DNA from: Methanothermobacter sp. K4
GTDB lineage: Archaea > Methanobacteriota > Methanobacteria > Methanobacteriales > Methanothermobacteraceae
DNA: 32,000 nucleotides
Assembly: GCF_022014235.1 (NCBI RefSeq)
Contig: NZ_JAKLTD010000002.1
Coordinates: 172,284-204,283 of the forward strand
Reading direction: 5' to 3'
In this document: piece after piece, positions 1 through 32,000 of the stretch
Layout: every line of letters begins with the position of its first letter
How positions within the stretch are numbered: the first letter of the stretch is position 1
The notes under the pieces: generated by a model
What the model was told of the DNA's origin: nothing
Database searches by the model: none
What the model saw: only the letters and a program-made list of their open reading frames with translations
Program-made: the position numbers and the translations under genes

Positions 1-705
1 AACCTTGGAAGAGGGGCTGAAATAGATGATACACCTGCGGATGAAGAGAACCTTGAGAACATTGGCAGAAGCGCTGAAATAGATGATACACCCGCAGATG
101 AGCATGTCATCCGTGACACCTTTGAGGATATCCGGGAGATCAACATCAGGAACCAGGAAGAGTTACTGACGGCGTACTGCTCACGCCAGAGCAGCGTATG
201 GGATGAGGTTAACAGGCTACACAGGAGGACCGGCTCAACCTCAAAAACAGGTGCGATGGCAGATGCCTACAGAAAGAAGAGAAAGACACTGGAGGAATTC
301 AAAAAACCATTCAAACCAGTGAAGGGGCAGAACGGAGTGCTTGTTGCAATCAACGGTAGAATTGCAGGATTTGAACTTGTATCAAGAAGTTCGGCCTACA
401 GGGAACTCCATGATAAGATCATAAAGAGCTATGCAATCGAGGCCATGCTCCATGATGCGGCCACATACGAACCTGTGGACCCTGAGGGCTTCATTGAGAG
501 GATCATGAACGCAGATGAACACCGTTACCCATCCCCGGGCTATGGGATAGACCACCGGTACACCTCTGAGGGTCTTGTGGGCTCAGCCCTGACACATGCA
601 GGTGAGGTCATACATTCTGTGTTCTTCAACCTACAGGATGAGAGCGGGCGAATTAGAGGCTACAGGGAGAGGGCCGAGACCATGAGGAGAAACAACAACA
701 TTTAA
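1..705 (+). CDS. Hypothetical protein, 5'-truncated by the window edge; acidic tandem repeat plus a conserved C-terminal domain (possibly DUF6569/ARPP-1-like)
   Basis: Frame 1 has no stop from nt 1 into the tracked ORF 256..705. The upstream part codes sensibly (..GAEIDDTPADEENLENIGRSAEIDDTPADEH..). The C-terminal 'QNGVLVAINGRIAGFELVSRSSAYRELHDKIIKSYAIEA' resembles DUF6569/ARPP-1 proteins from memory only. ATG 256 is an alternative start. Confidence 0.55.
   Translation, partial: NLGRGAEIDDTPADEENLENIGRSAEIDDTPADEHVIRDTFEDIREINIRNQEELLTAYCSRQSSVWDEVNRLHRRTGSTSKTGAMADAYRKKRKTLEEFKKPFKPVKGQNGVLVAINGRIAGFELVSRSSAYRELHDKIIKSYAIEAMLHDAATYEPVDPEGFIERIMNADEHRYPSPGYGIDHRYTSEGLVGSALTHAGEVIHSVFFNLQDESGRIRGYRERAETMRRNNNI
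16..101 (+). repeat. In-frame 57-nt (19-aa) tandem repeat inside the first CDS
   Basis: gctgaaatagatgatacacctgcggatga (16..44) recurs as gctgaaatagatgatacacccgcagatga (73..101), 27/29 identical. It encodes AEIDDTPADE twice. Confidence 0.8.
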
Positions 706-860
706 CTCCAATCAACCTCTTTTATTATCAATGAACAACTAAAAAATCCCTGCCGAATAACCTGAAAAACCCCCATTAACTTTTTTATTGTCACTGAACA
801 GGCAAAAAGCCCTGCAAAATAACTGAAACCCCCATCAACCTATTTATTATCACCAGAGGC
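706..860. repeat. Intergenic degenerate tandem repeat, about 2.5 copies of a 59-62 nt unit; each unit carries a C-run plus a T-rich block
   Basis: Units start near 708 (ccaatcaacctcttttattatcaatgaacaactaaaaaatccctgccgaataacctgaaaaa), 770 (cccccattaacttttttattgtcactgaacaggcaaaaagccctgcaaaataactgaaa) and 829 (cccccatcaacctatttattatcaccagaggc). Confidence 0.75.
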
Positions 861-921
861 ATTTAACGTGACCATCTGAGTGACCATATTTAAAATTTGT
901 TTTAAAATAATTAAAGTTAAT

Positions 922-929
922 TTTAAATA
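922..929 (+). promoter_or_regulatory. Archaeal TATA box (TTTAAATA) for the CobN-like gene
   Basis: Consensus-like TTTAAATA in an AT-rich stretch. It lies 36 nt upstream of GGAGGTGA (966..973) and 49/70 nt upstream of the candidate starts 978/999. Confidence 0.5.
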
Positions 930-998
930 TCGCCTCCCTTAAAGTAAACCTGAATAAAATTAAAGGGAGGTGAAAATATTAAAAGATTCATCACAGTA

Positions 999-3900
999 AT
1001 GGCGGTGATACTCGCAGTTGCACTGACAGGCACAGCCAGCGCAGCGGAGGTTTCAGGACACATAAAGGAGATCTACAATGAAACATCAGGAGGATACACC
1101 ACACTCCAGGACGCGCTGCCAGTGAAGAATGCCACCATCACCGTGATATACAATGGTTCGGTTATCAATGAAACAGGGACAGCATCAGACGGATCCTACA
1201 GGGTCACATTCAGTGACAGATTCCCTGTTGAGGTGAGGATAAGCTACCAAACCTACCGGCCAGTGACATACACCGTAAACTCAAGCCAAAAACTGAACCA
1301 CACATTCATGCCGGATATAGCCATCATAAGCTCGGTCCCTGAGAAGGGACGCATACTGAAGTCGATGGGTAACAGGAGGATAATCTACCATGACATGTGG
1401 GACCCATCCTCAGCAGCCAGTGACTGGATCATGGAGCACGTGAACTTCGCCTACCTGGACATGGCAATGCCCGGGACAGGATGGGGTGACTCCTGGTATC
1501 CATATCTCCTGAGGAGTCCCGCGAACCAGAGGAACATGATAGCGGCGGGCTTCGGTTACCCCACAGACACAGACAGCGACCCCTACGGTGGAACCGGGTT
1601 GAACCTCCTCGGGGGAACACCAGGAAATGACACACCTGATACAGTGGAGAACACCTACATTGCAAGTTACTACGCCCTTGCATCAGGAGGGGCAGCCAGG
1701 GAGAACCTGGAGAACATGATAAAGTACATCCAGTATCTCCTCGGTGAGACCACATTCAACCCTGTGGAGAACAACCAGGGGCCGGTCATGGCAGCACCTG
1801 ACTGGGGACTCTACCACCCTGACCGTGGAGTGATGAGTGTGGTTGCAGAGAGATCCAGGATAAAGGCATGGATAGAGGGCAACCCTGGATTCATACCACC
1901 ATATGATAGCCTAAGATGGATAGACCAGAACTTCTCGGTATGGGCGGAAGGTCAGAGGGCAGATATTTACAGGGAATTCGAGAACTGGTACACGGCAAAC
2001 AAAAACATAACAGGACCCTTCATCGTCGTTGTGAGCTACAATCCATCAACAACAGTGGATGCGATAATACGTGAGGCAGAGAAACAGGGAAGGGCCGTCT
2101 TCAACCTCTACCAGGGGGCCACAAATCCTGCTGTGAGTTCACTACTTGAGGAACTCGCCCTTGGAGTCAACGGTAAGGGGCCCCTCACAAGGGGGATAGA
2201 CGCGGTGATATCCCTCTACTCATGGTCACTCAACTACGCCAACCTGCCATCAGGTGGGGCGCTTGCAGAGCTTGAGAGGATCAACATCCCTGTGATCAAG
2301 GGGGTGCAGCTCTACAGCAACTCAAGCCTCACAAACCCGCTGGGCGCCCAGTATGAGTGGACATGGCAGGTCACGATACCCGGATTTGAGGGTGTCTTCT
2401 CACCAATCGTTGTATCCTACACCGACGCATCATGGAATGAGGTTGTGGTACAGCCCGGTGTTGAGAAGATCGTCAAACTGGCCGATGGATGGGCAAGGCT
2501 CAGGGAACTCAGTAATTCAGATAAGAAAATCGCGGTGATACTCTACAGCTACCCGCCAGGTAAGGATGGGTTCACGGCATCATACCTGGACGTCTTCAGG
2601 AGCCTCCACGACCTCCTGGTGAAGCTCAACGAGACAGGATACAGGGTTGAAAGAATACCCGACGTGGAGGAACTCTACAGGATGGTCTCAGAGTTTGGTA
2701 ACAGGGGTACCTGGGCCCAGCCACTCCTTGAAAGGTACGTGAGTGAGCACAGGGCAGAACTGCAGGCCAGCGGGCAGCTCCTTGATGTGCAGAAATACCT
2801 GGCATGGTTCAGCAAACTCCCTGAGAAACTCAGGTCAGAGGTCATATCAAAATGGGGATCCGCACCAGGCAGGATAATGACGGTGAACGGCAGCATCGTG
2901 ATACCAGGTATAATGCTGGGGAACATCTTCGTAACGGTCCAGCCGGCACGTGGCTGGGACGAGGTCACAGACTACCACAACCCCTACCTGCCACCACACC
3001 ACCAGTACATAGCATTCTACAGGTGGATGGAGAACGTATTCAGGGCAAATGCAATGATACACCTTGGAACCCACGGGACACTGGAGTTCCTCCCCGGGAG
3101 GATGATAGGGCTCATGGAGGATGACTGGCCATTCCAGCTCACAGGAATCCCAAACATCTACCCATACATCGTCTCAAATCCAGGGGAGGGCATGGTTGCA
3201 AAGGACCGGAGCGGGGCGCTCATAATCGACCACATGACCCCTGCAATGGTTGAGAGCGGACTGTACGGTAAACTCATTGAGATACACGACCTCATCCACC
3301 AGTACGAGAACGCCCTCAAGGTTGGCAACAGCCAGATACTCCCGGCCCTTGAGTCCCAGATCAGATCCAGAGCTTCAGAGATGGGATTCAACATGTCAGG
3401 AAACTTCACAGATGCCCTTGAGAGGCTTCACCTCAGTCTCCATGAGATAGAATCAGACATAATCCCCCTGGGACTCCACAGCCTTGGAAGGGTGCTTGAG
3501 GGTGATGAGCTGGTTGAGGAGGTTCTCACCATAGCATCATCAAGGTCAGAGTTCCTGGAGAACATCAGGAAAACCCTTCACCCCTCAAAGCCCGCCTACA
3601 GTGAAATGCTGAAGGATCCCCTCAGATACAGTGACGAGATAGCCTTGGTTAAGAACCTTGCACGGACATGGATCAGGAACATCATAAACGGCACGGTCCC
3701 TGCAGGTATAAACCTTACGGACCTTGAATTCATCAATGAGACAATCAGAAGGATACGCGGAAACACCGAATGGCAGAGCCTCCTTTCAGCCCTTGGTGGT
3801 GGCTTTGTGAGGCCAGGGCTTGCAGGTGACCCTGCATGGTGTGATGTGCTCCCAACCGGCGTCAACTTCTACGCCACCAACCCCAAGAAGATGCCAACAA

Positions 3901-5456
3901 GGGCCGCCTGGGAGACCGCGAAGAGAATCACAGACACCCTCCTTGCAGAGTACTACACGAAGCACGGCAGATTCCCTGAACTCATCGGAATGGTGATGTG
4001 GGGTACCGAGCTTCTGAGGACCGATGGAGTCGCCATTGCAGAGTTCATGTACCTCCTCGGGGTTAAGCCCCAGTGGAATACCAATGGCGACGTTAAACCG
4101 GAACCTGCCCTCATGAACGCATCAGAACTCAAGATCACAGTGAACGGCGTTGAGATACCACGGCCGCGCATCGACGTATTTGTAACTGCCGTTACCGGTA
4201 ACCAGCTCTGGATAGACCTTATGAACGCCGCTGTTAAGATGGCTGCAGAGGCAAATGACACCGAAAACCATATTAAAAGGCACTACAGTGAATGCGGCTC
4301 ACTGGACCGTGTCTTCGGACTCAGGGGCCTTGTACTTGAGGGTACAGGTGTATCAGATATGACACCCGCAACCTCAAGATGGAATACCAGCGCTGAACTT
4401 GCAGATGTCTACCTCTCAAGGGTCTCCTATGCCTGGAGGTCAACCCCTGGAGGCGTGGATATAAAGCAGAACAGGGGCACCTTCCAGTACCTCCTGGGTA
4501 GGGTGAACCTTGTAACCCAGAACCTAGACAGTACCTGGAGGCTCATTGACACAGACGACTACTATGACTGGTTCGGTGGGATGGTCCTTGCATCACGCCA
4601 CCTAGGCGGCAACCCCGACACTGCACTGGTGGATATACGGAACAGGAACACGGTCACAGTGAGGACCGTTACAGAGGAGATTGAACTTGAGGTGAGATCC
4701 CAGCTGCTCAACCCGCGCTACATGGACTCACTCCTCAGCTCACCAAGTGGCTGGCTGGAATACGCCTCAAGGTACAAGAATGTCTTCGGCGTGGCCGTTA
4801 CAACAGGTGCAGTGAGCAATGAGCTATGGAACCAGCTCGCAGTGAACCTTCTGAGTGACAGGTTCAGGGCATCAAGGGACTATGAGGCTGTTGCAGCCCA
4901 GTCAATGATCGCCTGGGTCCTTGAGGCTGCAAGGCGGAACATCTGGAATGCAGATAGGGCTGTCATGAGGGACCTTGCAAACCGCTACATTGAACTTGCC
5001 GGGCAGTACGGGGTTGTGTGCTGCCACCATACCTGTGCAAATATAGTCTTCAATAACTGGCTTGTTAAGGTCTCCTCGGTCAACCAGGCCGACCTTAAAA
5101 GGTTCGCCGCTGCCCTTGCAGCTGCAACAGGCGCATCAGTCAATATACCAGAGGGGGGAGGTTCAGAGAATCCAGGCCATTCAGGTTCAGAAAGTAACGG
5201 TGAAAGCGCAGGAAACGGACAGAAACCTTCAGGTTCACCAGGTGAATCACACAGTGGATCATCCGGTTCAGTGGATGAAAGTCAAGATACAGCGACCCCC
5301 GGTGAAACAGTAAAAGGTTCTGAATCAGGAAAGGCCTATGAGGTTTCAGCTTCAACCCGGAGTGGATCATCAGAGAGTCAGGTGCCACTGTACGCGCTTC
5401 TGGGTGTTGTGAGCCTTGTTTTACTTGTGGGATTCGGTTACTGGAGGGGTAGATAA
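999..5456 (+). CDS. CobN/Mg-chelatase-H family protein with an N-terminal signal peptide, a carboxypeptidase-regulatory-like domain, a Ser/Gly-rich linker and a C-terminal TM anchor
   Basis: 1485-aa ORF. The signal-like N-terminus is MAVILAVALTGTASA|AEV. A beta-sandwich-like segment (VSGHIKEIY..DGSYRVTFSD) follows. The long body is typical of CobN (e.g. HLGTHGTLEFLPG, DHMTPAM, NFYATNP, VVCCHHTCAN). The low-complexity S/G/E tail is at 5151..5384 and the TM helix plus WRGR at 5385..5453. The real start may be ATT 978 (see findings). Confidence 0.85.
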   Translation: MAVILAVALTGTASAAEVSGHIKEIYNETSGGYTTLQDALPVKNATITVIYNGSVINETGTASDGSYRVTFSDRFPVEVRISYQTYRPVTYTVNSSQKLNHTFMPDIAIISSVPEKGRILKSMGNRRIIYHDMWDPSSAASDWIMEHVNFAYLDMAMPGTGWGDSWYPYLLRSPANQRNMIAAGFGYPTDTDSDPYGGTGLNLLGGTPGNDTPDTVENTYIASYYALASGGAARENLENMIKYIQYLLGETTFNPVENNQGPVMAAPDWGLYHPDRGVMSVVAERSRIKAWIEGNPGFIPPYDSLRWIDQNFSVWAEGQRADIYREFENWYTANKNITGPFIVVVSYNPSTTVDAIIREAEKQGRAVFNLYQGATNPAVSSLLEELALGVNGKGPLTRGIDAVISLYSWSLNYANLPSGGALAELERINIPVIKGVQLYSNSSLTNPLGAQYEWTWQVTIPGFEGVFSPIVVSYTDASWNEVVVQPGVEKIVKLADGWARLRELSNSDKKIAVILYSYPPGKDGFTASYLDVFRSLHDLLVKLNETGYRVERIPDVEELYRMVSEFGNRGTWAQPLLERYVSEHRAELQASGQLLDVQKYLAWFSKLPEKLRSEVISKWGSAPGRIMTVNGSIVIPGIMLGNIFVTVQPARGWDEVTDYHNPYLPPHHQYIAFYRWMENVFRANAMIHLGTHGTLEFLPGRMIGLMEDDWPFQLTGIPNIYPYIVSNPGEGMVAKDRSGALIIDHMTPAMVESGLYGKLIEIHDLIHQYENALKVGNSQILPALESQIRSRASEMGFNMSGNFTDALERLHLSLHEIESDIIPLGLHSLGRVLEGDELVEEVLTIASSRSEFLENIRKTLHPSKPAYSEMLKDPLRYSDEIALVKNLARTWIRNIINGTVPAGINLTDLEFINETIRRIRGNTEWQSLLSALGGGFVRPGLAGDPAWCDVLPTGVNFYATNPKKMPTRAAWETAKRITDTLLAEYYTKHGRFPELIGMVMWGTELLRTDGVAIAEFMYLLGVKPQWNTNGDVKPEPALMNASELKITVNGVEIPRPRIDVFVTAVTGNQLWIDLMNAAVKMAAEANDTENHIKRHYSECGSLDRVFGLRGLVLEGTGVSDMTPATSRWNTSAELADVYLSRVSYAWRSTPGGVDIKQNRGTFQYLLGRVNLVTQNLDSTWRLIDTDDYYDWFGGMVLASRHLGGNPDTALVDIRNRNTVTVRTVTEEIELEVRSQLLNPRYMDSLLSSPSGWLEYASRYKNVFGVAVTTGAVSNELWNQLAVNLLSDRFRASRDYEAVAAQSMIAWVLEAARRNIWNADRAVMRDLANRYIELAGQYGVVCCHHTCANIVFNNWLVKVSSVNQADLKRFAAALAAATGASVNIPEGGGSENPGHSGSESNGESAGNGQKPSGSPGESHSGSSGSVDESQDTATPGETVKGSESGKAYEVSASTRSGSSESQVPLYALLGVVSLVLLVGFGYWRGR

Positions 5457-5478
5457 CCCCCATTTTATTTTTTTATTG
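5457..5478 (+). terminator. C-run plus oligo-T putative archaeal terminator (cccccattttatttttttattg)
   Basis: It follows the TAA stop (5454..5456) directly and has T4 and T7 tracts. The same 18-mer recurs at 8596..8613. Confidence 0.45.
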
Positions 5479-5485
5479 AATAAAA

Positions 5486-6361
5486 CTAGATACATCCCGT
5501 CTGATTCTCAAGTTCAACTATAACCCTTCTGAGGAGCTCGGAGCCTATACTCCATTCATCCCCATGAAGCTCAATGAAGCCCCTGAGTTCAAGTTCATCA
5601 AGTTCGCTACTCTCTGCGGGTATTTCATCACTTTTAAGGGGGCCGTCCTTTAAAAGACTCAGTATACCCTTTTCCCTCTGCGTTAAACAGTTAAGTTCAG
5701 CGATCCATGGAAATGCTATCTGCTGAAACTTTGCCTGGAAGTTCTCCTCAAGGAGCGCTGGACCGTATATGATTCCATCTGAGAGCACATTCAGGAAGCT
5801 GTCAATGAACAGGGGCATTCCCTCTGTGACCTCATGGATGTATGCTATCCCAGCACCCACAGCCCTGAAACCCGGTGCCTTGAGCCTGATGTACATCTCT
5901 GTTTCTCTTTCTGTGAGGGGTGGCACCTCAACAACAGCCGCCAGGGGGAGTTCCCCCTGAATATCCCTGATAAGTTGCTCGCTGTACCTCACCGCCACAG
6001 CACAGCTCATGGAGTGCATCTGTGACATCTTCCATGCCTCAGTGAAGGCAGATCTTTCGGGGGACATGCTGTCAAGGAGCACGTTCCACTCCACGGTTCT
6101 TGCAAGAACAGTTATCCTCCTGAAGTCAGGTATGCCCTCATGGATCCTCCTGATATCGGTACACCTCATATCAATGAAGGTGGTCCTATTTGGGTTCTCC
6201 CCATGAAACCTTCTGAGAATAGCGGTTTTTCCTGAGCCCATCCTACCCGTCAAAATCACAAAGCCAGGGTCATTGAGGGCTTCCTTAATTCTTCTGATTT
6301 CCTTTTCCCTTCCAAAAAAATTATCTGTTCTGTTTAAAGAGATTATGGGCATTGAGGACAC
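5486..6361 (-). CDS. Archaeal-ATPase-family (ORC/STAND-like) P-loop protein with a C-terminal wHTH-like segment; Walker B not evident
   Basis: 'FFGREKEIRRIKEAL..VILTGRMGSGKTAILRRF' matches the FxGRExE + Walker A pattern of the archaeal ATPase family. I could find no hhhhDE motif. The C-terminus 'LTQREKGILSLLKDGPLKSDEI' looks HTH-like. Start is GTG 6361 or ATG 6352. Confidence 0.7.
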   Translation of the reverse strand: MSSMPIISLNRTDNFFGREKEIRRIKEALNDPGFVILTGRMGSGKTAILRRFHGENPNRTTFIDMRCTDIRRIHEGIPDFRRITVLARTVEWNVLLDSMSPERSAFTEAWKMSQMHSMSCAVAVRYSEQLIRDIQGELPLAAVVEVPPLTERETEMYIRLKAPGFRAVGAGIAYIHEVTEGMPLFIDSFLNVLSDGIIYGPALLEENFQAKFQQIAFPWIAELNCLTQREKGILSLLKDGPLKSDEIPAESSELDELELRGFIELHGDEWSIGSELLRRVIVELENQTGCI

Positions 6362-6400
6362 TTTAATTCATTTAAATAAACATGTGCCCCTTAAGATGAT

Positions 6401-7003
6401 TTAAAGCACTGCAAGTTCACCTGCAGAGGTTATCTCAAGTTTTTCACGGTCTATGAACCCCATGTCACGGAGTTCCCTTATGTGGTTGTAGGTCATTCCC
6501 CTGCTTATACCTATCTTGATTGCAAGGTTCTTAACCGAAGTTTCACCTGCTTTGAGTTCCTCAAGGACCTGTTTCTTGGTCTTGGAGATCCCGAAGCTCA
6601 GTATGGGGAGGTCTATGAGTTCACTGTCCTCCTCGGTCACATACACTATGCGCTGGACATCATGGTTCCTGGCATAGCAGCCGAAGAGTGCACCGAGTGC
6701 CTGGGTCTTCCTGCCCCCGCTTATATTAACCACAACACGCCTTCCATTGGCCCTTTCCTCATCTATGATCTCAACCATGTCCTTTGCAATGGTGACAACA
6801 TCATAAAGACTTGTCTCGAAGGTCGTTATCTCAACGAAGTTACCCAGGGTGTCTCTGAGGACCTGTTCTACCTGTTCCTTCTCCCTTGGCGCCTTATCCT
6901 CCTTGAGCAGTACGACCTTCTTTGGTGAGAACTGTGTTATGCAGAACATCACCGGCTCAATGGAGTATATTGTGGATATCAGCGTTGTATCCATTATTAT
7001 CAC
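6401..7003 (-). CDS. CARF-domain plus winged-helix regulator (Csa3-like, 'CRISPR locus-related DNA-binding protein' type), with no cas genes or array nearby
   Basis: The N-terminal Rossmann-like domain has 'KKVVLLKED' and '[22 protein letters not shown]'. The C-terminal wHTH is '[30 protein letters not shown]'. Start is GTG 7003 or ATG 6994. Confidence 0.7.
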
Positions 7004-7337
7004 GTCCCTTAAGTTTTCCTATCACAAAGATTTGTTCAGGGAAAACAATCCATTACATATGGTGTTATCTTATTCTGATCATTCTATATATATTTTCCTC
7101 TATACAGATTGACATTCAGAAGTGACCCCTTTTTTATTCTTAATCCACTGATATGGTGAAGGGGGTCAGTGAAAATGGGGGTATTCCACATTACATTAAA
7201 ATGAATTTGCTCATACCATCAGATGATTGCTCCTCTATCATGGGTGGCCCATAATATGTGGAAGGTATAATGAAGTTAATGGATGAGTGGCAGAGAATTC
7301 ATGATGAAAAATTATCCCACAATCCCTGTAAAATTTA

Positions 7338-7370
7338 TTAATGTAAATGAAAAACATTAACATTTAAATA
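7338..7370 (+). promoter_or_regulatory. Inverted repeat TTAATGT-N9-ACATTAA abutting a TTTAAATA box upstream of the DUF2085 operon
   Basis: ttaatgt (7338..7344) and acattaa (7354..7360) are exact reverse complements. TTTAAATA sits at 7363..7370, 60 nt upstream of ATG 7430. Confidence 0.45.
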
Positions 7371-7429
7371 TAATAAAATACTCATTAAGTAATTGTCCTG
7401 ATTGACATTTTAGAGATGGTGTTGTCCAT

Positions 7430-7756
7430 ATGAAACTGAAGTATCTGTGCCACAGAAAACCAGAGAGAACATTTTCAGTAAGAGGCCACTATTTTCCTGT
7501 ATGTTCAAGGTGTACTGGAATTTACACTGGTGCATTTGCATACTTTATATATGCCTACTTCACAGTGATTGAATATGATATCACCCTTATAATCATAGGA
7601 GTCCTTATGATAGTTCCAACATTCCTTGATGGATTCACACAGCTGCTTGGTTACAGGGAAAGCAACAATATTCTGAGATTTTCAACCGGCTTTGCAGCAG
7701 GTGTGGGGCTGGGTATACTCACAAAGGCGGTGAAGTACTTCATAATCCATCTCTGA
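7430..7756 (+). CDS. DUF2085-family membrane protein
   Basis: 'CHRKPERTFSVRGHYFPVCSRCTGIYTG' is the characteristic DUF2085 Cys motif. Three or four hydrophobic helices follow. Confidence 0.8.
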   Translation: MKLKYLCHRKPERTFSVRGHYFPVCSRCTGIYTGAFAYFIYAYFTVIEYDITLIIIGVLMIVPTFLDGFTQLLGYRESNNILRFSTGFAAGVGLGILTKAVKYFIIHL

Positions 7757-7787
7757 ACAATTCAGGAAAAAAAAGGAGGTTGATAAA

Positions 7788-8264
7788 ATGAGCTGGTGGG
7801 ATGAACAGAGTTCAACAACCAGGGCAGGTGTTATCATTGGAGCACTGTGTCTTGGTTTTATACTTGTTGTTGCAATAGTCGGGATGATGTCTCCGGATAA
7901 CACCGGGAGCGAGGCATCCACTGCAGAAAAATCCAATACACAGACCCAATCTGAAATCAGGGTTGAGGATATTGAAGTCGTCTCAGAGGGCTATGGAAGT
8001 TACTCCGTGAAGGGAAAGATCACGCCACTCAGGGACTTCTCCTACCTTGAGATACGCCTCAAGTGGTATGACTCAGAGGGAAACCTGCTATATGACAATC
8101 CACTCGCATGGAACATCAATGACGCAAAAGCAGGTCAGCCAGTTAAATTCAGCACCATGGACATCATCGACTCAGGAACCCCTGTGAAGGTTGAAGTGCT
8201 GATATTCACCGACCTGGCGACTGACGATGACTCTGCCATATACAGAACAACCCTGAATGTCTGA
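7788..8264 (+). CDS. Membrane-anchored extracytoplasmic protein, FxLYD-domain-like
   Basis: RBS GGAGG at 7775..7779. There is one N-terminal TM (GVIIGALCLGFILVVAIVGMM). The beta-rich C-domain carries 'RLKWYDSEGNLLYDN', which resembles the FxLYD domain motif from memory. Confidence 0.65.
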   Translation: MSWWDEQSSTTRAGVIIGALCLGFILVVAIVGMMSPDNTGSEASTAEKSNTQTQSEIRVEDIEVVSEGYGSYSVKGKITPLRDFSYLEIRLKWYDSEGNLLYDNPLAWNINDAKAGQPVKFSTMDIIDSGTPVKVEVLIFTDLATDDDSAIYRTTLNV

Positions 8265-8279
8265 TGGAGGTGAGTTGTA

Positions 8280-8594
8280 ATGAGTGATGCTGTAGAAACA
8301 TCAAGGACACTTGAACTTGTGCTTGGAATAATCGGGGCGATCTTCGGTTTGCTGGGAGGCCTTTTTGCCATTGTACTTTCGGTTTTTGGTTCCGAGCTAC
8401 TCTATCTGGGTATCAGTGCGATACTGGCCTCAATTGTGGGGATCATAGGATCAGTATATGTAAGGAACAACCCCAGAAGGGGTGGTGTGATCCTCATAGT
8501 CAGTGCCCTCTGGCTTCTCATAAGCATATCTGCCTATGCAATCCCCGGAACAGTTTTCCTTGGTATTGCAGGTATTCTCGGGCTAATAAGATAG
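8280..8594 (+). CDS. Small polytopic membrane protein (DUF4064-like)
   Basis: RBS GGAGG at 8266..8270. The 104-aa product has three Gly/Ile-rich hydrophobic helices (LVLGIIGAIFGLLGGLFAIVLSVFG..). Confidence 0.6.
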   Translation: MSDAVETSRTLELVLGIIGAIFGLLGGLFAIVLSVFGSELLYLGISAILASIVGIIGSVYVRNNPRRGGVILIVSALWLLISISAYAIPGTVFLGIAGILGLIR

Positions 8595-8614
8595 TCCCCA
8601 TTTTATTTTTTTAA
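8595..8614 (+). terminator. C-run plus oligo-T element (tccccattttatttttttaa) inside the operon; possible attenuating terminator
   Basis: It starts 1 nt after the TAG stop (8592..8594) and shares the exact 18-mer CCCCATTTTATTTTTTTA with 5458..5475. The next gene's RBS (GGAGG 8616..8620) follows immediately. Confidence 0.35.
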
Positions 8615-8621
8615 TGGAGGT

Positions 8622-9323
8622 GTGCATTTGAAAAGGTGCTCAAACTGTGGATCAGAAAACAGGAGAGATGCAATCTTCTGTTCCAGCTGCGGGTTTGAAC
8701 TTAACTCTGGGGGGAGTAACAGCTGGTGGAAAAAGCAGAGCCAGACATCAAAGTTTCTAATAGCTACTGGACTCCCAATGATAATAATACTCTTCATTGC
8801 AGTTGCAGCCACGTTTTTTACCGACCATAGTACTGATTACAGCGATGATTACAGTTATGATACTTTGGATGCTACTGGTGGGTCAGCGTTAACAGAATCA
8901 TACATCAATAAATTCGAGGGCAATGGAATCTCATTCAGTTACCCCGAGACATGGAATATCTACACACCGGAAAATAGAAGCTCAGATACCGTAGTTGATC
9001 TCAAATCTTACGATATGGGTATAAACTCAATCATGACCGTCTATAAAAAACCCTACACCCTTAGTGCTGAAACCCTGAAGGAAATCTGGCTTGAAGTATG
9101 CTATGAAAAAGGGGATAGCGTTGAATACGTGAAGGAAATCGAGGTTGATGGTAACCGGGCATATGCCATCAAATCATCGTATTATTCAGATGGATGCGGA
9201 GACCATGAGTACATTGTATTCACCGATGGCAAATATGAATACTCCCTGCTTTTCACATCTGATGACATCTCACTTATACAGGATGATATAAACACAATTA
9301 TAAGGAGTTTCAGGGTTGAGTGA
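8622..9323 (+). CDS. Zinc-ribbon / TM / PsbP-DUF1795-like extracytoplasmic domain protein
   Basis: N-terminal zinc ribbon CSNCGSEN..CSSCG, one TM (LIATGLPMIIILFIAVAATFF), then 'ISFSYPETWNIY..'. GGAGG-N7 spacing favours TTG 8628 over the tracked GTG 8622. Confidence 0.7.
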   Translation: MHLKRCSNCGSENRRDAIFCSSCGFELNSGGSNSWWKKQSQTSKFLIATGLPMIIILFIAVAATFFTDHSTDYSDDYSYDTLDATGGSALTESYINKFEGNGISFSYPETWNIYTPENRSSDTVVDLKSYDMGINSIMTVYKKPYTLSAETLKEIWLEVCYEKGDSVEYVKEIEVDGNRAYAIKSSYYSDGCGDHEYIVFTDGKYEYSLLFTSDDISLIQDDINTIIRSFRVE

Positions 9324-9879
9324 TATGGATTCCGATAGAATGATTCCGGTTATTGCAGCGGTTATGCTGGCTCTTCTGTTCACAGCCGGTGCACTGCAGC
9401 TACTCAAGGGCGGCAGTGTCCAGGAAGATAAAGTTGAAACGGCAACGGTTGAAAAAACCTCAGATGGATACCGGCTGAACCTTCAGGCTGTCCTTGAACT
9501 TGCAGAGATGGACTCAGGTAACGGGACCGTGAAGTACAGGGGATTCAACTTCACAGGCCCCCAGTTACTCTACATCTTTGCAAGGGGGGTTGTGATGCTG
9601 GAACTCAATGAGACAGGAAAGATCCATGTGGGTGAATACGGTGGCCCTGAGGACCCCTATGGATTCATGGATACCGTTACCCTTACAAGGAGTGAATACA
9701 CCGATATGGCGGAGCGCACATACAACTGGATGGACGCCAATGGCAGAAGCCCCAACCACGTGGGTATCTATGTTGAGGGATCCCCCGATATAACCCCATC
9801 CCTTGCAAGGAAGATCTTCAGACAGGTTCTGGTTGAATACAGGAGGACAGGGACTCTACCAGAAGTGGTGAGTGCCTGA
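9316..9879 (+). CDS. Membrane-anchored pseudomurein-binding-repeat (PMBR) protein
   Basis: N-terminal TM (IPVIAAVMLALLFTAGAL). The segments 'GPQLLYIFARGVVML' and 'LTRSEYTDMAERTYNWMDANGRSPNHVGI..ITPSLARKIFRQVLVEYRRTGTLPEVV' match my recollection of the PMBR pattern (..rlPnyV..). It overlaps the upstream gene by 8 nt. Confidence 0.65.
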   Translation: MSDMDSDRMIPVIAAVMLALLFTAGALQLLKGGSVQEDKVETATVEKTSDGYRLNLQAVLELAEMDSGNGTVKYRGFNFTGPQLLYIFARGVVMLELNETGKIHVGEYGGPEDPYGFMDTVTLTRSEYTDMAERTYNWMDANGRSPNHVGIYVEGSPDITPSLARKIFRQVLVEYRRTGTLPEVVSA

Positions 9880-9990
9880 ATACCTTTTTTCTTTTTATAG
9901 AAATCTAACTTAACTATTAAATTGTTGAATGAGCAAACCTTTATCCTCAAACTATCAAATGGGAAAATAGTGTACTGATGGAAGTTCAGT

Positions 9991-10677
9991 ATGCAGAGAA
10001 AACTGATCATATCACTCATAATCACCGGGGCTTTAATCACGGTTTACCTGCTGAACCCCTCCCTCCACAGCACAGATAACAGGAAGGAAGCTGTGGTTCT
10101 GGGCTCAGATAAGATGGGCACAGTTGAGAAACTTGGACCCTACGGGAACAGAAACTCAGAGGTGAAAATAGCCTACATAACAGGGGTCCACCCCCTTGAG
10201 GGGAACTCCCACAGGGCAGTAATGCAGGCCCTTGAGGAGAACCAGGACAAACTGAGGTACATGTACTTCGTATACCGGGTCAACGTCACATTTAACCCGG
10301 AGGACTACGAAAAGGGGAGAATGGCAGGGCAGCTCCTTGCACGAAGATACGTGGTCTCCGATGTATCCCGGGGTAACTACAGCCTCGCAGTTGATGTGCA
10401 CTCCAACAGGGGCAACTATGGTATGAGGAGGTTCGTTTTCACCCCACTTCCTGATGATAGGAGCAGGTTGATAGCCCTGAAACTTGCATCCAGGATCAGC
10501 TGGCTATCCTACTACCTCCCTGAGTCACAGACAAGCCCCGCCTATGTAACAGAACCCATAATTCAGGGGGGAACACCCGCCATACTCTATGAGAACTACA
10601 TGTACCAGGACTACTCACAAACCCTGCAACATGCCAGGGAGTTCATAATAACCCTGGACTCCACTGACATCCCATAA
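9991..10677 (+). CDS. Secreted or membrane-anchored putative zinc hydrolase with an M14/AstE-like HxxE...H signature
   Basis: N-terminal TM/signal (LIISLIITGALITVYLL). Motifs are 'ITGVHPLEGNSH' (HxxE), 'AVDVHSNRG' (second His) and 'AILYENY' (candidate catalytic Glu). At 228 aa it is shorter than classical M14 enzymes. Confidence 0.5.
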   Translation: MQRKLIISLIITGALITVYLLNPSLHSTDNRKEAVVLGSDKMGTVEKLGPYGNRNSEVKIAYITGVHPLEGNSHRAVMQALEENQDKLRYMYFVYRVNVTFNPEDYEKGRMAGQLLARRYVVSDVSRGNYSLAVDVHSNRGNYGMRRFVFTPLPDDRSRLIALKLASRISWLSYYLPESQTSPAYVTEPIIQGGTPAILYENYMYQDYSQTLQHAREFIITLDSTDIP

Positions 10678-10756
10678 AAACTTAAGAGAGACCCGCCACA
10701 ACCAGCTGCAGCAACCTGGAAAAGCAGTGAAAACCTGAAACAGAACCACCGAAACC

Positions 10757-10875
10757 GAGAAATTAATATACTCTTTTTCACATATATTACAGTGTGGTCC
10801 CGATGATACACTGCAGAGAAATTAATATACTCTTTTTTACATAATATTAAGGTGTGGTTCTGATGATACACTACA
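10757..10875. repeat. Tandem 59/60-bp duplication covering the promoter-like AT box, RBS and first codons of the small zinc-ribbon gene
   Basis: Copy 1 (10757..10815): gagaaattaatatactctttttcacatatattacagtgtggtcccgatgatacactgca. Copy 2 (10816..10875): gagaaattaatatactcttttttacataatattaaggtgtggttctgatgatacactaca. Identity is about 85%. Confidence 0.85.
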
Positions 10876-11045
10876 GAATGGATCAGCCAGAGAGGGTGAG
10901 GTGCAGTGTCTGCGGTGGAGTTGCAGATGAGGTGGAGGAGACATACCCTGAATCAGGGAACTTCATCCTGGTGATCTACAGATGCCGCGACTGTGGCCAT
11001 CTCGAGAAACGACAGTACGGTAAACCCGTGAAGATTATAGATTGA
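10854..11045 (+). CDS. Small zinc-ribbon protein
   Basis: CSVCGG...CRDCGH forms two CxxC pairs. AAGGTG at 10849..10854 with 8-nt spacing favours ATG 10863 (MIHYRMDQPERV..). Confidence 0.6.
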   Translation: MVLMIHYRMDQPERVRCSVCGGVADEVEETYPESGNFILVIYRCRDCGHLEKRQYGKPVKIID

Positions 11046-11054
11046 GGTGATCTT

Positions 11055-11744
11055 GTGGTTGATGTATGCGCTGCGAATGGATATGATGTGATATCAGGAA
11101 AACTGAAGGACCTCCTTGGACTTGAAAAGTCCCCGGTGGCGATAAAACTCGTTCTAAGGGAGGATGACCTTCCTGAGGGCGTTGAAAAAATAGAGAAGCC
11201 TGCAAGGCACTGTGAAATGGTCCAGATGGCCGCTGCAGGGAAATCATTCTATGCGACGGCTGAGGCCCAGGCATGCAAGGGTGGTGCAGATGCCCTTGGA
11301 ATAGATGAGGCACCAGAGAAGGTCAAAACAGGGGAGTTCTACTACAACCTTGGCCGCTTCGCAAGCTTTGCATCAGCCAAGAGAACCTTTGATGAGATAC
11401 CATCCGTTGACCTCAGGTTTTACGCTGCAGTATACGCGCCCCTTGAGGATGCAACCTTTGACCCTGACGTCATAGTGATCATCTGCAACCCTGCCCAGGC
11501 AATGAAGATCTCACAGGCCCTCGTCTACACGCTGGGTGGCCGCGTTGAGGCAGACTTCTCAGGTATACAGTCACTCTGTGCAGACGCAGTTGCAGGTCCC
11601 TACATGAGGAAGAGGGCAAACATAACCATGGGGTGCAGTGGTTCAAGGCAGTACGCCGGTGTGAGGGATGATGAACTCATAGTGGGCCTCAACGGCGAGA
11701 ACATAGGGTGTGTTGTCAACGCCCTTGAGGCCATAAGCCAGTAG
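11055..11744 (+). CDS. DUF169-family protein
   Basis: 229 aa. 'SPVAIKLV', 'ARHCEMVQMAAAGKSFYATAEAQACKGGADALGI' and 'CSGSRQYAG' fit the DUF169 (COG2043) pattern. RBS is GAGGTGA at 11044..11050. Confidence 0.7.
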   Translation: MVDVCAANGYDVISGKLKDLLGLEKSPVAIKLVLREDDLPEGVEKIEKPARHCEMVQMAAAGKSFYATAEAQACKGGADALGIDEAPEKVKTGEFYYNLGRFASFASAKRTFDEIPSVDLRFYAAVYAPLEDATFDPDVIVIICNPAQAMKISQALVYTLGGRVEADFSGIQSLCADAVAGPYMRKRANITMGCSGSRQYAGVRDDELIVGLNGENIGCVVNALEAISQ

Positions 11745-11765
11745 GCTCACCTGATAAAACGTGGG

Positions 11766-11984
11766 GTGATGGTTGTGGTTGAGACAAAGACCTTCAGGAT
11801 CCTTGAGGATGTTGCTGACCTCGAGGAAAAGATAAGGAAATATGAGGGTGAGGCAGACCAGGAGCTTGTTATAAACTGGATCTATGATACCCTTGAGATC
11901 CTCAGGAGTGTGGGTAAGCTCCTTGAGGAGATTGAGGATAGACTGGATCTTCTTGAAGAGGAGACCGAGGAAAAGGAATTCTAG
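11766..11984 (+). CDS. Small acidic coiled-coil protein, hypothetical
   Basis: 72-aa ORF directly after the DUF169 gene. It is Glu/Leu-rich and helical (..LLEEIEDRLDLLEEETEEKEF) and is followed by a T-rich tract. I recognise no family. Confidence 0.45.
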   Translation: MMVVVETKTFRILEDVADLEEKIRKYEGEADQELVINWIYDTLEILRSVGKLLEEIEDRLDLLEEETEEKEF

Positions 11985-12053
11985 ATTGGGGTCTCCACCT
12001 CTTTTCTTTTAGTTGCTGACTCCGGTCTCCAGCTATTCCCCTTGACTCCAAAT

Positions 12054-12137
12054 ATTCCCTTATTCTAATGTAATCACTGCAGTGGTTCAATATCTACCAA
12101 AAAATTCCCTTATTCTAATGTAATCACTGTAGTGGTT
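12054..12137. repeat. 34-bp direct repeat, 50-bp period, duplicating the 3' coding end of the nucleotidyltransferase gene
   Basis: attcccttattctaatgtaatcactgcagtggtt (12054..12087) versus attcccttattctaatgtaatcactgtagtggtt (12104..12137), 33/34 identical. Copy B encodes NHYSDYIRIRE. Copy A lies just past the stop codon. Confidence 0.9.
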
Positions 12138-12737
12138 TACATTCACCAGTTCAATGGGATCCGATGCCTCAACACCGTACAGCCTGATGCCATCATCCAC
12201 CATCAGATGGAGCAGAGGATTTATGTTTCCATCACCCCGGGGGAGGTATCTTTTAAGGAGATCTGAGCTAGCTGCAAGGGGCATGCCTAGGCCCTCAGCG
12301 CTCTCAAGCCATCCGCTCCTCCCCCTTGCAAGTACCGAAACCGTCTCAGGGTCAGCTTGTTCAGTGATCCTCCCCATGGTCTCAGGGGATACCGCCGGCT
12401 GGTCCCCGGCAACGCAGAGTATGACTTCACCTGAAGCAGAAAGAACACCATTGAGGAGTGATGCCGAGAGTGGAACATCAGGTGGATCGTTCCTCACAAT
12501 CTCCACATCCAGACCTGATATCGCCTCCTCAACCTCCCCTGCATGGTGGCCTGTTACGACGATGCACTCATCCACACCCGCCCTGAGGACTGAATCCACT
12601 GTTTTCTCTATTACAGTAACTGAGTTGAGGGGGAGGAGGAGTTTATGGACAGGCTCAAGGCCGAGTTTCAGCATGTCCCTACACATTCGGCTGCCACGCC
12701 CTGCCGCTGTAATAACCGCTGAGATCAACTCCACCAC
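12087..12737 (-). CDS. MobA-like (NTP_transf_3) nucleotidyltransferase, probably a separate gene starting at GTG 12737/12734
   Basis: 'ISAVITAAGRGSRM' is the GxGxR nucleotide-binding N-terminus that normally sits about 5 aa from the start. 'ECIVVTGHHAGEVEEAI' and 'LCVAGDQPAVS' fit the family. The ORF track merges it into a 613-aa ORF (12087..13928). Confidence 0.75.
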   Translation of the reverse strand: MVELISAVITAAGRGSRMCRDMLKLGLEPVHKLLLPLNSVTVIEKTVDSVLRAGVDECIVVTGHHAGEVEEAISGLDVEIVRNDPPDVPLSASLLNGVLSASGEVILCVAGDQPAVSPETMGRITEQADPETVSVLARGRSGWLESAEGLGMPLAASSDLLKRYLPRGDGNINPLLHLMVDDGIRLYGVEASDPIELVNVNHYSDYIRIREFFGRY

Positions 12738-12738
12738 C

Positions 12739-13907
12739 CTATGCCGGTTCAAGCCTGTAGATCCTGGCGTATATTGTTGTACCCGCACCTGACCCTGTCG
12801 TCCACATCTCAATGAGTACCGGTACCTCCCTGTGTTCCTGACCTTTATTCCGGTTGCCGGGTTGAAGCCGAACAGGACCGCACGGAACTCCCAGGTCATG
12901 CCCCTGGGGAGTGGCATCCCTGCATCAGTGACAACGGCCCTGAGGGCCCTTGCAGGTGGGCATGAGCCGTGGGACGCGTATCCGCCGGGGGCCTCCGGGT
13001 CCCTTGATGCCGTGAACCTGACTGTCTCCTTACCTGAACCCTCACTTCCCGGTGGAATCACTGTGCCATTCCATGCCGCGGCGAATGCCCTCGCATTGAA
13101 GGCCCTCTTGTTATCATCGTACTGGGGGTATGAGCCCAGGTAGCTCACTGCAGTTGATACCAGAACCCTCCTGTAGCCTCCAGTGTACACCATGACAGGC
13201 GCCCCTGAGGGGTAGTTCTCCATGTACTCAATAACCTCCCCCCCAAAGAGCTCCTCTATCCTGCCGGGTGGAACAGGGAGTCTGCCGTCGCTGAAGTTGG
13301 ATAGCTGGTAGTCCAGGACTATCTCGTCGCCATCATCGGCCCTTCTGAACCACCTTTTTATCCTGTTAACGGATTTGTACCTGTGGGGGACTGTGCTGTT
13401 ACTTATACTATCTGCAGGGACGAATCTGACCTTCCTCCCGTTCTCAATGATATCTATACCCTTCTCTCTCTTGACACCATAGGTGTAGGGTGTCTTGTAG
13501 GCCCAGAGGAAGACCGGTGGCTCCTGGACCACCAGTTTATCCCCTGAAATCCTCAGTACTCCAGGACCATCGACAGTGGATCTTCCTGATGGGTCTATCC
13601 CTGAGGTCATCCTGGATATCGGGACGTGCACTGCCCCTGTGAGGAGCGCCTGGAGGAGGTTCCCGGGGTCCATGTAGTTGAATTCATCAAGGATGTAGTC
13701 TGGGTGCAGTATCAGGGGGACGCTCCTCACCCGGGACTCATCGATGACATCCTGACCCTTCAGTACCGTGCTTCCAGGCTCAAGGGCGGCTATCTCGCCA
13801 GGGTGCTGGGGTTCAGCACTTCCCTCGATGTATGCGTCTGATGCTGTTATGATGGCTGCAACAATAAGCAGTGCAATGATGTGCTTACCTGATATGATCC
13901 TCTGCAT
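12739..13907 (-). pseudogene. Exported VanW-like protein, apparently interrupted by a 1-nt frameshift at the G-run 12828..12830 (or a sequencing error, or recoding)
   Basis: Signal anchor MQRIISGKHIIALLIVAAIITASDA. 'HGSCPPARALRAVVTDAGMPL' and 'GIKVRNTG' weakly resemble the VanW core (GGGvCQvSsTLYnAal.AGL.., DlkFkNdtg). The -1 frame continues with 'EVPVLIEMWTTGSGAGTTIYARIYRLEPA*', which is VanW-C-terminus-like, and ends at TAG 12739..12741. Confidence 0.5.
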
Positions 13908-16881
13908 ATCTGAATCCCCCCTCACCAATTATGAGTATGGTGTCATATGGTTCTGCAATTTCAAGGGCCCTGCTGACAGCCTCCTCAACCTGCTCGCGGC
14001 TCGCCCCAAGGGTCCCTGCCCCTGCCCTGGTCCTGCTGGATTCTGTATGGACCACCCTCTTACCCAGGATACCTGAGGCTCTCCTTGCAGCATAGGATGC
14101 CGGTATAACGGTGTCGGCGTCCCTCAGGAGCGATGCGATTTCCAGATCACCATCCATTCCACTCTCAGAGGCCACGGTATTTACGACTATAAGCCTTCCA
14201 TCGGTCCCCTTAAGTTCCTGCATCACAGCCCTCACACCGGCCGGGTTGTGGGCGTAGTCAAGTATAACCCGTGGTGAGTCCAACAGTTTCTGGAACCTTC
14301 CCCTCACACCACTGAATGACTCAATACCCTTCACTATATTATCAATATCCACGCCAAGGGACCATGCAGCGGCAGCTGCTGCCAGTGCATTGTAAACATT
14401 GAAGATCCCTGGGGCCTTAAGTTTAACATCCCTCATCTCGGGGCCTATTACCAGTTTGAAGCCAGTGCCTGATGCCTCCAGTGCCATAACCTCTGGCTGG
14501 GGTCTCCGGTAGCCACAGACACACTGGTAGTCCCCCAGGTGCCCCATGGTTCTGCGTGTATATTTGAGGGTGCTGCCACATTTGGGGCATTCCCTGCCCT
14601 CAGGCATGACCGGCGCCGACTCTATACCCTGGATACCATAGAGAACCACTCTCTCCTCCCTCAGTTCCTCTGCGAATGATGCTACGATGGGGTCATCGGC
14701 GTTCAGTACCATGACCTCAGCTGTATCAATGATCTCCCTCTTGCATTCAATGTAATCAGAGAACCGCCTGCCACCTGATAGGTGGTCCCTTGATATGTTG
14801 GTTATGACACCCACTGAGACCCCTGAGAGGAGGGCTGATTGCCTTATCTCACCCCTCCTCCCGAATGTCCCTATCTCAACAACCGCCACGTCCCCCGGGA
14901 GTCTTGCCTGGAGGGCCGGTACCAGTTCCGTGTTGCCCTGTATGCTGAGGTGGTGCTCTGGCACAGTCTTTCCGGCAGCCCTCATTATGGATTTGAGGAT
15001 ACCTGTGGTTGTGGTCTTTCCATTGGTCCCTGTAACCCCCACCACAGGTTTTTCAACAGGGCACATGTTCAGGACGTCCTCAACGCCTATCACATCAGCG
15101 TCAAGTTCCCTGATCAGATCAAGAACCTTCCTGTTATTTTCGAGGGCTGGTGTGATGGCTATGGTGCCTGCGCGCTTGAGGAACTCCATGCTGTGACCCC
15201 CAAGGTCAAGTTCTATTCCCTCCTCCCTGAAGACATCCTCAAGGGGTGTACTCTCCTTCAGATCCGAGACGATCACCCGGTAACCCCTTGCCCGGAGGTT
15301 CCTTGCCATGAGGCTTCCCACATTCCCGCAGCCTCCAAGGACAACTGTGAAGTCCCTCATTGACTCTATGGCCCTCTCAATATCATTCCTCACGTTATCA
15401 TATGCGTTGACAACCCCCGGGCCCAGGTGGAGTACCGTGTCCCCCTTTTCTGCGATTTCAAGGGCCCTCCTTATGCTATCATATACGCTCCCGGTCTTTA
15501 TGGTTTTATCCCTGCCGGCACCCCCTTCAACCTCAGAGGCTGCTTCCATGTCAATCTTACCTGTTGTCTCATTCTTGGCGCTTACAATCAATATATCGGC
15601 TTTCTCACCAAGTATCTGACCTATCCTGTACTTGTCCCTCACTGTGAGGGTGTCGGGGTTGTCAAGGCTTATTATCAGCCTCCCCTTAAATTCAATGCCC
15701 TCAAAGAGTTTCTCCATACTCTCAGGGTTGTGGGCTGCGTCCATGTAAACCGGGACACCATCAACCTCATCTATGAACTCAAATCTACCCTTTATACCCC
15801 TGAATTCCTCTATTGCATTTTTGATATCCTTAATGTCAAATCCAAGTACCAGTGCAACGGTTATGGCTGCAAGGGCGTTCTCCACGTTGAAGAGGCCCGG
15901 TACCCTGAGTTTTATCCTCTCGGTGAGGGGCCCGGCATGGACCAGCCCTTCATGTTCCTCACAGTTTAAAGATCCGCAGGTGCTGCAGAGGGCCGTTGGT
16001 ATCTCTGAGACCTTCAGGGTGAACTCTGATCCCTCAAGGCCCATGAGGTCTATATCTGATGCGCTGACCTGGGGTTCAGCTGAGCCGGTGAAGGTTCTAT
16101 CCATGAACTCAACTTTCCTTTCGTTCCCCAGACCATACACTACACTTTTAACCTCAAGGTCATCCAGGAGCCCCGCGATAACAGGGTCGTCTCCACAGAG
16201 TACCAGAACACCTCCCGGGGCTATGAGGTTCTTTATTGAGAAGTTCCTCTCAATGTATTCGTCGTAGTCCCTGAACTCATCCATGTGGTCGGGTGTGAGG
16301 TTTGTCACGACACCAGCCACTATTTCAAGGCCGTCGGCCATCCTTATGGTCCCGTGTGGGAGTTCAAACACGGCAATGTCCCTGTTTTTCACATCACCGT
16401 TCACCACAAGTTCTACCAGACCCTCAATGACCAGTGAGTCCTGGATTGATGAGAATGACACTGTCCTGTGGCTTGAGGAAAGTATGTGGTCTATCATGTT
16501 GGTGGTTGTTGTCTTCCCGTCTGTACCTGCAACTCCAACCATGGGGATGCCTATGAGCTGGTTGAGGATCCTCCCTATGTCTGAGGTTGTTATGTGGACC
16601 AGATCCTTCTCCACCCTCCCCAGCATCTCACGTACAGGTGCATCGTGGGGGATGTTGGGTGATACGAAGACGGCGTCGGCCCAGAGCATGTCCTCAATCC
16701 TGTGACCCCCAAACCTGAATCTCACACCCTCCTTTTTCATCTCAGCTATTCTCCTCCTGGCCTTGGGGGGCAGTTCATCCAGTTCCCTGAGGTCATTTAC
16801 AAGCACACTGTTTCCAAGGTGTCTCAGCAATCTTGCGGCGGGTCTGCCAGCGTTTCCATCTCCAAGCACAAGCACGTTCAT
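13885..16881 (-). CDS. Tandem double Mur-ligase-family protein (two complete ATP-dependent amide ligase modules; pseudomurein peptide ligase candidates)
   Basis: Module 1 (about 15361..16881): MNVLVLGDGNAG.., P-loop GVAGTDGKTTTT, DAAHNPES. Module 2 (13885..15360): MRDFTVVLGGCGNVG.., P-loop GVTGTNGKTTTT, C4 zinc ribbon CPKCG..CVCG, DYAHNPAG. There is no in-frame stop at the junction ..AIES|MRDF... The tracked GTG 16902 is probably upstream of the real ATG 16881. Confidence 0.9.
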   Translation of the reverse strand: MNVLVLGDGNAGRPAARLLRHLGNSVLVNDLRELDELPPKARRRIAEMKKEGVRFRFGGHRIEDMLWADAVFVSPNIPHDAPVREMLGRVEKDLVHITTSDIGRILNQLIGIPMVGVAGTDGKTTTTNMIDHILSSSHRTVSFSSIQDSLVIEGLVELVVNGDVKNRDIAVFELPHGTIRMADGLEIVAGVVTNLTPDHMDEFRDYDEYIERNFSIKNLIAPGGVLVLCGDDPVIAGLLDDLEVKSVVYGLGNERKVEFMDRTFTGSAEPQVSASDIDLMGLEGSEFTLKVSEIPTALCSTCGSLNCEEHEGLVHAGPLTERIKLRVPGLFNVENALAAITVALVLGFDIKDIKNAIEEFRGIKGRFEFIDEVDGVPVYMDAAHNPESMEKLFEGIEFKGRLIISLDNPDTLTVRDKYRIGQILGEKADILIVSAKNETTGKIDMEAASEVEGGAGRDKTIKTGSVYDSIRRALEIAEKGDTVLHLGPGVVNAYDNVRNDIERAIESMRDFTVVLGGCGNVGSLMARNLRARGYRVIVSDLKESTPLEDVFREEGIELDLGGHSMEFLKRAGTIAITPALENNRKVLDLIRELDADVIGVEDVLNMCPVEKPVVGVTGTNGKTTTTGILKSIMRAAGKTVPEHHLSIQGNTELVPALQARLPGDVAVVEIGTFGRRGEIRQSALLSGVSVGVITNISRDHLSGGRRFSDYIECKREIIDTAEVMVLNADDPIVASFAEELREERVVLYGIQGIESAPVMPEGRECPKCGSTLKYTRRTMGHLGDYQCVCGYRRPQPEVMALEASGTGFKLVIGPEMRDVKLKAPGIFNVYNALAAAAAAWSLGVDIDNIVKGIESFSGVRGRFQKLLDSPRVILDYAHNPAGVRAVMQELKGTDGRLIVVNTVASESGMDGDLEIASLLRDADTVIPASYAARRASGILGKRVVHTESSRTRAGAGTLGASREQVEEAVSRALEIAEPYDTILIIGEGGFRYAEDHIR

Positions 16882-16913
16882 GTTCCTGATCAATTTATGC
16901 ACCCGTAGATCTG

Positions 16914-16921
16914 TTTTATAA
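16914..16921 (-). promoter_or_regulatory. TATA-like box (TTATAAAA on the minus strand) upstream of the double-ligase gene
   Basis: Plus-strand ttttataa at 16914..16921, about 35 nt upstream of ATG 16881. It implies an internal promoter and a short leader. Confidence 0.35.
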
Positions 16922-17049
16922 GTGAAAGGTATGCATTGTCATAAGTAATAAGTTTATGATCAACCGGGAGTTCCCGGATGGTAAAGAAATATGCAGTCCA
17001 TTTATTATTATTGGTTATTCCTATATACCAGTTACGCAGGTGATGGGCT

Positions 17050-18261
17050 TCATTCACAGGAGGATAGTTTCTCGAGTTCTTCCTGGACCCTGATTATCTT
17101 ATCCTGGCCGTTTCCACCCACAAAGACTCTCCTGTATTTCCTGGAAAACTCAAGGACCATGCGGGGGATTTCCTCAGTGTCATCAACTGTTATGACCTCT
17201 GAGTGGATTTCAAGGCCCTTAAGGTATTCCAGTACCATGTCAACCGTGTCCTCAAGGCCAGGGAATATCACAAGGACCCTGGGGGGTGACTCTGCAACCT
17301 CATCCAGGATATGGAGGCGCCACCTCTCTGACCTCCTGGGTGTCCCCATGAACATAACATCGAATTCTGATTCAGAGAGTACCGCCCTCATGGCATGGGG
17401 ATTGTCGGTTTTACCTGCAACGACAGATGCTCCGTTGATGATGAACGACCTTATACGGCCCTTTACAGGCTCAAAACTGGCAAGAGCCTCCTTTATGATA
17501 TCCTCCGGAACCCCAAGATACCTGAGGGCCTCTGATGCCGCCCCTGCGTTCAGTCTGTTGAATCCGCCCTCAACCCTCAGGGGCCCTGTGTACTCGCTGT
17601 AGGTCCTGAGAACCCGGGGGGCCTCCATGAGTTCCCCATCTGACTCGCTGGGGTCGATCACGGCGTTCCTCCCCTTAAGGAATTCTGCCACCGCCCTCCT
17701 GTAATTCTCAATGGATCCATGGAAGTCCATGTGGTCCTCTCCAAGGTTTGTGAGGACCACGAGGTCAATGTCGAAGCACTCTGATGCAAATTCCAGGGTC
17801 ATGTCGCAGACCTCCACCACAAGGTAATCGAATTCCTCCTCAGATGCCCTTAAAAAGAGTTCTGTGTAGCCCCCAAATCCCCCTCCAGCGTTTCCACCAA
17901 GAAGCACCCTTTCACCTGCACATTCAAGTACATGTGCTATCATTGTGGCGGTTGTGGTCTTTCCATTGGTCCCTGTGACCACGATGGTTGTGGGTTTTCT
18001 GTGGCCCTCAAGGACCCTGCAGAGGAGTTTATCCCTGAACCGCTCCATGAGTTCGGTTTTTATCATTGATGGGCTGATTACAACTGCATCTGCAGCCTCT
18101 ATCTTCCCTGTATCATAAAAGCCCAGGTCAAGGTCAACCCCCTCAGGCTTTGAAGGAATTTCACGTCTTATGTCACTTGCATATACACTGTGACCCCTTC
18201 TCTTTAGTGACTCAACTGCCCTTAAACCCTCAGCTCCAAGTCCCAGCACCGCAACCCTCAT
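17050..18261 (-). CDS. Mur-ligase-family protein (MurD-like architecture; pseudomurein peptide ligase candidate)
   Basis: Rossmann-like N-terminus MRVAVLGLGAEGLRAV, P-loop VVTGTNGKTTTA, 'VVLTNLGEDHMDFHGS' and 'GKTDNPHAMRAV'. RBS is GGTGA upstream of ATG 18261. Confidence 0.9.
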   Translation of the reverse strand: MRVAVLGLGAEGLRAVESLKRRGHSVYASDIRREIPSKPEGVDLDLGFYDTGKIEAADAVVISPSMIKTELMERFRDKLLCRVLEGHRKPTTIVVTGTNGKTTTATMIAHVLECAGERVLLGGNAGGGFGGYTELFLRASEEEFDYLVVEVCDMTLEFASECFDIDLVVLTNLGEDHMDFHGSIENYRRAVAEFLKGRNAVIDPSESDGELMEAPRVLRTYSEYTGPLRVEGGFNRLNAGAASEALRYLGVPEDIIKEALASFEPVKGRIRSFIINGASVVAGKTDNPHAMRAVLSESEFDVMFMGTPRRSERWRLHILDEVAESPPRVLVIFPGLEDTVDMVLEYLKGLEIHSEVITVDDTEEIPRMVLEFSRKYRRVFVGGNGQDKIIRVQEELEKLSSCE

Positions 18262-18279
18262 TGGTTCACCGATTAACTG

Positions 18280-18525
18280 TTAATCTTCTCCTGAATCATC
18301 ATCAGAAACCCCATATTCCTCCTTGAGCTGGGCTATTATATCCTCGTTCTTTGACACCTCGGGTCTGAGAGGTTTTTCCTCCTCCTCCCTTGACCTTTTG
18401 CGTTTACCGATGAATACGATCAGCAGGATGACCCCTGCAACTGCAAGGGTCACGGCAACCGCAGTTAATATAACCTCCATGCTCACAGGTGGAGTTTCAG
18501 TAGCTGCCCCGGGTCCCATTGCCAC
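18280..18525 (-). CDS. Small single-pass membrane protein with an acidic C-terminal tail; first gene of the ligase operon
   Basis: TM is VILTAVAVTLAVAGVILLIVFI, followed by KRKRSREEEE and ..DDDSGED. GAGGT is at 18527..18531. ATG 18519 is an alternative to the tracked GTG 18525. Confidence 0.55.
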   Translation of the reverse strand: MAMGPGAATETPPVSMEVILTAVAVTLAVAGVILLIVFIGKRKRSREEEEKPLRPEVSKNEDIIAQLKEEYGVSDDDSGED

Positions 18526-18533
18526 ACCTCAGT

Positions 18534-18543
18534 TTTATATAAA
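18534..18543. promoter_or_regulatory. Palindromic TATA element (TTTATATAAA) in a 41-bp divergent intergenic region
   Basis: It reads TTTATATA on both strands. It lies 24-33 nt from ATG 18567, which suggests a leaderless or short-leader mRNA. A second atatatat block is at 18556..18563. Confidence 0.45.
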
Positions 18544-18566
18544 TAATCATACAATATATATCTTAC

Positions 18567-19130
18567 ATGATAATGAAGGATCCAGGTGGACAGGGGGGTG
18601 CAGAGTACATACTTCTTTTTGCAGCCATCATAATAATCGCAGTTGCAGCCCTCTACATATACAGCTCCTACTTTAAGGTCTCAGGTAATGAGACAGTTGA
18701 CGTGAAGCTCACAATAACCAATATCGGTCCATCAAAGAGTGTCTTCATCTATGAGGCCAATAACACCACCGGTGGCGGCAGCCGGCACATCGTATCAGGG
18801 GACCCTGGAAACTACTTCTTCCTCCTCCAGCCAGGGTCAAGCAGGACCTTCAACCTTGGCCGGATGAGTGCCGGCACCAGCTTCACGGTTGAGGGTGGTG
18901 TTGGTGACCCCCGGAGAGGTGCGGATGACCTCAAGGGTATCGGGCAGCGGGGAAGGTGGACACTGAACATAGGAAACCAGACCTACTCCTGGACCATCAG
19001 CGGCCCCTTTGATTACACCAGAAACCCCACTGGAAGTGTCCTCATGTCATTCTCCATAGCTGGAGGTGGCGGCTCCCCCTTCAGGTTCACCGCAGACCAG
19101 GCCCGGGTGCGGGGTAACGTATCAGGGTAG
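18567..19130 (+). CDS. Class III (type IV pilin-like) signal peptide protein
   Basis: The N-terminus '[32 protein letters not shown]' fits the archaeal prepilin pattern (charged, G/Q, then E, then a long hydrophobic helix). The C-terminal domain is beta-rich. Confidence 0.65.
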
Positions 19131-19139
19131 GTGAGATTT

Positions 19140-19631
19140 ATGGGAAGATATGAGAAGGCAACCTTTGGTGCCGGATGCTTCTGGGGAGTTGAGGATGCAT
19201 TCAGGAGAGTCAGGGGTGTCGTATCCACCCGTGTGGGTTACATGGGTGGCCACGTGGAGAACCCCACCTATGAGGATGTCTGCACCGGTCTTACAGGGCA
19301 CGCTGAGGTTGTTGAGGTCACCTTTGACCCTGCCCTTGTGAGCTACAGGGAACTCCTTGATGTCTTCTGGAGCATCCATGACCCCACAAGCCTCAACAGG
19401 CAGGGGCCGGATGTGGGTGAGCAGTACCGTTCAGTGATATTCTACCATGACGATGGGCAGAGGAGGCTGGCGCTGGAGTCAAGGAGGAAGCTTGAGGAGT
19501 CTGGAAGGTTCAGTGGGAGGATCGTTACAGCCATTGAACCTGCAGGTACCTTCTATGAGGCCGAGGAGTACCACCAGCAGTACCTTGAGAAGAACCGCGA
19601 GGGGAGATGCTACCTCAGGAGACTCCTCTGA
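19140..19631 (+). CDS. msrA: Peptide-methionine (S)-S-oxide reductase
   Basis: '[12 protein letters not shown]', '[29 protein letters not shown]' and '[11 protein letters not shown]' are canonical MsrA motifs. AGGTGA precedes ATG 19140. The tracked GTG 19131 abuts the upstream stop. Confidence 0.95.
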
Positions 19632-19680
19632 GGGTGCCGCCCTGAAGGAGAAGGTGAAAATAGAAAATGGGGTGATGTTC

Positions 19681-21354
19681 ATGAAGGAGGTCATGGATGA
19701 TGTTGCACTGGTCCTCTGCGGTGAGGCAGGGCAGGGGATACAGACAGTTGAGGCACTCCTTATAAGGGCCTTCAGGGCCACCGGCTACCATATATTCTCC
19801 TCCAAGGAGTACATGTCCCGTGTGCGTGGTGGTGAAAATTCGACGCTGATAAGGGTTTCATCAGCGCCTGTGAGGGCCTTTGTGGACCGTATCGATGTCC
19901 TCTTTGCCCTGAGCCCGGGGGCGGTGGACCACCTGAGGGAGAGAATCAACGGGACACTGATTATTGCAGATGAGAGCTTCGGTGAGGATGATGCCGTGGG
20001 CCTGCCCATACTTGAGGAGGCTGAGAAGCTGGGGGGACGTATATTCGCCAATGTTGTGGCTGCAGGTGCCGCAGCCCGTCTCTTCAGGGTCGGAGAGGAT
20101 GTCTTCGATAATGCCGTGAGGTCACTCTTTGAGCGCAAGGGACCTGAGATCCTCAATTCAGACCTCAGGGCTGGTAGGAAGGGTTATGAACTGGGCGAAA
20201 AACTCAGGGAACATCTGAGGGTCTCTGTTGAGCCTGACCCATCTGTCAGGGGTCATGTAATCCTTAACGGCACTGAGGCCGTGGGTTTAGGGTGCATAGC
20301 AGGGGGTTGCAGGTTCATGTCATCCTACCCCATGACCCCCTCAAGTCCCCTCCAGATATTCATTGCAGAGAATGCCGATGAATTTGACATGGTATTCGAG
20401 CAGGCCGAGGATGAGATTGCAGCCATAAACATGTGCCTTGGAGCATCATATGCAGGTGCCCGGTCACTTGTTGCAACCTCGGGGAGTGGTTTTGCCCTTA
20501 TGGAGGAGGCCGTTGGCCTTGCAGGGATGATAGAGACGCCTGTTGTGATATACATTGGTCAAAGGCCGGGGCCTGCGGTTGGGCTTCCCACGAGAACTGC
20601 CCAGGAGGACCTGAACCTGGCCCTCTACTCGGGACCAGGGGAGTTTGCAAGGGCCATATTCGCCCCGGGAAAGCTGGAGGATGCTCCTGAGATAACGGCA
20701 CATGCATTCAACCTTGCAGACAGGTACCAGGTACCCGTCTTCATACTATCAGACCAGTACCTGGCGGACCTCTACTACAACCTCCCTGAACCTGAAATCG
20801 GTGTGGAGGAGGAGTATCATATTAGCGGGACTGATGCCGGGTACAGGAGGTTCAGGTTCACAGAGGATGGTATCTCACCCCGCGGGGTTCCGGGTTACGG
20901 TGAGGGACTTGTGCGTGTTGATTCAGATGAACATGACGAGGACGGCTTCATAACAGAGGACCTCAATATAAGAAGCAGGATGGTTGAGAAGCGGAACCTG
21001 CGCCTTGAAATGCTCAGGGATGATGCACTGGCACCTGAGGTGTGGGGCGACGACTCCAGTGCAGTGATATGCTGGGGTTCCACCTACTGGCCTGTGAGGG
21101 AGGCCATCGGGTCATCTGATGCCGAGGTCACCATGGTGCACTTCAGTCAGGTCTATCCCCTGGCACCTGATACCCGTGAGCTTCTGGAGTCATTTGAGGT
21201 GACAGCCACCATTGAGAACAACTACAGGGGACAGTTCGCTGATCTGCTTAAACTTGAGGCCGGCTTTGAGGTTGACCATCGACTCAACAAGTACAATGGT
21301 ATGCCCTTCAGTGTTGAGGAGATAAGGAAATTCATAGGGGAGGTTTTTGCATGA
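19681..21354 (+). CDS. 2-oxoacid:ferredoxin oxidoreductase, fused gamma/alpha subunit
   Basis: Gamma domain '[13 protein letters not shown]'. Alpha domain '[28 protein letters not shown]' and '[25 protein letters not shown]'. The start is set at M79 of the tracked ORF (GGGGTGA RBS, 5-nt spacing). The tracked 19447 start overlaps msrA in another frame. Confidence 0.9.
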
Positions 21355-22217
21355 AACCCGAGGACTATGACCTTGAGGCAGACGTGGCATGGTGCCCTGG
21401 TTGCGGTAACTTTTCGATTCTCCGGGCCCTCAAGATGGCCCTTGCAGACCTTGATATACCCCCTGAGAGGCTTGTGCTTGTCTCTGGTATAGGTCAGGCA
21501 GGGAAGCTCCCCCAGTACCTGAAATGTAACTACTTCAACGGCCTTCATGGGAGGTCCCTCCCGGCTGCTGTGGCTATAAAGGCTGTGAACCCGGAGCTCA
21601 CCGTTATTGATGTGAGCGGTGATGGCTGCATGTACGGTGAGGGAGGCAACCACTTCATGCACACCATAAGGAGGAACCCTGATATAACAAATATCGTCCA
21701 TAATAACATGGTCTATGGTCTCACAAAGGGGCAGGCGTCCCCCACCAGTCAGCCAGGCTTCAGGACCCCTGTGCAGGTTCATGGTGTCTTTGAGGAGCCC
21801 TTCAATCCCCTTGCAGTGGCCATTGCCCTTGGGGCCACCTTTGTTGCCCGGGCCTTTGCAGGGGACATTGAGAGGACCAGGGACATACTTGTTGAGGCCA
21901 TCAGCCATCATGGCTATGCCCTGGTGGATATCTTCCAGCCCTGTGTGACCTTCAACCGTGTCAACACGTTCCAGTGGTTCCGTGAGAACACCTACTACAG
22001 TGACCATGACACGTCAGACAGGATGGTTGCCTTTGAGAAGTCCCTTGAGGGTTACGGTTCAGGGAAGTTTCCCCTGGGTGTGATCTATCATGCTGAAGGT
22101 GATGGGACCTTTGAGGAGAACCTCAGTATATACCGTGGGGATGCAACTCCCCTCTGGAGGAGGAGGCATGACCCTGCTAAACTGAAGGCCCTCATTGAAT
22201 CAAAGAGGATGCTTTAG
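21351..22217 (+). CDS. 2-oxoacid:ferredoxin oxidoreductase, beta (TPP-binding) subunit
   Basis: '[13 protein letters not shown]', 'SGIGQAG' and the TPP motif '[16 protein letters not shown]'. ATGA start/stop overlap with the alpha gene. Confidence 0.92.
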
Positions 22218-22267
22218 TATGCATTTTAATTGACCATGCTTTTAATTATTACACCGGAGAATCTGAT

Positions 22268-22612
22268 ATGGAAGTCAGGCTTTACATAACAGAGGGTGAC
22301 ATTGAGGACCACCATGTCTTCAGGGAGAAACTAGGTCTTTCGGGTCTCAGGTGGAGGCAGACTGACCTCGAGGATGCAGATGCTGTGATAATCCTTGCTG
22401 GCCTCTGGGGAACCATGAAGGAAAAAATAATGGATGATGTGAAGAGGGCTGTGAAACTCTCCAAGCCCATAATAACCGTGAGGCCCTATGGCCTTGAGAA
22501 TGTGCCGGTGGAACTTGAAGAAGTGAGTTCTGAGATTGTTGGATGGAATCCCCACTGCATAGGGGAGGCCATTGAGGATGCAGTTAATCCCGAGGATACG
22601 AATCAAGGATGA
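22268..22612 (+). CDS. MTH538-type TIR-like domain protein (DUF1863 family)
   Basis: The 114-aa product ([45 protein letters not shown]) closely matches my recollection of the structurally characterised MTH538 protein, which names the Pfam TIR-like family. Confidence 0.75.
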
Positions 22613-22698
22613 ATGATTGATGCCGTGAATTCAAAGGATAAAAAAATCAAGTTATGGAATCATGATACGGTGAATCCATAGAATAAGAATCAAAGCTG

Positions 22699-22717
22699 AA
22701 TGAAAAAATAAAGGGGG
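22699..22717 (-). terminator. C-run plus oligo-T putative terminator (minus strand ccccctttattttttcatt) after the Lys/Tyr-rich gene
   Basis: It lies 10 nt downstream of the stop (22727..22729) and has the same architecture as 5457..5478 and 8596..8614. A small hairpin, ggcct-ctct-aggcc (22720..22733), overlaps the stop. Confidence 0.4.
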
Positions 22718-22726
22718 TTGGCCTCT

Positions 22727-23248
22727 CTAGGCCGATGATTTAACCACAAACATGCCGGGTTTCCTTGATGTGGGGTGGTATATCCTGTTGTAGCCACTGT
22801 AGTCATAGTCAACCCAGCATCCACCGCTGTACACCTGCACTGTGCGGTGTCTTGGTGACATGCTAGTGGCGTACTGTATTATACGCACCTTCTTCCCGGC
22901 TGATGTGAGTTTTTTATATAAGTATTCACTCATAGCCCAGCAGTCCCCTATGTCTGGATCATAGCGGTATGTGCTGGTGCTGTAGGCTGCCCGTACCCTC
23001 TTCTTCTTGTAGTACTTATATTTCTTGTAGTACCTTTTCTTCACACTGGTACGGTATGTAGCCCTGACCTTTTTCCTGTAGGTCTTTTTATATTTCTTGT
23101 ACTTCTTGTACTTGTATGCGGCGTCAACCTTCACAGGTTCCGCCTTTATGGTCTGTGTTTTTGACACTATTTTTGCGTTTTCTGTTCCAGTATTTGTTGC
23201 CTCACTGATGGGCACTGAACCCACAGTGAACATCAGTGCAAAGAGCAC
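22727..23248 (-). CDS. Secreted protein with a Lys/Tyr-rich basic repeat region and a minimal transglutaminase-like Cys-His-Asp core
   Basis: Signal-like N-terminus ..LFALMFTVGSVPISEA. Basic repeats KYKKYKKYKKTYRKKVRATYRTS / YYKKKRVRAAYSTS. Core 'GDCWAMSEYLYKKLTSAGKKVRII..RHRTVQVYSGGCWVDYD'. The real start may be ATT 23272 (see findings). Confidence 0.7.
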   Translation of the reverse strand: MLFALMFTVGSVPISEATNTGTENAKIVSKTQTIKAEPVKVDAAYKYKKYKKYKKTYRKKVRATYRTSVKKRYYKKYKYYKKKRVRAAYSTSTYRYDPDIGDCWAMSEYLYKKLTSAGKKVRIIQYATSMSPRHRTVQVYSGGCWVDYDYSGYNRIYHPTSRKPGMFVVKSSA

Positions 23249-23725
23249 TGTGACTGCTTTGAATCGCGTAATTCTATCGCCTCCATGTCCAATACTAACC
23301 CTTCAGGTCGCTTAGGACACTGAGTCAATGGTTACATCATCATACTATATAAATGTTTCCATAAAATAAAAGCTCTGAGAGCTCCTTTAATCAAAAAAAG
23401 CCACCAGAATCCTTTTCTAATATTCAGATATTCTCTGAGAATCCATCCCATTTTATTTGAAGATAGGGGCCATCATGGAATCCCATTCGGAGTTTAGGGG
23501 CAGAGGGGCTCCCCGATAGAATGGAGATTCAGAAGATAAATCCTGTATAAATGGCCACTTAAAGAGCTTATTTCTGTTAAAGGAAGAACTAGAATGCTCA
23601 ATAAATTAAAAGCAACATTAAAATGAAAATTTGAATTTAAAATGATTTTAAAGACTTATATGAAGCTGAAGAACTCTTTAAAGTGTCAAAAATTGAAATA
23701 AAATTATCTATGGGTCCTTAAAAAT

Positions 23726-26239
23726 TTAGCCGGCCCTCTGGATGATGGATACTCCATCGGACTTTTCAACCCTGTATATGTGGTCTGCAAGGTTTTCAAG
23801 TTCCTCCTCATGGGATACCAGGATTATCTGTCTGGCCTCAAGTTCATCGAAGATGTCCCTGAGCTTGTAGAGCTGCTCCTTGCTGAACCCATCGGTTGGC
23901 TCATCCAGTATGAGTATATCTGACCTCACATCTGTGAGGTTCTGGACCACCATGTTGAGGGCGAGTCGGTATGCGAGTGCTATGCTGGTCCTCTCACCAC
24001 CACTGAGGTACTCAAGGTTCTGTTCGTAGCCGTCCTGCTCCACGATGGGTGTGAAGTCCTCGTCAATCCGCACCGATTTATCCGGGTCATCCACCAGGAC
24101 CCTGAACCATTTCTGGAACCTCTCATTGAACTCATGGTTTATCTGTGCCATCACATGGGTCTCAATGTCAGCGAGTGCAGGGATGAAGTATGATTCAAGC
24201 CAGGTCACATGGTCCTTGAGTTCACCTGCACGTTTTCTGAGTTTCTTCTTTTCATCAATTTCAGCCTCAAGGTTCCTGATCTGTTTCTCCTTTTCCTCGA
24301 TTTTCCCCCCAACTGATCCCAACCTCTGTTTTTTCTCATCCCTGAAGGTTTCAAGTTCACGGAGTTTTTCACCGATACCCTGTATACTGGCCTCCACCTT
24401 CTCCCTGTTTCTGAGTGCCTCCTCATTTTTCTTTATCTCCGCTTCCTTTTCTTTGATGGTTTCATCGTTTTCATTAATCCTCTGGAGGTTCTCCATGTAT
24501 TCAGTGCTGGTCTCAGGGTTGAGTTCAGGGATTCTTTCCTCAAGGCCCTCTATTTTTGAATTTACCCTTGAGAGCCTATCAGAGCATTTCCTCTCCCTTT
24601 CACGAAGGTCTCTGAGATCACCATCAATTTTTCTGAAACTGGATTCCACACCCTTCAGATCACTGATTACCATTTCATTTTCTTTTATATCCGATTCAAT
24701 GTCTCTGATTCTCTTCCCATTATCCCCAAGGTTCTTCTGCTTTTCCCCATATTCAGCCATCTTACTCTTAAGGTTCTCCCTAAGTTTGCTGAGTTCCTCC
24801 CGGGACCTCCTGTATTCCCTTATACGTTCAAAGAGTTTATTTTTATTTCCTATCTCAGCGTTAAGCTCCTTTATTCTGGATTCAACTGACCTTTTCCTCT
24901 CAAGGCCATCGCTGAGTTTATCGTTTATGTAGTCAGGGTCAACCTCCTGGTCACATGTCGGGCAGACACTCCTCTCTCTGATGGACCTGTAGTCATCTAT
25001 CTTCCCGGAGATGGCACCCAGCTCCTGCTGGAGCTTCGATACCTCACCCTCAAGTTTTTTTATCTCAGATTTCACTTCATCCTCGCTGTAACCTGGATCC
25101 TGGAGGGACTCCAGCTCCCCTATCTCTGATTTGAGGCTGTCAATCTCGACACGCAGCGCATCAATTTCACGTTCCATACTACCTCTGATATTTGAAAGGG
25201 TCTCAAGTTGATTCCTGAGACCTTCAAGTTTGGTGGAAGCATCTCTGAACCTTTCATAGTCCTCTCTGAGGGATTCTCTTTCATTATCCATCTCCTCAAT
25301 ATCCTTTCTGAGTGAATCGAATTCCTCCTGAAGTTCATCCCTCATCTTCCGGCACTTCTGAAGTTCATCCAGGGATTTCTGATAATCCATCTCTATATCC
25401 CTGTTTCTCCTCCTGAGCCTCTCTGAGGATAAACTTAAAGTTTCGATTTCATTCTGAAGAGATCCTATCTTCTCCTCGGCAGCTTTGATCCTGTTTTCCT
25501 CCTTTTTGAGTTCCTCAAGTTCCAGTCTGAGTTTGCTGATCTCCGACTCGATTACTTTGAGTTCAGCATCAAGCTCCTTCCTTGTGGATTCCAGTTCCCC
25601 CTTTTCACTGATAAGATTCCCCAGTTCCATTTTTTTATCCTCAAGGTCGTAGGATCTATCCTCGAGGCTCTGTGCGGATCTTCTGATTTTTTTTGAGAGT
25701 AGCTTTGCATTATCCGCTGCTCTGCTGTACTTTTCAAGGTCAAAGGCCTTCCTGAGCCTTTCAAGCCGGTCGCTGCTCCGGGTCTCTATTATGCTCTTCA
25801 TCTGCTCCTGTGGGGTGAATACCGCGTAACGGTATATCCTGCTCCTGGCCCTTGGATTCAGGGGTTCCCTGTAACCCAGGATGCTGAGTACCTCGGCCTT
25901 CAGTTCCTTTGCAGAGAGTTTCCTTCTCCCTGTGGGTGTTCTGATGTAGAGTTCCCCCTGCTGCACCCCTGAGGCGGCCCTTTTAAGTTCCCGGTAGATG
26001 GTGTACTCTGCACCGTCAACAGTGAAGGTGAGTTTGACTGAACCCGAATTTGCTGTGGCCCTCAGAAGGCTGTCACCCCTCTGGTCACCCAGCCCGAAGA
26101 GCGCGAATTCTATTGCAAGTAGAAGTGTCGTCTTACCTGAACCTATATCACCCTCAAAGAGGGTCACCCCATCATCAAACTCGACAGTTCCTGATTCATA
26201 GCTCCTTATGTTCCTGATTTCAAGTGAATTGATAATCAA
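23726..26239 (-). CDS. rad50: DNA double-strand break repair ATPase Rad50
   Basis: Walker [12 protein letters not shown], long coiled coils, central zinc hook CPTCDQ, signature [17 protein letters not shown], Walker [13 protein letters not shown]-loop VSHEEE. TTG start at 26239, 6 nt after GGTGA. Confidence 0.95.
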
Positions 26240-26311
26240 AGAGCATCACCACAAGCATATCAGTTATCTGGATTCACCCGGAGCAGGTCAACACCATCAT
26301 CTCTCCTGAGG

Positions 26312-27568
26312 TTATCGGTTATCATCATCCAGATTAACCCCCATCACGGCCTCTGCTTCCTCAATGACCCTCCTCTCATATTCTTCCTTCTTCTCACCGG
26401 GGGCCATCTCATTTTCAAGTTTCCTGAGGAGGTCAACCGCCAATGAGTCGCCCCTCTTCATGAGACTTTTGTTTCTGATGTCAAGTCCTGCGAGTTTCTC
26501 CCTGAAGATCCTCCTCTCAAGTGCGGGGATGTCGCTCTCAGCGACCCTCACCTTCTGTATCTCACGGGTGCTGAGGCCGTGTCTGTTGATCTGGACAACA
26601 CGAGCGCCCCTGGATTCAAGTTCCCTTCTTATCCATGCCGAGTCTATGTCCGAGGTCCTCCCTGAACTGAGCTCACCCCTGATCTTGAACATCACAACCT
26701 TTCCCTTAACATCGTGTTCCCCCATTTCCCTACCTATGAGGAGGGCTGTGTCCCGGGAATTCTTACCTGTCACATCACATTCCATGTACTCAAAGTCAGC
26801 AGGCCTTATAACCCTGAACTCTGGGGTTTTCGCCTTTTCACTGAATTCAACAAGGTAGTACCCCCTATCCTCTCCCCTGGCGTTCTCCTCAAGGTCCCCT
26901 GCATATGAACCGAAGAGTGCCCCGGGGTATACTATGGGGCCGTAGCCCTCCTCCATGTAGCAGCCCTTCCTGTGGACGTGGCCCCCTGCATAGTACTCAA
27001 GGCCACGTGGGAAGAGGTTGAGGTCCACTGATTCCATATCTGCAAGATCAACCGGTTTGAACTGGGTTATGGCGCTGTGGAAGAGGAATATCCTGAAGCC
27101 ATCCTCGGCCTCAAGGGCCTCCCTGTCAAGGCTCCTGAAGTAGTCGACCTCCAGTGCCCTTGACCTCCCTGACAGTCCAGTGATCTTTGCCCCGGTCTTC
27201 TCATCCACCGTGAACTCCAGTCCCAGCTTCTTCCCGGGGATGGGTCGCACAACCTTCTCTATGACCCCCGCGGTTTCCAGGATGTCTATCATGGAGGTGT
27301 TTGATGGGCTGTAGTCGTGGCTGCCATAGTTGACGTAGATTGGGACCCCCTCATCCCTGACCCTTCTGAGTTCCAGGGTCGCCCTCTTGACGGTCTCCAT
27401 GTTTGGGATGTTGGAGTGGAAGAGGTCCCCCGCTATTATCATGAAGTCAACCTCATTCTCCAGGGCATCATCCAGGGCCATCCTGAAGGCCTGGAATTCC
27501 AGTTCCCTGAGCTCCGGCTGTTTCTGGGCCCCCAGGTGGCAGTCTGACAGGTGCGCGAATCTGTACAT
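26312..27568 (-). CDS. mre11: DNA double-strand break repair nuclease Mre11
   Basis: Phosphoesterase motifs [45 protein letters not shown]5-ATG favours 27568 over the tracked GTG 27577. Confidence 0.95.
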
Positions 27569-27578
27569 CAGGTTCACC

Positions 27579-29099
27579 TCATCCTATGAATTCGATGTCC
27601 TCATCATCATGATCCGTGGATTCAGTGAAATCCTCAAAGAGGGGTATCTTCACGGGTACCGCGAACTTTGTGAATATGCTGCTAACTATGGCCTCACCCT
27701 TATCCAGGCTTGCTATTGCCCTGTTGTCATCTGAGAGGTCCTGGGATGCGCTTCCTATTATCTCAGCCCTCTCCTGGGCCATCTCATTCCCCAGGATTAT
27801 CTTGGTGTTCATGTTTGCAAGGACTGTCCTGGGGATGAGGCTTACGAGCTGGGTTATGGCGACGAGGCCTATGTTGAATTTACGTCCCTCCCTTGCGATG
27901 GTGCTGTAGATGTTGTTTCCCTGCCTCTCAATGACCTCCTTTCCAAGGACACGGGGGGCCTCCTCTATCACTATCCCTATGACGGGTTTTCTCCTGAGCT
28001 CCCCGGTGGACTTGTACTTCTGGTACCTCCTGAAGATCTCACCGGATATCACGCTCCCAACGAGGAGTTCCGCCTCACCCATGAGCCGGGATGTGTCCAC
28101 CACAACTATCTTTCCATCTTCGAGGTGTCCTGCTATGTCCTTTATGGTTGACTCGCCACCCACATCCCTGAATACTCCTCCACGGGACTTTATCTCGCCT
28201 GTGTCCTCATCCAGGTAGACGCCGAGTATCACATCAAAGACCCTTCGAAGGACGCTCAGTGTCCTGGGATCCACGTTTTTAACGCCGTCACCGGAAACGA
28301 TTTTGATGATCCATTCTTCTCCATACATACTGTGGTACTTTGCAATTGCCTGCTCCTGTGGATCTGAAAAGGGAACTATACCTTCAAAGTGTTCAGGTCT
28401 CAGGGACTTCAGGTTTATTGCGAGGGTGTTTCCGCCGACCGGTGCATCCGGGGAGTAGTATACCACGTTACCTGATGGGTGCTTTCCGAGCCCCGCCTCG
28501 TTCCTGCCATAGTACTCGTCGTGGGGGTCCAGCACCAGCATGCCCACACGGTCCATATCTGCCAGGCTCCAGAGCATGACCTTCACCAGGTTACTCTTAC
28601 CCCTACCAGTTGTTGCAGGTATGAGAATGTGGTGGGTTATGGCGTCCAGTGCGTCGATGTAGACCGGAGTCTCAAGGACCTTTGAACCGCTCCTCACATT
28701 CCCCAGGAATACAGGGTTGCGGGGCTTTTCAAGGAAGGCCAGGTCCCCATCCCTTATCCTCCGGACCTCCCTGAAGAAGCCCGGCAGGCGTTTGGGTAGC
28801 ATTGGCTCCCCATCCCTCACATGGAGTATGGGGCGGGCCTCTGCGATGATGTAGTTACGTAGTTCCGGTTCAAGGAACTCCACGTCCCCCCTGTAACCCT
28901 CAAGGTTGAAACCTGATGCAAGTTCCCTCATCCCCTGGGGTATCTGGGACCTGTATTTGAGGTCCTTGACCTGGAGTATCGTGTAGCCTTCCCCCTCAGC
29001 GACAAGGAGGTCACCGAGTTCCACTGGTTCATCCGATTTCTGCCTTATGAGTACCGCGGCTGTTTCGCCGCCTATTATCTGCCCTGCGATTTCCATCAA
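27579..29099 (-). CDS. herA: HerA-type hexameric DNA translocase/helicase
   Basis: N-terminal HAS-barrel-like region, Walker [12 protein letters not shown], Walker B-like [12 protein letters not shown]. It sits between nurA and mre11 and has a 4-nt overlap with nurA. Confidence 0.9.
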
Positions 29100-30160
29100 T
29101 CCTCACCTGCATAACTGTTAAGTGTATCGTGGTAGTCGAGACTTTCTGTCTCATATTTTATGCCCCTAAGGACTTTACCATCCCTGATCTGTGATAGGAC
29201 TCTTCTCCTGTAGATTTCAACTTCATCCCCTGAGACACGGGCCCTCATGTCCACGTCCACCAGCCCGTAGGGGTAGCCCGGGAAGCATGCGTCCCTAGCG
29301 TTCAGTGAGAGGGTGGATGCCACGTCCAGTGTCTCATCCCCATCATACTCCCCCAGTATGTCCATGCGGAATATCCTCCCTGCAGGGTTCAGTTTAACCG
29401 CCGTGAGGGTGGTGGGCCTGTCTGTCCTGATGGCTATGGGATGGTAGCACCATGCCCCCTTAAGGCCCCGCTCTGATGCGAGCCTTCCGATGGCTGAGAG
29501 GAGTGAAATTGAAGTGGTTGTGTAGAGGGTGCAGGTCTTTGAGAGCCCCGTCACATGGATCTCACCTGCCCTATCCCCGAGCTTGTTGATGTAGCTGTTT
29601 TCCTTCTCGAATGACGCCTGTAGTGAACCGTCCCTAACCAGTACATCCCCTGCATCAAGTTCATCAAGGGCAGCCAGTGCCATGCTCCACTCTGCAAACC
29701 GCCTGGGAAGGCCCTTGAGGGTTGACTCCTCAACGGTATCCGTGTCTTCAAGTTCAAGGTGCATGTCATCCTCATCCGGGAGGAATTCCAGGTACTCCTC
29801 CCTGATGGGGTGTATCTGGAATATGCACATCTCCTCCTCCGGGTTCATGGTCATGACAGAGAAGAACTCAATTCTCGATGGCATCTCTGGCTGGACCCTC
29901 TGGCCTCCCCTGAAGAGACCCAGGGCAACCCTGTTGAGCTGGACCGAGATGCCTGGTCCCTCCAGTATGGGGCTGTTTCCGCCGTCTATGAAGGCCACTA
30001 GCCGCTTATCTCCCCCCTCGATGGGTGTGAAGTTAGTGGTGCTGAATTCATGCACCCTGTATTTCGCTGACCTGAAGTAGGGTCTTCCAATCCCCGACCT
30101 CACTCTATTCTCAAGGGTCTGTGCAATCCTGTCAAAAATGTCCAACAAAAAATCCCCCAT
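29096..30160 (-). CDS. nurA: NurA 5'-3' nuclease
   Basis: '[11 protein letters not shown]' and 'VLVRDGSLQ' are catalytic-Asp segments typical of NurA. It is translationally coupled to herA. Confidence 0.85.
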
Positions 30161-30264
30161 GTAAATGTTTAATATTGAATAAGAAATAAATGTTATAAAT
30201 AGCTTGTGGTTTTTAATTGAATGGTTCCGTCATCTGAGCGGTCCGGGGATATCCCAGGCCTTAC

Positions 30265-30789
30265 CTACTCCTCCGGTTCAACTATGACCGCTGTGCCGTA
30301 GGCCAGGATCTCCTGCATTATGTCAGAGATGGAGTCTGAGTCGAACCGGACACTTATAACCGCATTGGCCCCGAGTTCACGGGCATGGTCAAGCATCCTC
30401 TCAAGGGCCTCCTGCCTTGAGTGCTCCATCATGGTGACGTACTCCTTGATCTCACCACCCACAATGGACCTTAAGCCTGCGCCTATCTGACCCCCGAGTC
30501 CCCTGCTCCTCACTGTCAGCCCATAAACAAATCCAAGTGTTTCAACAGCCCTGTATCCCGGGACGTAGTTGCTTGTAACGTATACCACGTCACCATGCTT
30601 TTCAACTGCAGGCGCTTCTCTTCGCTCCTCAAGCCTCGTACCACACTCGTCACAGAAGTTTGAGTCAGCTCCATACTCCTTCCCACAGTTTGGACAGAAT
30701 TTCTCTGCTGATGACTCTTTTGGGGAAGCTGAAACAGCGCCACCTCTCCTCTCAGCCAGTCTCCTCTTCATCTCCTCACTTGTAACCAT
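30265..30789 (-). CDS. Zinc-ribbon plus YbjQ/DUF74 (heavy-metal-binding) domain protein
   Basis: CPNCG..CDECG ribbon, then 'VETLGFVYGLTVRSRGLGGQIGAGLRSIVGGEI..YVTMMEHSRQEALERMLDHARELGANAVISVRFD', typical of YbjQ. Start is set at M57 of the tracked ORF because the tracked extension overlaps the divergent gene. Confidence 0.8.
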   Translation of the reverse strand: MVTSEEMKRRLAERRGGAVSASPKESSAEKFCPNCGKEYGADSNFCDECGTRLEERREAPAVEKHGDVVYVTSNYVPGYRAVETLGFVYGLTVRSRGLGGQIGAGLRSIVGGEIKEYVTMMEHSRQEALERMLDHARELGANAVISVRFDSDSISDIMQEILAYGTAVIVEPEE

Positions 30790-30835
30790 AATAACACCAT
30801 AATTATTTTTATTGCAGATGTATAATAAGGTTACC

Positions 30836-32000
30836 ATGAAATCCGCCATCCATGATTCAGGGGCCGGTGGGATCAGGGAGATGCTCAGGGCACGCATCCC
30901 CCCATCGATTCTACCATACATTCCCCTCGTCATCATAGCACTGCTTTTAATCATCAAACCATACTATCTCTTCCCCACGCATGGTGATCTGGACTTCCAC
31001 CTCGTTAGGGCAAGGGAAATAATGATTGACCCATTCCAGGGCCTCATCTGGGACTACCTGGTCTACCATCCCATGGGGAGGCCCCTGGGTCATCCGCCGC
31101 TGCTTCATGTTATACTGGCAGGTTTCTGGACACTGGGTGGTGTCAGGTTTGCCCACTCCATCATGTGCATGCTGCAGATACTCCTCACAGTGTTTACAGC
31201 ATCCTTTGTGGCCTCCAGGTGGTACGGTGAGAGGGCCGGGCTCATAGCAGGTGCCCTGGTACTCGCATCTCCCCGTCCAGACACCCTTTCAGTTATAATG
31301 CCGGCAGCCTACATACCGGTCCTTCTGGTACTCACAGTTTACCTCCTGTCAGAGAACCGGCTCTCTGCAGCGGTTACAGGGACCCTTGCACTCTGGACCC
31401 ACTTCATAGCACTCATAACAGTCGTCCCCGCGGTGCTGGCAGATGGTGTGAGGAGGAACCTCAGGGTGCTCCTCCTGCTCCTCCCATCCTTCATATTATG
31501 GGGGGCATACTTCCTCACATCTCGGGGGGCCCCATCTGAGCCCGTGAATGGTGGCTACTTCAGTATCGGCTGGCTTGTGTTCCTCATACTTCTATACTTC
31601 GGGGTCCCTGGGATCTACCTTGTGAAGGGGCGGAGGGAGTTCAGGCCCCTGGTGGCCTACATTCTCATAGTACTCCTTGCTGAGGTCATCTTTGATGATC
31701 TATCGAGGGGGCTGCAGTACGTGGCACTCCCCCTGGCGGTTGTGGGGGGATACACCGGCTCACGGTTACTTGAGAACCCCTCAGGGGCTGTGAGGCTGGT
31801 TACCGGGATTCTCATAGTCTCATCTGCAGCGGTCTTCACTGAGCAGCTCCTGCTCACAGATATAGGCTGGTCAGATATTGATATACCCTTTGAAAACCGC
31901 TACTACCCCCTTAAGGAGTACCTGGATACACATACGGGTCCCCATGATGTGGTATGGGCCTCAAGTTCAGTTGCCGATAAGGTCGCCTGGATGACAGGTA
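30836..32000 (+). CDS. Polytopic integral membrane protein, 3'-truncated by the window edge (possibly GT-C-type glycosyltransferase-like); absent from the ORF track
   Basis: My own translation of frame 2 is stop-free from 30803 to 32000. Candidate starts are ATG 30818 or 30836. It gives MKSAIHDSGAGGIREMLRARIPPSILPYIPLVIIALLLIIKPYYLF..HPPLLHVILAGFWTLGG.. with at least 8 hydrophobic helices. The GT-C guess is weak. Confidence 0.6.
   Translation, partial: MKSAIHDSGAGGIREMLRARIPPSILPYIPLVIIALLLIIKPYYLFPTHGDLDFHLVRAREIMIDPFQGLIWDYLVYHPMGRPLGHPPLLHVILAGFWTLGGVRFAHSIMCMLQILLTVFTASFVASRWYGERAGLIAGALVLASPRPDTLSVIMPAAYIPVLLVLTVYLLSENRLSAAVTGTLALWTHFIALITVVPAVLADGVRRNLRVLLLLLPSFILWGAYFLTSRGAPSEPVNGGYFSIGWLVFLILLYFGVPGIYLVKGRREFRPLVAYILIVLLAEVIFDDLSRGLQYVALPLAVVGGYTGSRLLENPSGAVRLVTGILIVSSAAVFTEQLLLTDIGWSDIDIPFENRYYPLKEYLDTHTGPHDVVWASSSVADKVAWMTG

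Follow-up and report, generated by a model that had tools for sequence, protein, structure and literature searches.

The string of minus-strand genes at 12087-18525 of the window (the whole stretch of 32,000 nucleotides analysed here) is the published pseudomurein peptide-synthesis cluster of a Methanothermobacter relative, which has been called Gene Cluster 1 (Subedi 2021) and cluster B (Lupo 2025). It encodes, in this order, a small membrane protein, pMurD2, the conserved pMurD1::pMurC fusion, PmurA (the Mfer335 family) and PmurB (the Mfer334 family, a MobA-like nucleotidyltransferase). Gene identity, gene order, conservation and the restriction to pseudomurein archaea are established here, while the locus itself and the role proposed for PmurB are already known and are not new. 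Taken jointly, the best explanation, to which we give a probability of about three in four, is the known cluster for the pseudomurein peptide stem with PmurB as the maker of UDP-Glu, an outward-facing PmurA, and a PmurA-PmurB fusion that is a lesion or an error.

Table 1. Features of the cluster, in window coordinates
Feature	Position	Strand	Details
Small single-pass membrane protein	18280..18525	-	ORF, 81 aa (79 aa in Logan gene call), one hydrophobic helix
pMurD2 (Mur-gamma), pseudomurein peptide ligase	17050..18261	-	403 aa; NCBIfam NF053647; intact P-loop GTNGKTTT
AT-rich spacer	16903..17049	-	147 nt, or 168 nt with next start at ATG 16881
pMurD1::pMurC fusion ligase (Mur-alpha/Mur-beta)	13885..16902	-	two complete Mur-ligase modules
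PmurA (Mfer335 family)	12739..13907	-	NCBIfam NF053640; frame broken after codon 362 by 1-nt deletion
-1 indel	12821..12823	-	relatives TAC CCG GTA, window TAC CGG TA; one C of CCC run missing
+1 indel	12738..12739	-	relatives TAG GTG, window TAG G GTG; extra G
PmurB (Mfer334 family), MobA/GlmU-like nucleotidyltransferase	12087..12737	-	NCBIfam NF053639, Pfam NTP_transf_3
Tandem duplication	12050..12137	.	50-nt period, two 38-nt copies, 95% identical, across PmurB stop codon

Gene content and conservation of the cluster

pMurD2, PmurA and PmurB score above the curated NCBIfam equivalog cut-offs, as does pMurC when the fused ORF is scored as a whole. The same gene order recurs in dozens of Methanobacteriales genomes, far beyond chance. 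In 81 of the 83 loci fetched, PmurA immediately precedes PmurB at a distance of 0-309 nt, and pMurD2, with or without pMurD1::pMurC, comes before the pair. Every named homologue of PmurA or PmurB belongs to a Methanobacteriales-type, pseudomurein-type methanogen genome, so that the linkage of the transferase, put forward by an earlier sequence-only reading of this DNA as a check on its proposal, proved to be conserved. Lupo (2025) likewise sees the same three-gene core, specific to pseudomurein archaea. The gene content, gene order and taxonomic restriction match those of Gene Cluster 1 type 1A of M. thermautotrophicus and M. marburgensis (Subedi et al. 2021) and of cluster B (Lupo et al. 2025). 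The window copy differs from these in that PmurA and PmurB are merged through two 1-nt indels, in a 50-nt tandem duplication at the PmurB stop, and in an additional upstream gene for a small membrane protein that is common to the closest relative only.

The sequence-only reading had described five products from one minus-strand string with tight or overlapping junctions. The string is real, but its fourth and fifth products are not separate ORFs in the window and one of its junctions is not tight. The small single-pass membrane product was found as described; its Pfam and NCBIfam matches were all sub-threshold and gave no family assignment, and tblastn matched it in the closest relative, L004, only (88%), while the remaining 82 loci gave no match, so its place in the cluster is probably not conserved. 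The 18-nt gap that follows it (18279-18262) and the Mur ligase beyond are also as read earlier. This ligase, pMurD2, covers the full length of its family model at 553.4 bits (cut-off 550), contains the Pfam domains MurD-like_N and Mur_ligase_M, and is located upstream of PmurA or pMurD1-C in nearly all loci.

The ORF with two further complete Mur-ligase modules was confirmed as well, with a length of 1005 aa from GTG 16902 or 998 aa from ATG 16881, the latter being the more likely start. Its pMurD1-like module occupies ~15358-16881 and its pMurC module, which includes a four-Cys, candidate zinc site (CPKC...CVC), ~13885-15357. The pMurC model NF053645 (cut-off 560) gave 651.9 bits on the whole fused ORF and 510.3 for the C-terminal half alone, and the solved pMurC structure, PDB 6VR7, matches fusion residues 519-1002 (E 1e-163). 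The pMurD1 model NF053646 gave 365-479.5 bits, below its cut-off of 610, yet it is the best-scoring model for the N-terminal half. This fusion was already noted (Subedi 2021; Lupo 2025), and full-length homologues with the same fusion, ~50 of them and 983-1201 aa long, occur in Methanothermobacter, Methanobacterium and Methanobrevibacter. The 23-nt overlap of the fusion gene with PmurA (13907-13885) agrees with the earlier description. The junction that departs from it is the fourth, between the pMurD2 stop (17050) and either start of the fusion gene, where an AT-rich spacer of 147-168 nt contains a short CCGGG/CCCGG hairpin and a TATA-like box, TTATAAAA. Because of these two elements the spacer may be the site of an internal promoter. 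It matched no Rfam family, and its length is ~146 nt in L004 and only ~9-13 nt in Methanobacterium loci.

Two broader claims about the region did not survive. The first, that the cluster is a candidate complete activation module, conflicts with Subedi (2021) and Lupo (2025), who place pMurE, an MraY-like transferase and an ATP-grasp enzyme in a second cluster, and none of the large ORFs scanned in the window matched these families. The flanks had been said to make the region a pseudomurein island with PMBR, HxxE hydrolase and transglutaminase-like genes. The PMBR protein was confirmed at 9316-9879, but the flanking ORFs scanned gave no transglutaminase or HxxE-hydrolase family match, which leaves the island resting on a single gene. 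The arrangement is reminiscent of the bacterial dcw cluster and of MurE-MurF fusions, where Mur-type ligase genes are clustered, and sometimes fused, beside an extracytoplasmic wall enzyme. In contrast to these, the pseudomurein ligases use UDP-amino-acid or UDP-peptide substrates rather than UDP-MurNAc, and unlike the dcw cluster the pseudomurein cluster is without MurA, MurB and PBP.

The PmurA-PmurB junction

In place of the two separate products described earlier, the minus strand of the window contains one continuous 613-aa ORF (13928..12087) that spans PmurA and PmurB. Its origin lies in two indels defined against the closest relatives, L001-L004. The indels are 84 nt apart, both alter homopolymer length, and they are the only ones in the coding sequence of the cluster compared with L004. 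The first leaves 362 codons of PmurA in frame and the last ~27-28 out of frame, and the second brings the shifted PmurA frame into the phase of PmurB, so that the TAG stop is skipped. The stop and start 1 nt apart that had been described here (TAG 12741-12739, g, GTG 12737) exist only in the canonical PmurA frame, which is left after codon 362.

The fusion most likely reflects either a lesion of very recent date or a mistake of sequencing or assembly at two homopolymer runs, and the 613-aa product probably does not function as a bifunctional protein. Translated in the canonical frame, 12819..12739 gives exactly the protein of the relatives, and the base differences from them in this interval (6/6 and 5/5) are all at synonymous third positions. 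Restoring the missing C raises the PmurA score against NF053640 (cut-off 400) by 50 bits, from 483.8 to 534.2. A stand-alone PmurA ending in the conserved YP(V/I)xIxMWT...IY strands is absent from the window as read, the conserved end being encoded in another frame only, and in the AF2 model PmurA residues 364-388 form two well-packed strands with pLDDT of ~96-97.

The 613-aa ORF could instead be real and functional, a Rosetta-stone fusion in which a bifunctional PmurA-PmurB on the same side of the membrane would carry out consecutive steps, as published models place the two proteins. It would be unusual for two sequencing errors at a distance of 84 nt to compensate each other exactly, and the strain may therefore truly carry the fusion; the ORF is uninterrupted in the window as given, and the rest of the 32 kb has long intact ORFs and no frameshifted genes. 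We nevertheless regard a functional fusion as quite unlikely, since a fused homologue was found in none of the 45 PmurA matches (all unfused, 339-430 aa), the 83 PmurB matches (all stand-alone, 206-228 aa) or the 81 related loci, since the ~28 out-of-frame codons would replace two conserved core strands, and since the abandoned frame shows synonymous changes only. The anchor and charge pattern of PmurA also predicts a domain that faces outside, while the transferase needs cytoplasmic UTP. Finally, same-strain Logan contigs break on both sides of the stretch, and one contig stops precisely where the window and the relatives differ, which suggests mixed haplotypes at this stretch. A search for independent reads or contigs across 12076-12900 recovered none.

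The 3′ end of PmurB is also altered. The tandem duplication replaces the last few residues of the protein (…REFFGRY*) and leaves a second C-terminal coding copy untranslated. Compared with L001 and L004, the window is ~40-50 bases longer at this site, and Logan contig L085 ends within the duplication, at 12075.

PmurB and the UDP-Glu step

The nucleotidyltransferase, which had been described as a 216-aa GxGxR protein, does begin at ~12737 as a MobA-like NTP_transf_3 domain with an AAGRGSRM loop (Pfam, E 5e-23), although it is not a separate ORF here. Likely native starts are TTG 12728 or GTG 12737/12734, which follow a Shine-Dalgarno-like run, GGTGGTGGAG, and an own start codon would still give PmurB despite the fused reading frame. 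The protein from 12728..12087 scored 266.8 bits against NF053639 (cut-off 260; model positions 1-209 of 209), a family named by NCBIfam "pseudomurein biosynthesis protein PmurB", and 262.8 bits within the 613-aa ORF. It matches a solved PmurB orthologue, PDB 6PLJ, with E 6.5e-104 and ~74% identity over 213 residues by our count of the printed alignment. The residues invariant in the family (among them A11 A12 G13 R17 M18 and D112 Q113 P114; 21 sequences including the window protein) are all present, as are the conserved NTP-binding loop TAAGxxxRM and the (A/G)DQP motif. The window protein thus keeps the GxGxR and (A/G)DQP signatures of the family that includes 6PLJ and the M. ruminantium PMurB of Cha et al. 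(2026). It differs from that family in C-terminal residues altered by the duplication and in having, as read, no stop codon of its own upstream of the gene.

With the sugar-1-phosphate nucleotidyltransferases (the GlmU N-terminal domain and MurU, PDB 4Y7U) and with MobA/MocA, PmurB shares a Rossmann-like NTP-transferase fold, an N-terminal NTP-binding loop and presumably also the type of reaction, an attack by a phosphate oxygen on the alpha-phosphate of the NTP. It differs in scoring only 20-64 bits with those families, well below their cut-offs, and in its proposed acceptor, an amino-acid phosphoramidate rather than a sugar phosphate or molybdopterin. A standard role for PmurB as MocA or MobA, the cytidylyl- and guanylyl-transferases of the molybdenum cofactor, with the ligase genes as mere neighbours, is very improbable. 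The Pfam family is indeed called "MobA-like NTP transferase" and many homologues carry the JGI annotation "molybdenum cofactor cytidylyltransferase", but the scores are far under the curated cut-offs (64.5 vs 186.45 for MocA TIGR03310 and 20.5 vs 151.85 for MobA TIGR02665), the protein passes its own equivalog model, and the named matches are confined to pseudomurein methanogens and invariably linked to PmurA.

The most likely role of PmurB, judged from its fold, its gene context and published indirect assays, is to form UDP-Glu. The proposal that a MobA-like transferase beside the ligases is a candidate for this step therefore agrees with the specialists, without being novel, and the accompanying statement that no enzyme had been assigned to it is outdated: the Mfer334 transferase was assigned in 2021 to "the second step" of starter formation (Subedi et al. 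2021), PmurB has been curated by NCBIfam, and indirect assays in its support appeared in 2026. In those assays PMurB was active on a UMP-Glu analogue and P-Glu was detected by MS, while PMurC added Ala or Thr and PMurE added Lys to uridine-linked peptides (Cha 2026); the PMurB experiments relied on an analogue and ran in the reverse direction, and the account given of them is inconsistent within itself. The chemistry envisaged by the sequence-only reading, UTP with free L-Glu, would yield UMP-Glu and not UDP-Glu, which points to N-alpha-phospho-Glu as the acceptor, as do the published scheme and the P-Glu species sought by Cha et al. To form the starter, PmurB would join the phosphate of N-alpha-phospho-L-glutamate to the alpha-phosphate of UTP, giving N-alpha-UDP-Glu and pyrophosphate as in sugar-1-phosphate uridylyltransferases. 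The UDP-linked peptide would then be extended in the cytoplasm by three ATP-dependent Mur-type modules, those of pMurD2 and the fused pMurD1::pMurC.

PmurB might alternatively serve the glycan branch by activating a sugar-1-phosphate towards UDP-GalNAc or UDP-N-acetyltalosaminuronic acid, with the glutamate starter coming from another enzyme. Pseudomurein also requires dedicated nucleotide sugars, the closest characterised relatives by sequence (GlmU, IspD and MobA/MocA-type enzymes) act on sugar or alcohol phosphates, and forward synthesis of UDP-Glu (UTP + N-phospho-Glu -> UDP-Glu + PPi) is not demonstrated in the published assays. This is unlikely in view of a gene that always adjoins PmurA and the peptide ligases, not sugar-modifying genes, of GlmU-type enzymes that methanogens already encode, and of the finding of P-Glu by MS and of an acceptor pocket smaller than that of MurU (Cha 2026).

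PmurA and the VanW domain

PmurA begins with a signal-anchor, continues with a domain of unknown fold and ends in a VanW-like domain that has an invariant SHGxCPPAR motif. The anchor and the charge pattern around it are conserved across the homologues, so the protein would be membrane-anchored with its conserved domain probably facing outward; its AF2 model has a pLDDT of 91.5. The earlier description of the product as VanW-like did not reach the threshold of Pfam, where VanW (PF04294) scored 12-16 bits at best, under a gathering threshold of 27, but VanW is the top sub-threshold Pfam family for 15 of 37 PmurA homologues and profile-profile comparison lends some support to a remote relation. 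Using hhalign, PmurA aligned with the VanW domain with a probability of 81-82% and an E of 1.1e-5 over 117 columns, compared with 0.5% for the reversed control, and the real alignment scored 44.1, whereas the best of 80 column permutations scored 27.4. The similarity is collinear over the whole VanW domain and places the VanW catalytic Cys at the invariant C316 of PmurA, so the C-terminal domain is probably homologous, if remotely, to the VanW domain, an L,D-transpeptidase family.

The layout predicted for PmurA, with extracytoplasmic domains behind an N-terminal membrane anchor, is also that of the VanW L,D-transpeptidases Ldt4 and Ldt5 of C. difficile (Bollinger et al. 2024), and the PmurA and VanW folds are alike in having no PDB match. 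In contrast to those enzymes, no PG_binding_4 or G5 domain was detected in PmurA, and the Cys-His-Asp triad is incomplete, the VanW His (RxxHS) and Asp (GxDAT) positions aligning to Thr and Asn; an invariant His313 is located three residues before the Cys. PmurA, which is universally conserved as the partner of PmurB, has been treated in the literature as a cytoplasmic glutamate kinase, and as the published candidate for making N-phospho-Glu it failed to yield P-Glu (Cha et al. 2026). A VanW-like domain behind a conserved signal-anchor suggests an extracellular role in cross-linking or trimming rather than that of a cytoplasmic kinase. It is possible, and we propose it tentatively, that PmurA is a divergent, membrane-anchored and outward-facing transpeptidase of the VanW superfamily, which would use the Cys (and His) as its active site to cross-link or trim the peptide stems of pseudomurein outside the cell. 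If so, the long-sought enzyme that cross-links or trims the pseudomurein stem would have been found, the cluster would link the making of precursors in the cytoplasm to a wall enzyme outside the cell in the manner of the bacterial dcw cluster, and archaea would have a bacterial-type family of cross-linking enzymes after all.

The pseudomurein gene string and its neighborhood

The minus-strand string of Mur-ligase genes with a nucleotidyltransferase, noticed in a sequence-only reading of this DNA, is real and was correctly read in outline, as judged by the ORFs, Pfam and the NCBI curated models (see the table). It is the cluster published as Gene Cluster 1 of pseudomurein methanogens, which consists of a C/D-type ligase and two invariably present ORFs, for example Mfer335 and Mfer334 (Subedi et al. 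2021), and the same core was identified independently as cluster B (Lupo et al. 2025). Fusion proteins of the Mur-alpha/Mur-beta type have been described in Methanothermobacter and Methanobrevibacter (Lupo et al. 2025), and the PmurA-E gene names were introduced by Cha et al. 2026. The literature, the NCBI curated models and the PDB thus already cover the cluster, the fusion ligase and the role proposed for the nucleotidyltransferase, and only the relationship of PmurA to VanW and a pair of frameshifts go beyond the literature. The rediscovery of the cluster from raw sequence was sound, though not new.

Genes of the cluster and their family assignments (scores and cut-offs in bits)
Feature	Position	Strand	Basis	Score	Cut-off
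Small membrane protein, 81 aa, one hydrophobic helix	18525..18280	minus	ORF		
pMurD2, 403-aa ORF	18261..17050	minus	NCBI curated model	553	550
pMurD1::pMurC, 1005-aa ORF	16902..13885	minus	Two full Mur-ligase domain sets (Pfam)		
1005-aa ORF, N-terminal half			pMurD1 model, best match only	365-480 (below cut-off)	610
1005-aa ORF, C-terminal half			pMurC model	652 (scored on whole ORF)	560
PmurA+PmurB, single 613-aa ORF	13928..12087	minus	ORF		
613-aa ORF, residues 20-374			'Mfer335 family protein PmurA'	484	400
613-aa ORF, residues 403-603			'pseudomurein biosynthesis protein PmurB'	263-267	260

Pfam also assigns Mur-ligase domains to the 403-aa protein and places a MobA-like NTP_transf_3 domain at residues 404-559 of the 613-aa ORF. 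The P-loops of all three ligase modules are intact, and PmurB carries the NTP-binding loop and the DQP motif of its fold. The window protein matches a Methanothermobacter-type PmurB of known crystal structure (PDB 6PLJ) with an E-value of 6.5e-104 and about 74% identity by hand count of the alignment, while the pMurC half matches PDB 6VR7.

Scanning one genome per species yielded 138 PmurB relatives; the best 80 all belong to genomes or MAGs of Methanobacteriales type. The PmurA gene immediately precedes that of PmurB in 81 of 83 loci, the two being 0-309 nt apart, in one of two layouts: either pMurD2, pMurD1::pMurC, PmurA and PmurB in that order, as in the window, or pMurD2, PmurA and PmurB with the remaining ligases elsewhere. 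An assignment of PmurB as MocA or MobA is very unlikely, its scores being far below both cut-offs. The sequence-only reading had proposed that a molybdenum-cofactor activity, or orthologues that are unlinked or belong to archaea lacking pseudomurein, would count against its idea; the linkage to PmurA, the origin of the best-scoring relatives and the low MocA and MobA scores together favor a pseudomurein-specific role. The fusion ligase has about 50 full-length homologues, and among the loci compared the small membrane protein is common only to the window and its closest relative. A full pMurD2-PmurA-PmurB cluster is also present in a MAG labelled 'Methanomicrobiales archaeon' (locus L028, JBNGDB010000006.1), which is probably a mislabel rather than a case of pseudomurein genes outside Methanobacteriales.

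pMurD2 and the fusion ligase are separated by an AT-rich spacer of 147-168 nt that contains a TTATAAAA box; in the window (16903-17049) it also holds a CCGGG/CCCGG hairpin. The Methanothermobacter relative L004 shares it, whereas the gap in Methanobacterium loci is only about 9-13 nt. The spacer may be an internal promoter and, because of this long AT-rich junction, a single operon across the cluster is not assured. Rfam detected no RNA family anywhere in the window.

The suggestion that the cluster sits within an island of wall genes is borne out for one PMBR protein; none of the flanking ORFs was matched by a transglutaminase or HxxE-hydrolase family, even at E-values up to 5. The proposed HxxE hydrolase is presumably the 228-aa protein at 9991-10677, which begins with a hydrophobic segment at its N-terminus and contains the motif GVHPLEGNSH; it has no family match in Pfam, and no hydrolase family supports its name. 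Its gene adjoins the PMBR gene, an arrangement kept in the closely related loci L001 and L002. Most flanking genes are unrelated to the wall, encoding a CobN-like chelatase, a STAND ATPase, a CARF-HTH regulator, DUF169, MsrA, a 2-oxoacid:ferredoxin oxidoreductase and Rad50/Mre11/HerA/NurA. At 5486-7003 (minus) the STAND/AAA_16 ATPase gene lies beside that of the CARF-like (HFX_2341_N / Cas_APE2256) and HTH regulator, and together they resemble a signalling or defence module with no relation to the wall cluster. The genes at 23726-30160 (minus), for Rad50-like (837 aa), Mre11-like, HerA and NurA proteins, form an archaeal DNA end-resection operon. Divergent from the cluster and directly upstream of it, a plus-strand gene (18567-19130) encodes a 187-aa protein with a class III (archaeal pilin-type) signal peptide.

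The activation of glutamate

The statement that no enzyme had been assigned to the UDP-Glu step is out of date. Mfer334, described as a GlmU/MobA-like nucleotidyl transferase, was proposed in 2021 for the second step toward the UDP-N-alpha-glutamyl starter (Subedi et al. 2021), and PMurB activity was assayed in 2026, indirectly, in the reverse direction with a UMP-Glu analogue, P-Glu being detected by MS (Cha et al. 2026). The idea that the transferase forms UDP-Glu is therefore reasonable but not new, having been published as a hypothesis by Subedi et al. 2021. The substrates envisaged for it, UTP and free glutamate, would yield UMP-Glu and not UDP-Glu. By analogy with GlmU and MurU, PmurB would transfer UMP from UTP onto an acceptor that bears a phosphate; for UDP-Glu this acceptor would have to be N-alpha-phospho-glutamate. 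PmurB is a candidate for forward UDP-Glu formation. The three ligase modules would add amino acids to the uridine-linked peptide with ATP, as was shown for the PMurC and PMurE orthologues, whose ligase activity has been reported (Cha et al. 2026). PmurA is the published candidate for the formation of N-phospho-Glu; however, no P-Glu was obtained from PmurA in vitro (Cha et al. 2026).

A frameshift pair joining PmurA to PmurB

In the window no in-frame stop codon separates PmurA from PmurB, contrary to the sequence-only reading. The nearest relatives have PmurA proteins that are 93-94% identical; their PmurA (389 aa) terminates at a TAG codon, and PmurB is encoded in the same frame downstream. 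Alignment with these relatives revealed a -1 indel (CCC to CC at 12821-12823) and a +1 indel (GG to GGG at 12738/12739); together they put 28 codons of the window out of frame, bypass the TAG and fuse the two genes. No other indels are found inside the coding sequence of the cluster relative to L004. No comparable fusion was present among the 45 PmurA homologues, the 83 PmurB homologues or the 81 loci examined. The C-terminus of the relatives' PmurA is still encoded exactly in the abandoned frame of the window, where the base differences are all synonymous third positions (6/6 against L001, 5/5 against L004). The frame-shifted residues correspond to two well-packed terminal strands in the AF2 model of PmurA (pLDDT 91.5), and restoring the missing base raises the PmurA family score from 484 to 534 bits.

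Logan contigs assembled from SRR17831477 represent the same strain, with 99.99-100% identity to the window. One of them (L084) covers 12901-19954 and ends at 12901, precisely at a C/A difference between the window and its relatives, and the other (L085) covers 8516-12075 and ends at 12075, inside a tandem duplication. These breaks hint at mixed haplotypes around PmurB, and their position on either side of PmurA-3'/PmurB suggests strain heterogeneity or an assembly problem. The duplication (12050-12137, with a 50-nt period and 38-nt copies that are 95% identical) runs across the PmurB stop codon, changes the last residues of PmurB and leaves a second C-terminal coding copy downstream; the relatives are without it. 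Neither the 606-aa fusion, nor PmurB from three different starts, nor a predicted partial product was matched in exact-protein look-ups, and a metagenome pattern scan able to match either frameshift allele found nothing. Programmed frameshifting was considered as a source of the shifted frame and found no support, a pair of homopolymer-length changes being the simpler reading. Because fused homologues are lacking, the abandoned frame is conserved, the affected strands are well packed in the model, the family score is gained upon repair and the contigs break here, the fusion is probably a recent lesion or an error. Translation of PmurB probably begins at a start codon of its own, downstream of the GGTGGTGGAG run. 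The frameshift pair is a warning to annotators of this genome.

PmurA and the VanW domain

The label 'VanW-like' given to PmurA does not reach the Pfam threshold, but VanW is the top sub-threshold Pfam family for 15 of 37 PmurA homologues and for the family consensus (E 0.008), and profile-profile comparison points to a probable remote homology. Against a profile built from 13 VanW proteins assembled from plasmid records, hhalign aligned PmurA with a probability of 82% (E 1.1e-5) over 117 columns that span the whole VanW domain, and a larger PmurA alignment gave the same result. The invariant Cys316 of PmurA is aligned with the catalytic Cys of VanW (SHGxCPP versus GGGxCQ); in contrast, the His and Asp of VanW are not conserved at the aligned positions, PmurA having instead an invariant His three residues before the Cys. 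In controls, a reversed profile gave a probability of 0.5% and the best of 80 column permutations scored 27.4, compared with 44.1 for the real alignment. A single VanW-B sequence matched PmurA weakly in hhalign (probability 2%), and nothing in the N-terminal regions of long VanW proteins resembled the N-terminal and middle domain of PmurA. When 1.84 billion representative proteins were searched with a HMMER profile of PmurA, only 70 matched, and VanW was not reached; two of these (an NHL-repeat protein and a laminin-G protein) were rejected as false positives, and the others appear to be members of the PmurA family or short fragments of them. A 2024 study demonstrated that VanW domains are L,D-transpeptidases with a fold matching nothing in the PDB, which agrees with the null result of Foldseek with PmurA.

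PmurA homologues have a basic N-terminus followed by a strongly hydrophobic segment and then an acidic stretch, a pattern that predicts an outward-facing domain. The C-terminal domain of PmurA, probably a distant homologue of the L,D-transpeptidase domain of VanW, lies behind a conserved signal-anchor. We found no paper linking pseudomurein to VanW, and the view of the field (Lupo et al. 2025, among other sources) is that bacterial-type cross-linking enzymes are absent and that transglutaminases are favored. The profile similarity to VanW together with the predicted orientation makes PmurA a testable candidate for extracellular cross-linking or trimming of pseudomurein peptides, and argues against the published role of a cytoplasmic glutamate kinase. 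If PmurA were an outward-facing wall enzyme, joining it in frame to a cytoplasmic enzyme that needs UTP would be hard to reconcile with the membrane topology. Were PmurA not a kinase, the first step of the pathway would be without an enzyme, and the link to VanW would offer a concrete candidate for the cross-linking step of pseudomurein.

Follow-up and report, generated by a model that had tools for sequence, protein, structure and literature searches.

A 1005-codon open reading frame of Methanothermobacter sp. K4 very probably specifies a single bifunctional chain of about 998-1002 residues, in which a pMurD1-type ligase at the N-terminus runs without a linker into a pMurC-type ligase at the C-terminus, both being ATP-dependent amino-acid ligases that build the pseudomurein stem peptide. 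The frame lies in a 32,000-nucleotide stretch of contig NZ_JAKLTD010000002.1 (the window, to which all coordinates refer; (-) denotes its reverse strand). The fusion has already been reported in Methanothermobacter and Methanobrevibacter (Subedi 2021, PMC10117817; Lupo 2025, PMC11915815), in the legend of Fig. 2 in the former and under the term Mur-alpha-Mur-beta fusion protein in the latter. The protein described here corresponds to this published pMurD1-pMurC fusion of cluster type 1A in its families, their order and the gene cluster, and differs from it in nothing essential. The gene cluster and the zinc ribbon are also published; the finding is correct and what we add to it is incremental. 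Both papers mention the fusion in passing, without describing the junction, counting the distribution or testing function, and literature on the locus tags MTH530, MTH531 and MTBMA yielded nothing relevant. The new details concern the anatomy of the junction, the distribution of the fusion, the non-equivalence and decay of a cysteine knuckle in pMurD1, the homology of the pMurC ribbon with that of MurT, and an alternative pMurD2-pMurD1 fusion.

Two complete Mur-type ligases in one open reading frame

The frame extends over 13885..16902 (-), from a GTG to the stop codon at 13885..13887, and contains no internal stop. Annotated homologues of the protein have 996-1002 aa, and the real start is likely the TTG at 16891..16893 or the ATG at 16879..16881. 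Pfam recognizes Mur_ligase_M and Mur_ligase_C twice each and MurD-like_N at residues 520-606, while NCBIfam assigns residues 8-514 to pMurD1 and residues 520-1001 to pMurC. Each module possesses an N-terminal, a central and a C-terminal domain and is thus a complete three-domain ligase of the Mur type: module 1 (residues 8-514; 15361..16881 (-)) has the pMurD1 model NF053646 as its best family and is of the Mur-beta type, and module 2 (residues 515-1005; 13888..15360 (-)) is identified as pMurC, or Mur-alpha, by NF053645 and by the structure 6vr7. An earlier note, made from the sequence alone, had described two complete Mur ligases arranged head-to-tail, and these domains together with the open frame bear it out.

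Module 2 scores 651.9 bits with NF053645 (cutoff 560), matching profile positions 2-490 of 492. It also matches Mfer336, the pMurC of Methanothermus fervidus (6VR7), from end to end (residues 519-1002, E 1e-163, 53% identity), with a Foldseek TM-score of 0.92 and an rmsd of 2.5 over 491 columns, in agreement with the three-domain fold. Mfer336, at about 490 aa, stands alone, whereas in the fused protein a pMurD1 is covalently attached ahead of this fold. Module 1 reaches 479.5 bits with NF053646, below the cutoff of 610, yet this remains its top family and positions 1-460 of 465 are covered; the low score fits an insertion of 40-50 residues relative to the 465-position profile, about 45 residues in the family alignment. 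In the tree, the first-half modules and stand-alone pMurD1 proteins form one clade, apart from the pMurC clade (100* in both cases). Other families were excluded by score, as the two MurT equivalog models gave 156.8 and 116.1 bits (cutoff 800) and the bifunctional MurE/MurF model NF008896 gave 189.8 bits (cutoff 1023).

Every canonical Mur-ligase motif is retained by both halves. Across 48 fused homologues, neither half varies in the P-loop, the glutamate, the DH motif, GRFE or DxAHNP. In module 1, the P-loop GVAGTDGKTTTT lies at 16501..16536 (-), with G123, G126, D128, G129, K130 and T131 invariant in the 48 homologues, and DAAHNP at 15724..15741 (-). In module 2, the P-loop GVTGTNGKTTTT occupies 15004..15039 (-), with T624 to T630 invariant in the fused homologues, and DYAHNP lies at 14242..14259 (-). 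A coordinate check confirmed the stated positions of the P-loops, the DxxHNP motifs and the cysteine clusters.

Cysteine motifs of the two halves

The C4 zinc ribbon of module 2, CPxC-x18-CxC, lies at 14512..14589 (-), and its cysteines C772, C775, C794 and C796 are invariant. They align with C257, C260, C279 and C281 of 6vr7, the crystal structure in which the C4 zinc site of pMurC was seen (PMC10117817). The earlier comparison of this ribbon with MurT proved sound: the motif aligns column for column with Staphylococcus aureus MurT (7q8e, 6gs2), which indicates that the pMurC ribbon is homologous to the bacterial one. The shared feature is the central-domain ribbon of MurT in the MurT/GatD lipid II isoglutaminyl synthase (6GS2, 7Q8E, 6FQB); in contrast to that system, the Pfam search found no DUF1727 C-terminal domain in the fused protein, and there is no GatD partner at the fused locus.

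Module 1 carries a shorter knuckle, CxxC-x4-C-x2-H (15952..15987 (-)), in which Glu316 replaces the fourth cysteine and is followed by His317. In most genera this knuckle reads CxxC-x4-CxC; it has degenerated to C3H here and is deleted in one congener (G003). The two clusters had been thought to sit at equivalent places, a view that the family alignment does not sustain, since it reveals two different insertions: in pMurC the ribbon comes ahead of the two canonical strands in the central domain, and the pMurD1 cluster is inserted in the loop between those strands and is absent from short pMurD1 proteins. Homology of the two clusters was considered and set aside; BLASTP and global hhalign, the latter in conflict with the family alignment, pair some of the cysteines but disagree with each other, and the family alignment was followed.

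Decay of the knuckle bears on whether the pMurD1 half has degenerated into a scaffold without catalytic activity, serving only to stabilize or regulate pMurC. The sub-cutoff family score, the knuckle (degenerate in this genus and deleted in G003), a frameshift inside the pMurD1 half of genome G007 and the lack of product from PMurD in vitro (PMC12996149) would all suit such a role. Against this, all 48 homologues share the P-loop, Glu180, the DH motif, GRFE and DAAHNP without variation, the score is compatible with the insertion, and the frame is intact in G002, which is near-identical to G007, so that the shift looks specific to the strain or its sequence. We regard a mere scaffold as very improbable.

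A linker-less junction

At the junction (15337..15402 (-)), the helix that closes pMurD1 (residues 501-516) continues directly into the first strand of pMurC, beta-1 (residues 518-522). Within the junction stands the Met515 codon at 15358..15360, an in-frame ATG in the context gag tca ATG agg, and translation of the frame agrees with the earlier observation that no stop occurs there. The AlphaFold prediction of the tandem, which had been suggested as a check, gave a divided answer: the domains are confident (pLDDT 86.8 and 85.7) and pLDDT is 82-91 across the junction, but the inter-module geometry and interface carry no confidence, with a pTM of 0.56 over the whole chain and 0.66 over a piece around the junction (residues 360-640).

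Codon 515 is ATG in seven of the nine congeners, GTG in one and TTC in G003, and methionine is absent from the junction of all fused Methanobacteriaceae sequences. Since Met515 is not conserved, the fused chain must be functional, and with TTC in G003 and no methionine in the Methanobacteriaceae junctions, pMurC cannot be made separately there. In Methanothermobacter, the fused gene could nonetheless yield some additional free pMurC by internal initiation at Met515. The ATG or GTG found in most congeners and a purine-rich GAGAGG or GAGGAGG about 12 nt upstream of the ATG in seven of the nine look like remnants of the start codon and ribosome-binding site that a formerly separate gene possessed. 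The TTC codon of G003 and the methionine-free fused genes of the other family argue against such initiation, 12 nt is a long distance for a ribosome-binding site, and the purine-rich stretch is accounted for by coding constraint, because it specifies the conserved E-(R/E)-A in the final helix of pMurD1. Internal initiation is therefore considered unlikely, and a single fused product is the preferred reading.

Gene neighbourhood and distribution of the fusion

The fused gene belongs to pseudomurein gene cluster 1, in the order pMurD2, pMurD1-pMurC, PmurA and PmurB, and its pMurD1 part takes the cluster 1 position between pMurD2 and pMurC. Upstream lies pMurD2 (403 aa; 17050..18261 (-); NF053647 553.4 bits, cutoff 550), separated from the fused gene by an AT-rich spacer of 147 nt (16903..17049 (-)). 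A putative TATA-like TTATAAAA, read from the sequence, occurs in this spacer about 35 nt before the ATG at 16881. A promoter and terminator scan found sites no more often than in shuffled sequence, its patterns being bacterial consensus and uninformative for an archaeon. Downstream, PmurA (Mfer335 family) and PmurB (Mfer334 family) appear at 12087..13928 (-) as one 613-aa frame because of a 1-nt deletion near 12814..12830, and their ATG (13905..13907) lies inside the final part of the fused gene.

This deletion matters for the earlier suggestion that a stop codon was lost recently, or that a sequencing or assembly error joined two genes whose separate products of about 55 kDa are really made: the genome is a 12-contig draft, and the 1-nt indel in the neighbouring PmurA resembles such an error. 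The comparison with orthologues, however, found one fused gene with a stop-free junction in 9/9 species genomes of Methanothermobacter, including all eight other species and down to 75% identity; a single frame crosses the junction in all nine congeners and in genome G011. The junction is also open in 32 further species from 14 other genera of the order, and in total stop-free matches cross the junction in 41 of 328 species genomes. Proteins of 983-1201 aa that span the junction have been annotated independently in NCBI, JGI, ENA and Logan; they make up about 48 clusters, from Methanothermobacter, Methanobacterium, Methanobrevibacter and Ca. Methanobinarius, and the protein of the window is 92-94% identical to annotated Methanothermobacter proteins. 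An open junction in the whole genus and in 14 others is not a recent stop loss, and the fusion is also published (PMC10117817, PMC11915815). Recent loss or error is effectively refuted, and the fusion is old, selection having maintained it in many genera.

The joint tree places the fused genus as sister to a family whose genes are split, which requires at least 2-3 changes of state; gain and re-splitting cannot be told apart from this tree, whose long branches make deep rooting unsafe. The pMurD1-pMurC fusion is found in 15 genera; a further genus has pMurD2-pMurD1 fused instead, in each of its 23 species. A triple fusion in genus g8, suggested by open frames of about 1450 aa, was rejected, as that figure reads through an in-frame stop between two frames; six loci that were cut out each consist of a pMurD2-pMurD1 frame of 933-944 aa followed by a separate pMurC of 511-525 aa.

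Function of the fused ligases

By homology, the pMurC half would ligate L-Ala (or Thr) to UDP-Glu in an ATP-dependent reaction and would bear a structural C4 zinc ribbon as in 6VR7; the activity itself was shown biochemically for the unfused Methanobrevibacter ruminantium enzyme only (PMC12996149). The pMurD1 half putatively catalyses one late addition, of Ala or Glu; in vitro, PMurD displayed ATPase activity but yielded no product (PMC12996149).

The earlier note had read the covalent tandem as a sign of substrate channelling between two consecutive stem-peptide additions. A precedent of this kind is MurE-MurF of Bordetella pertussis (8F5D; PMC10214165), in which two complete Mur ligases from adjacent genes are likewise joined head to tail without a linker and catalyse consecutive steps. 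This protein is the second-best Foldseek match (911 columns), with 17% sequence identity and from different families, and its overall TM-score of only 0.34-0.42 does not show a shared geometry. Unlike MurE and MurF, pMurD1 and pMurC probably do not act consecutively: pMurC acts on UDP-Glu, pMurE takes its product, and pMurD1 and pMurD2 are proposed for the last two additions (PMC12996149), so the two fused ligases would not be neighbours in the pathway. Moreover, the module order merely copies the gene order, another genus fuses pMurD2 with pMurD1, the enzymes joined in many bacterial Mur chimeras do not act consecutively (PMC10214165), and AlphaFold predicts no confident interface (pTM 0.56). 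Channelling is thus unsupported and appears decidedly improbable; the fusion probably does not channel between consecutive steps. Instead, its main effect may be to ensure that ligases which already cooperate are co-expressed 1:1 and assemble together.

A bolder and rather doubtful proposal is that, in every pseudomurein producer, the three ligases of cluster 1 derived from MurD come together in a single physical assembly. The alternative in-order fusions pMurD1-pMurC and pMurD2-pMurD1 would then serve as Rosetta-stone evidence. The rigid helix-to-strand join would hold the pMurD1 C-terminal domain in a fixed position against the N-domain with which pMurC binds UDP, and would thereby couple non-consecutive steps of stem-peptide synthesis, and the zinc ribbon shared with MurT might be an inherited docking or structural element. 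If true, such inheritance would contradict literature that calls the ribbon unique to archaea. Pseudomurein synthesis has been only partly assigned to enzymes. A natural pMurD1-pMurC chimera, occurring in a thermophile that grows easily and can now be manipulated genetically, lends itself to assigning the pMurD1 step, and it could serve to ask whether the ligases form a complex.

Two ligase modules in one reading frame

The minus-strand ORF at 13885..16902 contains 1005 open codons counted from a GTG, and the fused gene probably starts at TTG 16891..16893 or ATG 16879..16881; annotated homologues are 996-1002 aa long. In Pfam, Mur_ligase_M and Mur_ligase_C each match twice and a MurD-like N domain covers residues 520-606, bearing out the earlier note's description of two Mur-ligase modules arranged head-to-tail in one frame. 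NCBIfam assigns residues 520-1001 (module 2) to pMurC (Mur-alpha) at 651.9 bits, which exceeds its cutoff of 560, and residues 8-514 (module 1) to pMurD1 (Mur-beta), the top family for this module yet below its cutoff (479.5 versus 610 bits). That note's positions for the P-loops, the two Cys clusters and the DxxHNP motifs hold, and the junction indeed lacks an in-frame stop: ATG 15358..15360 is in frame between sense codons (gag tca ATG agg). Across an alignment of 48 fused homologues, both halves keep invariant P-loop Gly/Lys/Thr residues, a central-domain Glu (E180 in module 1, E676 in module 2), the DH motif (D205-H206 and D706-H707), GRF(E/Q) and D-x-A-H-N-P. Judged by these motifs, neither half looks degenerate.

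The surrounding pseudomurein locus corresponds to what Subedi et al. 2021 (PMC10117817) call "gene cluster 1". The upstream neighbour, likewise on the minus strand, is pMurD2 (17050..18261), with 553.4 bits where the cutoff is 550. A 147-nt AT-rich spacer with TATA-like boxes (16903..17049) separates it from the fused gene, which may have its own promoter within the cluster. Downstream, PmurA (Mfer335 family) and PmurB (Mfer334 family) overlap the stop of the fused gene and read as a single 613-aa minus-strand ORF (12087..13928) only because one base is absent from a short G/C run near 12814..12830. The extra base near the end of PmurA is present in all eight congeners and in G011, a genome from another family, where a conserved tail (..TIYARIYRLEPA) closes PmurA and PmurB overlaps it as a gene of its own. 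A misassembly or a frameshift peculiar to this strain, rather than a second fusion, probably accounts for the joint ORF.

Distribution and age of the fusion

Orthologous loci, which the earlier note had proposed to compare for one gene or two, show both states among 31 related genomes: one unbroken frame in 9/9 species genomes of the genus (75-100% identity) and in G011 (1032 aa, 54% identity), and two adjacent genes, confirmed by ORF listing, in a third family. A database search with residues 380-660 recovered some 48 protein clusters (983-1201 aa), each spanning the whole junction, from sources named Methanothermobacter, Methanobacterium alcaliphilum, Methanobrevibacter filiformis and Candidatus Methanobinarius, among others. 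A search of all of the order's 328 species genomes with junction residues 440-600 gave stop-free matches across the junction in 41, from 15 genera. Given this spread of the open junction, the suggestion that a stop codon was lost recently is excluded, as is a sequencing error. The pMurD1-pMurC fusion is real, and it is already known: the Fig. 2 legend of PMC10117817 lists it (type 1A, M. thermautotrophicus delta-H and M. marburgensis), and the text of PMC11915815 also states it.

In a joint tree of both modules, pMurD1 and pMurC form separate families (100* each). The fused Methanothermobacter genes are sister to split genes of family f3 in both halves (87 and 99*), and together they are nested among lineages in which fusion is frequent. 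The tree requires a minimum of two to three state changes and fits gain and re-splitting alike.

Other arrangements occur in the order. All 23 species of genus g8 carry pMurD2-pMurD1 fused in a 933-944 aa ORF with pMurC separate, a fusion not mentioned in the text of the published pseudomurein papers examined; some 30 protein clusters of 928-935 aa that carry the name Methanobacterium are consistent with it. At g8 loci L013-L018 and L035 (G136, G137, G127, G124, G123, G143, G019), pMurC often lies in frame with the fused ORF, one stop codon further on. An apparent triple fusion in g8 was rejected, its 1450-aa open frame comprising ORFs of 934 and 515 aa with the in-frame stop outside the matched stretch. 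In G007, a genome of the same genus (locus L009, one contig of ~1.8 Mb), a frameshift around residue 275 breaks the pMurD1 half and leaves ORFs of 312 and 752 aa, and the frame is locally disturbed again after the junction; G002, which is nearly identical, is intact, and the G007 lesions are likely sequence errors or strain-specific. G026 (L036/L037) combines a long Cys-knuckle pMurD1 of the fused-gene type with a divergent pMurC ~78 kb away, and G017 (L046/L047) shows the converse; these mixtures suggest gene replacement or transfer among Methanobacteriaceae.

Anatomy of the junction

In fused proteins, the pMurD1 end (..GPGVVNAY-x-NV-x-x-DI-x-x-AI..) passes through 2-5 residues into VV(L/I)GGCG, the first pMurC strand. 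AlphaFold models of the whole protein (pLDDT 86.8) and of residues 360-640 (pLDDT 85.7) both join helix to strand, an unbroken helix at 501-516 running directly into strand 518-522 (local pLDDT 82-91). Confidence in the relative module placement (pTM 0.56 and 0.66, respectively) is too low to define an interface. Among the congeners, codon 515 reads ATG in seven, GTG in one and TTC in one, and no Met is found at the junction in fused genes of the other family. To judge from these codons, the fused chain must thus be the functional form in species lacking the Met; in this strain, additional internal initiation at codon 515 is possible.

Two different cysteine elements

The module 2 ribbon (CPxC-x18-CxC; 14512..14589, minus strand) has all four Cys invariant in the 48 fused homologues. 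It aligns with the zinc ribbon in the crystal structure of Methanothermus fervidus pMurC (Mfer336, 6vr7; PMC10117817), matches the Staphylococcus aureus MurT ribbon (7q8e, 6gs2) column by column, and likewise aligns residue for residue with the bacterial MurT ribbon in PDB 9sq9. The earlier remark that a central-domain ribbon is a MurT-type feature was therefore right. The literature describes the motif as unique to archaeal ligases or missing from bacterial murein ligases, the latter in Cha 2026. On the alignments, MurT and pMurC may be linked by common inheritance of the ribbon.

The module 1 cluster is a different element, a compact CxxC-x4-CxC knuckle in most genera, inserted in the loop between two canonical strands before the PG-x-x-N-V-E-N-A-L helix. 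Short pMurD1 proteins (463-490 aa) of six genera lack it, Methanothermobacter has Glu for the fourth Cys with an adjacent His (C-E-E-H), and G003 has lost the entire knuckle. A global profile-profile alignment instead matches the CxC of pMurD1 to the second knuckle of pMurC; the insertion seen in the pMurD1 alignment was given more weight because it is consistent with the canonical strand order.

Functional meaning of the fusion

By homology, the pMurC half would add L-Ala (or Thr) to UDP-Glu. pMurE adds Lys after this step, and pMurD1 and pMurD2 have been proposed for the last additions, with ATPase activity alone observed (PMC12996149). On this order of steps, the two fused modules probably do not act consecutively, and the channelling of two consecutive additions put forward in the earlier note is unsupported. 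Many bacterial Mur chimeras also join non-consecutive enzymes, and stoichiometric co-expression and co-assembly has been argued for such chimeras (PMC10214165). The Bordetella pertussis MurE-MurF structure (8f5d) is the second Foldseek match to the fused protein, at a TM-score of just 0.34-0.42. In the simplest reading, the pMurD1-pMurC fusion would give stoichiometric co-expression and co-assembly of enzymes from adjacent genes.

Follow-up and report, generated by a model that had tools for sequence, protein, structure and literature searches.

A 613-codon open reading frame in Methanothermobacter sp. K4 probably joins the pseudomurein genes pmurA and pmurB through one missing C

Introduction

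PmurA (Mfer335 of Subedi 2021; OG0001147 of Lupo 2025) has been reported as invariably present in pseudomurein methanogens (PMC10117817). The gene groups to which it belongs have been defined as pseudomurein cluster 1 and cluster B (PMC10117817, PMC11915815). An N-terminal membrane insertion domain was predicted for PmurA by Subedi 2021 (PMC10117817), whereas Lupo 2025 (PMC11915815) gives it no signal peptide and 0 TM segments. PmurB (Mfer334) has been assayed by Cha 2026 (PMC12996149), who for PMurA saw only ATP hydrolysis and found no product. Reading frames of this pathway have been misjudged before: in M. thermautotrophicus Delta H, pseudomurein genes that annotation had labelled pseudogenes needed rescuing (Lupo 2025, PMC11915815). 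For the VanW domain, to which PmurA will be compared below, a catalytic role of the Cys has been described (PMC11348318).

The window (the whole stretch of DNA analysed, 32,000 nt) carries a single open reading frame of 613 codons where its relatives have pmurA and pmurB. An earlier note had read it as a frameshift chimera in which a membrane-anchored protein runs into a MobA-like nucleotidyltransferase of cytoplasmic type. The analysis bears this out: two separate NCBIfam equivalogs match the two halves, and both of the joined genes are already known pseudomurein cell-wall genes.

The fused reading frame and its two genes

The fused frame lies on the - strand at 12087..13928; counted from the ATG at 13907 it encodes 606 amino acids, and the NCBI record carries the fusion as a 606-aa protein. 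On the same strand, the order pMurD2, pMurD1-pMurC, pmurA, pmurB is that of pseudomurein gene cluster 1, with pmurA placed between a pseudomurein Mur ligase and a MobA-like gene, as in cluster 1 / cluster B. The features are as follows.

17050..18261, - strand: pMurD2, first gene of the cluster (NF053647, 553.4 bits, positions 1-405 of 405)
13885..16902, - strand: pMurD1-pMurC, natural double Mur ligase upstream of pmurA (NF053645 pMurC, 651.9 bits; NF053646 pMurD1, 479.5 bits)
12822..13907, - strand: pmurA 5′ part in the original frame, Met1-Tyr362 (NF053640, 483.8 bits, profile positions 1-357 of 378)
13818..13889, - strand: N-terminal hydrophobic helix, PmurA residues 7-30, putative membrane anchor (AlphaFold2 model of the 94%-identical intact homologue; preceded by R3, K7 and H8)
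12960..12962, - strand: Cys316 codon TGC, invariant in the PmurA family, in SHGxCPPARALR (invariant columns; hhalign)
12821..12822, - strand: shift site, a CC run against CCC in five same-genus relatives (MAFFT alignment; Tyr362 TAC, then Pro363 CCN)
12739..12820, - strand: pmurA 3′ tail in the other frame, (P)VLIEMWTTGSGAGTTIYARIYRLEPA plus the TAG at 12741..12739 (PmurA profile; identity to relatives)
12738..12821, - strand: out-of-frame linker RYSLRCGRQGQVRVQQYTPGSTGLNRHR, free of homologues (residues 375-402 of the fused product, P0001, are unmatched by the PmurA and PmurB models)
12087..12728, - strand: pmurB, Mfer334 family, MobA-like NTP transferase (NF053639, 266.7 bits; NTP_transf_3)

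The pMurD1-pMurC gene overlaps the start of pmurA by 23 nt. Of eight same-genus genomes searched, seven have the double ligase as a single open frame of about 1000 aa (987-1013), as has G011; in G007 it is split.

The PmurA model NF053640 (Mfer335 family; cut-off 400) scores 483.8 bits against the fused frame and 481.2 bits against its residues 1-366 alone. No single frame covers the whole model: the main frame accounts for positions 1-357/358 and the other for 337/352-378. With the 389-aa PmurA proteins of M. marburgensis, M. wolfeii and others, the 5′ part shares 92-95% identity. An intact PmurA of the same species was not found (the top match is 95% identical), nor was a second pmurA copy in the genome. 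D303, H313 and C316 are invariant columns of the family. By the positive-inside rule, the body of PmurA may face outside. The earlier note had argued for this topology, on which the literature disagrees (the membrane segment of Subedi 2021 against the entry of Lupo 2025); the orientation itself is inferred.

All the frames, stops and start codons that had been described are present in the sequence. Beyond the GGG codon of Gly360 (12830..12828, - strand), the tracked frame reads RYRYSLRCGRQGQVRVQQYTPGSTGLNRHR and continues stop-free into VVELISAVITAAGRGSRM, while the other frame, starting at 12828, reads EVPVLIEMWTTGSGAGTTIYARIYRLEPA and ends at the TAG at 12741..12739. One base past this TAG begin the start codons of the transferase frame: GTG 12737, GTG 12734 and TTG 12728. 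By our own arithmetic, a linker of 31 codons stays open by chance with a probability of (61/64)^31, or ~0.23, and is not remarkable by itself.

The piece in the alternative frame, taken alone, matches positions 352-378 of the PmurA model, i.e., the last 27 (E 2.7e-8), and is identical at 27/27 residues to the tails of close relatives (M. marburgensis and M. wolfeii; P0004, P0052 and others). In the AlphaFold2 model of a 94%-identical intact homologue, the lost tail makes up the last two beta-strands (364-371 and 378-388, pLDDT 96-98); the invariant residues M368, W369 and T370 fall within it.

The PmurB model NF053639 (cut-off 260) scores 266.7 bits over positions 1-209 of 209 for 12087..12737, and Pfam NTP_transf_3 matches the pmurB part with E 5e-23. 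A stand-alone PmurB of about 210-230 aa is not delimited here, there being no upstream in-frame stop. From the DNA alignment and from the MISAV.. starts of two homologues (P0061, P0063), the start is likely TTG 12728, the counterpart of an ATG in L005, with GTG 12737 and GTG 12734 as alternatives; the stretch GGTGGTGGAG stands before it. At its 3′ end, pmurB carries a 51-nt tandem duplication in this genome.

The missing base

The shift site was located in a MAFFT alignment with the same-genus genomes L009, L012, L008, L010 and L005, the first two being the closest. All five have TAC CCN (TAC CCG in four of them) where the window has TAC CG at 12824..12820, and against L009 and L012 this is the sole gap within the pmurA and pmurB coding sequences. 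The earlier note had offered a 1-nt deletion in the G-run at 12828-12830 as one explanation; the alignment places the missing base two codons further on, in the C-run at 12821-12822. The true junction is thus NTGRY/PVLIEMW, replacing the NTG/EVPVLIEMW proposed before.

Over its 84 nt, the tail differs from L009 and L012 at five positions. All five differences are synonymous in the PmurA frame, and the same five are all non-synonymous in the fused (linker) frame, from which it follows that the shift is either very recent or an artefact.

The mechanism can be read from the sequence. Where relatives have this arrangement, the TAG of pmurA is followed one base later by the start of pmurB, so that pmurB sits in the very frame that a 1-nt deletion in pmurA enters. 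The shifted frame bypasses the TAG, passes through 28-31 stop-free nonsense codons and enters pmurB. PmurA would be deprived of its last 27 residues, with two core beta-strands and three invariant residues, and would gain a nonsense linker and PmurB. Since PmurB retains its start codons and a Shine-Dalgarno-like GGTGG stretch, it could probably still be produced independently.

Conservation in relatives and search for other fusions

PmurA was found intact in 29 of the 30 relatives searched. In all 29 relatives with a match, across the order, it is separate, with a single open frame of about 357-416 aa; in 28 of them, one frame of 393-416 aa covers essentially the whole model, and in G007 it covers positions 32-378. 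Compared with these 29, only the present genome has a split PmurA. Neither the fusion nor the RYRYSLRCGRQ segment, the conservation of which in related genomes had been put forward as a test, was found in any relative.

Database searches gave the same picture. None of the 48 clusters found with the fused query holds a fused homologue, the PmurA-type matches being 344-412 aa long; no fusion occurs among the 67 representatives matched in 1.84 billion (longest, 420 aa). At E <= 1e-40 there are 371 PmurB homologue clusters, again without a fusion, and the lengths are 210-234 aa among the 120 listed. Neither form of the junction, CC or CCC, was matched in a metagenome scan (0 hits), and exact look-ups in independent assemblies (the fused product, PmurB with three starts and three guessed partial products) returned nothing. 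The Logan contigs of SRR17831477 flank the site, at 12901-19954 and 8516-12075, and do not span it. The marks of a natural bifunctional fusion are absent: these searches show no recurrence in independent genomes, and the PmurA domain is truncated.

Relationship of PmurA to VanW

The first half had been called VanW-like. Pfam VanW (PF04294) stays below its gathering threshold of 27 bits on intact homologues (12.1 and 13.4 bits; E 0.14 and 0.05) and does not match the window's 366-aa part; sub-threshold matches occur in 17 of 35 PmurA family members (best E 0.0019). The likeness holds only as remote homology: with hhalign, PmurA aligns over 135 columns to seven canonical VanW domains, taken from five bacterial genomes, at a probability of 82% (E 1.1e-5), and Cys316 aligns with their invariant Cys (GGGxCQ). 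As for the His and Asp of the proposed Cys/His/Asp triad, neither of the columns that align to the invariant VanW residues H121 and D133 is conserved in the PmurA family: the first is Arg in the window (His in close relatives) and the Asp column is Asn. A profile search of the 1.84 billion representatives from PmurA did not reach canonical VanW proteins. Fold searches of the PDB and BFVD with the PmurA model (pLDDT 90.7) gave no significant match, and a sequence-profile search of the PDB with PmurA found nothing. The remote similarity suggests that PmurA could be a cross-linking or trimming enzyme.

Discussion

We conclude, with a probability of about 0.95, that in the 613-codon frame pmurA has been joined to pmurB because a CCC run at pmurA codons 362/363 is one C short. 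It is an ordinary frameshift or a sequencing slip, not a new bifunctional enzyme, and the event is either very recent or absent from the organism.

We give even odds to a real, recent loss-of-function or hypomorphic mutation, by which the strain truly lacks the C, PmurA is disrupted and fused, and PmurB is made from an internal start. Against the nearest genome (726 kb, 892 ORFs), only two bona fide genes are disrupted here, pmurA and a 1480-aa surface protein; the latter is broken by a 32-nt tandem duplication, a type of mutation rather than a typical base-calling error, and the genome also has the duplication at the pmurB 3′ end. One-nt gaps against G001 are symmetric (169 vs 174). In a genome-wide frameshift census against G001, most apparent frame changes were intergenic indels seen via antisense ORFs, or lay in repeat-rich surface proteins that are intact here. 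Short-read data are little prone to error at a homopolymer of three bases, and the tiny contigs of 0.6-0.8 kb suggest a short-read assembly. Yet a real mutation would have hit, with no second copy to stand in, a gene intact in all but one of the relatives searched; the lost residues include invariant ones, and the tail is without any decay. This perfect preservation, 27/27 residues with synonymous changes only in a gene conserved across the order, favours instead an artefact of sequencing or assembly, or a minority variant taken as the consensus; the two genes of the organism would then be normal, with CCC in place, and the record of a 606-aa protein would be an annotation error. To this we give nearly even odds. 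The Logan contigs match the window at 99.99-100% and end at 12901 and 12075, which is compatible with heterogeneity between these points, where no window-identical stand-alone PmurB or guessed partial fusion is on record. Odd PmurA annotations occur elsewhere: Methanothermobacter sp. KEPCO 2 has a product of 182 aa truncated by a frameshift, and one M. marburgensis record has a product of 330 aa. However, across the 726 kb compared with the nearest genome, pmurA is the only bona fide gene of this assembly in which a 1-nt frameshift was seen; the assembly is thus not error-prone, which weakens the error reading without removing it.

Programmed -1 ribosomal frameshifting, which the earlier note had considered, or transcriptional slippage would restore PmurA, and its sole support is that a one-base re-reading at Tyr362 would recover the conserved tail. 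We regard it as very improbable: the sequence ACA GGG AGG TAC CGG TAC TCA contains no slippery heptamer of the form X XXY YYZ, tRNA-Tyr would need to re-pair from UAC to GUA, and the fold of the 111 nt that take in the site and its downstream sequence is no more stable than that of shuffled sequences (MFE -28.9 vs a mean of -27.9 kcal/mol, z = -0.32). The shifted arrangement occurs in 0/29 relatives, so there is no conserved recoding site. A selected, functional PmurA-PmurB enzyme, uniting two steps of the pathway as a Rosetta-stone fusion, might seem plausible inasmuch as pmurA and pmurB invariably lie side by side in a single pathway cluster (PMC10117817, PMC11915815) and a natural pMurD1-pMurC ligase fusion exists across most of the genus. 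It is nevertheless extremely improbable. The arrangement is unique to this assembly and arose by destroying conserved PmurA strands, not by loss of a stop codon; the linker evolves as PmurA-frame sequence; and, should the PmurA body face outward, the UTP-using PmurB would be misplaced.

The public 606-aa "protein" almost certainly represents two genes, and its NCBI entry is probably a mis-annotation; its treatment as a normal protein reflects the open frame only. Through this entry, PmurB sequences have already been drawn into a 90%-identity cluster of PmurA, so that it can mislead inferences on pseudomurein synthesis from domain architecture and Rosetta-stone logic. Among the universally conserved proteins of the pseudomurein peptide cluster, PmurA alone is uncharacterised, and it is a candidate wall cross-linker. 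We tentatively consider, at somewhat less than even odds, that a real deletion has made the strain a natural hypomorph or knock-out of PmurA, the last two VanW-like strands being nonsense and PmurB attached. If the deletion is real, PmurA or its C-terminus is dispensable or the wall of the strain is altered, and a natural PmurA mutant is freely available; otherwise, it is an ordinary frameshift.

Compared with the PmurA family (NF053640), the window's protein is alike in that residues 1-362 match and the gene likewise lies between pMurC and pmurB, and unlike in that positions 358-378 lie in another frame and that, where relatives end in ..RLEPA, the frame here continues into pmurB. The PmurB part resembles its family (NF053639) in full model coverage, in the G-x-G-x-R nucleotide-binding N-terminus (AAGRGSRM) and in having its own start codons, but, without an upstream in-frame stop, it is annotated as the C-terminal third of the 606-aa protein; its extreme C-terminus differs from that of relatives because of the 51-nt duplication.

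With the VanW L,D-transpeptidases (PF04294; C. difficile Ldt4/Ldt5, PMC11348318), the C-terminal ~150 residues of PmurA align, sharing in register the R..N..A...NG.(I/L).PG block, the GGGxCQ Cys (Cys316) and the NT..YP(V/I).I strand; as reported for VanW, PmurA has no PDB fold match. Unlike these enzymes, PmurA does not conserve the columns that hhalign places on their His and Asp, has its own invariant D303 and H313 and lacks PG-binding and G5 domains. With the pMurD1-pMurC fusion (type 1A cluster, Subedi 2021), finally, the locus shares the joining of adjacent genes of the same cluster in one long ORF; the ligase fusion, complete in both domains, is conserved in most of the genus, whereas pmurA-pmurB is confined to this assembly and truncates a conserved domain.

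Two pseudomurein genes in a single reading frame

The long open reading frame (ORF) on the reverse strand of the window combines two known genes; a one-base frameshift, seen in this assembly alone, runs them together. The earlier note had taken it for a chimera of two genes, and this is borne out: two equivalogs are recognised within the one ORF by the NCBIfam models, and they are encoded by separate genes in relatives. The features concerned are as follows.

12087-13928, - strand: fused ORF from TTG 13928 (or ATG 13907) to TGA 12087, 613 or 606 codons
ORF residues 20-374: PmurA (NF053640, "Mfer335 family protein PmurA"), 483.8 bits, covering only model positions 1-357 of 378
ORF residues 403-603: PmurB (NF053639, Mfer334 family, "pseudomurein biosynthesis protein PmurB"), model positions 1-209 of 209
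13885-16902, - strand: pMurD1-pMurC double ligase, one ORF of about 1000 aa
17050-18261: pMurD2, neighbour of pmurA-pmurB

The model cut-offs are 400 bits (NF053640) and 260 bits (NF053639); the C-terminal part of the ORF by itself scores 266.7 bits with the latter and matches Pfam NTP_transf_3 with E 5e-23. Read directly, the sequence agrees with the earlier note in every detail. The stretch ..GIKVRNTG is ended by GGG at 12830..12828 (- strand), after which the tracked frame reads RYRYSLRCGRQGQVRVQQYTPGSTGLNRHR, then VVELISAVITAAGRGSRM. The alternative frame gives EVPVLIEMWTTGSGAGTTIYARIYRLEPA up to its stop, TAG 12741..12739, past which the transferase frame offers the start codons GTG 12737, GTG 12734 and TTG 12728. 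The 29-residue piece from the alternative frame, searched alone, matches PmurA model positions 352-378 (E 2.7e-8); thus, the missing end of PmurA is present, in another frame.

The shift site and its age

We aligned the locus with those of five same-genus genomes (DNA identity 91, 90 and about 75%). One C is missing in the window as compared to all five, and this is the sole gap versus the two closest genomes within the pmurA or pmurB coding sequence. At this site the relatives have ..GGTACCC(G/T)GT.. (Tyr-Pro), in four cases out of five as ..GGTACCCGGTAC.., while the window reads ..GGTACCGGTAC.., with CC at 12822-12821 (- strand). The frameshift previously proposed therefore stands but its placement in the G-run does not, the true site lying two codons downstream, at the junction NTGRY|PVLIEMW. 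The corresponding junction peptides would be ..NTGRYPVLIEMWTTGSGAGTTIYAR if PmurA is intact or recoded and ..NTGRYRYSLR if it is fused.

In relatives of the L009 type (one of the two closest loci), the first GTG of pmurB starts one base past the pmurA TAG, so that a 1-nt deletion puts upstream pmurA into the pmurB frame; by our arithmetic, the chance of meeting no stop across the ~30 intervening codons is roughly 0.23. At this gene junction (window 12738-12741), loci L012 and L008 have one G fewer after the TAG, the pmurB GTG adjoining the stop in the pmurA frame; the length of the G-run there differs among species without consequence.

Over the 84 nt from the shift to the TAG, the window shows five differences from each of the two closest genomes, none of which changes an amino acid in the PmurA frame whereas every one does in the fused frame, and the same pattern is seen against the three more distant aligned genomes. 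The encoded PmurA tail is identical to that of relatives at 27 of 27 positions. Such synonymous-only change and tail identity imply that, practically up to the present, the tail was evolving as coding sequence of PmurA; judged by these substitutions, the linker of the fusion is not an evolved linker.

PmurA and PmurB are separate in relatives

We searched 30 related genomes from across the order in six frames; 29 gave a PmurA match, always in one open frame of 357-416 aa. In 28 of these, a frame of 393-416 aa matches essentially the whole model (start 1-4, end 376-378); the remaining one, genome G007, has a 357-aa frame covering model positions 32-378. Only in the window's own genome is PmurA split, between the 613-aa frame (1-358) and a 61-aa frame (337-378), and the six-frame search detected no second pmurA copy there.

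The uninterrupted fusion, whose conservation the earlier note had held to be incompatible with a chimera, was found in none of the 29 PmurA-bearing genomes and in none of three large protein searches. The fused query returned 48 homologue clusters, the PmurA-type matches measuring 344-412 aa and covering at most 65% of the query; the family profile, run against 1.84 billion representatives, yielded 67 proteins, the longest of 420 aa; PmurB alone gave 371 clusters at E <= 1e-40, with lengths of 210-234 aa among the 120 listed. Exact look-ups of a standalone PmurB identical to that of the window, and of three guessed partial fusion products, returned no record.

The 90% cluster of the nearest PmurA comprises 389-aa proteins of M. 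marburgensis, M. wolfeii and several Methanothermobacter sp. that share the C-terminus ..NTGRYPVLIEMWTTGSGAGTTIYARIYRLEPA. The 606-aa product of the window, on record at NCBI and UniRef, falls in the same cluster and draws two PmurB sequences into it, so that the fusion has left its trace in the clustering. Unusual PmurA calls are seen in other public assemblies as well: in this cluster (proteins P0058/P0055), the Methanothermobacter sp. KEPCO 2 annotation is 182 aa long and frameshift-truncated (..NSTVPTGTNQLTE), and one M. marburgensis record has a 330-aa PmurA with a late start.

Mutation, artefact or recoding

We consider a real C deletion present in the organism marginally the likeliest explanation, with a probability of about 0.5. 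In a comparison of 726 kb of G001, the closest genome, to the window's genome (892 ORFs, >=85% amino-acid identity), only two bona fide genes intact in G001 are frame-disrupted here. One is pmurA; the other, homologous to a 1480-aa surface protein, is interrupted by a tandem duplication of 32 nt (G000:C4:619068-619176). The remaining apparent frame changes are intergenic indels viewed through antisense ORFs, and one-nt alignment gaps between the two genomes are symmetric (169 versus 174). So few homopolymer errors in the assembly lend more weight to a real mutation. That the missing C reflects an assembly artefact or a minority variant is nonetheless a strong contender, at slightly less than even odds: pmurA is single-copy and conserved across the order, its displaced tail is pristine, and odd PmurA calls occur in other Methanothermobacter records, such as that of KEPCO 2. 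Pseudomurein genes of strain Delta H were annotated as pseudogenes and rescued by Lupo et al. (PMC11915815).

Programmed recoding that restores PmurA is very improbable. The site, ACA GGG AGG TAC CGG TAC, has no slippery heptamer, restoring the frame would require re-pairing of tRNA-Tyr from UAC to GUA, the 111 nt around it fold no better than shuffles (z = -0.32), and the shift is common to no relative. Least credible of all is a PmurA-PmurB fusion maintained by selection.

A strain near-identical to that of the window is present in sequencing run SRR17831477. One Logan contig of this run (L170/L171 pair) is identical to window 12901-19954 at 7053 of 7054 nt and a second to window 8516-12075 at 3560 of 3560 nt, the sole mismatch over 10.6 kb being synonymous (window 17587). 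The contigs end at 12901 and 12075, flanking pmurB and the shift site. The useful outputs are the corrected shift site, a flag on the public 606-aa annotation and SRR17831477 as a run able to settle mutation versus error.

Elsewhere in the genome, a 402-aa integrase (G000:C4:97295-98503) clusters at 90% with the integrase of Methanobacterium phage psiM2, suggesting a psiM2/psiM100-like prophage.

Consequences for the two proteins

In an AlphaFold2 model of a 94%-identical intact PmurA homologue (35-sequence alignment; pLDDT 90.7, pTM 0.82), the residues lost form the last two beta-strands, 364-371 and 378-388 (pLDDT 96-98). Among them are M368, W369 and T370, which are invariant, and P363, I366, G372, G374, I379 and P388, which are nearly so; the shifted PmurA is therefore likely misfolded or inactive. 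The pmurB start codons are retained; alignment with locus L005, which has an unambiguous ATG, indicates TTG 12728 as the start, and given the GGTGG stretch upstream, free PmurB may still be translated. At its 3′ end and just beyond (window 12053-12137, - strand), pmurB carries a ~51-nt tandem duplication (AACCACT[A/G]CAGTGATTACATTAGAATAAGGGAAT.. twice), a unit present in one copy in the two closest genomes; through it, the C-terminus reads ..IREFFGRY* versus ..REYFGVKGE* or ..RDYFGFKGE*.

The topology argument of the earlier note drew on the N-terminal helix, residues 7-30 in the model and preceded by basic residues; an outside-facing PmurA is a plausible candidate topology. Membrane insertion was predicted by Subedi 2021 (PMC10117817); Lupo 2025 (PMC11915815) listed neither a TM segment nor a signal peptide. 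Cha 2026 (PMC12996149) treated PMurA as a possible cytoplasmic kinase, the assay detecting ATP hydrolysis only and no Glu-phosphate.

Relation to VanW and to the gene cluster

The VanW likeness of PmurA holds as remote homology, not as family membership. Pfam gives no match at all in the 366-residue PmurA part of the window and only sub-threshold VanW matches in intact homologues (E 0.14 and 0.05), although VanW is the only recurring family (17 of 35 members, best E 0.0019). Seven canonical VanW domains, drawn from four bacterial genomes, were compared with PmurA profile to profile; hhalign gave 82% probability (E 1.1e-5, 135 columns). In register are the R..N...A..NG..(I/L)PG block, the invariant Cys316 of PmurA with the GGGxCQ cysteine, and the NT..YP(V/I).I strand, the same strand that the frameshift displaces. 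VanW domains act as L,D-transpeptidases and use a catalytic Cys (PMC11348318); the columns aligned with their His and Asp vary in PmurA, whose own invariants are D303 and H313. At 12884-12886 (- strand, CGT), the window specifies Arg (..TWEFRAV..) where all close relatives have His; hhalign aligns this column with the invariant VanW His, but in the PmurA family at large the column varies. Foldseek with the PmurA model found no significant match in PDB or BFVD; since the same is reported for VanW itself, this speaks neither for nor against the link. A search of 151 genomes of the phylum turned up no canonical VanW.

The locus is what Subedi et al. 2021 (PMC10117817) named pseudomurein gene cluster 1 and Lupo et al. 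2025 (PMC11915815) cluster B; both papers describe the Mfer335-type gene and the MobA-like gene as distinct ORFs that pseudomurein methanogens invariably have. In G007, where the PmurA match is also shorter, pMurD1-pMurC is split into 752 + 312 aa. The joining of pmurA and pmurB is an ordinary thing, with nothing novel in kind; unlike that fusion, the pMurD1-pMurC double ligase recurs in relatives, being a single ORF in seven out of eight same-genus genomes searched as well as in genome G011.
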